Below are positions 1-32,000 of a stretch of 32,000 bases of DNA, one piece after another. Origin of the DNA: Nitrososphaerota archaeon. GTDB taxonomy: Archaea; Thermoproteota; Nitrososphaeria; Nitrososphaerales; Nitrosopumilaceae. The notes beneath the pieces are model-generated. The model saw nothing but the letters and a program-made list of their open reading frames with translations, ran no database searches and was not told where the DNA came from. Both the position numbers and the translations under genes were made by a program. The stretch's first letter is position 1. The number at the start of each line of letters is the position of its first letter. The stretch lies in contig JAGWFS010000002.1 in the NCBI GenBank assembly GCA_028867785.1, forward strand, positions 116,678 to 148,677, read 5' to 3'.

Positions 1-2
1 AC

Positions 3-2000
3 AGGCAGATGACAATCGTCCAGGCAAATGTCACTTTACTCTATGAAAAAGATAATGAGGAATATGTCGTTAACATGATTGATACTCCTGGCCACATTGA
101 CTTTACAGGACGTGTGACCCGCAGTCTCAGGGCAATCGACGGAGCAGTCGTAGTGTCAGATTCCGTGGAAGGCATCATGACACAGACCGAGACAGTAACC
201 CGCCAGGCGCTCGAGGAGCGCGTAAGGCCGGTACTATACATCAACAAGATTGACCGTCTCATAAAGGAGCTCAGGCTGGCACCTGAGAAGATGCAGGAAT
301 GGCTGGTTGAAATCATAAACAACTTTAACAGGCTGATTGAGATTTACGCAGAGCCCGAGTACAGGGACAAGTGGAAGGTAAGCATTCAGGACGGGAGCGT
401 CTCCTTTGGTTCTGCAAAGGACAAGTGGGGATTCAATGCCGATGTAATGAAGAAAAAGGGAATCTCGTTTAAGGACATTTACGCTGCATATGCAGAGGGC
501 GGGGACGTCAAGGCGCTTGCCGAAAAGGCGCCACTGTACGATGCGGTTCTTGGGATGGTAGTAAAGCACCATCCGCCGCCGGATGTTGCACAAAAGTACA
601 GAATTCCAAAGATCTGGAAGGGTGATCTAGAGTCTGACATTGGAAAGGCACTGCTCAACTGTGATGACAACGGGCCTGCAATAATGATGATTGTAAACAT
701 GACCGTAGACCCTGCAGCGGGACCTGTTGCAATAGGCAGGCTGTTTTCTGGAAGGATAAAAGACGGCGACCGCATACACATTATTGATACAAAGAGGGAA
801 GGCAGAATCCAGTCTGTCAACTTTTTCATGGGAAACCAGAGGGAGATGGTAGGCGAGCTTGCCGCTGGAAATATTCCGGCACTCTTGGGCCTGGAACATG
901 CAAGGGCAGGGCAGACCATATCGACTATACCAAACGTTCCTACATTTGAGGGAATCCAGTACGTGTCAGAGCCTGTCGTGCAGATTGCGGTAGAGCCAAA
1001 ACATCCAAAGGACCTGCCAAAGCTTGTCGAGGCGCTAAACCGTATTACAATAGAGGACCCCAACCTGCAGGTCAAGATTAACGAGGAGAGCGGCGAGACC
1101 GTAATTGCCGGAATGGGAGTGCTTCACCTTGAGATTGCAACTGCGCTAATTGCAGATGCCAAGGTGGAGATTGTGACATCGCAGCCCTTGATAAACTACA
1201 GGGAGACGATCCGGGGCTCTGCAGGACCAATCATGGCAAAATCTCCAAACAGACACAACAAGATATTCATGAAAGTTGAACCGCTAGACGAAAAGGTTTC
1301 CGAGATGATAAGAAACGGCACTCTAAACGAGTACAAGGACAAGAAGGAGGTGCAGAAGATACTAAAGGAAGCCGGATGGGACAGCGATGACGCAAAACGT
1401 GTAATGAGGTTTGATACTAGGGGAAACGTCATGGTTGACGGCACAAAAGGTGTGCAGTTTGTACAGGAATCAACCGATTCCATACTTTCAGGATTTGATG
1501 ATACCATGAAGGAGGGTCCGCTGACACGAGAACAGGTGAGGGGATGCAAGTTTACATTCCATCACTTTGTACCTCACGAGGACCCGGCACACAGGGGTCT
1601 GTCACAGCTTGGTCCTGCATCAAGACGCGCATGCATGGGGGCAATGCTTCTTGCACAGCCCGTACTGCTAGAGCCGACACTTGGAATAGAGGTGAGAATT
1701 CCGCAGGAGCTCATCGGAAACGTGGCAGGCGTGATATCAGGAAAGCGTGGCAAGGTGCTAAACATGGAGCAAAAAGGCGTGGTAAACATTGTTACCGGGG
1801 AGATTCCGGCATCTGAAACATTTGACTTGTCAGAGGTAATGCGCGGACAGACCGCAGGAAAGGCAATGTGGAACACGCATTTCAAGGCATGGACCCCTGT
1901 TCCAAACTCTATACTTGGAACAATCATAAGTGATCTGCGAAAGAGGAAGGGACTCAGCCCAGAGCCTCCGACGGCAGACGAGTTTGTGGATAAAGAGTAA
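3..2000 (+). CDS. fusA: Translation elongation factor 2 (aEF-2), 5' end outside window
   Basis: The reading frame is open from base 3. GTPase motifs DTPGHIDF and NKIDR are present, domain IV carries the diphthamide-site motif HEDPAHRG, and the 663 aa are collinear with EF-2/EF-G. The antisense ORFs inside it are shadows. Confidence 0.97.
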   Translation, partial: RQMTIVQANVTLLYEKDNEEYVVNMIDTPGHIDFTGRVTRSLRAIDGAVVVSDSVEGIMTQTETVTRQALEERVRPVLYINKIDRLIKELRLAPEKMQEWLVEIINNFNRLIEIYAEPEYRDKWKVSIQDGSVSFGSAKDKWGFNADVMKKKGISFKDIYAAYAEGGDVKALAEKAPLYDAVLGMVVKHHPPPDVAQKYRIPKIWKGDLESDIGKALLNCDDNGPAIMMIVNMTVDPAAGPVAIGRLFSGRIKDGDRIHIIDTKREGRIQSVNFFMGNQREMVGELAAGNIPALLGLEHARAGQTISTIPNVPTFEGIQYVSEPVVQIAVEPKHPKDLPKLVEALNRITIEDPNLQVKINEESGETVIAGMGVLHLEIATALIADAKVEIVTSQPLINYRETIRGSAGPIMAKSPNRHNKIFMKVEPLDEKVSEMIRNGTLNEYKDKKEVQKILKEAGWDSDDAKRVMRFDTRGNVMVDGTKGVQFVQESTDSILSGFDDTMKEGPLTREQVRGCKFTFHHFVPHEDPAHRGLSQLGPASRRACMGAMLLAQPVLLEPTLGIEVRIPQELIGNVAGVISGKRGKVLNMEQKGVVNIVTGEIPASETFDLSEVMRGQTAGKAMWNTHFKAWTPVPNSILGTIISDLRKRKGLSPEPPTADEFVDKE

Positions 2001-2106
2001 AAATAGTAAACCCCCCGTTTAGGCGTGGAAATTGAAGCTACTAGATAATAACGAAAGTTATGATTTGTTGGAGAAGATTTAAGATCAATATGAAAATTAT
2101 GATGAT

Positions 2107-2364
2107 ATGAAACGTAGCTACCTCATTTTGATCATTCTGATTAGTTCTGTAGTGGTAAATTTTTCCTTTATACTTATAATTACAAATCTACTTGGTGAGC
2201 TTTTCCCATCTCAAAATACTAGCTTCATGTACCCTACAACTTCACTAAGCGAGTTAGGCATGTTTCGTCCTATTTTATGGCAGGTCGAACAATATCTTAT
2301 TTTGATACTAGCAGTATGGCTAGTAATCACTTTCAGACATAAGATGATGCACTTTTTATCATGA
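2107..2364 (+). CDS. Hypothetical small membrane protein
   Basis: 85-aa ORF with two strongly hydrophobic segments. Its stop overlaps the ATG of the next ORF (ATGA). It is very AT-rich and no family was recognised. Confidence 0.3.
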   Translation: MKRSYLILIILISSVVVNFSFILIITNLLGELFPSQNTSFMYPTTSLSELGMFRPILWQVEQYLILILAVWLVITFRHKMMHFLS

Positions 2365-2633
2365 CCCTGAAAGGAAAAAATAATCACTACAACATAAAAT
2401 TCCTCAAAGGCTACGGATTCTCAATCAAAGTTAAAGATTCGAAAGATTGTTCTCAAGAATACATCAACAGAAGTGACAACGACAGTTATGGAATTAATGG
2501 GGGAAATGCCACATTCCAATTTATTTATAAAAGTGTACAAAATGATTATCATGTTTGGAATTTTACAGATCCGTTATCAATAATGGTAAAGGGGTGTGTA
2601 GATAATCACAATGAAGACATACCTTGTAGATGA
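2361..2633 (+). pseudogene. Copy A of a repeated gene 5' fragment (MTLKGKNNHYNIKFLKGYGFSIKVKDSK...), frame-disrupted
   Basis: The first ~28 codons are homologous to the fragments at 3695 and 4791. The plausible continuation (..KIVLKN..) is reached only after a 1-nt shift near 2445. The rest of the ORF has no recognisable family. Confidence 0.4.
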
Positions 2634-2695
2634 CAATCTTATAGGCAGTATTTTCTAACAAATCATAACGTTTCACATAACGTAGTTGTCGGGAT

Positions 2696-2738
2696 TTTTT
2701 ATTCGTAAAAGGCAAAGCCCCCCTTTTACGAATAAAAA
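2696..2738. repeat. Perfect 17-bp inverted repeat with a 9-nt spacer
   Basis: tttttattcgtaaaagg (2696-2712) and ccttttacgaataaaaa (2722-2738) are exact reverse complements, separated by the spacer caaagcccc. The element is intergenic. Confidence 0.9.
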
Positions 2739-2786
2739 CATGTTATTGTCGTAAAACTTTAGAAGATTAGAAAATAATCAAATTCA

Positions 2787-3695
2787 ATGAATGCCATAAT
2801 GGTGGTTGGAATGGGTTTTCTGATAGTATTATCTTGTTCCAATATTGTTTTTGCACAAAGAATTATCGCAAATCCCAACATTACCGTCAAGACCGACAAA
2901 TCATCATATATCTTTGGAGATACGATTGTGATTTCTGGCACTGTTAAAACTGTTCTAGAGGGGGACACTATAACCATCCAAATTTTAGATCCTTACAGTA
3001 ATTTAATCCGGGCATCACAGGCTAATGTTGCTCAAGATGGCACTTACACAGGCTCGGTGGAGATAACCGGTTCTGAGTGGAAATCAAGCGGTGTTTATAC
3101 CGTTCTAATTCAATATGGTTCTGAAGTTCAAACCCAAACAACTTTTGCGTTTACGGCAACAACTATTCCCATCAATGGTATATTCCAAGTTCAAATTCCA
3201 AATAACCCCCAGATCTTTAATGTGCCATATACTATTTTTGGAGGATCGGTGACGAACATGTCTGTTAATATCTTGGATCCTTCTCTGACTGTATCTTTAC
3301 TATCAGTTAATTACGGCGCAATCGCACTCTCACTCCAACGGTCTTTACTTGATGCAAAGACAAGTAATGATACCGACGAGCCGTTTACTATCTTAATCGA
3401 TGGTACCGAGATTACACCACAAAAAGAACAGGTGACTTCAAATGATAGAACTTTGACAATACAGTTCCTGCAAGGAGACAAAAATATACAAATTATCGGT
3501 ACCAGTGTAGCATCCCAAAATAATTCTACTATTAATACAAGTACAAATGTGACCACAAATCAGCGACTATCTGCGCAGACTACTAACATGTCAAAACCTA
3601 TTCCGGCAGTACCTGAATTTCCCATTAGCGCATTTGTTCTTTTAATTTCCATTTCGTTCCTAATTCTAATGACGAGATCTACTCCGAAATTCTAA
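2787..3695 (+). CDS. Secreted surface protein with a PEFG-CTERM-like archaeosortase sorting signal
   Basis: It has an N-terminal signal/TM segment (MNAIMVVGMGFLIVLSCSNIVFA) and a Ser/Thr/Asn-rich linker. The C-terminus is AVPEFP followed by a hydrophobic helix (ISAFVLLISISFLILM) and a basic tail (TRSTPKF). Confidence 0.75.
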   Translation: MNAIMVVGMGFLIVLSCSNIVFAQRIIANPNITVKTDKSSYIFGDTIVISGTVKTVLEGDTITIQILDPYSNLIRASQANVAQDGTYTGSVEITGSEWKSSGVYTVLIQYGSEVQTQTTFAFTATTIPINGIFQVQIPNNPQIFNVPYTIFGGSVTNMSVNILDPSLTVSLLSVNYGAIALSLQRSLLDAKTSNDTDEPFTILIDGTEITPQKEQVTSNDRTLTIQFLQGDKNIQIIGTSVASQNNSTINTSTNVTTNQRLSAQTTNMSKPIPAVPEFPISAFVLLISISFLILMTRSTPKF

Positions 3696-3766
3696 TGACT
3701 CTCAAGGGCAAGAAAAGCCACTATGATGTCAAGCTCTTTCGTGGTTATGTCGTATCAGTAATCTAA
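3695..3766 (+). pseudogene. Copy B of the repeated gene 5' fragment (MTLKGKKSHYDVKLFRGYVVSVI*)
   Basis: The ATG overlaps the upstream stop (TAATG). It aligns codon for codon with copy A and carries an in-frame TAA where copy A has AAA. The downstream sequence is degraded. Confidence 0.4.
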
Positions 3767-4342
3767 TTCAGACAAGAAGAGATTTTGGTTGTCAGAGTTA
3801 AAGTCGTTAAATGATTATTCATTTTGTGATTCTGTATCCATGTCTATTGATCTTGTAGGAAAGTTGGTTTCAAAGGACGAAGTTAAGTTTTATGATGATG
3901 AAAAATATGAACCTGAAAGCGAATTATGATAAATATCATACTTCTGGTTTTTTAGACTTTATTATTTGGAAAACTAATTTTTGTTGGACACATCTGGCTT
4001 TGATAATTCATCAAACAAACGAAATAAAAGAACTAATGATTATGAATTTGGCTTTAGTAATTCTGGAAATAGAAAAAGAAAATCGGATGGATTTAACTCA
4101 ATGTTTGGTATGGGCGAAACTTCGAAATCTAGAAGAAAAAGATCATCTGGTTCTGATTCCGTGTTCGAATTTTAAAGAATCTAAGGAATTAGATTTTCTA
4201 CCAACTGTTGAACGTAAATTTTGGCAATTGTAACTTCTTGACACATTGACATTCCATCCTCTCTTTTCAATCCATGCTTGAACTTGTAGGATCTTTCAGA
4301 CAGAAACTTCCTTTCTAAAACTTCCAAAAACCTTAAATCAAA

Positions 4343-4618
4343 TTGCATGCATATTACAGCGTGTCCACAAAAACAATCGGGATAATAATAGGCGGTTTTG
4401 CCGGAGGAGTCGTTGCAATATCGCTTGTCATGATGGCAGGATCGGGGTGGGAGACACCAGGGCAGTATACTGGAATAAGCAACGCCGCACATGCTACCAG
4501 TGACTCGACACATTGCTATGCGTTTCAGACCGGATGCAGTGTTTCAAATTATGGCAGCACCACAACCGCATCAGACTATGATGGACAAGCTCTAAGCGGC
4601 AGTTATAGCGGGCCGTAG
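4343..4618 (+). CDS. Hypothetical membrane-anchored small protein
   Basis: 91-aa ORF with one clear TM segment (IGIIIGGFAGGVVAISLVMMAG) followed by a Ser/Thr/Gly-rich tail. No family was recognised. Confidence 0.3.
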   Translation: MHAYYSVSTKTIGIIIGGFAGGVVAISLVMMAGSGWETPGQYTGISNAAHATSDSTHCYAFQTGCSVSNYGSTTTASDYDGQALSGSYSGP

Positions 4619-4790
4619 TTTTTACATCCTTTAATCTTTAGGATAGTCTGTCACTTGGAAGTGATCTTTGCTCAATCCAAAGTATTGCGAGAACCGCCGG
4701 ATTTTTGTTTGTGAACTGTTGGTTTAGAAACAGGATTTCTGTTATCAGAAATGCCAATTTTTCTAGTAACAAGAAGACTGTGGCAATCTC

Positions 4791-4868
4791 ATGACTAGAA
4801 GGAAAACAAAATCATTTCAACATAAAATTTCTAAAGGGATCTTTTTTCCAGCTTTAAATTTCAAATAA
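4791..4868 (+). pseudogene. Copy C of the repeated gene 5' fragment (most degraded)
   Basis: There is DNA-level similarity to copy A: aaggaaaacaaaatcatttcaacataaaatttctaaagg versus aaggaaaaaataatcactacaacataaaattcctcaaagg. It starts with ATGACT like copy B. Confidence 0.3.
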
Positions 4869-4973
4869 AACATCAATAACTGGCGCGTCTCCTGCTTATC
4901 AGCTAACATTATGATAAATCAGCTTTAATGTTGAATTTGAGTAATTAAGTAACTCCACTATAGTTGGTTTATC

Positions 4974-5228
4974 ATGTCACAAAAAATGGTGCAGCCTATT
5001 CAAACGGCATTTGTAATGGTCAACTGCGAATATGGGCATGAAAGCGGTGTAATTGAGCAGTTAAGAACCATTGAAGGGGTCAAAGAGACTATCAGAACGA
5101 GCGGGCCCTATGACATACTTTGTAATATTGAAGTATCGACAGTGGAGTCCCTAAAAGAGGTCATTGAGCAAAAAATTCGCAAGACTCCTCATACGATATC
5201 AACTACCACACTCATCAAGTCGCACTAG
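4974..5228 (+). CDS. Stand-alone Lrp/AsnC-type ligand-binding (RAM) domain protein
   Basis: The 84 aa follow the RAM-domain pattern: AFVMVNCE...VIEQLRTIEGVKETIRTSGPYDILCNIEV...LKEVIEQKIRKTPHTISTTTL. There is no N-terminal HTH. Confidence 0.7.
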   Translation: MSQKMVQPIQTAFVMVNCEYGHESGVIEQLRTIEGVKETIRTSGPYDILCNIEVSTVESLKEVIEQKIRKTPHTISTTTLIKSH

Positions 5229-5283
5229 CTGCTTATTTTTTCACCATGGGAACCTTTAAGGTTGCTGCAAAAGTTATGACTGT

Positions 5284-5511
5284 ATGCAGCGCGGCACCAT
5301 AATAATGATAGTCGGAATCTCAATGCAAATCATAAACTGGCTACTATCTACTACTCTATCCAATTCGCCAAGCTTTCAGCCATACAAAGGTACGATGGGA
5401 ACAGTGACAATTTTTGGCTGGATCTTGTTTTTTGCGGGCTTTGCGATAAGACATTTTGACAAAAAGAAGCTGCCACTTGATGACTCGAAAAGAAAACCAA
5501 GACGCAGATAA
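5284..5511 (+). CDS. Hypothetical small membrane protein (2 TM, basic tail)
   Basis: It has two hydrophobic helices and a KKKLPLDDSKRKPRRR tail. Its stop overlaps the next ATG (TAATG). Confidence 0.4.
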   Translation: MQRGTIIMIVGISMQIINWLLSTTLSNSPSFQPYKGTMGTVTIFGWILFFAGFAIRHFDKKKLPLDDSKRKPRRR

Positions 5512-5852
5512 TGATAATACAAAAAGCTGCAATCTCTGACGCAAAGGAAATACTATCGCTTCAAAAAATATCCTATAAAAGTGAGGCTGATCTTTACAAC
5601 AACCATTGCATACCTTCGATGACCGAGACCCTGGAAGACATGCAAAACGAGTTTGAACACAAGACATTTCTCAAATCTGCGGCGGATGGAAACATAGTGG
5701 GGATTCGCGACCATATGGTTCATTTCAGGTTCATCCGAGATACTGGTTGTAAGGGCATTCTACACGAGAATGTGTATTATACCAAGAATACCGATAATAA
5801 GAAGTCAGTACACACTAAATCATGCAGAAGGCAGAGAAGAAAAGACCAATAA
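5511..5852 (+). pseudogene. GNAT N-acetyltransferase, disrupted
   Basis: The N-terminal ~65 aa match the common GNAT pattern (MIIQKAAISDAKEILSLQKISYKSEADLYNNHCIPSMTETLEDMQNEFEHKTFLKSAADGNIVG). After ~5705 the expected motif A is split between frames (VHPRYW at 5729-5746 in another frame, KGI at 5751-5759), with a stop in between. The 3' end is overlapped by the antitoxin ORF. Confidence 0.55.
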
Positions 5853-6028
5853 TCGATCCAAATGGCCATAAGCTTTCAAAGAAGGCTATGAAAAAACTGC
5901 CAAGAACAGAGCTAAGCCCGAAAGTGGAAAAGGCATTAGATGATATAGCTACTGGGAAAGAGAAATTAGTCAAATATGACAATTTCGATGAATATATCAA
6001 GCATGTCAAACAAGTTTTAGAAGAATAA
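5822..6028 (+). CDS. Putative antitoxin (RelB/ParD-like by position)
   Basis: 68-aa charged protein immediately upstream (4-nt gap) of a RelE/ParE-like toxin gene. Its size and genetic arrangement are typical of a type II antitoxin. Confidence 0.55.
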   Translation: MQKAEKKRPIIDPNGHKLSKKAMKKLPRTELSPKVEKALDDIATGKEKLVKYDNFDEYIKHVKQVLEE

Positions 6029-6032
6029 AAAC

Positions 6033-6320
6033 TTGCATAGGGTGGAAGCACGTGACAATACAATAGATAAAAAATTAAAGAAATTCAAGTCAGATAAAGC
6101 TGTAATTGAAGGATATTTTCGGGTTTTGGAAGAGTTGAAAATAACACAGGATCCGAGAATTATTGGAGAACGAAAACATGGGATTTATAGAAATTGTCAT
6201 GCCATCCACATAACAAAAAACCACAGCCTGCTTTACATTTACTATCCTGAACAAAATTTAGTGCAACTAATTGACTTGGACGATCACAAGAATCTTTACG
6301 GTAGAGATAACAGGAATTAA
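6033..6320 (+). CDS. RelE/ParE-superfamily type II toxin
   Basis: The 95 aa carry the family pattern ...LEELKITQDPRIIGERKHGIYRNCHAIHITKNHSLLYIYYPEQNLVQLIDLDDHKNLY. The start is a non-ATG codon (TTG at 6033 or GTG at 6042). Confidence 0.7.
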   Translation: MHRVEARDNTIDKKLKKFKSDKAVIEGYFRVLEELKITQDPRIIGERKHGIYRNCHAIHITKNHSLLYIYYPEQNLVQLIDLDDHKNLYGRDNRN

Positions 6321-6364
6321 CCTATTGTCGTAGTAACAGATTGAATTGAGAATCAGCGTGTCTA

Positions 6365-6412
6365 GTAGGATCCGTCAGGGCGTTTGTGCAAGATGGCACT
6401 TGTCATATAGGA
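6365..6412 (+). pseudogene. Second GNAT remnant (VGSVRAFVQDGTCHIG)
   Basis: A short open frame encodes the GNAT segment that normally follows '..DG.IVG' and that the 5511 copy lacks. It has no start codon and is bounded by stops. Confidence 0.4.
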
Positions 6413-6529
6413 TGGTCACAATTCAAGAAACTGATTAAAAACATACTTTATTTACAACTCTTGCATCTGGCACTAAAAACCGTCCTTTAGTAATTGTGAT
6501 ATGTGTCCAACTTTACCGTTTTTTCATAA

Positions 6530-7660
6530 ATGAAAGTGTCCGCTATGGTAATCGCAAGTCTTGCCGTATTGGCAGTATTTTGTGCAGGTTTGATGCAGCA
6601 GTCGTTTGCTGACGGCTTCCAGCCGCCGCTATTCAAGTGGCTCTACAAACCAGCAATCTGCGTCTTTGAACCGTCTGATCCTCACTTTCCAGGCTTGGGA
6701 AAAAAGATGTTTTCCATGACACATGATGCCGTGCTTAGCTGGCAGACAAAACTCAATGGCGGCAACGCAAATGGTGCATGGAACCTGAGCCTAGTTGACA
6801 TTCCGTCTTCAGAAGCAAGCTCCTACGATGCAACTGACTGCGACATTACAGTCAACTTCAAACCGTCTCCTGACAATCCAAGTGAAAAATTCAACGAGGC
6901 TGGAATCACAGTATACAAGAACTTTCCAAAGGTATACGTCACAATATACTATCTGGGAATAAATCTAAAGGAACAATATCTGACGTTTTGGCAAAATGGA
7001 ACATTATACTATACGTATCAACCCATACCATACTTTACAGGGTATCTTGCAAGCGATCCGCAGCTTGAGATGACCATACTGCACGAACTTGGCCACTCTC
7101 TTGGGCTTGGGCATTACATTGTGCCCGATATGGAATTGAAGCGAATAGTGCAGGGCTATCAGGACATGCCATCAATCATGGTTACAACCGTGTTTAGTTA
7201 CGGCGTGACTCACTTTGACATCACCACTCTTGACATAAAAGAGATCCAGTCAATTTATGGTACTCAAGGACTGCCAACCAAACAATCCATATCCAATCAA
7301 AGCATTACCACAAGCACTGAAAACATTATTCCAAACCAAGTTAACATCTCACCGCAACAAAATCTCAGCCCTGTACCAACTGCAGGCACGCCGTCGCAGA
7401 TACCGTCATGGATAAAAAACATTGCCAGGTGGTGGTCTGCAAATCAAGTCAGCGATGATGAATTTGCAGGTGCTATGAAGTATTTGATCCAGCAGGGTAT
7501 CCTGAAAGTTCCTCCAACTCAGAGCACTGTATCCTCTGGGCATATTCCGTCCTGGGTAAAGACAAATTCTGGATACTGGGCAGATGGCAAGATATCTGAC
7601 TATGAATTTATCCGGGGAATCCAGTACTTGATAAGTACGGGAATAATCGTGATACAGTAA
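6530..7660 (+). CDS. Secreted zinc metalloprotease (metzincin/matrixin-like) with two C-terminal repeat modules
   Basis: It has a signal peptide (MKVSAMVIASLAVLAVFCAGLMQQSFA) and the zinc site HELGHSLGLGH (HExxHxxGxxH, 7082-7114). Two ~38-aa repeats, IPSW[IV]K..(x)..W..(x)..[IV]SD.EF..(x)..YLI..GI, lie at 7400-7657. Confidence 0.8.
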   Translation: MKVSAMVIASLAVLAVFCAGLMQQSFADGFQPPLFKWLYKPAICVFEPSDPHFPGLGKKMFSMTHDAVLSWQTKLNGGNANGAWNLSLVDIPSSEASSYDATDCDITVNFKPSPDNPSEKFNEAGITVYKNFPKVYVTIYYLGINLKEQYLTFWQNGTLYYTYQPIPYFTGYLASDPQLEMTILHELGHSLGLGHYIVPDMELKRIVQGYQDMPSIMVTTVFSYGVTHFDITTLDIKEIQSIYGTQGLPTKQSISNQSITTSTENIIPNQVNISPQQNLSPVPTAGTPSQIPSWIKNIARWWSANQVSDDEFAGAMKYLIQQGILKVPPTQSTVSSGHIPSWVKTNSGYWADGKISDYEFIRGIQYLISTGIIVIQ

Positions 7661-7666
7661 ATCTTT

Positions 7667-7915
7667 TCAGCTTTTCTGACTTTTCATCCTGTCAAGTACT
7701 GTGACAAATACGCCTATTACGAGAGCAATTATTCCCCACTGGCTGATTGTTGTCAGCTGGTTGCTCCAGTCAAGCATGTGGTACTGGGCATCTGCCATCA
7801 TGGATGAGTGGGAAGGATTGATTGTAGGTATGCCGTCTACTATCCACTGGGAAATAAAATGTCCAATTACCAGCATTCCAATGCCAGCTATGATGATTCC
7901 GTATCCACGTTTCAT
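7667..7915 (-). CDS. Hypothetical small membrane protein
   Basis: It has two TM helices. I prefer the internal ATG (MKRGYGIIIAG...) to the ORF-track start at 7972, because the first 19 codons are non-hydrophobic and overlap the upstream region. Confidence 0.45.
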   Translation of the reverse strand: MKRGYGIIIAGIGMLVIGHFISQWIVDGIPTINPSHSSMMADAQYHMLDWSNQLTTISQWGIIALVIGVFVTVLDRMKSQKS

Positions 7916-8075
7916 GGAATATCTCCTAGTGACGTGGCACACCTGAACCAGATTGCCAGTACGCCCATGCACAGAGCGGGGCTGATCTACAATTCAAGTT
8001 TTTCTTTTGTTTTGTATGGATTCATCAAGTTTTGCAATTTTTGATCAAGCTACTTCTTAAGAGATCAGGATATCT

Positions 8076-8432
8076 ATGCAGTTTATGGCAAAATTTGCAT
8101 GCGCTGACTATGGATTTGAATGCAAATACGAAGTAGAAGGTGAGGAAAAAGAGGTAGTCGGACAGTTCATGCAACATTCCTACGATGAGCACGGAATCGA
8201 ATATTCTTATGGCGGCCTCAAGCAATTCCTACTCAGAAAAACCAACTCTGTACCATTACAAACAGGACTTCGCATAGATGAGCAGGATGCAAAAACAATA
8301 ATCTCAATTCTGGATTATGCCTCCACCTTTTTGCCATTGTCTACAATCAGCGATGGAAAGATAGACAATCAGCTGGCACAGAAACTGATCGGAAAGCTGT
8401 CAAGTTCCCTCCCACATCCTGTATCCCAGTAA
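8076..8432 (+). CDS. DUF1059-like small metal-binding protein with a C-terminal extension
   Basis: The N-terminus MAKFACADYGFECKYEVEGEEKEVVGQFMQHSYDEHG matches the DUF1059 pattern (C-x-D-x-G-x-x-C ... H-x(3-4)-H). Confidence 0.6.
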   Translation: MQFMAKFACADYGFECKYEVEGEEKEVVGQFMQHSYDEHGIEYSYGGLKQFLLRKTNSVPLQTGLRIDEQDAKTIISILDYASTFLPLSTISDGKIDNQLAQKLIGKLSSSLPHPVSQ

Positions 8433-8505
8433 TCATAACGACAAACTGACAATTGCAAATTTTTACCAAGGAATTTATGGATACTGGACATGATACATTG
8501 CAATC

Positions 8506-9093
8506 TTGAAAAGGTTCCTTGTGACGCTTGTTGTAATTGTATCTGTCACTGTAGTGGGAGTATTTGCGGCACTGTATAATTCTGAAAATCTAGAGTTTGC
8601 CGGGGCGGGGATAGGACAAGTTAGCGTATCTGGGATGGATATCTCAATGCAGGTATGCAATCACTCCATAGTTCCTGTTACCATGGAAGACGTAGAGGCA
8701 AAACTACATGGAAACACGGGTGATGACGGTTCGCTTGTGCTCAAGGGAAACACCATGATGCCTTTCTCCGTGGGAACATTGCAGGGAACACTTGATTTTA
8801 CTGATTTTAATACCATGAAGACATTCATCGATACATCTTTGGGCAATGCAACCAACACTGACCTTAACGCAACACTTTTTGTCCAGGAAAAAATGCTGGG
8901 AGTTATCCCGCATTCGTACGTGAAAAACTATAGCTTGCCAGAATTTTCAAGTCTCATTTTTGGAAACAGTCCGTGGTCATGCAAGACAAAACAAAACCAC
9001 ACAAGCGAGATAAGACAGCAATTGTCTCTGGTGCAGGAAAGAATGTCAGCTCTAGATCTTGTCTATTCTGACAAAGATCGCAATGGGAAATAA
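8506..9093 (+). CDS. Membrane-anchored protein, possibly LEA_2/NDR1-like fold
   Basis: It has a TTG start and an N-terminal TM anchor (FLVTLVVIVSVTVVGVFAAL) followed by a beta-rich ectodomain. The family assignment is only a pattern impression. Confidence 0.45.
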   Translation: MKRFLVTLVVIVSVTVVGVFAALYNSENLEFAGAGIGQVSVSGMDISMQVCNHSIVPVTMEDVEAKLHGNTGDDGSLVLKGNTMMPFSVGTLQGTLDFTDFNTMKTFIDTSLGNATNTDLNATLFVQEKMLGVIPHSYVKNYSLPEFSSLIFGNSPWSCKTKQNHTSEIRQQLSLVQERMSALDLVYSDKDRNGK

Positions 9094-9133
9094 AACACAA
9101 CCTGAAAACACGCGCGATTTCATGAAATTGAAA

Positions 9134-9391
9134 CTAGTCTGTCTTTACATTGACTTTTTTGGAATATTGGATTATTTCTGACTGATCAAAGAACCCTACT
9201 ATGCATGGGATGAATCTCTTCTTTATTATCTCGGGATCTGATTCGCCAAGAACCACCCTGTCCCTGTAATCTATTGGATTCATCTCCCGCTTGTACTCGC
9301 TGCAGAGTCCGTGCAGCTGGTCCAAGGTGAGCCTGCCAAGAAGAATCTTGTTTGCCTCATGCTTATTCATAAATGGCGCTAGCCCGCGCAC
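9134..9391 (-). CDS. Hypothetical protein
   Basis: 85-aa ORF of ordinary composition. It is preceded on the same strand by a 30-codon ORF (9408-9500). No family was recognised. Confidence 0.4.
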   Translation of the reverse strand: MRGLAPFMNKHEANKILLGRLTLDQLHGLCSEYKREMNPIDYRDRVVLGESDPEIIKKRFIPCIVGFFDQSEIIQYSKKVNVKTD

Positions 9392-9559
9392 ACTTAAGAT
9401 GTTTTATCTAGTCTTCCTCGTCTATCTCATAGCTGTCAGAATACAGCACGAACGTCTTTCTGCAGAGGCTTTTTCTTGCGGCATATAACACAAAGCTCAT
9501 CCTGTGGTAATTACGTCACGGCAAGTTTTGGGCATTTCTATGTGCCGCGTGATATGCTA

Positions 9560-9647
9560 GGCGTTCCTTGCCTGTGTGGGTAGGGATCGTTCAGGCCATG
9601 GTGTCTGGGTCTGAGTTCCTGTCTTTCATAGGCAAGGAATGTCCGCC
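9560..9647. ncRNA. Candidate structured RNA or leader element (strand unresolved)
   Basis: This is a locally GC-rich, ORF-free stretch in an AT-rich intergenic region. A 10-bp stem (ttccttgcct 9564-9573 with aggcaaggaa 9630-9639) is extended by ggcg (9560-9563) pairing with cgcc (9644-9647). A T-run (tttttgtttt, 9658-9667) follows on the plus strand. Confidence 0.25.
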
Positions 9648-9770
9648 ACTGTGAAACTTTTTGTTTTGCTTATTAGTGATAGGATGAATTTATGAACAAA
9701 ATTTTTATGTCATGAAATGTACGGTTCATTTTAGCAATACTGAATGGGAAACAAAAAAAGTAGGTTGGAT

Positions 9771-9935
9771 CTAAAACTCGATCTTTTCCTTCTCGTTTAG
9801 CAAAAACTTTTTTGATTTTCTTGCTCCTTTGAGATCAAACCAGCTTATCTTCAAAGTCACCTTCTTGCCTTTTACCTCGTCAATAACTATCTTGTCTGCT
9901 AGCTTGACAAGTGCGCTTAATGTTTGATTTGCCAT
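9771..9935 (-). CDS. Hypothetical small basic protein (54 aa)
   Basis: An ATG..TAG ORF not in the supplied track: MANQTLSALVKLADKIVIDEVKGKKVTLKISWFDLKGARKSKKFLLNEKEKIEF. It lies in an otherwise ORF-free gap. No family was recognised. Confidence 0.3.
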   Translation of the reverse strand: MANQTLSALVKLADKIVIDEVKGKKVTLKISWFDLKGARKSKKFLLNEKEKIEF

Positions 9936-10151
9936 TTCGCTTCAGCTGAAATATTTTTCAATTTATTTCTTGGGAATGAATTTTTTGACACTTTGAATTA
10001 AACAAAATTCAACGAAGGCAAGACTGGAATATATTGATAAATCACGAGTAAAAATAGAGTTTTTACATTTATACTATGACAAAACCAGTAATGTTGTGTC
10101 GAAAATGCATATCTTGGCAAGTTTTCACAGGGTGCAGCACCCGATCCGGAG

Positions 10152-10901
10152 ATGACCACCTCGAATCTTTCAAAATGCTATGAAATTCTTGGACTGGGGC
10201 CTGACGCATCAATGAAGGAGATAAGACAGACATACAGGAAGCTGGCACTCCTGTATCATCCTGACAAAAATTTATCAGAAAAAGACGGCGATCAATTCAA
10301 AATGATTACAGACGCATATGAGACACTCAAGGCCCGACACAAGGCTGCAGTAAAATCACAACACAAAAAGTTTGCAGACATGTATCCGGAGGAGGCAATC
10401 TCTTGGTATGATAAAGCCGAGACCCTCTTTGCGATACGCAAGTACGATGAGGCAATATCATGCTATGACAAGGTTACATCTGGCCTGCCGAGGCATGAAA
10501 ATGCCTGGCTCAGAAAAGGCGACTGTTTTTCCAGCCTGAAAATATATGACAAAGCGCTAGAGTGCTATGGCAGGGTTCTGGAAATAAATCCGAACTCGAC
10601 CAGCGCATGGAACCTAAAGGGAATATGTCTTTCTGACATGAAAAGATATGCCGAGGCACTAGAGTCGTTTGACCGTGCAACTGGGTTGAATCCAAACCAA
10701 GCGGCACCATGGAACTTTAAAGGCGTCTGCCTCTATAATCTCAAAAGAAGCAATGAGGCATTGCACTCTTTTGACAAGGCTATAAAAATTGACCCGGGTT
10801 TTGCTTCAGCCTGGTACAACAAGGGAAGCGTCCTGCTAAACATGGGACATGAAAAAGATGGCACCAAATGCATCGCGCAGGCAAAAAAACTGCGAAAATA
10901 A
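10152..10901 (+). CDS. J-domain (DnaJ-like) protein fused to TPR repeats
   Basis: The J domain reads [31 protein letters not shown] and includes the HPD tripeptide. It is followed by ~5 TPR units (e.g. [36 protein letters not shown]). Confidence 0.85.
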
Positions 10902-11034
10902 TTTTATTGCATAATTCCTTCGCAAAATACGTTGTGGTTAAGGCAGTTACTCCAATTCTATCCAGTCAGTCCTTGTGAATTATGTAAACTCTGGATGGTA
11001 TCAACTCGGATGTACTGAATTTGGATCAAAAGTT

Positions 11035-11235
11035 TCAATCTCCGGCTGATGTATTTTTTTGCTTCAGGCGTTTCCACGAAATGACGATTCCAGCTATCAA
11101 AAAGGCTATCATGATTGAACTTACTATTGCGGGAAGAGACCGTGAGAACCTTTCTAAAAATGACAGGAAATTCGGTGGTTCCACTGAGAGTAATAATACG
11201 ATACCAGCACAAAGTATGATGTAGTTGCGTATCAT
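11035..11235 (-). CDS. Hypothetical small membrane protein (2 TM)
   Basis: An internal ATG gives MIRNYIILCAGIVLLLSV...IMIAFLIAGIVISWKRLKQK. It lies immediately downstream of 11286-11756 on the same strand. Confidence 0.3.
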   Translation of the reverse strand: MIRNYIILCAGIVLLLSVEPPNFLSFLERFSRSLPAIVSSIMIAFLIAGIVISWKRLKQKNTSAGD

Positions 11236-11285
11236 ACATGCATCATTTTGTTCGTAGGCATTCTGCACCAAATGGCGCGTGCTAA

Positions 11286-11756
11286 TCAAGCGCCGCCTAT
11301 GTAGTGCATCTTCTCATGGTCTTTATGGTCTGCTTCAAAAAAGGACATGCGACCGCAATGCTGGCACACAAAAAAGCCGTCATTGGAAGCATCATTGCAT
11401 TTGAGCGTCTCCCCGCTCAGCAAGGTTATTGAAATATCCTGATTCATGGCTGTTACCGCAAAATCGTTTTCTCTGTTTGCAAGTTTCAAAAAATCCTTGA
11501 TCGACTTTATTGCCTTGTTAACGTCTAATTCCTCATCTTCTGTCGTTGTCAGAATAAATTCATGGGCTTTTAGTACTGGTACTGCCTCGATTTGTTCAGC
11601 CACATGAACCGCGAGTTTTGACATTGCCGCCTCGGAACCTTTGCATTTTACAACTATCATTTTTTCACGTAATTCGATTGAGACCGCATCGTATTTTTGT
11701 CTTGTCTGTGTTGATCTTATGGAATGATCTTCGCAAAGAGTGTGATTCTTGATCAC
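11286..11756 (-). CDS. Hypothetical protein with a C-terminal C2H2-type zinc finger
   Basis: 156 aa. The C-terminus FVCQHCGRMSFFEADHKDHEKMH has C-x2-C ... H-x(3-4)-H spacing. Confidence 0.55.
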   Translation of the reverse strand: MIKNHTLCEDHSIRSTQTRQKYDAVSIELREKMIVVKCKGSEAAMSKLAVHVAEQIEAVPVLKAHEFILTTTEDEELDVNKAIKSIKDFLKLANRENDFAVTAMNQDISITLLSGETLKCNDASNDGFFVCQHCGRMSFFEADHKDHEKMHYIGGA

Positions 11757-11805
11757 CTCTTATTCATGTCTACACGAGGAATTTCTTATTATGATCTAAT
11801 GCTCT

Positions 11806-11988
11806 ATGGAACACATGGGTAAAGGAATGAACTACAAAAAGTTTCGAGAGTCGCCAGTGGAATATTACAAATCAAATGAAGGAAGGCTAAGCAGGGCAGA
11901 GGTCATAAAAAAACTAGAATCGTTTATCGTCCAAAAACAGGGCGAAGGCCAGGATTTTTTCAACAAGTACGAGATACAGGAAGAATGA
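11806..11988 (+). CDS. Hypothetical small protein
   Basis: 60-aa charged ORF that is the only ORF in its gap. No family was recognised. Confidence 0.3.
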   Translation: MEHMGKGMNYKKFRESPVEYYKSNEGRLSRAEVIKKLESFIVQKQGEGQDFFNKYEIQEE

Positions 11989-12152
11989 TAGGCTATAATT
12001 TTGCAGGTCTGCCATGAATCTGATATTTCACAATTTTGTCGTTTTACCTGTTCTCCTTGTAAGTTTTTGAATTCTTCTATCGATTGTCTGATGTATAGCT
12101 TGTGGTGATATTTGATGAGATCCTTTAACTAGTAACCGCACCCAGTTGGATC

Positions 12153-12494
12153 ATGGGCCAGAAAGGATCGGGAATTGAGAGGTTTCTTGCTCCATCTGTA
12201 AGTAAAATTGAGGAAGAATTGGGGCTACTCCGCGATGAAATTGAAAAAATGAACGAAAAAATAGACAAGACAGGCAGCAGACTTGCAAGACTGGAAGAGG
12301 ATCATAAGCGTCTCATGACAAAGCTGGACGCGCCAAATGGCTGGCTGCCAACTGAATCCCAGGTTTTGATCACTAGCATAAATGAGATGGAAAAACAGGA
12401 CAGGAATGAGATTGATGCCCTAAAGCGCTTCATGGATGTGGCACAAAGAAGGATTGTCATTTTGGAAGCCAAAATGAAAGAACTTGGCCAATGA
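12153..12494 (+). CDS. Hypothetical coiled-coil protein
   Basis: The 113 aa have heptad-like, charged, helix-forming sequence at both ends (EEELGLLRDEIEKMNEKIDK...; ...RRIVILEAKMKELGQ). Confidence 0.5.
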   Translation: MGQKGSGIERFLAPSVSKIEEELGLLRDEIEKMNEKIDKTGSRLARLEEDHKRLMTKLDAPNGWLPTESQVLITSINEMEKQDRNEIDALKRFMDVAQRRIVILEAKMKELGQ

Positions 12495-12625
12495 ACTGGT
12501 CAAAAACATCTTTTTCAACACTGCAGTCTTTTCATCATGGTTGTGTTTTTCTTCCGCTTAACTGTTTTACATAGAATAGATCCAACAGATTGCTAGGTGA
12601 TAAAAAACCAATTTGATATTTAGAA

Positions 12626-12647
12626 CCTGCCTAACATTGTTAATCCA
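12626..12647 (+). promoter_or_regulatory. Shared promoter-proximal motif, copy 1 (cctgcctaac-att-gttaatcca)
   Basis: 19 of 22 positions are identical to 12923-12944. It contains the palindromic core TAAC-N3-GTTA, is followed directly by a TATA-like aatataataaa, and ends 53 nt before the ATG at 12701. Confidence 0.5.
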
Positions 12648-12700
12648 AATATAATAAAGTGAATTAGAAAGTTAATCTCAAGAAATTGTTTAATCGGGCA

Positions 12701-12826
12701 ATGGGCGAGGCAGTGGTCAGTGTCTTTGTCTATATTGGAATAGGATCGGGAATATTGCTAGTGGGTGCAATTGGATTATTTCTACTTGGGGATGAAATCC
12801 GTAAGATTTCCAGGTTTAGAATTTGA
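12701..12826 (+). CDS. Tiny membrane protein (41 aa)
   Basis: An ORF not in the track: MGEAVVSVFVYIGIGSGILLVGAIGLFLLGDEIRKISRFRI. It has one TM helix, a motif plus TATA upstream, and shares Y-x-GIG with the 12987 product. Confidence 0.35.
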   Translation: MGEAVVSVFVYIGIGSGILLVGAIGLFLLGDEIRKISRFRI

Positions 12827-12922
12827 TTCATGATTGTGACAAACACGTCAGTTGAATCTTACTGCAAGTCATATCATCTGTCTGTCATGATGCGCAGCCT
12901 GCTGTCATGACAATATAAAATT

Positions 12923-12944
12923 CCTGCCTAACTCGGTTAATCCA
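12923..12944 (+). promoter_or_regulatory. Shared promoter-proximal motif, copy 2 (cctgcctaac-tcg-gttaatcca)
   Basis: See copy 1. It is followed by the TATA-like ttaatagaaa and ends 42 nt before the ATG at 12987. Confidence 0.5.
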
Positions 12945-12986
12945 GCCTTAATAGAAATCATGTAGTAATCACTGTGAAGATTCTAC

Positions 12987-13184
12987 ATGAACAAGGCGAC
13001 GTACTATGCGGGAATTGGAATTGCATCAGCTGCATTTCTGTTTCTCATCTTTACAGAAATGAAATGGCACGCGGAGCCAGGCGTTGTTGGCGGCTTGATT
13101 GCTGCTGTAATAGTGGGCGGATGCATCCTCATGGCCTTTTCAGATAAAATTGAAAAAACAGACAAGATGAGCAAGACTTACTGA
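12987..13184 (+). CDS. Small membrane protein (65 aa, 2 TM), convergent with amoA
   Basis: It has two hydrophobic helices (YYAGIGIASAAFLFLIF; VVGGLIAAVIVGGCILMAF) and the conserved upstream motif. Confidence 0.5.
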   Translation: MNKATYYAGIGIASAAFLFLIFTEMKWHAEPGVVGGLIAAVIVGGCILMAFSDKIEKTDKMSKTY

Positions 13185-13262
13185 CGCGTATAGGTTGCAT
13201 CATTGCGGATGGCGAATTACGGGATGTTATTCAGATCTGAAAATCGTTGTAAAAAGAGTTTT

Positions 13263-13300
13263 TTCGTGACTTTGCTTCATTTCACGGAAAAGAAAAGGGA
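13263..13300. terminator. Intergenic hairpin and T-tracts between convergent genes (amoA 3' end)
   Basis: The plus strand reads ttttcgtga...tcacggaaaag (cgtga/tcacg stem with flanking T/A runs). On the minus strand, directly after the amoA stop, the sequence is cccttttcttttcc, which resembles an archaeal oligo-T terminator. Confidence 0.4.
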
Positions 13301-13302
13301 GG

Positions 13303-13953
13303 TTAGTCCCACTTGGACCAAGCGGCCATCCACCTATAAGTCCAGGTTGTAAGTTTGCAACCTAGTGCGGTTATAGGCACAGTCAGGACCGCTCCAGCGC
13401 CTGCAGCAAGAGCCACAGGACTGTCATAGAACTTGCCTACCTGCGGTTCTATTGGGGTCATGTATGGTGGAAGTGTTGTTCTTGGATATTTGAAAGCAGT
13501 CTCCAACGGATCATTTATTGTCAGTAAATTGAGCATGTTGAACATTGGCAGAGACATTCCACACAGCACGCCGCCTACCAAGATCAACATGTGCTTGTTT
13601 CTCTTGGTTGCCCAATATGCAAGATCCATCAGTATGGCTGACGGTATGAATATTGGTACGACGATGAAGCTGTACGGATATCCTAGGGAGAACCACGCAC
13701 CTTTTGCAATCCATATGTACACTGTCATTATCAGCGCATAGTAGGTTGCCGTTCCTGGCACGCCAGTGAACGTAAGGTAGTATGCTGCACCGACGGCGAG
13801 CATCGTTGACTGGCCTATGGAGAAAATCACAAACGATGTCCAGGCCCAGTCGGTGTAGAACTCATAGTCTCCCGTGTTGATTGTCAACAAGGTTGAGTTG
13901 ACTGCTACAACTACTATGAATAAGTAGTGTGTGCATCTTCGTAACCAGACCAT
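13303..13953 (-). CDS. amoA: Ammonia monooxygenase subunit A (archaeal type)
   Basis: The 216 aa are near-collinear with archaeal AmoA as I know it: MVWLRRCTHYLFIVVVAVNSTLLTIN.GDY.FYTDWAWTSF...FTGVPGTATYY...AKGAWF.LGYPY.FIVVP...YWATKRNKH...MFNM.NLL...DPLE.AFKYPR.TLPPYMTPIEPQVGKFY.SPVAL..GAGAVL.VPI.ALG.KL.TWTYRWMAA. Confidence 0.97.
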   Translation of the reverse strand: MVWLRRCTHYLFIVVVAVNSTLLTINTGDYEFYTDWAWTSFVIFSIGQSTMLAVGAAYYLTFTGVPGTATYYALIMTVYIWIAKGAWFSLGYPYSFIVVPIFIPSAILMDLAYWATKRNKHMLILVGGVLCGMSLPMFNMLNLLTINDPLETAFKYPRTTLPPYMTPIEPQVGKFYDSPVALAAGAGAVLTVPITALGCKLTTWTYRWMAAWSKWD

Positions 13954-13974
13954 TTGATTTCCAATTGTGTTGTG

Positions 13975-13987
13975 ATTTTATTTAAAA
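13975..13987 (-). promoter_or_regulatory. Putative amoA TATA box
   Basis: The minus strand reads ttttaaataaaat, 22-34 nt upstream of the amoA ATG. This implies a leaderless or very short-leader mRNA. Confidence 0.5.
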
Positions 13988-14217
13988 CCTGACAGTCAAC
14001 CATTAAATGTCATCATGACACAATAAAGAACAATCTGCGGAGTTGACTGTGAATTACTTCATAATTCCAGCGTCTCAGCCAGACAAAACTCCGTAGATTA
14101 ATTATTGAAAAATTGTGCTACGATGAGTTACATTTAATTTCATTGTATTTCATGCAGCCCAAATGACAACAGCAAAAAATTTTAAAAAATATTGTGCATG
14201 ATCATATTTAAGAAAAG

Positions 14218-14232
14218 ATTAACTATGTTAAT
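14218..14232 (+). promoter_or_regulatory. Shared promoter-proximal motif, copy 3 (attaac-tat-gttaat, perfect palindrome)
   Basis: It has the same TAAC-N3-GTTAAT core as copies 1 and 2. It is followed by the TATA-like aaaataaata and ends 46 nt before the ATG at 14279. Confidence 0.4.
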
Positions 14233-14278
14233 CAGAAAATAAATAGTAACTAGCAAAAAAATTAAGCCTAGATACCTG

Positions 14279-14485
14279 ATGGAATTTCAATTATTAAATA
14301 TTAAAAAGATAAACAAATGGATCTTCATCCCGATTATTCTTGCCATCTTGGGCTCTACATCATTTGAAGCAACAAGGATCCACGACTCGGAGTTGTTCAT
14401 TGCTTCCGTAACTATGCTTGCACTTGTGTGCTGGATAACATTTGTTAGTTTGTGTGTAGCGGGTGTTGGAAGAATTCTAAAGTAG
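14279..14485 (+). CDS. Small membrane protein (68 aa, 2 TM), divergent from amoA
   Basis: It has two hydrophobic helices (WIFIPIILAILGSTSF; VTMLALVCWITFVSLCVAGV) and the upstream motif. Confidence 0.45.
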   Translation: MEFQLLNIKKINKWIFIPIILAILGSTSFEATRIHDSELFIASVTMLALVCWITFVSLCVAGVGRILK

Positions 14486-14633
14486 ACTCAAAAACGCTTG
14501 CAATTGATTGCTGGCAGAATTAGAACCGACTCGACACAGAACAATATTGCGTTCAAATGAAAACAATTGATATCAAAATACATTCCGTGCTTTATAATGG
14601 ATATAATAATGACCTTGCCCAATCCATAATATA

Positions 14634-15029
14634 GTGAAAAGCAAGATATCTGACATTCTTGCGATTGTTGCCATGGCCCTCCTGGTTACTTATATTGCAG
14701 ACGCAGCGGTGGGACAGGGAAAGGCGGGATTTCTACCTATGAGCGCAGAGCAGAGGGGAATGATATTTGGTATGACGTCCATTGTTCTGTTCTTTGCATC
14801 GTTTGGAACCGGATTTGGCCAAATGTCAAAACTTGCAACATTCCTTCTGATTGCAGGAGGCGCCCTGATGGGGACTTCCGTACTGGGGGCTACCGCAATG
14901 GGACATGGCGGACTTGCACACATCTCTGCATCGTTTGCAGGAATAATAGTAATAGGATATGTCATAATGGGGCTTGGAATATTCAAGCTGATCTACAAGA
15001 ACAGGACTGCCCAGAAGAACATTCACTAG
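14634..15029 (+). CDS. Hypothetical integral membrane protein (about 4 TM, Gly-rich)
   Basis: The 131 aa (GTG start in the track; an alternative ATG lies at 14673) contain four hydrophobic, Gly-rich segments. No family was recognised. Confidence 0.55.
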   Translation: MKSKISDILAIVAMALLVTYIADAAVGQGKAGFLPMSAEQRGMIFGMTSIVLFFASFGTGFGQMSKLATFLLIAGGALMGTSVLGATAMGHGGLAHISASFAGIIVIGYVIMGLGIFKLIYKNRTAQKNIH

Positions 15030-15188
15030 ATCTTTCCTTGTATGAATAGACAAGACAAAAGAAGATCGAATCACAACCCATTTGGGTTGATGGGAAACAG
15101 TCAGGCCTAAAATGATTTAAAAATTGGGTAACATTGGTTCACAAATATTAAATTTGTAATGCGGACTGGTGTATTGTGAGAGACTGCC

Positions 15189-16523
15189 ATGTCAGGCGGA
15201 TCAACAAGCGGTAAAAATGTGAAGAAAGGATTTACAAAAAAGAACACTGTCGTGTTTGCAACAGTGGTTACTGTCTCCATTGTGTCAATATTCTATTTGC
15301 TGTCGCCTTGTGCCGTAATGCCATGCGTATCTGCAGTCAACATCATACACAGTGCGTCTGCCCAAAGGCAAAACCAGCTTGTTGATTCCAACGGCCAATC
15401 ATCGTCGCAGCAACCCCGGCTTACCCTTCCACAGCTCTATAAACAGACCCAAGACTCGGTGGTGGAGATACAAAGCACGGCTGCAAACCCTGACTCTTAT
15501 ATTATAATAAACGGTGTGCCATCCAACGAAAATACCACCATGCTTGGCTCGGGATTTTTTTATGATGATAGCGGCCGCATAGTTACAAATGCGCATGTGG
15601 TAGGAGAGGATCATGTGGTACATGTAACCCTCACTGACGGCAATATCTATACAGCAAAAGTAGTTGGAAAAGACCCGTACAATGATCTAGCCGTGGTGCA
15701 GATAATTGATAATTTTACCGGTGAAAAAATAATACCATTGCAGCTCGGAGACTCTTCCCACCTTGAGGTAGGGCAGTCTGTAGCCGCAATAGGCAATCCG
15801 TTTGGTCTTGAGGATACCATTACTAGCGGCATCATATCGCAGCTTGGCCGGTCTCTTGTTGACGAGGAAACGGGCAGATTTTCCATTCCTGATGTCATTC
15901 AAACCAGCGCTGCAATAAACCCGGGAAACTCTGGCGGACCGCTTCTTAACATGTTCGGTCAGGTAATAGGGATGAACACTGCAATAAAGACTGATACGGG
16001 CAACTTTGCAGGAATAGGGTATGCGATTCCGTCAAACCAGATTGCCAGGATAGTGCCAATCCTCATAAAGGACGGAACGTACAAGCATCCCTGGCTGGGT
16101 ATTGTGGGAAGAAGCCTGACGCCGGATATTGCCCTTGTAAACGGGCTTGCAAGAAACTTCAAGGGTGTTGTAGTAGAGAAGGTTTCAACAGACAGCTCTG
16201 CCTCCAAGGCAGGTCTTGAAGCTGCGACTGATGATCAGGACGGCATGCCACATGGAGGGGACATAATAGTCTCAGTTGACAGGCATCCAGTCAAGTCTGT
16301 TTATGACATCCTGAGTTATCTGGATGATAACAAATCCGTAGGGGATACAATGATTCTTGGAATAGACAGGGACGGCAAGATGATTGACGTAACTATGACA
16401 TTACAGGCAAGACCTCCTCCTGTGTCGCCTACTCCTCCAACCCCAACATCAAGCCCTGATTTTCCACAAATCCCAAGCTTTCCACAGATTCCAGGGTTTC
16501 CACAAATTCCGAACTTTCCATAA
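15189..16523 (+). CDS. htrA: HtrA/DegP-family serine protease (trypsin-like domain plus PDZ), membrane anchored
   Basis: It has an N-terminal TM anchor and catalytic-triad contexts TNAHVV, DLAVVQI and GNSGGPLLN. A PDZ-like region (WLGIVGRSL...GDIIVSVD) follows, then a Pro-rich C-terminal tail. Confidence 0.9.
   Translation: MSGGSTSGKNVKKGFTKKNTVVFATVVTVSIVSIFYLLSPCAVMPCVSAVNIIHSASAQRQNQLVDSNGQSSSQQPRLTLPQLYKQTQDSVVEIQSTAANPDSYIIINGVPSNENTTMLGSGFFYDDSGRIVTNAHVVGEDHVVHVTLTDGNIYTAKVVGKDPYNDLAVVQIIDNFTGEKIIPLQLGDSSHLEVGQSVAAIGNPFGLEDTITSGIISQLGRSLVDEETGRFSIPDVIQTSAAINPGNSGGPLLNMFGQVIGMNTAIKTDTGNFAGIGYAIPSNQIARIVPILIKDGTYKHPWLGIVGRSLTPDIALVNGLARNFKGVVVEKVSTDSSASKAGLEAATDDQDGMPHGGDIIVSVDRHPVKSVYDILSYLDDNKSVGDTMILGIDRDGKMIDVTMTLQARPPPVSPTPPTPTSSPDFPQIPSFPQIPGFPQIPNFP
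16461..16520 (+). repeat. 18-bp tandem repeat, 3.3 copies, coding for (FPQIPx)3FP at the HtrA C-terminus
   Basis: The units are tttccacaaatcccaagc, tttccacagattccaggg, tttccacaaattccgaac and a partial tttcca. Confidence 0.9.
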
Positions 16524-16588
16524 ATCAAAGGATTGACTGGATTATGACGGTAAAGAGAACGGCGTGGAAAGTTTGGCATCTTTTCTTA

Positions 16589-16974
16589 TCAGATGAGAAA
16601 ATTCATCATAAGGAATTTCTCGCGGTGGTTTTGTCCTTTCGACTGCCGATTTGACATCTTTTTCATATGTTTCAACAATCTCCCTATCAATTCTTCAAGT
16701 ATCTTGGTTAAGTAATGTTGTATTAGGAATTTGGCTTCAATTTTGTGTCTTTCAAACACTTGAAGGTTTTTGTGCCAATTGTACCAATTCATAGTCCAGT
16801 CTTTTTTATCAAAATCTATCGCTTGTTAGATAATTTTCTCCAAATACCAAACAAATCTTCTATAGGCATGGATTTCTTCTTTTTGTAAAATTCTATATGA
16901 TCATCCATCGTTTTTCTTGTCAGTTCATAGAGATCTTTGTATTCTTCAAACATCGAGTCATTTCTCTTATCCAT
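16589..16974 (-). pseudogene. Hypothetical gene split by one frameshift
   Basis: A 52-aa ORF (16816-16974, MDKRNDSMFEEYKDLYELTRK...) is followed by the 67-aa ORF (16589-16792). The latter's frame stays open upstream to 16825 (QAIDFDKKDWT-MNWYNWHK...), so a single indel would join them. Confidence 0.3.
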
Positions 16975-17112
16975 TAAATTAAATCATAACTTATTTTTTA
17001 ATAATTAGGACTATTAAACCTCTGTCAATCCATATATTTCCCATATTTATGGCATATATTATTGCTATAAAATACTAAATATTAATATATTAGTCTATAT
17101 TATACTATATGT

Positions 17113-17673
17113 ATGAATAACGAACCGAACACAATTTCAACAGCAACCCTTGTGTGGCTGGCAACAGCTCTCTTACATAAAGAGAGGAAAGAAGCTGAAG
17201 CATTTGAGTCAAGTGAGATTTTTGAGAAGGTAAAGAGTCTGGATCTATCGTCAGTATCTGACTCGACAATAAAAATGCACATTTCATTACACTGCGTTTC
17301 AAATGCACAATCTCAGCCAGACACCCACAAAAAACTCTTCAGAATCGCAAGGGGATGGTACAGACTTTACAGAGAGGGAGATCTATTTCACCCAAGCAGA
17401 GCACAGGGGAGAGTTCTACCTATAGCCGAAGAATTGCCATCAAAATACAGGCATCTGATTGAATGGTACAATGATGATTATTCAAAAAAACAAACTCAAC
17501 CAGCCCAGCCTAACAATGCAATATTTGTAAATATTGAAAATAATAAAACAATAATGCTACCAAATGAAATTGCCGAGTTTTTGCAGGTAGAGGACGGGGA
17601 TTATATTGCATTTATTACAAAATCAACAGATGAAGTTGTAATCAAAAAGGCCAGAATGAAGCTAGAAATATGA
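17113..17673 (+). CDS. DNA-binding protein: unknown N-terminal domain fused to a C-terminal SpoVT/AbrB-like domain
   Basis: The C-terminus IMLPNEIAEFLQVEDGDYIAFITKSTDEVVIKKA fits the AbrB swapped-hairpin pattern. The N-terminal ~120 aa (..LFRIARGWYRLY..) suggest a winged-helix-like module, which is unverified. Confidence 0.55.
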   Translation: MNNEPNTISTATLVWLATALLHKERKEAEAFESSEIFEKVKSLDLSSVSDSTIKMHISLHCVSNAQSQPDTHKKLFRIARGWYRLYREGDLFHPSRAQGRVLPIAEELPSKYRHLIEWYNDDYSKKQTQPAQPNNAIFVNIENNKTIMLPNEIAEFLQVEDGDYIAFITKSTDEVVIKKARMKLEI

Positions 17674-18256
17674 AATGAAGCAATATGATGGATAACATGG
17701 CAGAGGACTCGATACAATATCTTTTACAACCAATGTCCTGATAAATGGGAATAGACAAGAAAGAAAAGCTTTTGTTTTACATTTTTTCTGTAAGGTTATG
17801 ACAGCTCAATCGGTGGCCTCGCTTAGCTTTTCGGATGCCCAATGAGCTTGTGAGCATTTAATAGATGATATCTACGAATTTGTTGATTCGATCAATATTG
17901 TATTCCCAGGTCATGGCTATGACGTATTGGCGCGGCTCATTTGGTATCTATGAAAGCAAGTATATTAGCTGCACATGGTCCTTTCATCCAAAGTTATGTT
18001 TGTGAGACATTCATTGGTGAATTTCTTCATACTTTCACTCATATTGTGTATCCAGATTTCTTGTATGGATTTTTTGTGTTGTTGACGATATCAGGTTTGT
18101 AGACCTTCTCGGCTCAATCTTGTGGTTCGATTTCTTCAGAGTAGAATCTTCTGTCGTCTATCTTTCCTTCTTTTCTGCGCTTTTCAATTTCTGGAGAAAT
18201 CCAGATGCTCATTATGGAATTTAAAAAATTCTTGGTCCCTTCTTCATCTAACGACA

Positions 18257-18550
18257 TTATTCTTCTCTCAAGTTGTTTTCAATGTACTCAATAATTTCAC
18301 TTTTCATTCTGGGATTCAGCGACGCCGTGGTGTTCCCTTTGTGCAAAATCAGAAATCCCTCATTTGCGAGCTCCTTTACTTTTTTCTTGACGTTCTTTCC
18401 GTTGTTCCTTACCACCTGTCCAAGCCAGTTTGCCATGGTATCGATAGGAAAATAGTGCTCTCCCCACCTTCCCTTACGCATGATGAAGTTGAGAATGAGG
18501 GCCCTGAGTTCAGGGTCTTGGTAGTCTCTTTTCATAAGTACACTTAACAT
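18257..18550 (-). CDS. Putative winged-helix DNA-binding protein
   Basis: The 97 aa (probable start at MKRDYQ...) contain ...VKKKVKELANEGFLILHKGNTTASLNP, which resembles a recognition helix plus wing. It is divergent from 18598-18960. Confidence 0.45.
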   Translation of the reverse strand: MLSVLMKRDYQDPELRALILNFIMRKGRWGEHYFPIDTMANWLGQVVRNNGKNVKKKVKELANEGFLILHKGNTTASLNPRMKSEIIEYIENNLREE

Positions 18551-18597
18551 ACCTTTAGAAGTCTAGATTTAAATACTTTTGAAATGGTAGTAGTAGT

Positions 18598-18960
18598 ATG
18601 GATAGCACCGGGGGTAGTAGGGGGGGCAGCGAATACGCGTCACTGATAACAAAAGTTCTAGGCTATTCCCCAAAGATGAAGATCCTCGATTATCTTCTAG
18701 ATTTCCCAACAAACGATTTCACAAAGAAAGAGATCATAGATGCACTGGGGATGAGCAAGCAGACCTTCTACAAGTACTTTGACGACCTGGAGGATGTTGG
18801 AATTGTAAAGGTCAACAGAACAATTGGAAAGGCAAGGCTCTACATGGTTAACCGTGGCAATCCTGTTGTCAAAGATCTGGCGAATCTGGAAAGAAAAATA
18901 TCCATGCAAATAGCTGACGCAGAAGAAGAAAAGCTCGGCAAACCAATCCCTGCAAAATAA
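18598..18960 (+). CDS. Winged-helix transcriptional regulator (ArsR/TrmB-like pattern)
   Basis: KILDYLLDFPTNDFTKKEIIDALGMSKQTFYKYFDDLEDVGIVKVNRTIGKARLYMVN follows an HTH-plus-wing pattern. The size and context are typical of archaeal mobile-element regulators. Confidence 0.65.
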   Translation: MDSTGGSRGGSEYASLITKVLGYSPKMKILDYLLDFPTNDFTKKEIIDALGMSKQTFYKYFDDLEDVGIVKVNRTIGKARLYMVNRGNPVVKDLANLERKISMQIADAEEEKLGKPIPAK

Positions 18961-19024
18961 TCATGTGATCAAAGAGATGGATATCTGATCAACCTTTTAA
19001 CTCTGCCACGCACATTGGAAGATA

Positions 19025-19294
19025 ATGGTTAAAACAAAATCAATCGAAGAATCTGTAGAAAACTACGTTGGCAGCATATCAGTTGGCATGCTCAAGTACA
19101 AAAAACACCTAATGCGCGATAAAAATTTCAGCGAAGCCGATGCCATTGATAAGACATTAGAATATGGCATGGGGATGCTAAGATCTGGTTTAGGCGGTAC
19201 TATCACACCGCAGCGAGCAGCAGCATTGTTTAGAGAACAGGCCGACATTAACACTGCACTTGCAAACATATGTGAAAAGGAAGAACATTCTTAA
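19025..19294 (+). CDS. Hypothetical protein (89 aa)
   Basis: An ORF of ordinary composition immediately upstream of the ATP-grasp gene. No family was recognised. Confidence 0.4.
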   Translation: MVKTKSIEESVENYVGSISVGMLKYKKHLMRDKNFSEADAIDKTLEYGMGMLRSGLGGTITPQRAAALFREQADINTALANICEKEEHS

Positions 19295-19377
19295 TTAATA
19301 TCAAAAAATAAGACTGTTCATTGATTGAACACCGTAAAAGAATTGGAAGAACTATAGAAAAAACTATTCGTAGACAA

Positions 19378-20372
19378 ATGCATGACACGCTTACAATAGG
19401 AATCACTTTTGACACTAGGAAAGATTTCAAATTCGAACATGATGATCCATGGGACTGGGATATTGAACTCCAGGTTTCAATGTCGGTCGATGACATCTCA
19501 AGAGCACTAGAGGATCTGGGCCACAAGACAGTTTTGATTGGAAGCGGTACCACTCTAGTAGATAATTTCTCAAAACACAAAAATGAAGTTGATCTCGTTT
19601 TCAACATCGCGGAAGGAAGATTTGGAGGGGTAGGGAAGGGCAGGTACCTGCATTGCTTGAGATGGCAGGCATTCCATTTGTCGGTTCTGATTCATATGCT
19701 ACATCAGTTGCCATGAATAAATGGCATACAAAAGTAATTGGGCAAACTTATGGAATACGTACCGCACCGTTTACCGTCATAGAAAACACGGGTTTCATAA
19801 AAAAAGAAAACATCCAAAAATATCCTGTGATTGCAAAGCTTTGCTATGAAGGCAGCAGCATGGGATTGGACGAAAAATCAAAGGTTTACGATTTTAATAG
19901 TCTGCAGAAACAAGTCAAGTATCTTCTTAGAACATACAAGCAGCCTGTCTTGGTAGAGGAATTCATAACGGGAACCGAGATTGACGTGCCAATCATAGGA
20001 AATAGACCAGAGACAGTCTTTGGCATCGTTGGCATCTCTCTTGATAACAAAGAGATGGGAGACCGTCATCTCACATCAAAGATAGTATATGATGACAAGT
20101 ATTGTTTTCATTATCCAATGAACGCCTCTTTTGAAACGGAGGCAAGTCAAATGTCTCTAAAAATGTACGATATTTTGGGATGCAGGGATTTTGGTAGGAT
20201 GGATATGAGAATCAATTCCAATGGGGAGCCATATCTTCTTGAAGCACATGCACTTCCATATATCGGAAAACATAGCAGCTTTAATCACATAGCAGAAAAA
20301 AATGGAATGAAGTACAGGGACATGATTGGTATGATTCTTGACAATGCAATTGCCAGATACGGTTTTAATTAA
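19378..20372 (+). pseudogene. D-alanine--D-alanine-ligase-like ATP-grasp enzyme, interrupted by one frameshift
   Basis: The Ddl-like N-domain (..VDLVFNIAEGRFGG) is in frame 1. The continuation (REGQVPALLEMAGIPFVGSDSYATSVAMNKWHTK...PVIAKLCYEGSSMG...VLVEEFITGTEIDV) is in the frame of ORF 19653-20372. The switch lies at the G4 run 19627-19630, and adding one G restores FGGGREGQVPALLEM. Confidence 0.7.
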
Positions 20373-22903
20373 TCCCAGAGGTGTATGTCACATGTATAGT
20401 AATCCAGTTCATAGAACCATTTTTGTAACCTCTCAGTTTTGAAAATCTCTGAACTTTTCCTGGCGATTTCAGCAGATTCCTTGCCGAAACCTTTTCTGTC
20501 CAGTATTTTTGATAATAGTCGGTATCTCTTTGCAAGGATCAGTTCATCATCGTATTTGTAGTTGTGCGGTTTGAACTTCTCTAGCCACACCTGTGCCTCA
20601 TCAAACTCGCCTAGCTCGTAATGTATGGCTGCTCGGTTTAATCCATAGTAGTCATTCATCAGGCCTTCTGGATATGACAGAACCAAAGGTTCAAGATGTA
20701 TTATTACTTTTCTTGCTCTTTCTACATCGCCCGTCTGTCTTAACACATTTGCAATGTTCATGTTGACAAATATTTCGTTAAACAGTTCGCTGACATTGGC
20801 GTTTGCATCCTCAAAAAACTGCAAAGCCTTGACATAGTCATCCCTCTGTTGGTAGACCAGACCTAAGTTGTTGAGAGGTATGTCTACCTCCGGTGAATCC
20901 AAGCTTCTGAAGATCTCAAGGCTTGAACCAAGGTACTTTTCAGCATCGTCAAACTTTGCAATGTAAAAGCTCTCTGCGCCCATGTTGTTAAGACACCTTG
21001 CTTTTTCTATCTTCATTGAATATCTTTCAAATGAATCAAGTGCGTTTTTCATGAACTCTATCGCTCTTCTAGATTCGTAAATGATACCAGACTTTCTCTG
21101 CAGCTTGGCCAGTCCTATTGCATCGTTTGCCAAGTTGAAATTAATCTGACTCTTTCCAAACGCATCTGCGGCCTTTTCTCTGTGGCCAAAATGATCATAA
21201 ACCGTGGTAAGAAAAGAATAGGCCTCTCCCAATTTGTTTACATTTCCAATTTTTTCATAAATTCTCAAACTCTCCTCTAACGAAAAAATTGCTTTTTTTC
21301 CTGCATCGCCTGTTCCTTCGTATCTCCAGCATCTTCCCAAAAGCAGATTTGCTTCTGCCTTTTGTATCTCTGACAAATTAGATGTCTGAAGCAAATTATT
21401 GAGGTTTATAATGCATGATGACGTGTTGTTATTGCCAAGCAACGATCTTGCATATCCAATCTTGAGCAAGATGTGCGCTGACTCTGAAATCTGTACTCTT
21501 TTTTCCTTTATCAATTGAAAACATTCTTCGTATTGTTTTACGGAATTTGAAAAAAAGTAGTTATCAAATGACGTTTCTGCTGACAGTTCTAGATACTTTA
21601 GTGCTTTCTCCCACTCGCGACCATTGTAGTAATGATACGACGTGATAAAGGGATCTTTGTGTTTGCCAAAGTTGTTTTCTAGGAATTTTGCAATCTCTCT
21701 GTGGCATTCAACTGCAAGCGTGCCAAGCCCTGAATAGATCGTCTCCTGCGTCTTTCTGTGGTCAAAAACAAAAGTTGTACTGTCTCCTACTCTCTTTACT
21801 ATGGAATAGATATTCTCTAGGTCCTCAAGCATGTGAAAGATCTCCATCTTGTCTTTTCTCATAAAGTTGCTTATCGTATCCAGATCAAATTGATATCCAA
21901 GCACAGATGCATATGCAAGAAGGTCTCTTGCGCCTGGCAAGTCTCTGTAAACCTTCCCTAAGCGCTTGCAAATTGTCTCAGACAAGTTTTCTGGTAGTAC
22001 GTTTTCATTTAACAAATCAGAAATTACCCAATAACCATTATTGTCAATAGTTGCTGCTTTTGATTCTCTGAAGAGACCAAGGAGTGATTTCAGGAAAAAT
22101 GGGTTTCCGCTAGTTTGCTTGTACAGCAAATGCACCACATCCTTGCTGAACTTGTGTGGTCCAAGGAAACCCTGTATGAAGTTGGGGTATAGTTTTTCCG
22201 GAACTGCATCCAGTTTTATTATTGCGGATTTCTTACTGTCAAGTTTGGACAGGGTTTCAAAATATTTCCTTGCATCTAATTCCTTTTGGCTTGTAACAAA
22301 TCCTGTCCTGTATGACATGATGAACATCACTTTGTTTGTGACTTTTCTCATTAGATATGACAACAACTCAAGTGAAGTACTGTCAAACCATTGAATATCT
22401 TCTGCATGCAGCACGATTGTTTTCTTTCTTATAATCTTTTGAAATATTGCTAAATAATTAGAAAACGCATAATGGCTATTATCCACGGAATATCTGTCAA
22501 CATCAGACATTCCGCGAATGGTCTTTGTGATTTCCTGCGCTGCACCAACATAAGGTTCCAATGTTGGGACAAGTTTGGCCAAGTTTAGAATTGTATCAAG
22601 CAGGTCTCCCTTGGTAAAATCTCGATAATCTGATAAAAGCACTTTGACCATCTCTAAGAAAGGAAACAGTGGTGATTCTTGCTCCTCGTATCCTTTTGCA
22701 GTGAGTATGATTATGTCATCTGATTTTACTGAAAAAAGAAATTTGTTCACAAGAGAAGTCTTTCCCATTCCTGCTTCTCCTAGGACAAATACAAATTGGC
22801 TCTGTAAGGAATCGTTTACCTTGTAGAAAACCGCATTCAGAGTTTCCAGAACATCTTCTCTATCCAAGAAAAACTCTTGGCTTGTTACCGTTTTTTCCTT
22901 CAT
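20369..22903 (-). CDS. STAND-type NTPase (AAA_16-like P-loop domain) with a long C-terminal TPR array
   Basis: The 844 aa carry Walker A GEAGMGKTS (22754-22780), a Walker B-like TIVLHAEDIQWFD, and the GNPFF motif typical of AAA_16/MalT-like ATPases. The C-terminal ~400 aa are TPR-like repeats. I saw no effector or HTH domain. Confidence 0.85.
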   Translation of the reverse strand: MKEKTVTSQEFFLDREDVLETLNAVFYKVNDSLQSQFVFVLGEAGMGKTSLVNKFLFSVKSDDIIILTAKGYEEQESPLFPFLEMVKVLLSDYRDFTKGDLLDTILNLAKLVPTLEPYVGAAQEITKTIRGMSDVDRYSVDNSHYAFSNYLAIFQKIIRKKTIVLHAEDIQWFDSTSLELLSYLMRKVTNKVMFIMSYRTGFVTSQKELDARKYFETLSKLDSKKSAIIKLDAVPEKLYPNFIQGFLGPHKFSKDVVHLLYKQTSGNPFFLKSLLGLFRESKAATIDNNGYWVISDLLNENVLPENLSETICKRLGKVYRDLPGARDLLAYASVLGYQFDLDTISNFMRKDKMEIFHMLEDLENIYSIVKRVGDSTTFVFDHRKTQETIYSGLGTLAVECHREIAKFLENNFGKHKDPFITSYHYYNGREWEKALKYLELSAETSFDNYFFSNSVKQYEECFQLIKEKRVQISESAHILLKIGYARSLLGNNNTSSCIINLNNLLQTSNLSEIQKAEANLLLGRCWRYEGTGDAGKKAIFSLEESLRIYEKIGNVNKLGEAYSFLTTVYDHFGHREKAADAFGKSQINFNLANDAIGLAKLQRKSGIIYESRRAIEFMKNALDSFERYSMKIEKARCLNNMGAESFYIAKFDDAEKYLGSSLEIFRSLDSPEVDIPLNNLGLVYQQRDDYVKALQFFEDANANVSELFNEIFVNMNIANVLRQTGDVERARKVIIHLEPLVLSYPEGLMNDYYGLNRAAIHYELGEFDEAQVWLEKFKPHNYKYDDELILAKRYRLLSKILDRKGFGKESAEIARKSSEIFKTERLQKWFYELDYYTCDIHLWD

Positions 22904-22979
22904 TGGGTTAAGATTTAAGCTGCTTTAGAACTAATTATGTTTTGATATGAACATAATTTAATGCACATAAGGTGTATTC

Positions 22980-23420
22980 ATGCAACGAGATCATGTTAAG
23001 ATTAAACTTGCCGGTTACAGAGACGCTGAAAGTTTTCTCAGACTTGAGGCAAAGTGCTTTGACATGAAAGCGAACCGTGACACGATATATTTTTGGACGC
23101 CTGCAGTGAGTTACCTTTGGTCATACAAGGCAGAGATGAACGGAAAGATTGTCGGTGGAATAATTGCAACACCCACTAGGGATGGATGTTGGTATATCAA
23201 TTCCTTGTTTGTACACCCAACATATAGAAAGCACGGTATTGCTACTAGGCTAGTTTCAAGAATCATCAAAGTTGCAGGAAAGAAAAAAATCATTCTTGAT
23301 ACTTTTAAGGACAGGCCGTATCTTTTAGAATTCTACGGCAAGCGAGGGTTTAGGATCAAGAAATCGATGAGAAATTACTACAAAGACAACGAAAACCGAT
23401 ATCTCTTGGAGCATGTGTGA
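22980..23420 (+). CDS. GNAT-family N-acetyltransferase (RimI-like size)
   Basis: The 146 aa contain the motif A region INSLFVHPTYRKHGIATRLVSRII and a C-terminal YGKRGFRI. It is divergent from the STAND gene across a 76-bp spacer. Confidence 0.85.
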   Translation: MQRDHVKIKLAGYRDAESFLRLEAKCFDMKANRDTIYFWTPAVSYLWSYKAEMNGKIVGGIIATPTRDGCWYINSLFVHPTYRKHGIATRLVSRIIKVAGKKKIILDTFKDRPYLLEFYGKRGFRIKKSMRNYYKDNENRYLLEHV

Positions 23421-23497
23421 TTTTCTACAATCTGTATTCGAGAAAAGGATTATTCATACTTTACAACCGAATTATTTTATCCTTCCACTAAATGAAA

Positions 23498-23746
23498 TTA
23501 ACCGTTTTTTCTTTTTACAAATAATTTATTTGAAACAAAATATCCCAATTCCCAAACGAGTTTGATCATGTGACAAAAATCTTGCTCTAATTTACGACTA
23601 CTTTTGGTTTCTGTAGGATCGTATGAACACCAAGAGTCTGGCAAAACTTTTTCATCTTTGTCATTTATTGTTGCCTTTGCGGTTATGAATTCCATTCCTG
23701 CATCATCCGATATGTCATATACTTCTTTTTCAAAAGATTCACTCAT
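23498..23746 (-). CDS. Hypothetical protein (possibly the read-through tail of the decayed recombinase locus)
   Basis: This 82-aa ORF is in the same frame as ORF 23813-24106 and separated from it by a single TAG (23810-23812). No family was recognised. Confidence 0.3.
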   Translation of the reverse strand: MSESFEKEVYDISDDAGMEFITAKATINDKDEKVLPDSWCSYDPTETKSSRKLEQDFCHMIKLVWELGYFVSNKLFVKRKNG

Positions 23747-23812
23747 GTCTTTTTTCTTAGTTAAAGAATTATATCCAAATAAAAATCCACTATGCGCAAC
23801 CCTGTTTCGTTT

Positions 23813-24510
23813 CTATCTTGTGTTAAATAGATCAGAAAATCTCTTGTTCTCTTTCAAATCTATTTTCAGTATCTTTTTGTAAACTTTATTCAGATCCTCA
23901 AAATTACCTCTTCCTCTTTCTAATGCAAAACTGATCAGATCTTCTTTTGGAATATCGAATTTCTTGATTTCTCTTCCTTTTATTTTGGTATTTGTTATGT
24001 TTTCTTTAATAGCGATGAAAATAGCTTCACGTAGAAATTCTTCTAATATGCCCCATATGGAGATTTGACACAAATAGTAAAAATTGGGAATGATAACGGC
24101 TGCCATGGTATACGACTTTACTGAAATCTCTTGAGTCGAGCTTCATCCACCTGAAAAATATTTTCAAAATCTTCTTGCGGTCAAATGTCGTGTGGGTCTC
24201 ACGACCTGAATCATCGGAATATAATTCTACAATCTTTGTAACAAGATTATCTACATCTGACTTTGTCACATGTTTCCATTCTACTGGAAGTAATCTGCTC
24301 AATGTCAAAAGAACTTGAAGATGTTTGAGTCTTGTCGCTTTTGTAAGAGACTCCCTTATCATCAGTCTGTCGTACTCTTCGATTATTTTTATTGTGTCTT
24401 CAGATATTTTCTGGTCGTTGCGAATTAGTTTTTTTAATTCCTTCTATTCTCCTGTCATAATCGTAAATGTCGATTTCATTTTTTGTCAATCGAGAAAACT
24501 TTTGTTTCAA
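23813..24510 (-). pseudogene. Tyrosine recombinase (archaeal XerA/integrase-like), decayed and lacking a recognisable catalytic C-terminal half
   Basis: The N-terminal SAM-like domain pattern is ISEDTIKIIEEYDRLMIRESLTKATRLKHLQVLLTLSRLL..WKHVTKSDVDNLVTKI...T..DRKKILKIFFRWMKL. A frameshift lies in the T7/A7 run 24429-24435, and a second frame change lies near 24110. In the core-domain start (ISIWGILEEFL...NTKIKGREIKKFDIP) the expected Arg is not evident, and I found no HxxR or Tyr region. Confidence 0.55.
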
Positions 24511-24574
24511 GTATGCATATTACGTCGAACAGGGCTTTAAAGTGAATTAATGGCGCCAGGTAAGAGTGTTAAGA

Positions 24575-27562
24575 TTAGTGCTTTGCAGTAAGCCTGTCGT
24601 GAATCTGAGCCAGGATCAATTCTGCCTTGTCTTTATTTTCAAACGCCTCCTCTTTTTCATCCATGATTGCGTCAATCTCGTAGCTCTTGTCGACCAGCAC
24701 GTTTGCAACATGATCGTCAAGTGTGGCGTTTCCTATCAGATAATATGCAAATACTGTGTTCTTCTGTCCTATCCTGTGCAGCCTGTCCTCAGCTTGTCTG
24801 TGTATTGCAGGACTCCAGTCAAGCTCGGCAAATATGACGTATCTTGCCTTGCTTAGGTTTATTCCGACGTTTCCGGCCCGCAGTCCTGCAATCATGAGCT
24901 TTGTCTCACCGTTCTGGAATCTGTCTATGTTGTCCTGTCTTTCCTTGTCCGACTGTCCCCCTATGATTGACGAAGGAGAATATTCATGAAGGCTCTTGTG
25001 CAGCAGGGCATGTATTGCCTTGTGATGGCAGAATACAACGACACTTTCCTCTATCTCCATTATGTTTTTGACAAACTCGATGACATGGGGCAGCTTTGCA
25101 GCCCCGGCTGCCTGTCTCTCGCTCTGTATTGCTCTCTTGTATGATGAAAACTTGTCAAATGCAGACGTTGCAGTTTTTTGCTCTTCTTCAAGGCGCTTCC
25201 AAATCTTGTCAAGCTCTGAATAGTAATAGTTAATGTCAGAGTCGATAAACTCCTTGTATCTGACCTTTTCCTTCAACTCCTTTAATACGTCTGATTTTTT
25301 GCGCCTGAGCATGACATGTTTTCGCAACTCTTCTCCCAAACTTGCCCGCTTATTTTCAAGCACTATTGCCTTGCCTTTTTCGTTTACATAACAGAAATAC
25401 TCGCAAAACTCGTCAAAGCTTCCCAGCAGTCCCGGCCGCAGTATGTCTACTATGGGCCATATCTCAGAGCCCCTGTTGTAAATCGGAGTGCCGGACAGAC
25501 CAATTCTGTATTTTATGGATTCAAGTCCTGCAAGTTTTTTTACTGCGGAATATTTCTTGGTTGATTTTGAACGAAGGTGCTGCACTTCATCGCATACCAG
25601 GGTCTTTATGTTCAATTTTGAAAGGTCGTCCAGTCTCTTGTATAGCAGATCATAGTTTATGATGTAAATGTCATACTTGCCAATCTCCTGTGACTTGCCT
25701 GTTCGAATGAGCACTGATGATGGATGCTGGTCTTCAACAACTCGGCCGTTTCGGCTCCTTTTTTTCAGGAACTTCTGGATCTCTCTCTGCCAGTTGCTCA
25801 ATGTTACAAGAGGTGCAACTATGAGAGCTGGAAATGTTTGTTTTTCTGTAGCCAAGTATGATAGAGTCTGAACGGTATTATGGGTAATGATGCCATTGGC
25901 AACATAGTTATGAGTATCTGGAACAGACAAGTCGTAGACATAACCTGCATAATGCTTTGTCTCGATCGATTTGATTGTACACCAGTTGATCGACTCCAAA
26001 GACATTTCTCGTAACTGACTTGAAAGTTCGTACTCGTGAAGTGATTCCAACTTGTTGGAGACAGAAATGGCCAACTGTTTACTCATGCCTTGCGTGTACT
26101 TGTACGGAGTGTAGAGGTCAAGTGAACGTAATGGTATTCTAGTCTCTGCAATTTTTCGAACAATTTTCTGCGATGGTATGCCTTCAATGTCTGTATTGTG
26201 CTTTTTTGATGCAAGTTTTTCTAACGCCCTTTGTTTGTATGCGGTAAGAAGAGTGAACTGTTCGTGGAATTTAGATACAGAATTTCCGCCAAATGTGCAT
26301 GTGTAGTATTTTCTACGTTTTCTAGAACCGTTTGATGCATATTTCTTTGCAATTCTAATGCGAAGCCAGATTCCAAAGTGTAAGAGAATTTCACGCAACG
26401 TAAATGCGATGGATTTGCTTGCCGTAGTTAGTTCACAGTGAGTCTTGCCTACGTGGCCTTCTGCATCAAAAATGGCCTGAACAAACGTCTTCTGGGTTTC
26501 TAAAGGAGCCTCGAGTATTGCTCTTGGGACAATTTTGTCCTTTGATTTCTTGCCCCACTTATATCCCCATTTTGAAAATAATTTGTAAAATTGAGTTGTA
26601 GCAATAACGAAAGTTGTTTTATCCTTTCTTGGTTTGGGCAGTTCTATTCCTTGACATTTTCCTAACTGTCTCACTCTTGATAATATTTTTGAATCAGAAT
26701 TATAAAATCTTCCATGAGGATATCTATTATTTTCAAAATACTCGTATCCCTCTGAAATCTGCCATGCAATTAATTCAGCCACCTCTGGTGATAGCGAATT
26801 TTTTCCTACATGCAAAGTTTTTGAAGGAACTGCCACCTTGTCGTCCATGCTTAGTTTTCCAGCCATCTTCCAGCCTTCTGGTGTGTGCAATCTATGACGT
26901 TTTGTACATTCTATCGACAAGCCGTCTGCAAGTGTGATCTTTACTATATCCTCGTCTATCTTCTGCCGAAAGACTCTTGAGACCTTCTTAGTTACAATCT
27001 TTCTTCCATCAAATGATTGGACATTGATTGGGACTTTTAGTCGGCCCCATTCCTCATGTCTACTTCTGTCCGTTACTGTTGCTTCATCCCAGATCTCTTT
27101 AATCGTAACTTGGCTATTTCTGGTACTTATCAAAGTATTTTGTACTATGCATTTTCCCAATCCCATTTCGTCAGCCAATAGTGCGTTGCCAGAAGATTTT
27201 AACAAAAAGTCCAGTCCCTCTCTCTGAAAATTGAGCAGGGTTCCCCTGAACTGCTCGCCAGGATTTGCCTTTCGCAGCTTTTCTATTCTGGTCCATTTTC
27301 TTTTTCGAACTGTCATATGCCTTGTCTTTCTCTGCCAGATGTTTCTTGATTTTATCTCTAGCGGGTACGTCTCCATTATCCATTTTATCTTCTGGACGTT
27401 TTGCTCTGTATCGGGAACTATGGCCTCTTCAGGTCCACCACCGTACCAGGCATGAGGTATGACCCGCGCCACCATGCTTACGGCCCTCGAGCCGGTAAGC
27501 TTCCAAGTCCAGTTTTTTGAGTAAATGTCCAAGACATACTCTAGGGTTCCAAATTCTTTCAT
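24575..27562 (-). CDS. SNF2-family (SWI2/SNF2, Rad54/RapA-like) helicase containing an intein; predicted mature extein 570 aa
   Basis: Motif I DEMGLGK|...|TVQTL is split by the insert. Motif II is LVCDEVQHL, motif III is LSGTPIYN, and the C-terminal helicase motifs are GLRAGNVGINL....DWSPAIHRQAEDRLHRIGQ. Confidence 0.9.
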   Translation of the reverse strand: MKEFGTLEYVLDIYSKNWTWKLTGSRAVSMVARVIPHAWYGGGPEEAIVPDTEQNVQKIKWIMETYPLEIKSRNIWQRKTRHMTVRKRKWTRIEKLRKANPGEQFRGTLLNFQREGLDFLLKSSGNALLADEMGLGKCIVQNTLISTRNSQVTIKEIWDEATVTDRSRHEEWGRLKVPINVQSFDGRKIVTKKVSRVFRQKIDEDIVKITLADGLSIECTKRHRLHTPEGWKMAGKLSMDDKVAVPSKTLHVGKNSLSPEVAELIAWQISEGYEYFENNRYPHGRFYNSDSKILSRVRQLGKCQGIELPKPRKDKTTFVIATTQFYKLFSKWGYKWGKKSKDKIVPRAILEAPLETQKTFVQAIFDAEGHVGKTHCELTTASKSIAFTLREILLHFGIWLRIRIAKKYASNGSRKRRKYYTCTFGGNSVSKFHEQFTLLTAYKQRALEKLASKKHNTDIEGIPSQKIVRKIAETRIPLRSLDLYTPYKYTQGMSKQLAISVSNKLESLHEYELSSQLREMSLESINWCTIKSIETKHYAGYVYDLSVPDTHNYVANGIITHNTVQTLSYLATEKQTFPALIVAPLVTLSNWQREIQKFLKKRSRNGRVVEDQHPSSVLIRTGKSQEIGKYDIYIINYDLLYKRLDDLSKLNIKTLVCDEVQHLRSKSTKKYSAVKKLAGLESIKYRIGLSGTPIYNRGSEIWPIVDILRPGLLGSFDEFCEYFCYVNEKGKAIVLENKRASLGEELRKHVMLRRKKSDVLKELKEKVRYKEFIDSDINYYYSELDKIWKRLEEEQKTATSAFDKFSSYKRAIQSERQAAGAAKLPHVIEFVKNIMEIEESVVVFCHHKAIHALLHKSLHEYSPSSIIGGQSDKERQDNIDRFQNGETKLMIAGLRAGNVGINLSKARYVIFAELDWSPAIHRQAEDRLHRIGQKNTVFAYYLIGNATLDDHVANVLVDKSYEIDAIMDEKEEAFENKDKAELILAQIHDRLTAKH
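25877..27151 (-). mobile_element. Intein (425 aa) with a LAGLIDADG homing-endonuclease domain, inserted in helicase motif I
   Basis: Residues 138-562 of the ORF form the insert. It has Cys1 (CIVQNTL), block B T-x-x-H (ECTKRHRLH), LAGLIDADG-like motifs LIAWQISEGYEY and FVQAIFDAEGHVG, and blocks F/G VYDLSVPDTHNYVANGIITHN followed by +1 Thr. Excision restores DEMGLGKTVQ. Confidence 0.88.
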
Positions 27563-27722
27563 GGCTGGTAATTCTCCGAGAGTTTGCTAATTGGACTTAT
27601 GAATCTTTAATTTTTGGGCTAAAGTGGAGATCTTGTTATTTTATGTGGGAATTGAACTAATTTTGACGTAAATGATCCCGTTCGGTAGAATAACTTGAGG
27701 GAAATTAAAATTAGTTAATAGA

Positions 27723-28208
27723 TCATGAGGCTTTGGCAGGACTCTTTGTCAGTCTTATCTTCTGTGTGTTGTCGTCATACCTTAGCAGGAGTGCATATCT
27801 GCCCCACTCGACTATCCATGAAAAGGTCTGCTCGGCATTAACGTCTGGCATCTCTTGTCTGATAAAGGACAGCAGATCCTCTTTTGTCACCGTGCTGCCG
27901 TGTTCTTTTCTTATAAAGTTCAGGATTCCCTTGATCTCGCCCAAGTTGGATACGGCATTGTAGAGCTCTCTTTTTCTTCCGCTTATGCCCTTGGAAAGCA
28001 ACGTTGTACCTTCACTTGTCAGGATAAGATCACCCGCGTTTACCTGGATTAGTTTCAAAAGCTTTGCCGCGTCCACTGCCGGAAGTATGTCGTCAAGCTC
28101 CAGTCGTAGCTCATCTGCTACCTTTGCCAGGTCTACCTTTCCATGAAAGTCACGTAGTATCTCTAGGAGACCAATGACCGTACCTACTTGTGCACGGGGA
28201 ATGGTCAA
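27723..28208 (-). CDS. Stand-alone 'AAA-associated C-terminal domain' protein of NitT/TauT-type ABC systems
   Basis: The 161 aa show the pattern I associate with that domain: ..GLLEIL....GKVDLAKVADEL.LELDDILPAVDAAKLL.L......GDL.LT..G........RK......WIVEWGRYALLLRYD. It lies directly downstream of the ABC ATPase gene. Confidence 0.55.
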   Translation of the reverse strand: MTIPRAQVGTVIGLLEILRDFHGKVDLAKVADELRLELDDILPAVDAAKLLKLIQVNAGDLILTSEGTTLLSKGISGRKRELYNAVSNLGEIKGILNFIRKEHGSTVTKEDLLSFIRQEMPDVNAEQTFSWIVEWGRYALLLRYDDNTQKIRLTKSPAKAS

Positions 28209-28263
28209 CCTTCATTCCTCCACAAAACAAATTCTGGTCGATTTTGCAACAAATAAACGTTCA

Positions 28264-29052
28264 TCATGCGATCAACCCTGTTATCTCGTCAACAATCCTG
28301 TAAATCTCCGGGCTCCTGGGGTCGCGCGGTCTTGGCAGGTCTATCTTCACCTCTCTTGCTATCGTGCCAGGACGTGTTGTTAGGACTATTATTCTGTCTG
28401 ACATGTATACCGCCTCTTCCACGTTGTGTGTGACCATCACAACTGCTTCGGGTGGAAGGTCGGGGTTTTCCCAGAGGTGAAGCACCTCTTCTCTGAGGTG
28501 AGTAGATGTTAGCGGGTCTAGTGCGGAAAAAGGCTCATCCATCAAAAGTATCTCTGGCTCGGAAACCAATGCTCTTGCAATTCCGACCCTTTGTTTCATA
28601 CCGCCTGACAACTCTCTTGGATACGCTTCCTCGTATCCTTCAAGGCCTATTACCTTGACCATGTCCGTCACTCTCTTTTTTTTCTCTTCTTTTGAAAACT
28701 GTTTTCCTTCAAGCCCTATCTCTACATTTTCTTGAACATTTAACCATGGAAATAGCGCAAAAGTCTGAAACACCATTGACATTGCCTCGCATACTCTGCC
28801 AATCTTTTGTCCGTGATAGTACACTTCTCCGTCCTCCGGATTTGTCAGTCCCATCATTATCCTGAGCATCGTGGATTTGCCACATCCTGACGGACCGACA
28901 ATGCTGATGAATTCGTGCTGTCTGACTATCAGGTTGATATGTTCCAGTACAACATGCGGCCTCTCTGTCAATGGACCGTAAGCTTTTGTGACATTGCGGA
29001 GCTCAACCAACTTTGCAAGTTCTACTTGTTCTGTCATAGTGTCATCACTCAA
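28264..29052 (-). CDS. ABC transporter ATP-binding protein (nitrate/sulfonate/bicarbonate, NitT/TauT-like)
   Basis: Walker A is GPSGCGKST, the ABC signature is LSGGMKQRVGIARAL, Walker B is ILLMDEPFSALD, and the H-loop is VMVTHNVEEA. Its start overlaps the permease stop by 4 nt. Confidence 0.92.
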   Translation of the reverse strand: MSDDTMTEQVELAKLVELRNVTKAYGPLTERPHVVLEHINLIVRQHEFISIVGPSGCGKSTMLRIMMGLTNPEDGEVYYHGQKIGRVCEAMSMVFQTFALFPWLNVQENVEIGLEGKQFSKEEKKKRVTDMVKVIGLEGYEEAYPRELSGGMKQRVGIARALVSEPEILLMDEPFSALDPLTSTHLREEVLHLWENPDLPPEAVVMVTHNVEEAVYMSDRIIVLTTRPGTIAREVKIDLPRPRDPRSPEIYRIVDEITGLIA

Positions 29053-30719
29053 TAGTCTAACCTATACTTTGAAAACATTATCTTGTAAAGACGTTTCCAA
29101 AGGGTTCTGTTTAGCCCTACTACCACAGCTACCATTACTATGATGAGAACCGCAAGGAGGCTGACACTTCCTATCTCATACGCTGCCTTGTTCATAAGCG
29201 CCCCAATTCCAGGAACCGACATTGTTTTGTTGCTGTAAGTAATGTATTCAGATAGTACGAGGGCGTTCCATCCGCCTCCCCATGCAGTGATACTGCCTGT
29301 GATAAATGAGGGAAGTATTGCAGGAAAGATGAGTTTCTTTAACTTTTCCCATCCCTTTATGTTGTAAGCCTTTGCAGCCTCGGTAAGGTCTGCGGGAATG
29401 GACCTGACTGCACCAAGTACGTTAAACAGAATATACCATTGCATGCCGGTCATTGTAAGAATGACTGAAGTAAGCTCCAGTCCTCCAGGCAGATTCATGG
29501 TTCCAAGTACAATCAAAGGAAACAGGGCGGTTGCTGGCAGCGATGCGACTATCTCCATGATGAAGATCAAGCCTCCGAAAGACCTGGGCTTGCCTGCAAG
29601 CTTGAGTGCAAGGGGGAGAATCCATGCTACGCTTATCAGGTATGCTGCAAGCAGACGAAGCAGCGAGTAGCCAAGGTCCACTGGTATCTGGCTTGCAGCA
29701 CTTGCAATGTCGGGTTTTTTGAGGTCGTTTGAAACAGTTGCAGGAAATGATGCAATTCCAACAAGGGCCACCCAGCCTGTTACCACTAGGGAAACCGCAA
29801 TAACTGCTATGATTGCTATGATGATGTTTCTTCTGTGCCTCTGAATTATTTTTGGCTCTTCTGTGACGTGTTTTACTGTTGTAACTATCGGCCTGAGTCT
29901 GCTTGTTGGAATGACATGTGTCAGACCTGCGCGTCTGACTTGAAGCAATGCAAGATTGCGGCGGATCCATGTAAACCTGGGATCCGGCAAGTTTTTGTGC
30001 GGTTCGTCTTCTGACGACATGGATTCGTATTTGAACCTGCCTGCATATCTTCGCAGAGGCTTCCACAAGATGAGGTCAACAAATAATATAATGCATACAA
30101 GAACCGCCAGACCGAAGATGGTTCCTTGATAATCTCCCGCAGAGGTGGACTTGGCAAGATAGCTGCCTATGCCAGGCAGTGTATATTGTTTTGATCCAAT
30201 GGAAATGAGCTCTGCCGCCACGAGGTAATACCATCCGGTCGCCCAGGATAGGATGCCGTTGTAGATGAGCTTTGGTATGGCTGCCGGAAGATACAAAGTC
30301 TTGAATTTTTTCCAACCCTTGACACCAAATGAACCTGACGCCTCTTCCAAGTCTGACGGTATGGAAGAGACGGATTCGTACACTGCAAAGGCCAGGTTCC
30401 ATGCTTGGCTTGTAAAAATAAGAAATATTGCAGCCATTTCGACGCCTACCCAGCTCTGATTGAAAAGTGCGATGAAGAAGAAGATGGCTGCTGGGAAGAA
30501 TCCGAGGATTGGAACCGATTGTAATATGTCAAGAATTGGCATCATTATTTTTTCAGCCTTTTTGTTTCTTGCAGCTACGACTCCATAGGATATGGCAAAG
30601 ATATACGATACTATGATGCCTATGGTCATCCTGACAAGAGAATACCCAGAGTCAACTAAGACATGCACAAAGTCTTTTGGAAGAAAGCTTGACAGAATTG
30701 GATCTAGGACCATGTTCAT
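29049..30719 (-). CDS. ABC transporter permease, duplicated/fused (two BPD-type transmembrane domains)
   Basis: The 556 aa contain two homologous halves. Each has the EAA-like loop context (..IPSDLEEASGSFGVKGWKKFKTLYLPAAIP.. and ..IPADLTEAAKAYNIKGWEKLKKLIFPAILP..). Confidence 0.88.
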   Translation of the reverse strand: MNMVLDPILSSFLPKDFVHVLVDSGYSLVRMTIGIIVSYIFAISYGVVAARNKKAEKIMMPILDILQSVPILGFFPAAIFFFIALFNQSWVGVEMAAIFLIFTSQAWNLAFAVYESVSSIPSDLEEASGSFGVKGWKKFKTLYLPAAIPKLIYNGILSWATGWYYLVAAELISIGSKQYTLPGIGSYLAKSTSAGDYQGTIFGLAVLVCIILFVDLILWKPLRRYAGRFKYESMSSEDEPHKNLPDPRFTWIRRNLALLQVRRAGLTHVIPTSRLRPIVTTVKHVTEEPKIIQRHRRNIIIAIIAVIAVSLVVTGWVALVGIASFPATVSNDLKKPDIASAASQIPVDLGYSLLRLLAAYLISVAWILPLALKLAGKPRSFGGLIFIMEIVASLPATALFPLIVLGTMNLPGGLELTSVILTMTGMQWYILFNVLGAVRSIPADLTEAAKAYNIKGWEKLKKLIFPAILPSFITGSITAWGGGWNALVLSEYITYSNKTMSVPGIGALMNKAAYEIGSVSLLAVLIIVMVAVVVGLNRTLWKRLYKIMFSKYRLDY

Positions 30720-30909
30720 CCTAGGGCACAGTGAATGGGTTTATACGCATTGTGTTTTGGCAAACTCGAAGGATCTTCATATGATACTTGATCAAATTTG
30801 CCTGATGACTGTTGGATGGTATGTCTGGAATCATTCTCAATATGTTTTTCATAGGCGCGCAAAGATCATATGGTAAAAATATGCTTCGTTCTGACCAACT
30901 TGTAATAGC

Positions 30910-31191
30910 ATGAAGGTACTGGTAGATGAAATGTATGATGGGATGGATGTAAGGCTGAAGGAATTTGGATACGAGGCATTTAGCGTAAAAAAACTGATTA
31001 TGGAAGGAAAGAAGCTTGCCAGCGACTATTCTGTGATAAAATATGCTGAAGAAAACGGGATGGTGATGATAACCGGAGACATTGAAATCGGCAAGGCCTG
31101 CAAGGAAAATGGCATTCCATGCGTGCTGCTTGACACTGACGCGTTGTTTAAAATCATCTTGGAAGAACTGGGAAACTTTAAGAACCGCTGA
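30910..31191 (+). CDS. PIN-like small protein (DUF5615/Mut7-C-like pattern), orphan
   Basis: The 93 aa read MKVLVDEMYDGMDVRLKEFGYEAF......ASDYSVIKYAEENGMVMITGDIEIG, matching the K-x-L-x-DE ... G ... D ... T-x-D arrangement of that family. No adjacent antitoxin-like ORF is present. Confidence 0.5.
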   Translation: MKVLVDEMYDGMDVRLKEFGYEAFSVKKLIMEGKKLASDYSVIKYAEENGMVMITGDIEIGKACKENGIPCVLLDTDALFKIILEELGNFKNR

Positions 31192-31795
31192 CTTTTCTTT
31201 TCTTCCAGTATATGATTATGCCGATGACCACGACTGCTATGACCATAGCATCAACATAATCCGAGTATCTTCTGATGCTGTCCCATTCTTGGCCCAACTT
31301 TATGCCCACAAATGCCAGGGCTGTATTCCATATTGCAGAGCCAATCAGGGTAAATACTGAAAACTTCTTCAGGCTCATCTTGGCAGCCCCTGCCGGCAGG
31401 GAGACGTATGTTCTTATGGCCGGAAGCAGCCTGCTGATGAAAATGGATCTGTCCCCGTATTTTTTGAAATAAGACTCGGCAAGCTCCAGATGGGATTTTT
31501 TGAGTAATACATACCTGCCGTATCTTAACACAAAACCTCGTCCAAGATATGCGCCTACTGCGTAGGCAATCAGAGATCCGACAAGATTTCCTATTGTGCC
31601 TGCAATTACGACTGGTACGACATCAAACTTGCCAGTTGAGACAAGATAGCCTGAGAATAGCATGATTACCTCACTTGGTATGGGTATGAGCGCGCTTTCT
31701 GCAACCATGAGGAAGAAAACCCCCAGATATCCGGAATTTGATATGGTCTGAATTATGAAACTAGTCAGACTGCTAAGAATCTCAAGTGTAACCAA
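31178..31795 (-). CDS. dedA: DedA-family (SNARE-associated) membrane protein
   Basis: The 205 aa carry the DedA signature region GYLGVFFLMVAESALIPIPSEVIMLFSGYL and ...RLLPAIRTYVSLPAGAAKMSLKKF. Confidence 0.85.
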   Translation of the reverse strand: MVTLEILSSLTSFIIQTISNSGYLGVFFLMVAESALIPIPSEVIMLFSGYLVSTGKFDVVPVVIAGTIGNLVGSLIAYAVGAYLGRGFVLRYGRYVLLKKSHLELAESYFKKYGDRSIFISRLLPAIRTYVSLPAGAAKMSLKKFSVFTLIGSAIWNTALAFVGIKLGQEWDSIRRYSDYVDAMVIAVVVIGIIIYWKKRKVSGS

Positions 31796-31843
31796 CTTCT
31801 AGTATGAAGCCGTTTGAATAGTGAATTATACCTATCGAGAGAT

Positions 31844-32000
31844 TTACCACATGCCGCCAGTTGTAAAACCTTGTTCGTCAGACTTGCGTTGTGGGGCATG
31901 ACGGTGAGCCTTTTTCATGTGTCTGTCTAGGCGCACAGGATCGTGGAACTCTTGGCCGCATTCCTTGCATTTTGTTTGAGGCTGCTCGTCTTTTTTCTTA
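31844..32000 (-). CDS. C2H2 zinc-finger protein, 5' end outside window
   Basis: The minus-strand frame, open to the window edge, reads ..KKKDEQPQTKCKECGQEFHDPVRLDRHMKKAHRHAPQRKSDEQGFTTGGMW*. This has the classic C-x2-C-x12-H-x4-H spacing. Confidence 0.5.
   Translation of the reverse strand, partial: KKKDEQPQTKCKECGQEFHDPVRLDRHMKKAHRHAPQRKSDEQGFTTGGMW

What the first reader, a model, noticed from the sequence alone, without database searches (positions are those of the whole stretch)
2361..4868. Three diverged, truncated copies of the same gene 5' end, in one orientation, immediately downstream of aEF-2
Seen in the sequence: three ATG-initiated fragments lie on the plus strand.
- 2361: MTLKGKNNHYNIKFLKGYGFSIKVKDSK..
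- 3695: MTLKGKKSHYDVKLFRGYVVSVI*
- 4791: the similarity is clear at the DNA level, with an indel.

The similarity begins exactly at the ATG in all three copies, and the upstream sequences are unrelated. Copies A and B differ mainly by synonymous or conservative codon changes (ctg/ctc, aaa/aag, gga/ggc, aac/gat...). This suggests they descend from separately evolving functional genes, not from a recent local duplication. Each copy is now dead: B has TAA where A has AAA, A reaches ..KIVLKN.. only after a 1-nt shift, and C is frameshifted.

Established knowledge, from memory and in need of verification: thaumarchaeal family-1 casposons were reported to integrate in the 3'-distal region of the aEF-2 gene, sometimes in tandem.

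Inference: this is a graveyard of successive integrations by related mobile elements that target the aEF-2 flank. The L-x-GYG-x-S-[IV]-x-V-x(3,4)-IVLK pattern reminds me of the N-terminal strand-turn-strand of Cas1-family proteins (casposases), but that is a weak pattern-level impression.
Basis: partly seen in the sequence, partly recalled or inferred. Interest (0 to 1): 0.75.

Follow-up and report, generated by a model that had tools for sequence, protein, structure and literature searches.

The report
Decayed casposon stack behind aEF-2
The three gene starts are the dead 5' ends of Cas1-type transposase (casposase) genes, left by mobile elements called casposons that inserted one after another just behind the elongation factor aEF-2 gene of an ammonia-oxidising archaeon; this is a known kind of element and a known insertion site, seen here in an unusually decayed, stacked form.

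Summary
A profile built from six intact casposases from other genomes finds four pieces in the window, all between 2361 and 4543:
- stub A at 2361 (E 3e-13)
- stub B at 3695 (E 4e-6)
- stub C at 4791/4795 (E 1.5e-4)

Also missed were the last 54 codons of a protein-primed DNA polymerase B gene (3765-3929) and three casposon terminal inverted repeats (1998-2090 +, 2647-2712 -, 2707-2774 +).

The 13-bp target GTGGATAAAGAGT, preceded by TTT, is intact at the aEF-2 stop codon. A related genome (L013) has an empty site, with aEF-2 only 111 nt from the AsnC-type gene. All of 1999-4873 is therefore inserted casposon debris from at least three, probably four, elements of two lineages.

The similarity starts at the ATG because a hypervariable cargo gene sits between the terminal repeat and cas1.

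Such repeats follow aEF-2 in 61 of 74 related species genomes, and at least 17 of those genomes carry similar stubs.

Verdict: a new member of a known kind (family 1 casposons; tandem and decayed copies are already described). Interest is moderate.

The parts
9..2000 (+). aEF-2 gene. It is 5'-truncated by the window edge; the stop codon TAA is at 1998-2000.
   Evidence: The 663-aa ORF is 97-98% identical over its last 299 aa to aEF-2 of Nitrosotalea genomes assembled from metagenomes. The gene upstream of the casposon in L003 carries the EF-G/EF-2 Pfam domains.
1983..1998 (+). Casposase target: leader TTT (1983-1985) plus the 13-bp target/TSD GTGGATAAAGAGT (1986-1998), which ends on the T of the stop codon.
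   Evidence: The sequence is. It matches the experimentally defined Ca. N. koreensis target, leader TTT plus ATTGATAAAGAGT; the ATAA ruler, A11 and T13 are conserved (PMC8464041). The same position is duplicated in L003 and L055.
1999..2090 (+). Left terminal inverted repeat (TIR) of element A, class 2 (...CCCCCC...GTTATGATTTGTTGGA...).
   Evidence: The nhmmer TIR profile scores E 1.6e-20. Near-identical sequence follows the aEF-2 stop in L008 and about 30 other genomes.
2107..2364 (+). Cargo ORF of element A: 85 aa, predicted two-transmembrane protein. Its stop overlaps the cas1 ATG (ATGA).
   Evidence: ORF list. It has no DNA homologue in the 84 loci. It occupies the variable slot between the TIR and cas1.
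2361..2466 (+). Casposase (cas1) 5' stub A: codons 1-35, with a 1-nt insertion at about 2441-2445.
   Evidence: HMM E 2.8e-13. blastn hits in 26 loci. Alignments to intact cas1 of L016 and L054.
2467..2646 (.). Filler of unknown origin inside element A.
   Evidence: No DNA match in any locus; tblastx gives only fragmentary hits at its edges and nothing across 2505-2628.
2647..2712 (-). Right TIR of element A (class 2). It lacks its outermost 12-17 nt.
   Evidence: nhmmer E 5.7e-10, matching profile positions 18-83 only. It forms inverted repeat I1 with 2054-2075. The motif ACGTTATGATTTGTTAGA lies on the minus strand.
2696..2738 (.). Perfect 17-nt palindrome where A's right TIR abuts B's left TIR. 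About 30 nt, including the TSD, have been lost at an AAAGG microhomology.
   Evidence: Inverted repeat I3. Compared with the intact TIR-TSD-TIR junction of L055 and the TIR of L031. The deletion itself is an inference.
2707..2774 (+). Left TIR of element B, class 1 (...CCCCCC...ATGTTATTGTCGTAAAACTTTAGAA).
   Evidence: nhmmer E 8e-11. The 19-mer is found once against 0 expected. It matches the sequence just after the aEF-2 stop in L030, L048 and L058, and the second element of L055.
2787..3695 (+). Cargo ORF of element B: 302 aa, with a signal peptide and a weak PEFG-CTERM-like anchor. Its stop overlaps the cas1 ATG (TAATG).
   Evidence: ORF list. TIGR04296 match at E 0.013, below the curated cutoff. 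Intact orthologues linked to the same TIR occur in L008 and L010, with dN/dS 0.29-0.35.
3695..3766 (+). Casposase 5' stub B: codons 1-23 of the KLLRGYG lineage, ending in a TAA at the junction.
   Evidence: HMM E 3.8e-6. blastn to two stubs in L059. Alignment.
3759..3929 (+). [quoted passage not shown]
   Evidence: tblastn with residues 570-623 of the L003 623-aa protein gives 87% identity, E 7e-24. That protein matches PHROG DNA polymerase at E 1.4e-59 and carries exonuclease and polymerase motifs.
4181..4366 (-). Casposase 3' end (codons about 292-353) on the opposite strand.
   Evidence: HMM E 6.5e-21, profile positions 289-347. tblastn 68% identity to L003 Cas1, E 2e-20.
4322..4640 (+). 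Segment with a 91-aa ORF (4343-4618). Relatives carry it in the aEF-2 island, and the empty-site genome lacks it.
   Evidence: blastn to L016 (which also carries an intact cas1 on the same contig), L008, L010, L012, L005 and L038, all in the opposite orientation. No family match.
4669..4790 (+). Decayed 3' part of the cargo ORF of element C. The reading frame is lost.
   Evidence: blastn/tblastx to the ORF that precedes the stub lying directly behind aEF-2 in L015.
4791..4854 (+). Casposase 5' stub C: codons 1 to about 21, with a 1-nt deletion in codon 3.
   Evidence: HMM E 1.5e-4. blastn 92% over 40 nt to L066 and L030. 85% identical to A.
4861..4873 (+). Possible degenerate distal copy of the target-site duplication (TCAAATAAAACAT).
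   Evidence: Only 6 of 13 nt match the target. Its position is right, immediately before the sequence that follows the stop codon in the empty site L013. Weak evidence.
4874..4973 (+). Ancestral aEF-2/AsnC intergenic sequence.
   Evidence: blastn 82% to L013 10918-11000, which lies directly after the aEF-2 stop there.
4974..5228 (+). Host AsnC/Lrp ligand-binding-domain gene, the conserved right-hand neighbour.
   Evidence: PF01037 E 9e-13. It lies 111 nt from aEF-2 in L013, and 1.6-16 kb away in occupied genomes.

Best explanation
The region 1999-4873 is a stack of at least three, probably four, dead family 1 casposons inserted one after another at the aEF-2 target site of a Nitrosotalea-like ammonia-oxidising archaeon.

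How each element arrived. The casposase (a Cas1 homologue) recognises TTT plus the last 13 bp of aEF-2 and inserts right after the T of the stop codon. The terminal repeat supplies the AA that restores a TAA stop.

How the stack formed. New elements enter at the aEF-2-proximal copy of the target and push older ones away from the gene. C is therefore the oldest and most eroded, and A the youngest.

How each element died, by deletion:
- A kept both terminal repeats but lost everything between cas1 codon 35 and its right repeat.
- B kept its left repeat, a 302-aa cargo gene and 23 cas1 codons, now joined to the polB 3' end of an oppositely oriented element.
- That element also left a cas1 3' end on the minus strand.
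- C kept a decayed cargo remnant and about 21 cas1 codons.

Why 5' stubs are what remains. cas1 lies next to the terminal repeat, separated from it only by a variable cargo gene whose stop overlaps the cas1 ATG. Deletions that kill the transposase but spare aEF-2, and in A and B also the cargo gene, necessarily leave a cas1 5' stub.

Shown: the identity of the pieces, the repeats, the target, the empty site, and the two lineages. Inferred: the order of insertion and the role of selection in shaping the stubs.
For: Identity of the pieces:
- Casposase HMM hits for A, B, C and a minus-strand 3' end.
- Intact relatives are Cas1: PF01867 E about 1e-48, TIGR00287, and PDB 6OPM at E 7e-33.
- A polB 3' end 87% identical to a casposon polymerase.

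Element ends:
- TIR profile hits at 1998-2090 (+), 2712-2647 (-) and 2707-2766 (+).
- The target sequence equals the Ca. N. koreensis target except at positions 1-3.

Insertion polymorphism:
- L013 has aEF-2, 111 nt, then AsnC, with no repeat and a TAG stop.
- The window has 2974 nt between the same genes, and its last about 100 nt align to the L013 spacer.

Reference architecture:
- L003 carries an intact 8-kb casposon flanked by atcgacaaagagt, followed by a second TIR, a cargo ORF and a cas1 stub.
- The Ca. N. devanaterra chromosome (L055) carries an intact element, the TSD gtcgacagcgagt, then a TIR and a stub of 73 codons.

Two lineages:
- A and C have KFLKGYGFSI; A's element has class 2 TIRs, and none survives for C.
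- B has KLFRGY and a class 1 TIR, like L055 and L003.

Polarity:
- A C-like stub sits directly behind aEF-2 in L015.
- L002 and L003 share the same distal stub but differ in the proximal slot.
- The most complete cas1 is proximal in L055, L003, L059, L025 and the window.

Cargo slot:
- The ORFs between the TIR and cas1 range from 0 to 302 aa and are unrelated to one another. Most overlap the ATG by ATGA.
- dN/dS is 0.27-0.35 for two of them.

Generality:
- A TIR follows the aEF-2 stop in 61 of 74 species genomes.
- Plus-strand cas1 5' stubs occur in at least 17 of them.
- TIR/TIR junctions occur in about 10.
Against: - No second good copy of the 13-bp target exists in the window. The A/B junction has lost it, and the distal candidate matches only 6 of 13 nt, so element boundaries other than A's rest on TIRs and homology.
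- B, the polB/cas1 3' block and C have no right-hand TIR, so the number of independent insertions (three or four) is not fixed. Inversions occur in relatives, such as the reverse-complement TSD in L008, and could have scrambled fewer elements.
- Polarity is not universal. In L008 the distal stub is the longer one.
- 52 of the 61 TIR-positive loci were used to build the TIR profiles, so that count is partly circular. The internal TIR pairs and the window's own hits are independent.
- Purifying selection on the cargo genes may have acted while they were still in active casposons, not after capture.
Confidence: 0.9

Rival explanations
1. The stubs are not mere debris. The module of terminal repeat, cargo gene and cas1 5' end is retained by selection. 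Either the host has captured the casposon cargo (membrane or surface proteins placed behind a highly expressed gene), or short N-terminal Cas1 peptides or the occupied target protect against further casposon invasion.
For: - In about 18 stubs from different genomes the cargo ORF upstream is still open (65-302 aa) while cas1 is truncated.
- ORF302 is intact in three genomes with dN/dS 0.29-0.35.
- The cargo ORF of the L003 and L043 stubs has dN/dS 0.27.
- All N-terminal stubs are on the aEF-2 strand.
- Several stubs span most of the Cas1 N-terminal domain, at 73-131 codons.
Against: - Stub lengths vary from 15 to 151 codons.
- A and C are frameshifted, and C's cargo ORF is dead.
- The stubs in this window, at 21-35 codons, are too short to fold.
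- A single deletion leaves neighbouring genes intact without any selection.
- The low dN/dS could date from life inside active elements.
- No expression data are available.
Confidence: 0.25
2. Only one or two casposons ever integrated here. The several cas1 and polB pieces arose from local duplications, inversions and deletions within them.
For: - Inversions do occur in this island in relatives (L008).
- B's cas1 5' end and the polB 3' end lie on the same strand, which needs a rearrangement or two elements.
- There are no TIRs distal to 2774.
Against: - A and B belong to different casposase and TIR lineages.
- A and C differ by 15% plus indels and follow unrelated cargo genes. C's cargo is orthologous to that of L015, and A's is unique.
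- Each copy is closer to copies in other genomes than to the others in the window.
Confidence: 0.07
3. They are N-terminal halves of partitioned integrases of tyrosine-recombinase (SSV-type) elements, or 5' ends of a duplicated host gene family, unrelated to casposons.
For: Archaeal integrases of that type are split on integration (established knowledge). Thaumarchaeal integrated elements mostly use tyrosine recombinases (PMC6563490).
Against: - All homologues are Cas1.
- The window has no tRNA gene.
- The fragments come with casposon TIRs and a polB fragment.
Confidence: 0.01

Closest known systems
Family 1 casposon at the ef-2 gene of Ca. Nitrosotalea devanaterra (Krupovic et al. 2019, PMC6563490; seen here as L055, LN890280.1)
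   Same: Same genus-level host, same target (the last 13 bp of aEF-2), and the same class 1 terminal repeats. The casposase and pPolB are 64-87% identical to the window's fragments. It is also followed by a second repeat and a cas1 5' stub.
   Different: The devanaterra element is intact (Cas1 350 aa, full polB). In the window every copy is dead and at least three are stacked. The downstream stub in devanaterra is not mentioned in the passages of that paper that I read.
Tandem family 1 casposons NitNF5-C1/C2 at ef-2 of Ca. Nitrosopumilus adriaticus (PMC6563490)
   Same: Repeated use of the same aEF-2 target gives a head-to-tail array.
   Different: Both NF5 elements are described as complete casposons separated by a TSD. 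Here only fragments remain and the internal TSD is lost.
Solo-TIRs and inactivated tandem copies of family 2 casposons in Methanosarcina (Krupovic et al. 2016, PMC4779613)
   Same: All or nearly all strains carry a casposon or its remnant at one preferred site. Remnants outnumber full elements, and tandem copies include inactivated ones.
   Different: The family, host and target differ (an intergenic site or tRNA-Leu). Those remnants are bare repeats, not repeat plus cargo gene plus cas1 5' stub.
Tn7 at attTn7 behind glmS
   Same: The transposase reads the 3' end of an essential gene and inserts just downstream. Islands of stacked, partly inactivated elements build up. Krupovic et al. draw the same parallel.
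   Different: The transposition machinery is unrelated (TnsABCD versus a Cas1 casposase).
CRISPR array with leader-proximal spacer insertion
   Same: A Cas1-family integrase, a short leader, a duplicated repeat-like target and, by inference, polar stacking with the newest unit next to the leader.
   Different: No regular repeat survives here. The units are kilobase elements or their remains, and there is no evidence of any immune function.

Membership tests
Family 1 casposon (thaumarchaeal, pPolB-encoding) | Encodes a compact Cas1-family casposase without a C-terminal HTH domain | tested here: met
   Four fragments match a profile of intact 350-355-aa casposases. Those proteins hit only PF01867, with no extra domain. 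Only fragments are present in the window.
Family 1 casposon (thaumarchaeal, pPolB-encoding) | [quoted passage not shown] | tested here: met
   The last 54 codons are present at 3765-3929, 87% identical to the L003 polymerase. That protein matches PHROG DNA polymerase at E 1e-59 and has Exo I/II and polymerase A/B/C-like motifs. It has no Pfam hit.
Family 1 casposon (thaumarchaeal, pPolB-encoding) | Terminal inverted repeats at both ends | tested here: met
   Element A has both, at 1998-2090 (+) and 2712-2647 (-). B has only the left one (2707-2774). None was found for the other remnants.
Family 1 casposon (thaumarchaeal, pPolB-encoding) | Target-site duplication flanking the element | tested here: inconclusive
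   The proximal copy is intact (1986-1998). There is no second copy within 3 mismatches. The A/B junction has lost it, and the distal candidate at 4861-4873 matches 6 of 13 nt. Intact TSDs are seen in L003 and L055.
Family 1 casposon (thaumarchaeal, pPolB-encoding) | Insertion at the 3' end of aEF-2 without disrupting it | tested here: met
   The TIR starts at 1999, one base into the stop codon, and the reading frame is preserved. The empty site in L013 confirms that this is an insertion.
Family 1 casposon (thaumarchaeal, pPolB-encoding) | Host is an ammonia-oxidising thaumarchaeon | tested here: met
   Archaeal amoA at 13303-13953. The aEF-2 is 97-98% identical to Nitrosotalea genomes assembled from metagenomes.
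Active (autonomous) casposon | Complete casposase gene with catalytic residues, and both element ends intact | tested here: not met
   The longest cas1 piece is about 60 codons, and there is no intact cas1 anywhere in the 32-kb window. A's right TIR lacks its terminal 12-17 nt.
Cas1 (PF01867) | Catalytic Glu/His/Asp residues in the C-terminal domain | tested here: not met
   The stubs cover profile positions 1-29 and the 3' piece covers 289-347. From memory, the catalytic region lies between these ranges; I did not map it on the profile. If so, it is absent.
CRISPR array | Regularly spaced direct repeats separating short spacers | tested here: not met
   There is only one copy of the target/repeat, and the direct-repeat scan of 1900-6000 found only short, low-identity families, none regularly spaced. 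Rfam found nothing.
SSV-type partitioned tyrosine integrase | Tyrosine recombinase fold; att site inside the int gene, usually at a tRNA | tested here: not met
   The homologues are Cas1, and the window has no tRNA.

The most novel reading that the evidence does not exclude
In Nitrosotalea and related Nitrosopumilaceae, the aEF-2 flank is a near-universal, polar landing pad (occupied in 61 of 74 species genomes). Casposons are stacked there with the newest next to the gene and are then stripped of their transposition machinery, while the cargo gene wedged between the terminal repeat and cas1 is kept by the host. On this reading the cas1 5' stubs are the scars of repeated cargo capture, and the locus is a natural Cas1-driven, leader-proximal insertion array of the kind proposed as a precursor of CRISPR.
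Probability: 0.3. Interest if true: 0.6.

Novelty: new member of a known kind. Interest (0 to 1): 0.38.

Why it matters
Casposons are the proposed ancestors of the CRISPR adaptation module, and few natural examples show what happens at their target sites over time.

This locus, with the 80 related loci fetched here, shows several things:
- In one archaeal family the aEF-2 site is almost always occupied.
- Complete elements are rare: 5 of 74 species loci (L016, L025, L045, L054, L055) contain a full-length cas1.
- The usual residue is a terminal repeat plus a variable cargo gene plus a cas1 5' stub, often several in a row.

That extends the solo-TIR picture from Methanosarcina to family 1. It also offers a ready dataset for testing leader-proximal insertion polarity and cargo capture.

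For genome annotation, short ORFs labelled 'Cas1' behind aEF-2 in ammonia oxidisers are transposon scars, not CRISPR components.

Tried and rejected
- **Second copy of the target.** I searched for a second copy of GTGGATAAAGAGTAA with up to 3 mismatches and found none.
- **Degenerate TSD at the A/B junction.** I first read 2697-2712 (tttttattcgtaaaagg) as a degenerate TSD between A and B. I rejected this because the stretch aligns perfectly, in reverse complement, to the subterminal part of class 2 TIRs (L031 and L056; profile positions 18-83). The TSD is therefore deleted, not degenerate.
- **TTCTA motif.** I asked whether C and the L015 stub break at the same AAATTTCTAAA because of the TTCTA motif required at Ca. 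N. koreensis TIR ends. I dropped the idea because Nitrosotalea TIRs end in ...CCATTTTT, not TTCTA, and C's homology continues a few codons further.
- **Element A as a mobilisable miniature casposon.** I rejected this because its right TIR lacks the terminal nucleotides and no other copy of its internal junction exists in the 84 loci.
- **DNA-level similarity.** A versus B is marginal and B versus C is nil. The case for B and C rests on profile and cross-genome matches.
- **Family searches.** Pfam found nothing in the short fragments themselves or in the polymerase. PHROGs was needed to identify the polymerase.
- **Other searches that returned nothing.** The exact-sequence look-up of ORF302 gave no record. 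tRNA and Rfam scans were empty.
- **cas1 stub behind inverted ORF302.** I looked for a cas1 stub behind the inverted ORF302 in L008 and L010 and found none.

Full report
**Setting**

The window comes from an ammonia-oxidising archaeon. It carries an archaeal amoA at 13303-13953. The last 299 residues of its aEF-2 (gene at 9-2000) are 97-98% identical to those of Nitrosotalea genomes assembled from metagenomes. The finding lies between the aEF-2 stop (1998-2000) and an AsnC/Lrp-type gene at 4974-5228.

**Checking the observation**

- At the DNA level, A and C share a 40-nt stretch at about 85% identity with one gap. No shuffle or background segment of the window reaches that score (z = 11).
- A and B are only marginally similar as DNA (z = 4.2). 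B and C are not similar.
- The back-translated pattern for MTLKGK(K/N) occurs exactly at 2361 and 3695, against 0.02 expected.

The decisive test is independent of the window. I built a profile from six full-length casposases taken from other genomes and searched all 1475 stop-to-stop peptides of the window. The four best hits were:

| Piece | Position | Profile positions | E-value |
|---|---|---|---|
| cas1 3' end, minus strand | 4196-4366 | 289-347 | 6.5e-21 |
| A | 2361 | 1-29 | 2.8e-13 |
| B | 3695 | 1-22 | 3.8e-6 |
| C | frame from 4795 | 3-19 | 1.5e-4 |

Nothing else in the 32 kb scores below E = 1.

Further details:
- A carries a 1-nt insertion near 2441-2445, and its homology stops at 2466.
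- C has a 1-nt deletion in codon 3 and then reads LEGKQNHFNIKFLKG.

**What the full-length gene is**

- The frame-corrected A sequence retrieved 68 proteins, all 40-123 aa. Several are labelled Cas1 or carry PF01867.
- One of them led to a metagenomic contig (L003). There, aEF-2 is followed by an 8-kb element with a 353-aa Cas1 and a 623-aa polymerase. Next come a second terminal repeat, a 201-aa called gene (219 codons from the first alternative start) and a 48-codon cas1 stub on the aEF-2 strand.
- The full-length proteins match PF01867 at about 1e-48 and TIGR00287. Their best solved relative is 6OPM, which from memory is the Methanosarcina mazei casposase.
- The polymerase matches PHROG DNA-polymerase families (E 1.4e-59) and shows exonuclease and polymerase motifs.

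The L003 element is flanked by atcgacaaagagt, the last 13 bp of aEF-2, and by inverted repeats. This is the family 1 casposon architecture. The literature confirms the aEF-2 target (PMC4046053), tandem insertion there (PMC6563490), and the experimentally defined target TTT plus ATTGATAAAGAGT (PMC8464041).

**Anatomy of the window**

- the last 54 codons of polB at 3765-3929 on the plus strand (87% identity)
- casposase codons 292-348 at 4366-4196 on the minus strand (68% identity)

Profiles of the sequence that follows the aEF-2 stop codon in other genomes hit the window three times:
- 1998-2090 (+), class 2, E 1.6e-20
- 2712-2647 (-), class 2, E 5.7e-10, lacking the outermost 17 profile positions
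- 2707-2766 (+), class 1, E 8e-11

The map from left to right is:

1. Target TTT/GTGGATAAAGAGT (1983-1998).
2. Element A: left TIR, an 85-aa two-transmembrane cargo ORF (2107-2364), cas1 codons 1-35 (2361-2466), 180 nt of unknown filler, then the right TIR.
3. Element B: left TIR (2707-2774), a 302-aa cargo ORF (2787-3695), and cas1 codons 1-23 (3695-3763).
4. A block from an oppositely oriented element: the polB 3' end (3759-3929), 270 nt of unknown sequence, and the cas1 3' end on the minus strand (4181-4366).
5. A segment with a 91-aa ORF (4322-4640) that relatives also carry in this island.
6. Element C: the dead 3' part of a cargo ORF (about 4669-4790) and cas1 codons 1-21 (4791-4854).
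7. A possible degenerate TSD (4861-4873).
8. The ancestral intergenic sequence (4874-4973).

The perfect 17-nt palindrome at 2696-2738 is the meeting point of A's right repeat and B's left repeat. Comparison with the intact junction in Ca. N. devanaterra (...ccattttt/gtcgacagcgagt/aaaaatgg...) indicates that about 30 nt, including the TSD, were lost at an AAAGG microhomology. This is an inference.

B's terminal TAA sits on the cas1/polB junction, so B was cut by a deletion, not by a nonsense mutation.

**Evidence that this is inserted DNA**

I fetched the aEF-2 flank from 80 species-representative genomes.

- In L013, aEF-2 ends in TAG and the AsnC gene starts 111 nt later, with no repeat. The window's 4888-4970 aligns to that spacer at 82%.
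- In other genomes the same two genes are 1.6 to 16 kb apart.
- In occupied sites the stop codon is TAA, with the AA contributed by the repeat.

**Separate origins of the copies**

- A and C belong to the KFLKGYGFSI-VKDSKI casposase lineage, which goes with class 2 repeats (...GTTATGATTTGTTGGA).
- B (KLFRGYVVSV), the polB piece and the cas1 3' piece belong to the KLLRGYGxSI-LKDNRI lineage, which goes with class 1 repeats (...TTGTCGTAAAACTTTAGAA). This is the lineage of the N. devanaterra element.
- Each copy is closer to copies in other genomes than to its neighbours in the window.
- B's cas1 5' end and the polB 3' end lie on the same strand, whereas these genes are convergent in intact elements. 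They therefore come from two elements in opposite orientation, or from a rearrangement.

I conclude at least three and probably four insertions. A scrambled-single-element scenario is unlikely.

**Why the similarity starts at the ATG, and why 5' stubs remain**

Across 30-odd cas1 starts in the loci, the space between the terminal repeat and cas1 holds ORFs of 0-302 aa that are unrelated to one another. Most have N-terminal hydrophobic segments, and most overlap the cas1 start as ATGA. So the sequence upstream of cas1 is a hypervariable cargo slot.

In the survey, cas1 5' stubs of 15-151 codons lie on the aEF-2 strand within 0.1-2.3 kb of the stop codon in at least 17 genomes, and several genomes have two or three. 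Full-length cas1 occurs in only five of the 74 species loci (L016, L025, L045, L054, L055); the metagenomic contig L003 is a further case.

The simplest reading is as follows. Deletions that inactivate the transposase are tolerated or favoured. Deletions that run into aEF-2 are lethal. Deletions that remove a useful cargo gene are disfavoured. What persists is therefore repeat plus cargo plus a piece of cas1.

Support for the cargo part is partial:
- ORF302 is intact and linked to the same repeat in L008 and L010, with dN/dS 0.29-0.35.
- Another cargo gene shared by the L003 and L043 stubs gives dN/dS 0.27.
- That constraint may predate the death of the elements, and C's cargo gene is itself dead.

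**Polarity**

- The window shows a gradient. A is the best preserved (both repeats, 35 codons), B is intermediate, and C is the most eroded.
- A C-like cargo-plus-stub module lies directly behind aEF-2 in L015.
- L002 and L003 share the same distal stub and downstream genes but differ in what lies upstream of it: L003 has aEF-2 followed by an intact casposon, while L002 has other genes and no aEF-2 within 10 kb.
- In L055, L003, L059 and L025 the complete or longest cas1 is the proximal one. L008 is an exception.

This fits insertion at the leader-adjacent target copy, as shown in vitro for the N. koreensis enzyme's requirement for the TTT leader. It remains an inference for this locus.

**Generality and novelty**

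- A repeat-like sequence starts at the aEF-2 stop in 61 of 74 loci with enough sequence. Fifty-two of those sequences were used to build the profiles, so that count is partly circular.
- Independent repeat/repeat junctions inside arrays were found in about ten loci.
- Many contigs break just after aEF-2, as expected for repeated elements.

The kind of thing is known:
- family 1 casposons at ef-2, including tandem pairs
- casposon remnants and solo repeats at a near-universally occupied site in Methanosarcina mazei, with inactivated tandem copies in other Methanosarcina
- the Tn7/glmS analogy

In the papers I could search, I did not find a description of multi-element decayed stacks, of the repeat-cargo-stub module, or of the high occupancy in Nitrosotalea. 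I therefore rate it a new member of a known kind with moderate interest.

**Other checks**

There are no tRNA genes and no Rfam families in the window. The fragments have nothing to do with tyrosine integrases.

Noticed in passing
window 12000-24560: A 12.5-kb segment has no counterpart at the syntenic position in four relatives (L013, L005, L012, L038). It holds amoA (13303-13953, minus strand), an HtrA-like protease, DUF7669 and a STAND ATPase-TPR protein. In those relatives the sequence matching window position 11990 lies 20-400 bp from the SNF2 gene end that matches 24572. In L017 the two flanks of amoA are only 110 nt apart.
   Followed up: partly
window 24575-27562 (minus strand): The SNF2-family helicase is interrupted by an intein (Intein_splicing plus LAGLIDADG_3 domains) and is 995 aa long. 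The orthologue in L002 is 569 aa with no intein domains listed.
   Followed up: no
window 1998-2000 and the aEF-2 stop codons of L005-L084: Where a casposon repeat follows aEF-2, the stop codon is TAA and the repeat supplies the AA. Three sites with no repeat use TAG or TGA (L013, L083, L075); other loci without a repeat hit still end in TAA. The element therefore rebuilds the stop codon on insertion.
   Followed up: partly
L008 11679-12673: The TIR-ORF302 module of the window's element B is present in L008 in inverted orientation. The 13-nt sequence next to its repeat (ACTTTGTCTACAA) is the reverse complement of the aEF-2 target, so a whole element end including its TSD has been inverted.
   Followed up: partly
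window 2787-3695: ORF302 has a signal peptide and a C-terminal PEFP-plus-transmembrane tail that weakly resembles the PEFG-CTERM archaeosortase signal (E 0.013, below the cutoff). It appears to be a surface protein carried as casposon cargo.
   Followed up: partly
window 7361-7648 (within ORF 6530-7660): The C-terminal 95 aa or so of an M10-type metallopeptidase are 52% identical to the C-terminus of a 580-aa protein encoded inside the intact casposon of L003. A domain is shared between a host secreted protein and casposon cargo.
   Followed up: no
window 5822-6320: A small ORF (5822-6028) is followed by a weak ParE/YafQ-like toxin ORF (6033-6320, below the Pfam cutoffs). This may be a toxin-antitoxin pair just beyond the island.
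   Followed up: no
L055 17305-18230 (Ca. Nitrosotalea devanaterra LN890280.1): Directly after the intact ef-2 casposon of this cultured strain come an exact TSD (gtcgacagcgagt), a second terminal repeat, and a 73-codon cas1 stub that is 92% identical to the L003 casposase. This is a decayed second element.
   Followed up: partly
L003 10001-10300 versus L043 2016-2400: The same cargo gene (pS 0.28) is attached to cas1 5' ends that are far more diverged at synonymous sites (pS 0.70). This suggests cargo exchange between casposon lineages by recombination across the repeat-to-cas1 slot.
   Followed up: no

What the first reader, a model, noticed from the sequence alone, without database searches (positions are those of the whole stretch)
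12600..15030. Orphan amoA with no amoB or amoC within reach, embedded among four tiny membrane-protein genes (candidate accessory AMO subunits)
Seen in the sequence: amoA (13303-13953, minus strand) is complete, but I could not recognise an AmoB- or AmoC-like ORF anywhere in the 13 kb upstream or 18 kb downstream. Its immediate neighbours are small hydrophobic ORFs:
- 12701-12826 (41 aa, 1 TM)
- 12987-13184 (65 aa, 2 TM, convergent with amoA)
- 14279-14485 (68 aa, 2 TM, divergent from amoA)
- 14634-15029 (131 aa, ~4 TM)

The first two share a Y-x-GIG N-terminal motif.

Established knowledge: amo genes are dispersed in some AOA lineages. amoX is classically linked to amoA. As I recall, more recent complex-level work proposed further small membrane subunits (AmoY, AmoZ).

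Inference: one or more of these ORFs may be AmoX/Y/Z homologues or lineage-specific AMO-associated peptides. I cannot assign them from memory.
Basis: partly seen in the sequence, partly recalled or inferred. Interest (0 to 1): 0.62.

Follow-up and report, generated by a model that had tools for sequence, protein, structure and literature searches.

The report
Second, divergent amoA with companion mini-genes
This is an extra, diverged copy of the key ammonia-oxidation gene amoA in a Nitrosotalea archaeon. It has its own promoter and travels with three tiny membrane-protein genes, while the normal amo gene cluster and the known small subunits lie elsewhere in the genome.

Summary
There is an intact archaeal amoA at 13303-13953(-), no amoB or amoC in the window, and four small hydrophobic ORFs around it.

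The genome is a Nitrosotalea. It also has the canonical amoB / amoC-amoX-amoA cluster (contigs C316 and C261) and amoZ-amoY (C316). So the window gene is a second copy, here called amoA2: 92.6% aa and 86.6% nt identical to the canonical one.

None of the small ORFs is detectably homologous to AmoX, AmoY or AmoZ.

amoA2 is not junk:
- At least 8 of 63 Nitrosotalea species genomes carry an amoA outside the cluster, as do many metagenome contigs.
- All examined copies share an upstream region unlike the canonical one.
- All but the N. okcheonensis copy carry signature residues T/S27, E/D31, F41, G47.
- dN/dS is 0.03-0.08.
- The copies are mosaics produced by gene conversion with the canonical gene.

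The 41-, 65- and 68-aa genes are conserved (dN/dS 0.09-0.18). They share a rare TAAC-N3-GTTAA element and recur beside amoA2. The 131-aa gene is an unrelated neighbour.

A second amoA was reported once before, in N. okcheonensis. This conserved module is a new variant. Its function is inferred, not shown.

The parts
13303..13953 (-). amoA2: second, divergent amoA paralogue (216 aa)
   Evidence: PF12942 at E=2.7e-105. Identity to the canonical copy at G000:C261:213817-214467 is 92.6% aa and 86.6% nt, and the homology is confined to the CDS plus about 15 nt at the 3' end. It has 8-9 substitutions at positions invariant in 29 family AmoA sequences. Signature residues are T27, E31, F41 and G47. 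dN/dS is 0.03-0.08.
13954..14098 (-). amoA2-specific upstream region. TATA-like TTTTAAATAAAAT at 13975-13987, 22-34 nt before the ATG. Flanking inverted repeats at 13992-14000/14042-14050 and 14033-14051/14085-14098.
   Evidence: The region is conserved upstream of all 11 amoA copies examined that lie outside the cluster, including the second copy of G094 (identified as N. okcheonensis). It is unrelated to the conserved upstream region of canonical amoA.
12701..12826 (+). 41-aa single-TM protein gene ('s46'; alternative TTG start at 12686 gives 46 aa)
   Evidence: Homologues lie at the same locus in G101/L056-L057 (93% over the 46-aa reading) and G338 (62%), and beside amoA2 in G230 and on the P0003 and P0052 contigs. 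dN/dS is 0.09-0.17.
12987..13184 (+). 65-aa two-TM protein gene ('s65'), convergent with amoA2
   Evidence: Homologues lie convergent with and about 100-140 nt from amoA2 in G338, G230 and on the P0001, P0003 and P0052 contigs. In G101 the homologue is adjacent, and in G123 it is 2.4 kb away. It occurs in 7 of 63 genomes of the genus, 5 of them with amoA2 nearby. dN/dS is 0.15-0.23. There are only 6 representatives among 1.84 billion proteins.
14279..14485 (+). 68-aa membrane protein gene ('s68'), divergent from amoA2
   Evidence: Homologues lie divergent from amoA2 in G101 (76%) and G338. In G123 the homologue is 5.5 kb away. G077 has one (50%) without amoA2. dN/dS is 0.18.
12626..12656 (+). 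Promoter-proximal repeat CCTGCCTAAC-N3-GTTAATCC plus AT-rich box, upstream of the 41-aa gene
   Evidence: Direct repeat family D1. TAAC-N3-GTTAAT occurs only 8 times on both strands of the 2.5-Mb genome, and 3 of these are at this locus. It is conserved in G101 and on the P0003 contigs.
12923..12953 (+). Second copy of the same repeat, upstream of the 65-aa gene and just downstream of TATAAAAT (12914-21)
   Evidence: The element is conserved upstream of s65 homologues in G101, P0001 and P0003, with 1-2 changes in the P0003 and L058 copies.
14216..14234 (+). Palindromic copy (TTAAC-TAT-GTTAA) upstream of the 68-aa gene
   Evidence: Inverted-repeat pair I1 with 12660-12678. It matches the motif on both strands and is conserved in G101.
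14634..15029 (+). 131-aa four-TM protein gene: a neighbour, not part of the module
   Evidence: It is a paralogue of a family found in 90 of 100 Nitrosopumilaceae genomes, and that family was not next to amoA in the genomes where both positions were compared. Its closest relatives (57-61%) are in other genera. It is absent from the orthologous locus of G101.
11990..24570 (.). Block absent from the syntenic site of the same-genus genomes G010 and G058. It carries the amoA2 module plus about 10 kb of further genes.
   Evidence: In G010 and G058 the 60-aa ORF (window 11806-11988) directly abuts the SNF2 helicase gene (window 24575-27562). In G101 only the amoA2 module lies between them. There the amoA2-s68 segment (13287-14530) is inverted and 14530-24558 is missing.

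Best explanation
SHOWN.
- The window lies in a Nitrosotalea genome that has the ordinary amoB / amoC-amoX-amoA cluster and amoZ-amoY on other contigs.
- The window gene is a second amoA (amoA2).
- amoA2 descends from an old duplicate locus. That locus is shared by a subset of Nitrosotalea and has its own conserved upstream region and TATA box.
- Apart from the N. okcheonensis copy, these genes carry a diagnostic set of changes in the TM1-TM2 loop and the start of TM2: A27T/S, I31E/D, Y41F, S47G.
- It is under strong purifying selection.
- It has repeatedly exchanged sequence with the canonical copy by gene conversion.
- Three small membrane-protein genes (41, 65 and 68 aa) are real, selected genes that share a rare palindromic promoter element. 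They recur next to amoA2 in lineages whose synonymous sites are saturated.
- These three are not homologues of AmoX, AmoY or AmoZ.

INFERRED.
- AmoA2 is an alternative A subunit. It is expressed from its own promoter under particular conditions and assembles with the single AmoB, AmoX, AmoY and AmoZ and with an AmoC, giving an AMO isoform.
- The three mini-proteins are co-regulated through the TAAC-N3-GTTAA site. They act as isoform-specific membrane partners, either assembly factors or extra helices. This would parallel the lineage-specific AmoE subunit found in the N. maritimus enzyme.
For: Canonical genes lie elsewhere: amoB, the amoC N-terminus, amoZ and amoY on C316; the amoC C-terminus, amoX and amoA on C261.

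Paralogy: the canonical copy is 95-96% aa identical to same-genus orthologues, the window copy 89%.

Window-copy substitutions at invariant sites. Clade-wide signature residues.

Selection on amoA2: dN/dS is 0.084 against the canonical copy, 0.044 against G101 and 0.033 against P0003.

Distribution: six of 63 genus genomes have two full-length copies. Two more carry only a copy outside the cluster, in assemblies where no complete canonical cluster was found. Metagenome contigs carrying such copies.

The shared amoA2-specific upstream region includes the G094 second copy, whose TATA is degenerate. That fits the report that the copy is not transcribed (PMC5767755).

Gene conversion: the G101 amoA2 is 96-99% identical to the G000 canonical copy in the windows spanning nt 180-405, but about 80% at the ends. 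In partition trees all 11 amoA2 copies fall in one 5' clade (SH-aLRT 99) together with four canonical copies. In the middle and 3' parts some copies (G123, G000/G101) cluster with their own genome's canonical gene.

Small genes: conservation and synteny; dN/dS 0.09-0.18; motif rarity and conservation.

The amoA2 copy is not an assembly artefact. It sits mid-contig on 388 kb that also carries EF-2. Genome contamination is 1.08%. Tetranucleotide correlation with the genome mean is 0.98 for C222, C261 and C316.

Precedent for lineage-specific small AMO subunits: AmoE and the unidentified AmoH in the N. maritimus cryo-EM structure (bioRxiv 10.64898/2026.08.31.748207).
Against: There are no expression or protein data.

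The only amoA2-type copy tested experimentally, in N. okcheonensis, was silent.

The link between amoA2 and the small genes is not absolute:
- G094, G275 and the P0005 contig have amoA2 with none of the small genes in the stretches examined.
- G240/P0006 has only an s46 homologue, 9 kb away.
- G225, G255 and contigs L058 and L102 have s65 (with s46 in L102) without an adjacent amoA.
- G077 has s68 without amoA2.

Genomes sharing the module are related, so counts of co-occurrence overstate independence.

Gene conversion alone can keep a redundant copy intact.

Some canonical copies carry the 'signature' residues: G102, G225, G270 and G153 (in the 5' part), so the signature is not exclusive to copies outside the cluster.
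Confidence: 0.6

Rival explanations
1. amoA2 is a functionally redundant duplicate. It is kept intact mainly by recurrent gene conversion from the canonical gene, and the small ORFs are unrelated membrane-protein neighbours that share the locus by descent.
For: There are clear conversion tracts. The N. okcheonensis second copy is 95.5% identical to the canonical copy and silent. Several amoA2 copies lack some or all of the small genes, and some s65/s46 pairs lack amoA2.
Against: The signature residues and the amoA2-specific promoter persist across lineages with dS>1 despite conversion of the rest of the gene. dN/dS between amoA2 copies themselves is 0.03-0.05. s65 lies convergent with and 100-140 nt from amoA2 in at least four different wider contexts. 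The three small genes share a motif that is otherwise rare in the genome.
Confidence: 0.22
2. AmoA2 and the mini-proteins belong to a separate copper membrane monooxygenase-like enzyme with another substrate. It might use the AmoB-like and AmoZ-like paralogues and the second amoC found elsewhere in this genome.
For: G000 has AmoB-like ORFs (37-40% id), AmoZ paralogues and a second amoC. I31E/D is a radical change at a site invariant in all other sampled family members.
Against: AmoA2 is still about 90% identical to canonical AmoA and exchanges sequence with it. A second amoC does not co-occur with amoA2 across the genus: G123, G275, G094 and G230 have one amoC, while G280, G225 and G358 have two amoC but no amoA2. 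None of the paralogues is linked to amoA2.
Confidence: 0.08
3. One reading: this is the genome's only amoA, separated from amoB and amoC as in Nitrososphaeraceae, and one or more small ORFs are AmoX, AmoY or AmoZ.
For: There is no amoB or amoC within the window. The flanking genes are small TM proteins.
Against: The canonical cluster with amoX, and amoZ-amoY, are present elsewhere. hhalign probabilities are at most 18%.
Confidence: 0.02
4. The second copy is an assembly or binning artefact: two strains merged into one genome.
For: The genome is 2.55 Mb in 327 contigs, larger than most of the genus. The canonical cluster sits at contig ends.
Against: Contamination is 1.08%. amoA2 sits mid-way along a 388-kb contig that carries single-copy core genes, and the contig's composition matches the rest of the genome. 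The flanks of the two copies are unrelated. Six genus genomes have both copies, including the closed G094 genome, where both were PCR-verified. The contig breaks are explained by a second amoC copy.
Confidence: 0.03

Closest known systems
Second amoA (NCS_11033) of Ca. Nitrosotalea okcheonensis CS (Herbold et al. 2017, PMC5767755)
   Same: Both are an extra amoA far from the amoA-X-C-B cluster in a Nitrosotalea genome. G094, a closed 2.0-Mb genome with two copies 402 kb apart, matches that description. Its second copy shares the distal part of the amoA2-specific upstream region with the window copy, so it appears to be the same ancestral locus.
   Different: The okcheonensis copy is 95.5% nt identical to its canonical gene. 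It lacks the E/D31, F41 and G47 signature residues, keeping only S27, has a degenerate TATA and was not transcribed. No s46, s65 or s68 genes lie within 20 kb. The window copy is 86.6% identical to its canonical gene. It has the signature, an intact conserved promoter and the three companion genes. The paper treated the second copy as unique to one strain, whereas here it appears in at least 8 of 63 species genomes.
AmoX, AmoY, AmoZ (Hodgskiss et al. 2023, PMC10030591) and AmoE/AmoH (bioRxiv 10.64898/2026.08.31.748207)
   Same: These are small, mostly helical membrane proteins encoded near amo genes. AmoE shows that such subunits can be lineage-specific.
   Different: There is no detectable homology to AmoX, AmoY or AmoZ. 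The best value is 18% hhalign probability, between TM2 of s65 and the AmoZ TM. The genome's true AmoX, AmoY and AmoZ are elsewhere. There is no biochemical evidence for the window's mini-proteins.
Multi-copy amoCAB operons of ammonia-oxidising bacteria, and the pMMO isozymes (pmoCAB1/pmoCAB2, pxmABC) of methanotrophs (from my own knowledge, not checked here)
   Same: Paralogous copper membrane monooxygenase genes sit within one genome. They are homogenised by gene conversion in AOB, or diverged into isozymes with different kinetics in methanotrophs.
   Different: In those systems whole operons are duplicated. Here only the A subunit is duplicated, with its own promoter and unrelated small partner genes.
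Additional amoC copies outside the amo cluster in AOA and AOB
   Same: A single subunit gene is duplicated away from the cluster. This genome also has a second amoC.
   Different: Extra amoC copies are common and well documented, whereas extra amoA copies in AOA are not. amoA2 and a second amoC do not co-occur across the genus.

Membership tests
Archaeal AmoA (PF12942; A subunit of the copper membrane monooxygenases) | Full-length match to the family profile above the curated cut-off | tested here: met
   E=2.7e-105, 350 bits against a cut-off of 25.6, profile positions 1-183 of 183.
Archaeal AmoA (PF12942; A subunit of the copper membrane monooxygenases) | PmoA/AmoA fold | tested here: met
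   The AlphaFold model (pLDDT 66.7) has bacterial AMO 9cl6_B and pMMO 7s4h_B as best PDB matches, with TM-score 0.63-0.64 and probability 1.00.
Archaeal AmoA (PF12942; A subunit of the copper membrane monooxygenases) | Catalytic participation in ammonia oxidation as part of an AmoABC complex | not testable with these tools
   There are no expression, proteomic or activity data.
Canonical Nitrosopumilaceae amoA (cluster copy) | Located in the amoB<- ->amoC-amoX-amoA cluster | tested here: not met
   No amoX, amoC or amoB lies on contig C222. The cluster is on C316 and C261.
Canonical Nitrosopumilaceae amoA (cluster copy) | Conserved canonical upstream region (..CATAAAATTTTATATACATCAC..) | tested here: not met
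   The window copy has the amoA2-type upstream region instead.
Nitrosotalea amoA2 (the clade of amoA copies outside the cluster, defined here) | amoA2-specific upstream region with TTTTAAATAAAATC 22-34 nt before the ATG | tested here: met
   11 upstream regions from copies outside the cluster were aligned by eye, and the window copy is typical.
Nitrosotalea amoA2 (the clade of amoA copies outside the cluster, defined here) | Signature residues T/S27, E/D31, F41, G47 | tested here: met
   The window copy has T27, E31, F41 and G47.
AmoX | Sequence or profile similarity to AmoX of the same genome and relatives; about 120 aa; encoded between amoC and amoA | tested here: not met
   hhalign probability is 0.3-0.6% for s65, s46 and s68. 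The true AmoX is at C261:214579-214941.
AmoY | Sequence or profile similarity to AmoY (about 90 aa, ..GPNYDPLFYDVM..) | tested here: not met
   hhalign probability is 0.1-1.7%. The true AmoY is at C316:62480-62752.
AmoZ | Sequence or profile similarity to AmoZ (about 103 aa: signal/TM, helical pair, C-terminal TM) | tested here: not met
   The best value is 18.4% hhalign probability, between TM2 of s65 and the AmoZ TM only, and the s65 HMM hits the G143 AmoZ at E=0.054. This is below any threshold and limited to a Gly-rich helix. The true AmoZ is at C316:62072-62383.
AmoE / AmoH (2026 cryo-EM subunits) | Sequence similarity to N. maritimus AmoE; AmoH has no assigned sequence | not tested
The PDB copy searched returned no archaeal AmoA chain. 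AmoE is reported as specific to marine lineages.

The most novel reading that the evidence does not exclude
amoA2 and the 41-, 65- and 68-aa membrane proteins form a condition-specific AMO isoform module in acidophilic Nitrosotalea. A dedicated regulator acting at TAAC-N3-GTTAA and at the amoA2 inverted repeats switches in an alternative catalytic-core subunit together with its own accessory helices. This changes the enzyme's properties, for example substrate affinity, pH behaviour or inhibitor sensitivity. It would be the first archaeal AMO isozyme system.
Probability: 0.22. Interest if true: 0.8.

Novelty: new variant of a known kind. Interest (0 to 1): 0.6.

Why it matters
amoA is the standard marker for counting and classifying ammonia-oxidising archaea, and it is treated as single-copy. 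A diverged second copy that recombines with the canonical gene, present in a sizeable fraction of Nitrosotalea (the main acid-soil AOA), would inflate qPCR counts. It would also create chimeric 'OTUs' and distort amoA phylogenies.

Biologically, the second copy is independently promoted and kept under selection. It carries a radical change (I31 to E/D) at an otherwise invariant site and has conserved mini-protein companions. This points to AMO isoforms in archaea. The question is timely because the archaeal enzyme has just been shown to contain lineage-specific and still unidentified small subunits.

Tried and rejected
- Pfam and NCBIfam scans of the small ORFs and of the true AmoX gave nothing usable. 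No models exist for AmoX, AmoY or AmoZ.
- PDB sequence searches with amoA, s65 and s68 found no archaeal AMO chains in the copy searched.
- I first assumed a Nitrososphaeraceae-type dispersed layout. I rejected this once the family's genome sizes and the second amoA appeared.
- tblastn of the small ORFs against the flanks of 29 family amoA loci gave no hits, which showed that they are not AmoX.
- I tested whether amoA2 is part of a complete second AMO gene set. The second amoC does not track amoA2 across the genus, so I dropped the idea as the main reading.
- I looked for inverted repeats at the borders of the amoA2-s68 inversion relative to G101 and found none that was convincing.
- I checked whether G230 has lost its canonical amoA, which would have proved that amoA2 functions. 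Its only amoC is a copy without amoX or amoA beside it, and no canonical cluster was found there, so the result is uninformative.
- No tRNA or Rfam family lies in the window.
- The tool for sequencing runs was closed, so no transcription evidence could be gathered.
- The sigma-70 promoter scanner was not used, because archaeal promoters are not covered.

Full report
**1. Observation**

The window (G000:C222:116678-148677) encodes a full-length archaeal AmoA at 13303-13953(-). It matches PF12942 at E=2.7e-105, and its model has the PmoA/AmoA fold.

The Pfam AmoB and AmoC models and tblastn with AmoB and AmoC hit nothing on this 388-kb contig.

All four small ORFs are present as described. Simple hydropathy gives 1, 2, 1-2 and 4 TM segments.

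**2. What organism, and where the real amo genes are**

The family's genomes are 0.7-4.3 Mb, mostly 1-2 Mb, and carry the amoB / amoC-amoX-amoA layout. This is Nitrosopumilaceae, not Nitrososphaeraceae.

The genus contains a closed 2.0-Mb genome (G094) with two amoA copies 402 kb apart. That matches the description of Ca. Nitrosotalea okcheonensis CS (PMC5767755). The genus is therefore Nitrosotalea.

G000 itself has a second amoA at C261:213817-214467. That copy is followed by amoX (120 aa, C261:214579-214941) and the C-terminus of amoC, which runs off the contig end.

Contig C316 ends with amoB (69922-70488, -) and the N-terminus of amoC (70754-70936, +). Joined, these give the canonical amoB<- ->amoC-amoX-amoA cluster.

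The assembly break inside amoC is explained by a second amoC copy, whose ends sit at the starts of C66 and C272.

I located AmoY and AmoZ by synteny in two closed family genomes. In G000 they are at C316:62072-62383 (AmoZ) and C316:62480-62752 (AmoY), about 7 kb from amoB.

So the genome's real amoX, amoY and amoZ map elsewhere.

**3. The window gene is a divergent paralogue (amoA2)**

| Comparison | Identity |
|---|---|
| Canonical copy vs same-genus orthologues | 95-96% aa |
| Window copy vs same-genus orthologues | 89% aa |
| Window copy vs canonical copy | 92.6% aa, 86.6% nt |

- Homology between the two copies stops at the start codon and about 15 nt past the stop.
- The window copy has 8-9 substitutions at positions invariant in 29 family AmoA sequences.
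- dN/dS is 0.084 against the canonical copy, 0.044 against its orthologue in G101 and 0.033 against the distant P0003 copy.
- Compared with the same-genus genomes G010 and G058, window positions ~11990-24570 are extra DNA between a 60-aa ORF and an SNF2 helicase gene.

**4. amoA2 is a recurrent, old locus**

Among 63 Nitrosotalea species genomes, six have two full-length amoA: G000, G094, G123, G240, G275 and G338. In G230 and G296 (=G101, GCA_028867735.1) only a copy outside the cluster was found. Neither assembly contains a complete canonical cluster. G101 lacks amoX and amoB, and G230's only amoC has no amoX or amoA beside it.

Metagenome contigs add more amoA copies with no amoX, amoC or amoB alongside:
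- P0001;
- P0003, on at least 24 contigs;
- P0005;
- P0006, on a 65-kb contig;
- the amoA next to P0052, on 12 contigs, the largest in the 0.2-1 Mb class.

All 11 such copies examined share an upstream region..TCTGGCTAAGAC..CAGTCAACTCCGCAGATTG..TTTTAAATAAAATC..ATG. It is unlike the conserved upstream region of canonical amoA (..CATAAAATTTTATATACATCAC..).

The G094 second copy keeps the distal part of this region, but its TATA is degenerate. This fits the published finding that it is not transcribed.

All these copies except G094's carry T/S27, E/D31, F41 and G47. In the model these residues lie in the TM1-TM2 loop and the start of TM2.

**5. Gene conversion**

Sliding-window identities show that the G101 amoA2 is 96-99% identical to the G000 canonical copy in the windows spanning nt 180-405, but about 80% at the ends. 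The 5' 135 nt of the G000 canonical copy is 93-98% identical to G010.

- In a tree of the 5' 180 nt, all 11 amoA2 copies fall in one clade (SH-aLRT 99), together with four canonical copies that were probably converted.
- In the middle and 3' partitions, some amoA2 copies (G123, G000/G101) group with the canonical gene of their own genome, while others stay on their own branches.
- The full-length tree therefore interleaves the two kinds of copy.

The simplest reading is a single old duplication followed by recurrent, two-way conversion. This is inference; independent duplications into a pre-existing promoter context are not formally excluded.

**6. The small ORFs**

*s65 (12987-13184).* There was no hit in 100 family genomes sampled across genera. 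Within the genus it occurs in 7 of 63 genomes.
- It lies convergent with and 100-140 nt from amoA2 in G338, G230 and on the P0001, P0003 and P0052 contigs.
- It is adjacent in G101 and 2.4 kb away in G123.
- G225, G255 and contigs L058 and L102 have it without an adjacent amoA.
- A profile search of 1.84 billion representatives finds only six members and nothing else.

*s46 (12701-12826, or from TTG at 12686).* It accompanies s65 in G101, G338, G230, P0003 and P0052. A 46-aa ORF lies just upstream of s65 in L102 but was not compared. In G123 and G240 it lies 7-9 kb from amoA2.

*s68 (14279-14485).* It is divergent from amoA2 in G101 and G338 and 5.5 kb away in G123. It also exists in G077, which has no amoA2.

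G338 has exactly the window's arrangement: s46 -> s65 -> <- amoA2 s68 ->. G101 has the amoA2-s68 block inverted.

| Gene | dN/dS |
|---|---|
| s65 | 0.15-0.23 |
| s46 | 0.09-0.17 |
| s68 | 0.18 |

These values were obtained at dS 0.7-1.8, so all three are real genes.

*s131 (14634-15029).* It is a diverged paralogue of a roughly 130-aa 4-TM family present in 90 of 100 family genomes. That family was not next to amoA in the genomes where both positions were compared, and s131 is missing from the G101 locus. It is not part of the module.

hhalign of the s65, s46 and s68 families against AmoX, AmoY and AmoZ gives probabilities of 0.1-18%. The maximum is a Gly-rich TM helix of s65 against the AmoZ TM.

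**7. Shared regulatory element**

A 31-nt direct repeat, CCTGCCTAAC-N3-GTTAATCC plus an AT-rich box, precedes both s46 and s65. A palindromic TTAAC-TAT-GTTAA precedes s68.

TAAC-N3-GTTAAT occurs 8 times on both strands of the 2.5-Mb genome, and 3 of these lie in this 1.6 kb.

The element is retained upstream of s65 and s46 homologues in G101, P0001 and P0003, next to a TATAAAAT box. This agrees with an earlier first-stage note (e1-2591778). It suggests one regulator for the three genes. That is inference.

**8. Mechanism**

Shown:
- a second amoA under selection, with its own conserved promoter, signature substitutions and a history of conversion;
- three selected mini-protein genes that are frequently linked to it and share a motif.

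Inferred:
- AmoA2 replaces AmoA in a fraction of AMO complexes under specific conditions. It would use the single AmoB, AmoX, AmoY and AmoZ and an AmoC, because no extra copies of those genes are linked to it and the second amoC does not track it.
- The mini-proteins are co-regulated membrane partners.

Lineage-specific small AMO subunits have a precedent. The N. maritimus enzyme contains AmoE, reported as specific to marine lineages, and an unidentified AmoH.

**9. Novelty**

A second amoA in Nitrosotalea was reported once, as a peculiarity of strain CS. Three literature searches found no description of any of the following:
- a conserved amoA2 clade;
- its promoter;
- its signature residues;
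- its conversion dynamics;
- its companion genes.

I rate this a new variant of a known kind. It is of moderate to high interest to AOA specialists, both for amoA-based ecology and for the open question of AMO subunit composition.

Noticed in passing
window 24575-27562 (-), insert about 25880-27151: The SNF2-family helicase gene carries an intein with a LAGLIDADG endonuclease domain (Pfam Intein_splicing and LAGLIDADG_3). The orthologues in G101, G010 and G058 align across the gap without it.
   Followed up: partly
G000:C66:2-76 and G000:C272:1-75 (outside the window): A second amoC copy is split over two contig starts, and the middle of amoC (aa 62-121) is missing from the whole assembly. This repeat explains why the canonical amo cluster is broken between C316 and C261.
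   Followed up: partly
G000:C272:144102-145310 (outside the window): There are two AmoZ-like paralogues. One is a roughly 105-aa AmoZ-like protein (43% identical to the G020 AmoZ used as query). On the opposite strand is a 261-aa ORF whose C-terminal part is AmoZ-like; its N-terminal part looks like a DNA-binding (HTH) domain by eye, which was not tested.
   Followed up: no
G000:C111:83525-83941, C316:10219-10539, C317:952-1257 (outside the window); also G101:C234: ORFs 37-40% identical to the cupredoxin part of AmoB. They are AmoB-like paralogues of unknown role.
   Followed up: no
G000:C261:212217-213676 and the same position in 11 other Nitrosotalea genomes: A Dam-type DNA methyltransferase gene lies directly downstream of the canonical amoA in one Nitrosotalea subclade. 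In G000 and G102 it is followed by an AbiTii-like gene. The methyltransferase gene is a handy marker of the canonical locus.
   Followed up: partly
window 14033-14098: Inverted repeat AATCTGCGGAGTT / AACTCCGTAGATT between amoA2 and s68, with GTCTGGCTGAGAC between the arms. In G240/P0006 amoA2 appears to be joined to the opposite arm, as if the element had been a point of inversion.
   Followed up: partly
window 14530-24558: About 10 kb absent from the closest relative G101. It holds the 131-aa TM protein, HtrA-like protease, DUF7669, a MarR-like protein, a D-Ala-D-Ala-ligase-like ATP-grasp protein, an AAA-TPR protein and a GNAT. The ligase/AAA-TPR part is 71% identical to a distant site in G010. 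The nearest relatives of the 131-aa protein are in other genera. This looks like a mosaic of relocated or transferred genes.
   Followed up: partly
window 2001-5000: A low-GC stretch (33-37%, against about 42% for the genome) directly after the EF-2 gene. It is full of ORFs with no Pfam match.
   Followed up: no
G000 whole genome: One of the 15 contigs longer than 50 kb has a tetranucleotide correlation of only 0.49 with the genome mean (the others are about 0.97). It may be foreign or mis-binned DNA. I did not identify which contig it is. C222, C261, C316, C272, C66 and C111 all scored 0.93-0.98, so it is none of the contigs discussed here.
   Followed up: no

What the first reader, a model, noticed from the sequence alone, without database searches (positions are those of the whole stretch)
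19025..23420. Uncharacterised gene trio: an effector-less STAND NTPase-TPR protein flanked by a Ddl-like ATP-grasp ligase and a GNAT acetyltransferase
Seen in the sequence:
- The 844-aa AAA_16-type P-loop/TPR protein (20369-22903, minus strand) has no recognisable effector or DNA-binding domain. Only ~40 aa precede the Walker A motif, and the C-terminus is all TPR-like.
- It sits tail-to-tail with the ATP-grasp gene. The two stop codons share the palindrome TTAA (20369-20372).
- It sits head-to-head with a GNAT gene across a 76-bp spacer (22904-22979), which would have to hold both promoters.
- An 89-aa ORFan (19025-19294) precedes the ATP-grasp gene.

Established knowledge: STAND NTPases with TPR sensors act as ligand- or protein-sensing switches in signalling and in antiviral systems. 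ATP-grasp and GNAT enzymes ligate or acylate amino acids, peptides or nucleotides.

Inference: the tight packing inside a mobile island suggests a functional module, such as a conflict or defence system, or a small-molecule or peptide modification system in which the enzymes supply the output the STAND protein lacks. I do not recognise this combination as a described system. The ATP-grasp frameshift may mean the module is inactive in this strain.
Basis: inference. Interest (0 to 1): 0.62.

Follow-up and report, generated by a model that had tools for sequence, protein, structure and literature searches.

The report
Conserved STAND–ligase–acetyltransferase module in archaea
The three neighbouring genes (an NLR-like ATP switch with no output domain, a D-Ala-D-Ala-ligase-like enzyme and an acetyltransferase) are a real, mobile 4-kb unit that recurs intact in about two dozen ammonia-oxidising archaeal loci, often among antiviral genes, and it appears undescribed and is probably a new kind of conflict or defence system whose chemistry is still unknown.

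Summary
Observation confirmed. The main inference, that the three genes form a conserved module, is strongly supported.

- **Recurrence:** GNAT + effector-less AAA_16/TPR STAND + Ddl-like ATP-grasp recur together in 23 Nitrososphaerota loci, including Ca. Nitrosotalea devanaterra. The trio is complete wherever the contig is long enough.
- **Architecture:** STAND and ligase are convergent in every locus, with overlapping stop codons in nearly all of them. GNAT sits in three different positions.
- **Inheritance:** The three proteins co-diverge (r = 0.90-0.98), while the flanks differ in every locus.
- **Context:** Four independent contexts are defence islands (DISARM, short pAgo/TIR twice, ThsB-TIR + PDC-S06).
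- **Prior description:** No PADLOC model or searched paper covers it.
- **Sister lineage:** One related lineage and a Lachnospiraceae relative carry the same STAND/ligase pair without GNAT. There it lies inside an inverted-repeat cassette next to a tyrosine recombinase. This scan had already noted that design on bacterial DNA.
- **STAND features:** It has an intact NTPase switch, an unusually conserved Asn-ladder TPR and an invariant C-terminal tail (…QKWFYxLDYYPCDIHxWD).
- **Not part of the unit:** The 89-aa ORF is not conserved elsewhere.
- **Window copy:** The ligase carries a 1-bp frameshift that I could not check against reads.

Mechanism is inferred only.

The parts
19321..20372 (+). Ddl-like ATP-grasp ligase gene, broken here into two ORFs (19321-19716 and 19653-20372) by a 1-bp deletion near 19625-19630.
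   Evidence: Dala_Dala_lig_C E 3e-29. A1 alignment against the intact L018, L012 and L008 genes. Intact orthologues are 330-356 aa. An AF2 model of the L018 orthologue matches Ddl structures at TM 0.72-0.87. Catalytic motifs are conserved in A2.
20369..22903 (-). Effector-less STAND NTPase: NBD-HD-WHD followed by a TPR solenoid.
   Evidence: AAA_16 plus TPR families. AF2 pLDDT 85.5, pTM 0.80. Best fold match is PH0952dN, the 6mfv STAND-TPR structure, E 9.5e-15. Invariant Walker A, Walker B, GxP and WHD-His positions in A3.
20372..20437 (-). Codons for the near-invariant C-terminal tail of the STAND protein (residues 823-844, T-x-R-x-QKWFY-x-LDYY-x-CD-x-H-x-W-D-COOH).
   Evidence: A3 alignment of 18 orthologues at 31-94% identity. 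The tail is invariant and always ends in Asp at the same length. Lower pLDDT (63-67) in the model, so it is probably flexible.
20369..20372 (.). Overlapping convergent stop codons (TTAA) of the ATP-grasp and STAND genes.
   Evidence: The same convergent arrangement with a 4- or 16-nt overlap occurs in nearly all related loci. Exceptions include L020 and L067 (abutting) and L011 (about 23-nt gap).
22904..22979 (.). 76-bp divergent promoter spacer between the STAND and GNAT genes. It holds an A/T-rich motif (22935-22951) that also lies upstream of the ATP-grasp start (19295-19311).
   Evidence: I21, 17 nt, 15/17. Score 12.0 against a shuffle maximum of 11.0, which is marginal. A similar motif lies upstream of the STAND gene in L012 and L018.
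22980..23420 (+). RimI/NAT-like GNAT acetyltransferase.
   Evidence: Acetyltransf_1 E 2e-17. Best NCBIfam model is rimI, 42 bits, below its 86-bit cut-off. Best PDB sequence hits are NAA30, RimI and NAA10. Conserved R-x-x-G-x-A motif and 29 invariant columns in A4.

Best explanation
The finding is a self-contained, horizontally mobile three-gene conflict or defence-type module of about 4.1 kb.

**Proposed mechanism**
- The STAND protein is an NLR-like ATP-driven switch with no output domain of its own.
- Its TPR solenoid has a conserved asparagine ladder and reads a peptide-like ligand.
- On activation it opens and multimerises.
- This controls the partner encoded tail-to-tail with it, a Ddl-fold ATP-grasp ligase that joins amino acids or amines at the cost of ATP.
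- The NAT/RimI-like GNAT acetylates the amino group of the ligase product or of the same target. It acts either as a second effector step or as the cell's own safeguard.
- The outcome would be growth arrest or interference with an invading element.

**Status of the window copy**
The ligase is frameshifted, so the module is probably inactive if the frameshift is real.

**What is shown**
- The three genes form a unit, and the unit is mobile and sporadic.
- It sits in defence islands in four contexts.
- The NTPase, ligase and acetyl-CoA motifs are intact.
- STAND and ligase are always convergent.

**What is inferred**
- That the STAND regulates the enzymes.
- The nature of the ligand and of the substrate.
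- The protective outcome.
For: **The three genes are a unit**
- Complete trio in 23 Nitrososphaerota loci, every time the contig allows. This includes the closed genome of Ca. Nitrosotalea devanaterra.
- GNAT occupies three positions: head-to-head with the STAND gene, upstream in an operon with it, or head-to-head with the ATP-grasp gene. The trio persists, and each arrangement is a clade.
- Pairwise-identity matrices of the three proteins correlate at r = 0.90-0.98.

**The unit is sporadic and mobile**
- Trio-type ligase found in 6 of 401 class genomes searched. One of those six (G318) has only ligase + GNAT.
- STAND found in 1 of 36 other genomes of the same genus.
- Homology between Nitrosotalea loci ends at the trio borders.
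- It lies at a different chromosomal place in N. devanaterra.

**Defence context**
- DrmB 8e-176 and DrmC.
- pAgo_I 2e-142 and 7e-166, each with a TIR/APAZ partner.
- ThsB-like TIR plus PDC-S06 1e-246.
- Further PADLOC hits among 82 neighbours of 13 more loci.

**Motifs and conservation**
- STAND switch motifs are intact and no effector domain exists.
- Ligase catalytic residues and the Ddl fold are intact.
- The TPR half and the C-terminal tail are the most conserved parts of the STAND protein.

**Related pair elsewhere**
A related STAND/ligase pair lies in recombinase-flipped cassettes, a layout typical of costly, phase-varied functions.
Against: - There are no experimental data, and no homology to any validated defence protein (PADLOC: none).
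- The sensor half is more conserved than the NTPase half. That is unlike fast-evolving antiviral sensors and fits a conserved cellular ligand or partner.
- Some contexts are not defence islands. In N. devanaterra the neighbours are surface proteins.
- The nearest bacterial relatives of the ligase sit in metabolic-looking operons: tandem ligases with a lysine-2,3-aminomutase-like radical SAM enzyme or a GNAT.
- No STAND-ligase contact has been shown.
- The module was not found on viral contigs. This is neutral evidence.
Confidence: 0.45

Rival explanations
1. The unit is a regulated small-molecule module. The Ddl-like ligase makes a dipeptide-type compound and the GNAT N-acetylates it, giving an osmolyte, signal or antimetabolite with acetylation as self-protection. 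The STAND acts as an ATP-dependent post-translational regulator or scaffold. The module is accessory, but not an immune system.
For: - The ligase has a bona fide Ddl fold and keeps the Glu that binds the alpha-amino group of a free amino acid.
- Its closest bacterial relatives are tandem ligases with a lysine-aminomutase-like enzyme or a GNAT, near ClpB or MscS-type genes.
- G318 keeps ligase + GNAT without the STAND gene.
- From established knowledge, GNAT + ATP-grasp is a known logic for N-acetyl-dipeptides (the NAGGN synthetase Ngg) and for self-resistance to dipeptide antimetabolites.
- The conserved sensor fits a conserved small ligand.
Against: - I know of no metabolic pathway regulated by an effector-less STAND protein.
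- Distribution is sporadic, the unit travels as a block, and neighbours are DISARM, pAgo or TIR genes.
- No transporter or further biosynthetic gene travels with the unit.
- The G318 pair is flanked by transposases and may simply be a remnant.
Confidence: 0.25
2. The unit is a writer-reader switch acting on the STAND protein itself. The invariant C-terminal tail, which ends in Asp and carries conserved Thr, Lys, Asp and Glu, is the substrate or docking peptide of the ATP-grasp and possibly of the GNAT. Comparable cases are RimK with ribosomal protein S6, LysX with LysW, and graspetide ligases. Modification would change how the tail occupies the protein's own Asn-ladder TPR groove and so set the switch.
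For: - The tail is invariant across 31-94% identity and has a fixed length.
- It is predicted to be flexible.
- The Asn ladder (N639/640, N678/679, N716, N756) lies on successive A-helices, as in the peptide-binding LGN TPRs recovered by Foldseek.
- The ligase has a family-specific, disordered acidic/Trp insert.
- The tail and the insert are both present in the lineage that lacks GNAT, and both are absent in the Lachnospiraceae homologue.
- From general knowledge, ATP-grasp + GNAT is the microviridin tailoring pair.
Against: - Known protein- or peptide-modifying ATP-grasps are RimK/MdnC-like, not Ddl-like.
- The conserved Glu for a free alpha-amino group argues for a free amino-acid first substrate.
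- No complex prediction or mass-spectrometry evidence exists.
- A conserved tail could simply be a structural cap.
Confidence: 0.12
3. The window copy is a decayed, fixed remnant of the recombinase-flipped either/or cassette seen in relatives. The weak inverted motif and the broken tyrosine recombinase next to GNAT would be leftovers, and the trio as such would have no joint function here.
For: - A 17-nt inverted match (15/17) brackets exactly the ligase and STAND starts.
- A recombinase remnant lies at 23498-24510 (notes; ORFs).
- The sister lineage L010/L019/L114 and the Lachnospiraceae locus L099 have strong inverted repeats plus an integrase.
- The ligase is frameshifted in the window.
Against: - No inverted repeat exceeds shuffled controls in 17 other GNAT-type loci. 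The window score is marginal (12.0 against a maximum of 11.0).
- The motif is also upstream of the STAND gene in relatives and looks like a shared promoter element.
- The L010 integrase has no match in this window.
- GNAT-type loci elsewhere have no recombinase neighbour.
- In the tree, the invertible lineage is nested among GNAT-type clades.
Confidence: 0.08
4. The adjacency is chance: three unrelated accessory genes that happen to be neighbours.
For: Each family is common on its own. The first word-based search found only about 12 close STAND relatives.
Against: - 23 complete trios with unrelated flanks.
- Rearranged gene order with all three members retained.
- Co-divergence at r = 0.90-0.98.
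Confidence: 0.02

Closest known systems
PH0952 of Pyrococcus horikoshii (PDB 6mfv) and MalT-type STAND-TPR regulators (PMC6468293, PMC10427625)
   Same: Archaeal STAND with NBD-HD-WHD-arm plus a TPR sensor. It is the best fold match (E 9.5e-15). MalT is held inactive by binding enzymes (MalY, Aes, MalK), which is a precedent for STAND-enzyme partnerships.
   Different: [quoted passage not shown] This protein has neither. Sequence identity is only about 14%. It also has an invariant C-terminal tail.
Avs / AVAST and other bacterial NLR-like antiviral STAND proteins
   Same: P-loop STAND core plus a TPR-type sensor, accessory and mobile, found in defence islands.
   Different: Avs proteins carry a fused N-terminal effector (nuclease, SIR2, TIR, protease). 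This one has none, and no PADLOC Avs or NLR model matches. The sensor here is the most conserved part, not the most variable. The presumed output is a separate Ddl-like ligase plus a GNAT.
Recombinase-flipped STAND / Ddl-like ATP-grasp cassettes noted earlier in this scan (e1-2038491, e1-4128609, e1-2074391); I found no publication
   Same: The same convergent, abutting STAND + Ddl-like ligase pair. Confirmed here in Lachnospiraceae locus L099 (perfect 90-nt inverted repeats plus an integrase). Also confirmed in lineage L010/L019/L114, whose STAND is 39% identical to the window's. That lineage has 29-81-nt inverted repeats and is found in both orientations relative to the integrase.
   Different: The window type has a GNAT instead of a recombinase. 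It has no significant inverted repeats and separate promoters, so it is a static three-gene form.
D-alanine-D-alanine ligase (Ddl / VanA family)
   Same: Same three-domain ATP-grasp fold (TM 0.72-0.87). ATP/Mg and acyl-phosphate residues are conserved.
   Different: It scores far below every NCBIfam Ddl cut-off (158 against 243 bits). It has a 16-residue acidic/Trp insert in the N-domain and a divergent omega-loop. From established knowledge, ammonia-oxidising archaea have no murein, so the product is not a cell-wall precursor.
RimI / Naa N-alpha-acetyltransferases
   Same: They are the best sequence matches. The acetyl-CoA motif and the NYYxDGxDR-type C-terminal motif are present.
   Different: It scores below the rimI cut-off (42 against 86 bits). 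It is an accessory paralogue that travels with the STAND/ligase pair.

Membership tests
Avs/AVAST-type antiviral STAND | STAND P-loop NTPase core (Walker A/B, GxP, WHD His) | tested here: met
   AAA_16 E 7e-16. Invariant G42, G45, G47, K48, D169, D174, G266, P268 and H382. NBD-HD-WHD fold.
Avs/AVAST-type antiviral STAND | Fused effector domain, usually N-terminal | tested here: not met
   Walker A starts at residue 42. The model has no extra domain, and no effector Pfam hit was found.
Avs/AVAST-type antiviral STAND | Match to curated defence models | tested here: not met
   PADLOC gave only mad8 at E 9e-4 and no Avs, NLR or bNACHT model.
Avs/AVAST-type antiviral STAND | Protection against viruses | not testable with these tools
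   Needs an experiment.
MalT / LAL / PH0952-type STAND transcription factors | NOD + arm + TPR/SUPR sensor | tested here: met
   Foldseek 6mfv E 9.5e-15 and MalT 8bob E 7e-7.
MalT / LAL / PH0952-type STAND transcription factors | DNA-binding effector domain (LuxR, ArsR, SARP) | tested here: not met
   No HTH hit and no such domain in the model. Distant homologues that do carry LuxR, cyclase or kinase domains are 150-400 aa longer.
D-Ala-D-Ala ligase (Ddl) | Ddl-type ATP-grasp fold and catalytic residues | tested here: met
   The top 50 PDB fold matches are all Ddl or VanA. E30, K153, S159, E193, R273, D275, E288 and N290 are invariant or nearly so.
D-Ala-D-Ala ligase (Ddl) | Score above the curated family cut-off | tested here: not met
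   Best NCBIfam score is 157.8 bits against a cut-off of 243.
D-Ala-D-Ala ligase (Ddl) | D-Ala + D-Ala substrate and a murein context | not testable with these tools
   No mur genes lie nearby. The host lineage lacks murein (established knowledge). Substrate identification needs an assay.
RimI / NAT GNAT | GNAT fold with an acetyl-CoA motif | tested here: met
   Acetyltransf_1 E 2e-17. RKHGIATRL motif.
RimI / NAT GNAT | Equivalog score for rimI | tested here: not met
   42.4 bits against a cut-off of 86.4.
Invertible STAND/ATP-grasp cassette (earlier scan notes) | Convergent, overlapping STAND + Ddl-like ligase | tested here: met
   The same layout appears in related loci.
Invertible STAND/ATP-grasp cassette (earlier scan notes) | Long inverted repeats bracketing the pair | tested here: not met
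   The window has only a 17-nt 15/17 match, score 12.0 against a shuffle maximum of 11.0. L010, L019 and L099 have 29-, 81- and 90-nt inverted repeats.
Invertible STAND/ATP-grasp cassette (earlier scan notes) | Adjacent intact Xer-like tyrosine recombinase | tested here: not met
   Only a decayed recombinase lies at 23498-24510. The L010 integrase has no match in the window's contig C222. Its only hit in this genome is on contig C272.
Graspetide (microviridin-type) tailoring set | RimK/MdnC-type ATP-grasp + GNAT + precursor peptide | tested here: inconclusive
   A GNAT is present. The ligase is Ddl-type, not RimK-type. The only candidate 'core peptide' is the STAND tail.

The most novel reading that the evidence does not exclude
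The convergent pair of a STAND protein and a Ddl-like ligase is the core of a previously unrecognised immune or conflict system shared by archaea and bacteria. Its output chemistry would be ATP-dependent amino-acid ligation rather than nuclease, NADase or pore activity. In this reading the STAND's invariant C-terminal tail and Asn-ladder TPR form a written-and-read peptide switch. Expression would be set either by DNA inversion (recombinase type) or by a partner acetyltransferase (the archaeal trio).
Probability: 0.2. Interest if true: 0.85.

Novelty: new variant of a known kind. Interest (0 to 1): 0.66.

Why it matters
- **A gap in NLR-like biology.** STAND/NLR-like proteins are central to immunity in all domains of life. 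Nearly all characterised prokaryotic ones carry their effector in the same chain. This module shows an effector-less STAND faithfully coupled to a Ddl-fold ligase across archaea and bacteria. That points to a new effector chemistry, or a new way of regulating an NLR-like switch.
- **Relevance to ammonia oxidisers.** It would be one of very few candidate defence modules specific to ammonia-oxidising archaea, whose virus-host biology is almost unknown.
- **It is testable.** An intact copy exists in the cultivated Ca. Nitrosotalea devanaterra, and bacterial homologues exist for work in standard laboratory hosts.

Tried and rejected
- **Curated models:** PADLOC, Pfam and NCBIfam scans of all three proteins and the 89-aa ORF found no defence model and no equivalog.
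- **89-aa ORF as a fourth component:** Rejected. It had no tblastn counterpart in the related loci tested, and the shared tblastx block starts downstream of it in seven of eight loci.
- **Upstream wHTH (18598-18960) as the missing DNA-binding output:** Rejected, because it is not conserved next to the trio.
- **Invertible-cassette reading for the window:** Inverted repeats are not above shuffles in GNAT-type loci.
- **L010 integrase against this genome:** No match in the window.
- **Viral origin:** Not found in IMG/VR with either the STAND or the ligase profile.
- **Literature:** Six searches combining STAND, ATP-grasp, GNAT, defence, invertible, Nitrosotalea and D-alanine found no description.
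- **Island as a simple insertion between HtrA and SNF2:** Not testable. These genes are not neighbours in relatives.
- **Taxonomy of L010/L019/L114:** Flanking genes gave no informative match to this genome, so the host of the invertible sister lineage remains unknown.

Full report
**1. What is in the window**

The window comes from a Nitrosotalea-type ammonia-oxidising archaeon. It carries archaeal amoA at 13303-13953, and the nearest named relatives of the locus are Nitrosotalea genomes.

The reported genes are all present:
- An 844-aa AAA_16 + TPR protein on the minus strand (20369-22903).
- A Ddl-like ATP-grasp gene split into 19321-19716 and 19653-20372.
- A GNAT gene (22980-23420) across a 76-bp spacer.
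- Overlapping stop codons (TTAA, 20369-20372).
- An 89-aa ORF (19025-19294).

An orthologous contig with a 94%-identical STAND (L018) has an intact 330-aa ligase. The window lacks one base in a G-rich stretch near 19625-19630.

**2. The three genes are a unit**

A word-based protein search found only about 12 full-length STAND relatives. Their contigs already showed GNAT, STAND and ATP-grasp together in the same arrangement.

Searching with the better-conserved ligase widened the set. So did a metagenome scan seeded on the STAND C-terminus. The totals are:
- 23 loci with the complete trio. These include the closed genome of Ca. Nitrosotalea devanaterra (LN890280.1) and MAGs of Nitrosotalea, Nitrosopumilaceae, Nitrososphaerales and other Nitrososphaerota.
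- Six more loci cut by contig ends.

STAND and ligase are convergent in every locus and share 4 or 16 nt at their stops in nearly all. L020 and L067 abut and L011 has a short gap.

GNAT occupies three different positions, and each arrangement forms a clade in the STAND tree:
- Head-to-head with the STAND gene.
- Immediately upstream of the STAND gene on the same strand.
- Head-to-head with the ligase gene.

Pairwise-identity matrices of the three proteins across 11 loci correlate at r = 0.90-0.98.

The 89-aa ORF had no tblastn counterpart in the related loci tested. The shared tblastx block begins downstream of it in seven of eight loci. In G015 the merged block began at 19007, and I did not resolve that hit. 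I treat the ORF as not belonging to the unit.

**3. The unit is accessory and mobile**

- The trio-type ligase occurs in 6 of 401 Nitrososphaeria genomes searched. One of those six (G318) has ligase + GNAT only.
- The STAND occurs in 1 of 36 other genomes of the same genus.
- Between Nitrosotalea loci, similarity is confined to about 19.3-23.4 kb of the window, and the flanks are unrelated.
- In N. devanaterra the trio lies about 570 kb from the orthologue of the SNF2 gene that is its neighbour here.
- It was not found on IMG/VR viral contigs.

Broken copies are frequent:
- Ligase: the window, L095 and L096.
- STAND: L063 and L065.
- GNAT: L095.
- Four of the affected MAGs carry the isolate prefix 'MFD'. 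If, as I recall but did not check, these are long-read assemblies, some of the breaks may be sequencing errors.
- One genome (G318) keeps only ligase + GNAT between transposases.

**4. Context**

Known defence systems lie directly beside the trio in four independent contexts:
- DISARM: DrmB 8e-176 and DrmC 2e-41, plus a helicase.
- Short pAgo with a TIR/APAZ partner, in two unrelated loci (pAgo_I 2e-142 and 7e-166).
- ThsB-like TIR proteins with PDC-S06 (1e-246).

Among 82 neighbour ORFs from 13 further loci, single members hit type II methyltransferase, NsnA, PD-T4-2_A, PDC-S66, CARF, QueC and E1-E2 models. That result is suggestive, but it lacks a background control.

Other contexts are not defence-like. 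In N. devanaterra the neighbours are surface proteins.

None of the three proteins matches a PADLOC model, and six literature searches found no description.

**5. Link to an invertible cassette**

Earlier notes of this scan described convergent STAND + Ddl-like ligase pairs in bacteria. There the pair lies inside segments flipped by a Xer-like recombinase. I checked that design on loci fetched here.

- **Lachnospiraceae (L099).** Perfect 90-nt inverted repeats bracket the ligase, the STAND gene and a 278-aa ORF. An integrase lies just outside.
- **Lineage L010/L019/L114.** Its STAND is 39% identical to the window's, and it has no GNAT.
  - It has 29-81-nt inverted repeats with the palindromic core CATAACTAxCCGTTATTCCAA.
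  - L010 has integrase-site-ligase, whereas L114 has integrase-site-STAND. The cassette therefore occurs in both orientations.
  - This lineage is nested among GNAT-type clades with 85/97 support. The root is uncertain because the bacterial outgroup sits on a long branch.
- **GNAT-type loci.** They show no inverted repeat above shuffled controls. The window's 17-nt match is marginal and looks like a shared promoter motif.

So the invariant core is the STAND/ligase pair. GNAT in archaea, and recombinase plus inverted repeats elsewhere, are alternative third components.

**6. The proteins**

*STAND*
- The AF2 model (pLDDT 85.5, pTM 0.80) is NBD-HD-WHD followed by a TPR solenoid to residue 821 and a flexible tail. 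No additional domain is present.
- The best fold match is the P. horikoshii STAND-TPR protein PH0952dN (6mfv). Next come SAMD9, Apaf-1, peptide-binding LGN TPRs and MalT. PH0952 has an ArsR-like effector (PMC6468293). This protein has none.
- Walker A, Walker B, GxP and the WHD histidine are invariant.
- Unusually, the C-terminal half is more conserved than the NTPase half: 0.58-0.67 mean pairwise identity at residues 601-680, against 0.27-0.49.
- Invariant Asn residues recur every 38-40 residues on successive A-helices, forming an Asn ladder.
- The last 22 residues (T-x-R-P-QKWFY-x-LDYYPCDIH-x-W/L-D-COOH) are almost invariant, including in the lineage without GNAT. They are absent in the Lachnospiraceae homologue.

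*Ligase*
- It has a Ddl fold (TM 0.72-0.87; the top 50 hits are all Ddl or VanA).
- The ATP/Mg residues and the Glu that binds the substrate alpha-amino group are conserved. It also has a family-specific, disordered acidic/Trp insert.
- It scores far below the Ddl cut-offs.
- Its nearest bacterial relatives are tandem ligases with a lysine-aminomutase-like radical SAM enzyme or a GNAT, with no STAND nearby.

*GNAT*
- It is RimI/Naa-like with an intact acetyl-CoA motif.

**7. Interpretation**

*Shown*
- A conserved, co-inherited, mobile three-gene unit.
- A cross-domain STAND/ligase core.
- Repeated residence in defence islands.
- Catalytically competent-looking proteins.

*Inferred*
- The STAND acts as the switch.
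- The ligase, with GNAT, provides the output in trans.
- The likely role is conflict or defence. I put this at about 0.45.

*Main rival (0.25)*
A regulated N-acetyl-dipeptide-type small-molecule module.

*More novel possibility (0.12)*
The invariant STAND tail is written on by the enzymes and read by the protein's own TPR groove.

*Other rivals*
A decayed invertible cassette (0.08) and chance adjacency (0.02) fit the data poorly.

*The window copy*
It is probably inactive if the ligase frameshift is genuine.

**8. Novelty**

I found no described system with this composition. It is best filed as a new variant of STAND/NLR-like conflict systems, with a separate Ddl-like ligase plus GNAT in place of a fused effector.

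The core pair had been noticed earlier in this scan on bacterial DNA. The GNAT-containing archaeal trio, its invariant tail and its relation to the invertible form are added here.

Noticed in passing
L019:1-3833; L010:7916-7944 and 11514-11542; L114:574-620: A sister lineage of the STAND/ligase pair lacks GNAT and is bracketed by inverted repeats with the palindromic core CATAACTAxCCGTTATTCCAA. The repeat is a perfect 81 nt at both ends of contig L019. It is found in both orientations relative to its integrase (L010 against L114). The host organism is not identified.
   Followed up: partly
L099:5846-11268 (Lachnospiraceae MAG): Perfect 90-nt inverted repeats (6841-6930 and 11179-11268) enclose a Ddl-like ligase, a 788-aa STAND gene and a 278-aa ORF. 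A 306-aa tyrosine recombinase lies outside. This is a bacterial invertible version of the core pair.
   Followed up: partly
L060:8094-14400 (G318, Nitrososphaeria): Ligase and GNAT are convergent and overlapping without any STAND gene. They are flanked by an rve integrase gene and two DDE_Tnp_4 transposase genes. This is either a two-gene remnant or a variant.
   Followed up: partly
L034-L056 (many genomes of genus g24): A different ATP-grasp domain, 30-37% identical to the trio ligase, sits in an open frame that is about 725 aa in most of these genomes. It was found in 39 of 84 genomes of one genus of the same family. It looks like a vertically inherited fusion protein of unknown role.
   Followed up: no
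L025/L026:7001-10177; L072:449-3913; L074:5513-7984: In Omnitrophota, Planctomycetia and other bacteria, the closest relatives of the ligase occur as tandem paralogues. They are followed by a lysine-2,3-aminomutase-like radical SAM enzyme, or preceded by a GNAT. This looks like an uncharacterised small-molecule pathway.
   Followed up: partly
window:17113-18960: The island upstream of the trio holds a DUF7669 protein (17113-17673) and a 120-aa winged-helix protein (18598-18960). The latter hits the PADLOC candidate PDC-M05A (2e-9) and Csa3/CARF-associated wHTH models. Neither is conserved next to the trio elsewhere.
   Followed up: partly
window:24575-27562: The SNF2 helicase gene is interrupted by a LAGLIDADG intein (Intein_splicing 2.5e-24). 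This was already reported by another agent of this scan. Orthologues in four Nitrosotalea genomes are 89% identical over the C-terminal part.
   Followed up: no
L023 and L024 (same sample, two contigs): The identical trio, with ThsB-TIR and PDC-S06 neighbours, occurs on two contigs of 93 kb and 314 kb that diverge further out. One copy has a DDE transposase nearby. This points to a recently duplicated or strain-variable defence island.
   Followed up: no

What the first reader, a model, noticed from the sequence alone, without database searches (positions are those of the whole stretch)
25877..27151. Apparently intact LAGLIDADG intein splitting the P-loop (motif I) of an SNF2-family helicase
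Seen in the sequence: the 995-aa ORF reads ..NALLADEMGLGK|CIVQNTLIST...(425 aa)...VYDLSVPDTHNYVANGIITHN|TVQTLSYLATEK.. Removing residues 138-562 restores DEMGLGKTVQ, the canonical SNF2 motif I.

The insert has every element needed for splicing:
- Cys1
- block B TxxH (TKRH)
- a penultimate His and terminal Asn
- a +1 Thr

It also has two LAGLIDADG-type endonuclease motifs with acidic residues (ISEGY, FDAEG), so both splicing and homing activity may be retained.

Established knowledge: inteins preferentially occupy conserved catalytic motifs, and SNF2-gene inteins have been catalogued in some bacteria.

Inference: I am not aware of a described allele at this site in ammonia-oxidising archaea. 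The host gene also abuts a decayed integrase and an accessory island, so the locus may be a hotspot for selfish elements.
Basis: partly seen in the sequence, partly recalled or inferred. Interest (0 to 1): 0.72.

Follow-up and report, generated by a model that had tools for sequence, protein, structure and literature searches.

The report
Mobile intein splitting archaeal SNF2 helicase
A self-splicing, apparently still mobile protein intron (an intein with a LAGLIDADG homing endonuclease) interrupts the ATP-binding loop of a SNF2 helicase in a Nitrosotalea-type ammonia-oxidising archaeon. It is a genuine but ordinary member of a known family that occupies the same site in bacterial SNF2 helicases.

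Summary
ORF 24575..27562 (-) encodes a 995-aa SNF2 precursor. Residues 138-562 (window 25877..27151) form a 425-aa class 1 intein inserted at GLGK|T of motif I.

- **Intein identity.** Curated intein and LAGLIDADG profiles pass their thresholds. All splicing residues and both endonuclease acidic residues are present. The predicted fold matches bifunctional inteins (TliVMA, PI-PfuI).
- **Empty site.** The closest genome (L025, about 92% DNA identity) lacks exactly these 1275 bp and reads DEMGLGKTVQ.
- **Homing cycle.** Across Nitrosopumilaceae the site is empty, holds a full-length intein, holds a decayed full-length intein, or holds one of at least 10 differently deleted mini-inteins. This needs at least 16 gains or losses on the host-gene tree.
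- **Lateral transfer.** The endonuclease plus C-terminal splicing segment is 95% identical to a Nitrosotalea contig whose host gene is only about 81% identical (pS 0.17 versus 0.74; dN/dS 0.11).
- **Relatives.** The nearest outside relatives are bacterial SNF2 inteins at the same site, which NCBIfam curates as "intein-prone".

It is therefore a new member of a known kind. Close relatives are already in public databases and machine-annotated, though apparently not discussed in the literature. The adjacent accessory island is real. The "decayed integrase" is only weakly supported.

The parts
24575..27562 (-). SNF2-family helicase precursor gene (995 codons plus stop), a single uninterrupted ORF
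   Evidence: ORF list and translation. Pfam SNF2-rel_dom E 1.6e-37 and Helicase_C E 6.8e-17. Orthologues of 570-572 aa occur throughout Nitrosopumilaceae.
27152..27562 (-). N-extein (aa 1-137), ending in motif I ...DEMGLGK
   Evidence: Collinear with L025 up to the insertion point. Residues 94-137 match the last positions (543-589 of 589) of NCBIfam NF058636 'sll1366 family intein-prone helicase', which ends at this Lys.
25877..27151 (-). Intein, 425 aa, class 1, with an embedded LAGLIDADG homing endonuclease
   Evidence: Pfam PF14890 at 86-89 bits, PF14528 at 33-35 bits, TIGR01445 and TIGR01443. Absent as an exact 1275-bp block from L025. AF2 model with pLDDT 80.8 matches TliVMA, PI-PfuI, PI-PkoII and PI-SceI.
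26816..27151 (-). N-terminal half of the splicing (Hint) domain, intein aa 1-112, with Cys1 and block B T83/H86 (TKRH at 26894-26905)
   Evidence: It is retained in all mini-intein alleles. It is only 67% DNA-identical to L081.
26252..26815 (-). LAGLIDADG endonuclease core, intein aa about 113-300. Motif 1 is ELIAWQISEGY (26744-26776, acidic E134). Motif 2 is VQAIFDAEG (26456-26482, acidic E231).
   Evidence: Pfam LAGLIDADG_3. pLDDT is above 90, and helices 122-134 and 217-231 each end at the acidic residue. Foldseek matches I-DmoI. E/D is conserved at both positions in relatives. The region is deleted in mini-inteins.
26027..26251 (-). Helical linker region, intein aa 301-375, modelled with low confidence. 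It is kept in many 207-234-aa mini-inteins.
   Evidence: AF2 pLDDT is 41-60 over aa 330-390. Alignment of alleles.
25877..26026 (-). C-terminal part of the splicing domain, intein aa 376-425, with block F (D407, H414) and block G (H424, N425)
   Evidence: TIGR01443. Residue positions. Conserved in all 30 alleles examined, except the block F pattern, which is met in 29 of 30.
25877..26842 (-). Laterally shared segment (gene nt 721-1686: endonuclease plus C-terminal Hint). It is 94.8% identical to contig L081, whereas the exteins are 81-83% identical.
   Evidence: pS is 0.167 here versus 0.68-0.74 in the exteins. The breakpoints lie at gene nt 702-752 and at the C-terminal junction.
24575..25876 (-). 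C-extein (aa 563-995 plus stop). It starts with Thr+1 of motif I (TVQTL) and carries the rest of the SNF2 ATPase core.
   Evidence: Collinear with L025.

Best explanation
Window 25877..27151 encodes a class 1 intein with an embedded two-motif LAGLIDADG homing endonuclease. It sits between Lys and Thr of the Walker A / motif I sequence GLGK|T of a conserved SNF2-family helicase in a Nitrosotalea-clade ammonia-oxidising archaeon.

**Inferred mechanism.**
1. The 995-aa precursor is translated and the Hint domain folds.
2. Cys1 performs an N-to-S acyl shift at K137-C138, assisted by T83, H86 and D407.
3. The thioester is transferred to the hydroxyl of Thr+1.
4. Asn425 cyclises, assisted by H414 and H424, and releases the intein.
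5. An O-to-N shift yields a 570-aa helicase with a restored DEMGLGKTVQ P-loop.
6. The freed 425-aa protein acts as a site-specific endonuclease on intein-less alleles (target about ...GGATTGGGCAAA|ACTGTGCAGAC...). Repair from an intein-bearing copy then spreads the element (homing).

**Shown here.**
- Identity of the intein and its exact boundaries.
- Intactness of all catalytic residues.
- Exact absence from the closest genome.
- A full homing-cycle spectrum in related genomes.
- Purifying selection on the endonuclease.
- Recent lateral sharing of the endonuclease-containing segment between diverged hosts.

**Inferred only.** Actual splicing, actual DNA cleavage, and the route by which DNA moves between cells.
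For: - **Profiles.** The matches exceed curated cut-offs, with boundaries at residues 138 and 562/563.
- **Catalytic residues.** C1, T83, H86, D407, H414, H424, N425 and Thr+1 are all present. They match the class 1 definition in PMC4031507. C1, CTxxH and the terminal HN are kept in 30 of 30 alleles.
- **Empty site.** L025 is about 92% DNA-identical in the flanks. It aligns up to both junctions and lacks exactly the intein.
- **Distribution.** Of the 79 related species-level loci classified, 29 carry an intein at GK|C...HN|T: 11 of 424-425 aa with intact motifs, L007 of 428 aa with decayed motifs, and 17 minis. Among the top protein hits there are at least 10 distinct deletion architectures. 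The host-gene tree needs at least 16 presence/absence changes over 72 genomes.
- **Endonuclease.** E134 and E231 lie at the ends of predicted helices and are E/D in most relatives. dN/dS is about 0.1 among full-length alleles. It is 0.11 on the unsaturated WIN-L081 comparison.
- **Mobility.** The intein segment has pS 0.17 versus extein pS 0.74 for WIN-L081. The same pattern holds for L008-L014 (0.20 vs 0.74), and 14 of 55 pairs show it to some degree.
- **Fold.** Foldseek top hits are the bifunctional inteins 7qss (E 2e-24), 1dq3 and 2cw7. I-DmoI matches the endonuclease core.
Against: - There is no experimental evidence for splicing or cleavage.
- Thr+1 is a weaker nucleophile than Cys or Ser, so splicing could be slow.
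- Pfam LAGLIDADG_3 covers only the second motif region.
- The AF2 model is poor for aa 330-390.
- No elevated divergence (co-conversion tract) appears in the extein flanks relative to L025.
- The lateral-transfer signal covers only part of the intein. It therefore reflects recombination between two occupied alleles, which the endonuclease itself cannot initiate.
- dS among most full-length alleles is saturated, so those dN/dS values are rough.
- The 80 loci kept were ranked by match to an intein-containing query, so the fraction of occupied alleles is inflated.
Confidence: 0.85

Rival explanations
1. The intein still splices but its endonuclease no longer cuts DNA. The element would then be a vertically inherited passenger, and the endonuclease fold would be kept only because it is needed for correct folding and splicing.
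For: Many alleles in related genomes have lost the endonuclease. One full-length allele (L007) has lost key motif residues (AEENEY, FDAGG). No co-conversion signal is seen next to the window's intein. Cleavage cannot be tested here.
Against: Both acidic residues are intact. dN/dS is about 0.11 on a recent, unsaturated branch covering the endonuclease. That same segment is shared at 95% identity between hosts whose genes are about 81% identical. The sister genome is empty, which suggests recent gain.
Confidence: 0.2
2. The 425-aa segment is a permanent, non-splicing domain insertion, or the gene is a pseudogene disabled by the insertion.
For: Splicing has not been demonstrated. Thr+1 inteins can be inefficient.
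Against: The insert breaks the Walker A motif, which is invariant in all orthologues. The exteins remain under strong purifying selection: pN is 0.034 and pS about 0.7 against L081. All splicing residues are conserved in 30 of 30 alleles, including those that lost the endonuclease. The ORF is intact.
Confidence: 0.03
3. The intein has been co-opted as a conditional (for example redox- or metal-sensitive) switch. It would hold the SNF2 helicase inactive until splicing is triggered, as reported for mycobacterial DnaB inteins.
For: It sits in the P-loop, so the precursor must be inactive. Cys1 is catalytic, and Cys82 next to block B is kept in 30 of 30 AOA alleles. The literature argues that P-loop inteins may be retained for function (PMC4760082; PMC6195587, listed).
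Against: Most orthologues, including the sister genome, do without the intein. Position 82 is simply a hydrophobic position (V/I/C/T/L) in the wider family. The patchy distribution and decay series are those of a selfish element.
Confidence: 0.04
4. The insertion is an assembly chimera or artefact in this window.
For: The exact 995-aa sequence is not in the 15-billion-protein collection.
Against: The reading frame is continuous through both junctions. About 30 independent assemblies carry an intein at the identical site. A 995-aa allele from cultured Ca. Nitrosotalea sp. TS belongs to the same 90% cluster as P0018.
Confidence: 0.01

Closest known systems
Bacterial SNF2 motif I inteins (for example in the sll1366 / SCO1167-type helicases; NCBIfam NF058636 'sll1366 family intein-prone helicase')
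   Same: The insertion point is the same, between K and T of (D/E)xGLGK|T. The inteins are homologous: P0142 is 48% identical over all 425 aa, and P0147/P0148 are 36% identical. Those two pass the NF058636 cut-off, and that model ends at the same Lys. They share the Cys1...HN|T junctions and the LAGLIDADG endonuclease.
   Different: The host protein is a short (570 aa) archaeal SNF2, not a member of the sll1366 family (15 bits against a 550-bit cut-off). The AOA inteins form their own clade at 59-97% identity to each other.
TliVMA / PhoVMA inteins, PI-PfuI and PI-PkoII (archaeal bifunctional inteins with solved structures)
   Same: They show the best sequence and fold matches: 7qsu E 3.9e-13 by sequence and 7qss E 2e-24 with TM 0.65 by fold. 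They have the same two-domain Hint plus LAGLIDADG architecture.
   Different: Sequence identity is only 14-22%. The host proteins differ (V-ATPase, ribonucleotide reductase, DNA polymerase), and the source organisms are hyperthermophilic Euryarchaeota.
Deinococcus radiodurans Snf2 intein
   Same: It is an intein in a SNF2-family helicase, and its splicing was shown experimentally (Southworth & Perler 2002, cited in PMC11219805).
   Different: Dra Snf2 is a class 3 intein (title of Brace et al. 2010, cited in PMC5222942). The window's intein has Cys1 and all class 1 residues. I did not compare the two sequences or their insertion sites directly.
P-loop inteins of other ATPases (DnaB-b, MCM-a, RFC-a; Novikova et al. 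2016, PMC4760082)
   Same: They are inserted in the Walker A loop of an ATPase. Of the 85 relatives whose N-junction could be located, 79 sit at GxGK|C. This agrees with the P-loop clustering described in that paper.
   Different: The host families differ. SNF2/HepA inteins were listed only for bacteria (15 cases) and not among the top archaeal hosts.

Membership tests
Class 1 intein (Hint-domain protein-splicing element) | Cys or Ser at intein position 1 | tested here: met
   Cys at residue 138 of the precursor. TIGR01445 starts there.
Class 1 intein (Hint-domain protein-splicing element) | Block B Thr (B:7) and His (B:10) | tested here: met
   T83 and H86 (TKRH). Definition from PMC4031507. 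T in 133 and H in 142 of about 149 aligned relatives.
Class 1 intein (Hint-domain protein-splicing element) | Block F Asp (F:4) and His (F:13) | tested here: met
   D407 and H414 in VYDLSVPDTHNY. The assignment to F:4 and F:13 rests on D-to-H spacing recalled for the Mtu RecA intein, not on a tool result.
Class 1 intein (Hint-domain protein-splicing element) | Penultimate His, terminal Asn, and Cys/Ser/Thr at C-extein +1 | tested here: met
   H424, N425 | T563. TIGR01443 at 40 bits against a 15.6-bit cut-off.
Class 1 intein (Hint-domain protein-splicing element) | Curated profile match above threshold | tested here: met
   PF14890 at 86.3 bits against 35.8. TIGR01445 at 38.8 against 24.5.
Class 1 intein (Hint-domain protein-splicing element) | Insert is absent from orthologues, and its removal restores a conserved host motif | tested here: met
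   L025 lacks exactly 1275 bp. 91 of 120 orthologues read DEMGLGK|TVQ.
Class 1 intein (Hint-domain protein-splicing element) | Autocatalytic excision with extein ligation | not testable with these tools
   This needs expression and mass spectrometry or a gel assay.
LAGLIDADG homing endonuclease (two-motif, monomeric, intein-embedded) | Two LAGLIDADG helices, each ending in an acidic residue | tested here: met
   E134 (LIAWQISEG) and E231 (QAIFDAEG) lie at the ends of predicted helices 122-134 and 217-231. E/D occurs at these positions in 148 of 158 and 165 of 171 aligned relatives.
LAGLIDADG homing endonuclease (two-motif, monomeric, intein-embedded) | Profile and fold match | tested here: met
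   PF14528 at 32.7-35.2 bits against 22.5. Foldseek matches to I-DmoI, PI-PfuI and PI-SceI. The model is predicted, not solved.
LAGLIDADG homing endonuclease (two-motif, monomeric, intein-embedded) | Site-specific cleavage of the intein-less allele | not testable with these tools
   This needs purified protein and the L025-type target site.
LAGLIDADG homing endonuclease (two-motif, monomeric, intein-embedded) | Population signature of mobility (patchy distribution; element younger than host gene) | tested here: met
   At least 16 state changes on the extein tree. Intein pS is 0.17 against extein pS 0.74 for WIN-L081.
SNF2 motif I allelic intein family (bacterial 'intein-prone' site) | Insertion between Lys and Thr of GLGK|T in SNF2 motif I | tested here: met
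   The junctions are identical in P0142, P0147, P0148 and P0153.
SNF2 motif I allelic intein family (bacterial 'intein-prone' site) | Sequence homology of the intein itself to inteins at that site | tested here: met
   P0142 E 3.6e-123 with 48% identity over 1-425. P0147 and P0148 about 36% identical.
sll1366-family helicase (host protein, NF058636) | Whole-protein score above the curated cut-off | tested here: not met
   15.2 bits against 550. Only the last 47 model positions around motif I match. The host is a different, shorter SNF2 protein.
SNF2-family ATPase (host) | SNF2-related N-lobe plus Helicase_C lobe with motifs I-VI | tested here: met
   PF00176 at 129.6 bits and PF00271 at 62.2 bits. 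Motif VI QAEDRLHRIGQ is intact.
Tyrosine integrase (neighbouring ORF 24027..24362) | Profile match, or the catalytic R..HxxR..Y domain | tested here: not met
   No Pfam, PADLOC or PHROG hit for the ORF. There is room only for an N-terminal fragment. Its homologue P0140 hits phrog_1 integrase weakly (E 1.7e-4).

The most novel reading that the evidence does not exclude
The intein is not merely selfish. It could serve as a stress-responsive (redox, metal or pH) post-translational switch that keeps the SNF2 helicase inactive until splicing is triggered in this acid-soil ammonia oxidiser.

A less radical version is partly supported here. The element is homing actively today, and its endonuclease module is exchanged between diverged Nitrosotalea lineages. 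That would make it a direct marker of cell-to-cell DNA exchange in a group with no known transfer mechanism and no genetic system, and a potential tool for it.
Probability: 0.05. Interest if true: 0.6.

Novelty: new member of a known kind. Interest (0 to 1): 0.3.

Why it matters
As an object it is a textbook intein at a known intein-prone site, so it adds little to intein biology. Its value lies in the population picture.

- **Rarity in this phylum.** A 2023 survey found one intein, without an endonuclease, in 18 Thaumarchaeota genomes (PMC10643990). Here one gene shows every stage of the homing cycle across Nitrosotalea, Nitrosotenuis and Nitrosopumilus.
- **Evidence of gene flow.** The endonuclease module was exchanged recently between lineages whose host genes are saturated at synonymous sites. 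This is sequence-level evidence for homologous recombination and DNA exchange among ammonia-oxidising archaea.
- **Practical uses.** If the endonuclease is active, its roughly 20-30-bp target in a conserved chromosomal gene could be used for marker insertion in organisms that lack genetic tools. The 163-aa natural mini-inteins with Thr+1 are candidates for protein engineering.

Tried and rejected
1. **Co-conversion tract.** I looked for elevated divergence around the insertion site against the empty sister allele L025. Identity is a uniform 87-97% per 100 nt on both sides, so there is no signal.
2. **att-like repeats.** I searched for direct repeats at the ends of the 10-kb island. Only short, low-identity chance matches appeared.
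3. **Integrase reading of ORF 24027..24362.** Pfam (E up to 1), PADLOC and PHROGs gave nothing for the ORF itself. The big-database search found only three short unannotated homologues. One of these weakly hits an integrase PHROG. The claim is kept as weak.
4. **Cys82 as a redox partner of Cys1.** The position is generically hydrophobic (V/I/C/T/L) in the wider family, so the idea is downgraded.
5. **Word-indexed protein search with the intein alone.** It returned only 20 hits and missed the bacterial relatives. The exhaustive HMMER search was needed to find them.
6. **First extein tree.** It used a strict N-terminal anchor and kept only 23 taxa. I redid it with 72 taxa.
7. **dN/dS across all full-length alleles.** dS is saturated, so the values are rough. 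The WIN-L081 segment gave an unsaturated estimate.
Full report
**Observation.** The minus-strand ORF 24575..27562 encodes 995 aa. Residue 138 is Cys and residue 562 is Asn. The junctions read DEMGLGK|CIVQNT...GIITHN|TVQTLSYL. Deleting the segment leaves a 570-aa protein with an uninterrupted DEMGLGKTVQ. The intein DNA is somewhat AT-richer than the exteins (39.2% versus 44.8% GC).

**Is it an intein?** Yes, by every test available.
- Pfam Intein_splicing scores 86 bits (cut-off 35.8) and LAGLIDADG_3 scores 33 bits (cut-off 22.5). SNF2-rel_dom spans the insert and Helicase_C follows.
- NCBIfam TIGR01445 (intein N-terminal region) begins at residue 138. TIGR01443 (C-terminal region) ends at residue 563.
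- The class 1 definition in PMC4031507 is met in full: C1, T83 and H86 (block B), D407 and H414 (block F), H424 and N425 (block G), and Thr+1.
- The two LAGLIDADG motifs carry E134 and E231. In an AlphaFold2 model (mean pLDDT 80.8, pTM 0.79, above 90 over the endonuclease core) these residues close helices 122-134 and 217-231.
- Foldseek against the PDB returns bifunctional inteins first: TliVMA 7qss (E 2e-24), PI-PfuI 1dq3, PhoVMA, PI-PkoII and PI-SceI. I-DmoI matches the endonuclease core. A sequence search of the PDB agrees.

**Empty and occupied alleles.** The spliced extein finds thousands of relatives.
- The top 120 (at least 82% identical) come from Nitrosotalea and other Nitrosopumilaceae. 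Of these, 91 are intein-free proteins of about 570 aa. The other 29 carry an insert at precisely GK|C...HN|TVQ.
- A scan of one genome per GTDB species returned 80 loci. Of the 79 classified, 29 carry an intein. Eleven are 424-425 aa with both acidic residues intact. One (L007) is 428 aa with decayed motifs. Seventeen are mini-inteins of 163-240 aa.
- The closest genome, MAG REEA19 (L025), is about 92% identical in DNA across the flanks. It aligns up to both junctions and lacks exactly the 1275 bp. Its site reads GGATTGGGCAAA|ACTGTGCAGAC.
- Aligning the inteins from the protein hits shows at least 10 different deletion architectures that remove the endonuclease. The splicing blocks stay intact.
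- C1, CTxxH and the terminal HN are present in 30 of 30 alleles.
- On a neighbour-joining tree of 72 exteins, presence or absence needs at least 16 changes. The window's sister is the empty L025.
- Together with L007, whose full-length copy has degenerate motifs (AEENEY, FDAGG), this covers the full homing cycle: empty, invaded, decaying, and reduced to a mini-intein.

**Is the endonuclease maintained, and does the element move?**
- Among 12 full-length alleles, dN/dS is about 0.1 in every region including the endonuclease. dS is saturated, so these values are rough.
- A cleaner test came from contig L081, which encodes P0018. P0018's 90% cluster includes the 995-aa protein of Ca. Nitrosotalea sp. 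TS.
- Against the window, the exteins are 81-83% identical in DNA (pS 0.68-0.74). The first 309 nt of the intein are 67% identical. Gene nt 721-1686 (endonuclease plus C-terminal Hint; window 25877-26842) are 94.8% identical, with pS 0.167 and dN/dS 0.11.
- The left breakpoint lies at gene nt 702-752, in the conserved DKVAVPSKT stretch at the Hint/endonuclease boundary. The right breakpoint lies at the C-terminal junction.
- So this module shared an ancestor far more recently than the host genes, and it has been under purifying selection since.
- Other pairs show the same pattern: L008-L014 at 0.20 versus 0.74, and 14 of 55 pairs to some degree.
- This transfer is a recombination between two occupied alleles. 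The endonuclease cannot start such an event, because an occupied site is not a target. It proves lateral DNA exchange and mosaicism, not homing itself.
- I found no co-conversion signal in the extein flanks relative to L025.

**Relation to known inteins.**
- An exhaustive HMMER search of 1.84 billion representatives gave 4649 hits. The best non-AOA hits are bacterial SNF2 helicases with the intein at the same site. P0142 reads ADDMGLGK|C...ITHN|TAQ and is 48% identical over all 425 aa. P0143, P0145, P0147, P0148 and P0153 follow.
- P0147 and P0148 pass the curated cut-off of NCBIfam NF058636, 'sll1366 family intein-prone helicase'. That model stops at the Lys of motif I. The window protein matches only its last 47 positions, ending at K137.
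- Of the 85 hits whose N-junction I could locate, 79 sit at GxGK|C. This agrees with the P-loop clustering of inteins described by Novikova et al. 2016. That paper lists 15 SNF2/HepA inteins in bacteria and none among the top archaeal hosts.
- The D. radiodurans Snf2 intein has been shown to splice and is a class 3 intein. The window's intein is class 1.
- A 2023 survey counted one intein, with no endonuclease, in 18 Thaumarchaeota genomes. I found no paper pairing Nitrosotalea with inteins.
- The alleles are nevertheless in public databases. IMG labels some 'intein/homing endonuclease/superfamily II DNA or RNA helicase'. The exact window sequence is not in the collection.

**Mechanism.**
- **Shown:** an intact class 1 intein with an intact-looking LAGLIDADG endonuclease splits the Walker A loop, and relatives demonstrate repeated gain, decay and lateral exchange.
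- **Inferred:** the standard four-step splicing pathway (N-S shift at Cys1, transesterification to Thr+1, Asn425 cyclisation, O-N shift) restores GLGKT. The freed intein then cuts empty alleles and is copied in by repair.
- **Confidence:** about 0.9 that it is a functional splicing intein, and about 0.6 that the endonuclease is currently active.

**Context.**
- The window comes from an ammonia oxidiser: amoA lies at 13303..13953.
- Upstream of SNF2 are an AAA_assoc_C protein and ABC transporter genes, syntenic with L025 and L082.
- Immediately downstream of the SNF2 stop codon, about 10 kb (14476-24560) has no counterpart in L025. Within it, 16.5-24.5 kb has no DNA-level counterpart in any of the 80 loci.
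- The island encodes an HtrA-like protease, DUF7669, a wHTH protein, an ATP-grasp enzyme, an 844-aa AAA_16-TPR STAND NTPase and a GNAT. PADLOC gave no strong hit to a defence system, and I found no flanking att-like repeats.
Its homologue P0140 weakly matches an integrase PHROG over the shared region (E 1.7e-4). An N-terminal integrase remnant is therefore possible but unproven.

**Verdict.** The finding is real and correctly interpreted. It is a new (AOA) member of a known, widespread allelic intein family at a curated intein-prone site. The added value is the population-level evidence for an ongoing homing cycle and for inter-lineage recombination in ammonia-oxidising archaea.

Noticed in passing
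L007:9994-14065 (MAG REEA70, JAGWHF010000002.1): The orthologous SNF2 gene carries two inteins. The motif I intein is 428 aa with degenerate LAGLIDADG motifs (AEENEY, FDAGG). A second, 359-aa LAGLIDADG-type intein sits in motif VI (QAEDR|CIKQ...SVHN|CHRIGQ), where Cys+1 replaces the usual Leu. SNF2 therefore has at least two intein sites in AOA.
   Followed up: partly
window 13287-14475 (amoA at 13303-13953, minus strand): The roughly 1.2-kb segment containing archaeal amoA (Pfam E 2.7e-105) is inverted relative to its neighbours when compared with the closest genome, L025. It is unclear whether this is a real inversion or a MAG assembly difference.
   Followed up: no
window 14476-24560: A roughly 10-kb block lies between amoA and the SNF2 stop codon. 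It is absent from L025, and its 16.5-24.5 kb part has no DNA match in any of the 80 related loci. It encodes an HtrA-like protease, DUF7669, a wHTH protein, an ATP-grasp enzyme, an 844-aa AAA_16-TPR STAND NTPase and a GNAT. No att-like flanking repeats and no strong PADLOC defence-system hit were found.
   Followed up: partly
window 24027-24362 (minus strand): This 111-aa ORF resembles the N-terminal domain of a tyrosine integrase by eye, and its frame degenerates after residue 83. It has no profile hit of its own. Its homologue P0140 weakly hits phrog_1 integrase (E 1.7e-4).
   Followed up: yes
window 26842-27151 versus 25877-26842: The window's intein is a mosaic. Its first roughly 100 residues are only 50-75% identical to P0018 and resemble the QSFDG/RHRL type of P0022 and L007. 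The remainder is 93-97% identical to P0018. No close relative of the N-terminal part was found, so the direction of recombination is open.
   Followed up: partly
L029:1271-2977 (MAG SMAG_U8563): An intein-free allele reads DEMGLGK|SVMTLAYL instead of TVQTL at the insertion site. Its sister L007 (occupied) reads TIMTLAYL. This could be a target-site variant that resists cleavage, or a scar of intein loss.
   Followed up: no
window 16461-16532: An 18-nt tandem repeat (TTTCCACAAATYCCRRNN, 3-4 copies) lies at the 3' end of the HtrA-like protease gene.
   Followed up: no
L012, L028, L044, L045, L050 (Nitrosotenuis); L008, L014, L026, L027 (Nitrosopumilus and relatives): The same intein site is occupied outside Nitrosotalea. 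L012, L008 and L014 hold full-length inteins, and the mini-inteins have their own deletion patterns. L050 is inferred to be occupied only from its 2976-nt match length. None of the 13 loci titled Nitrosarchaeum that could be classified carries the intein.
   Followed up: partly
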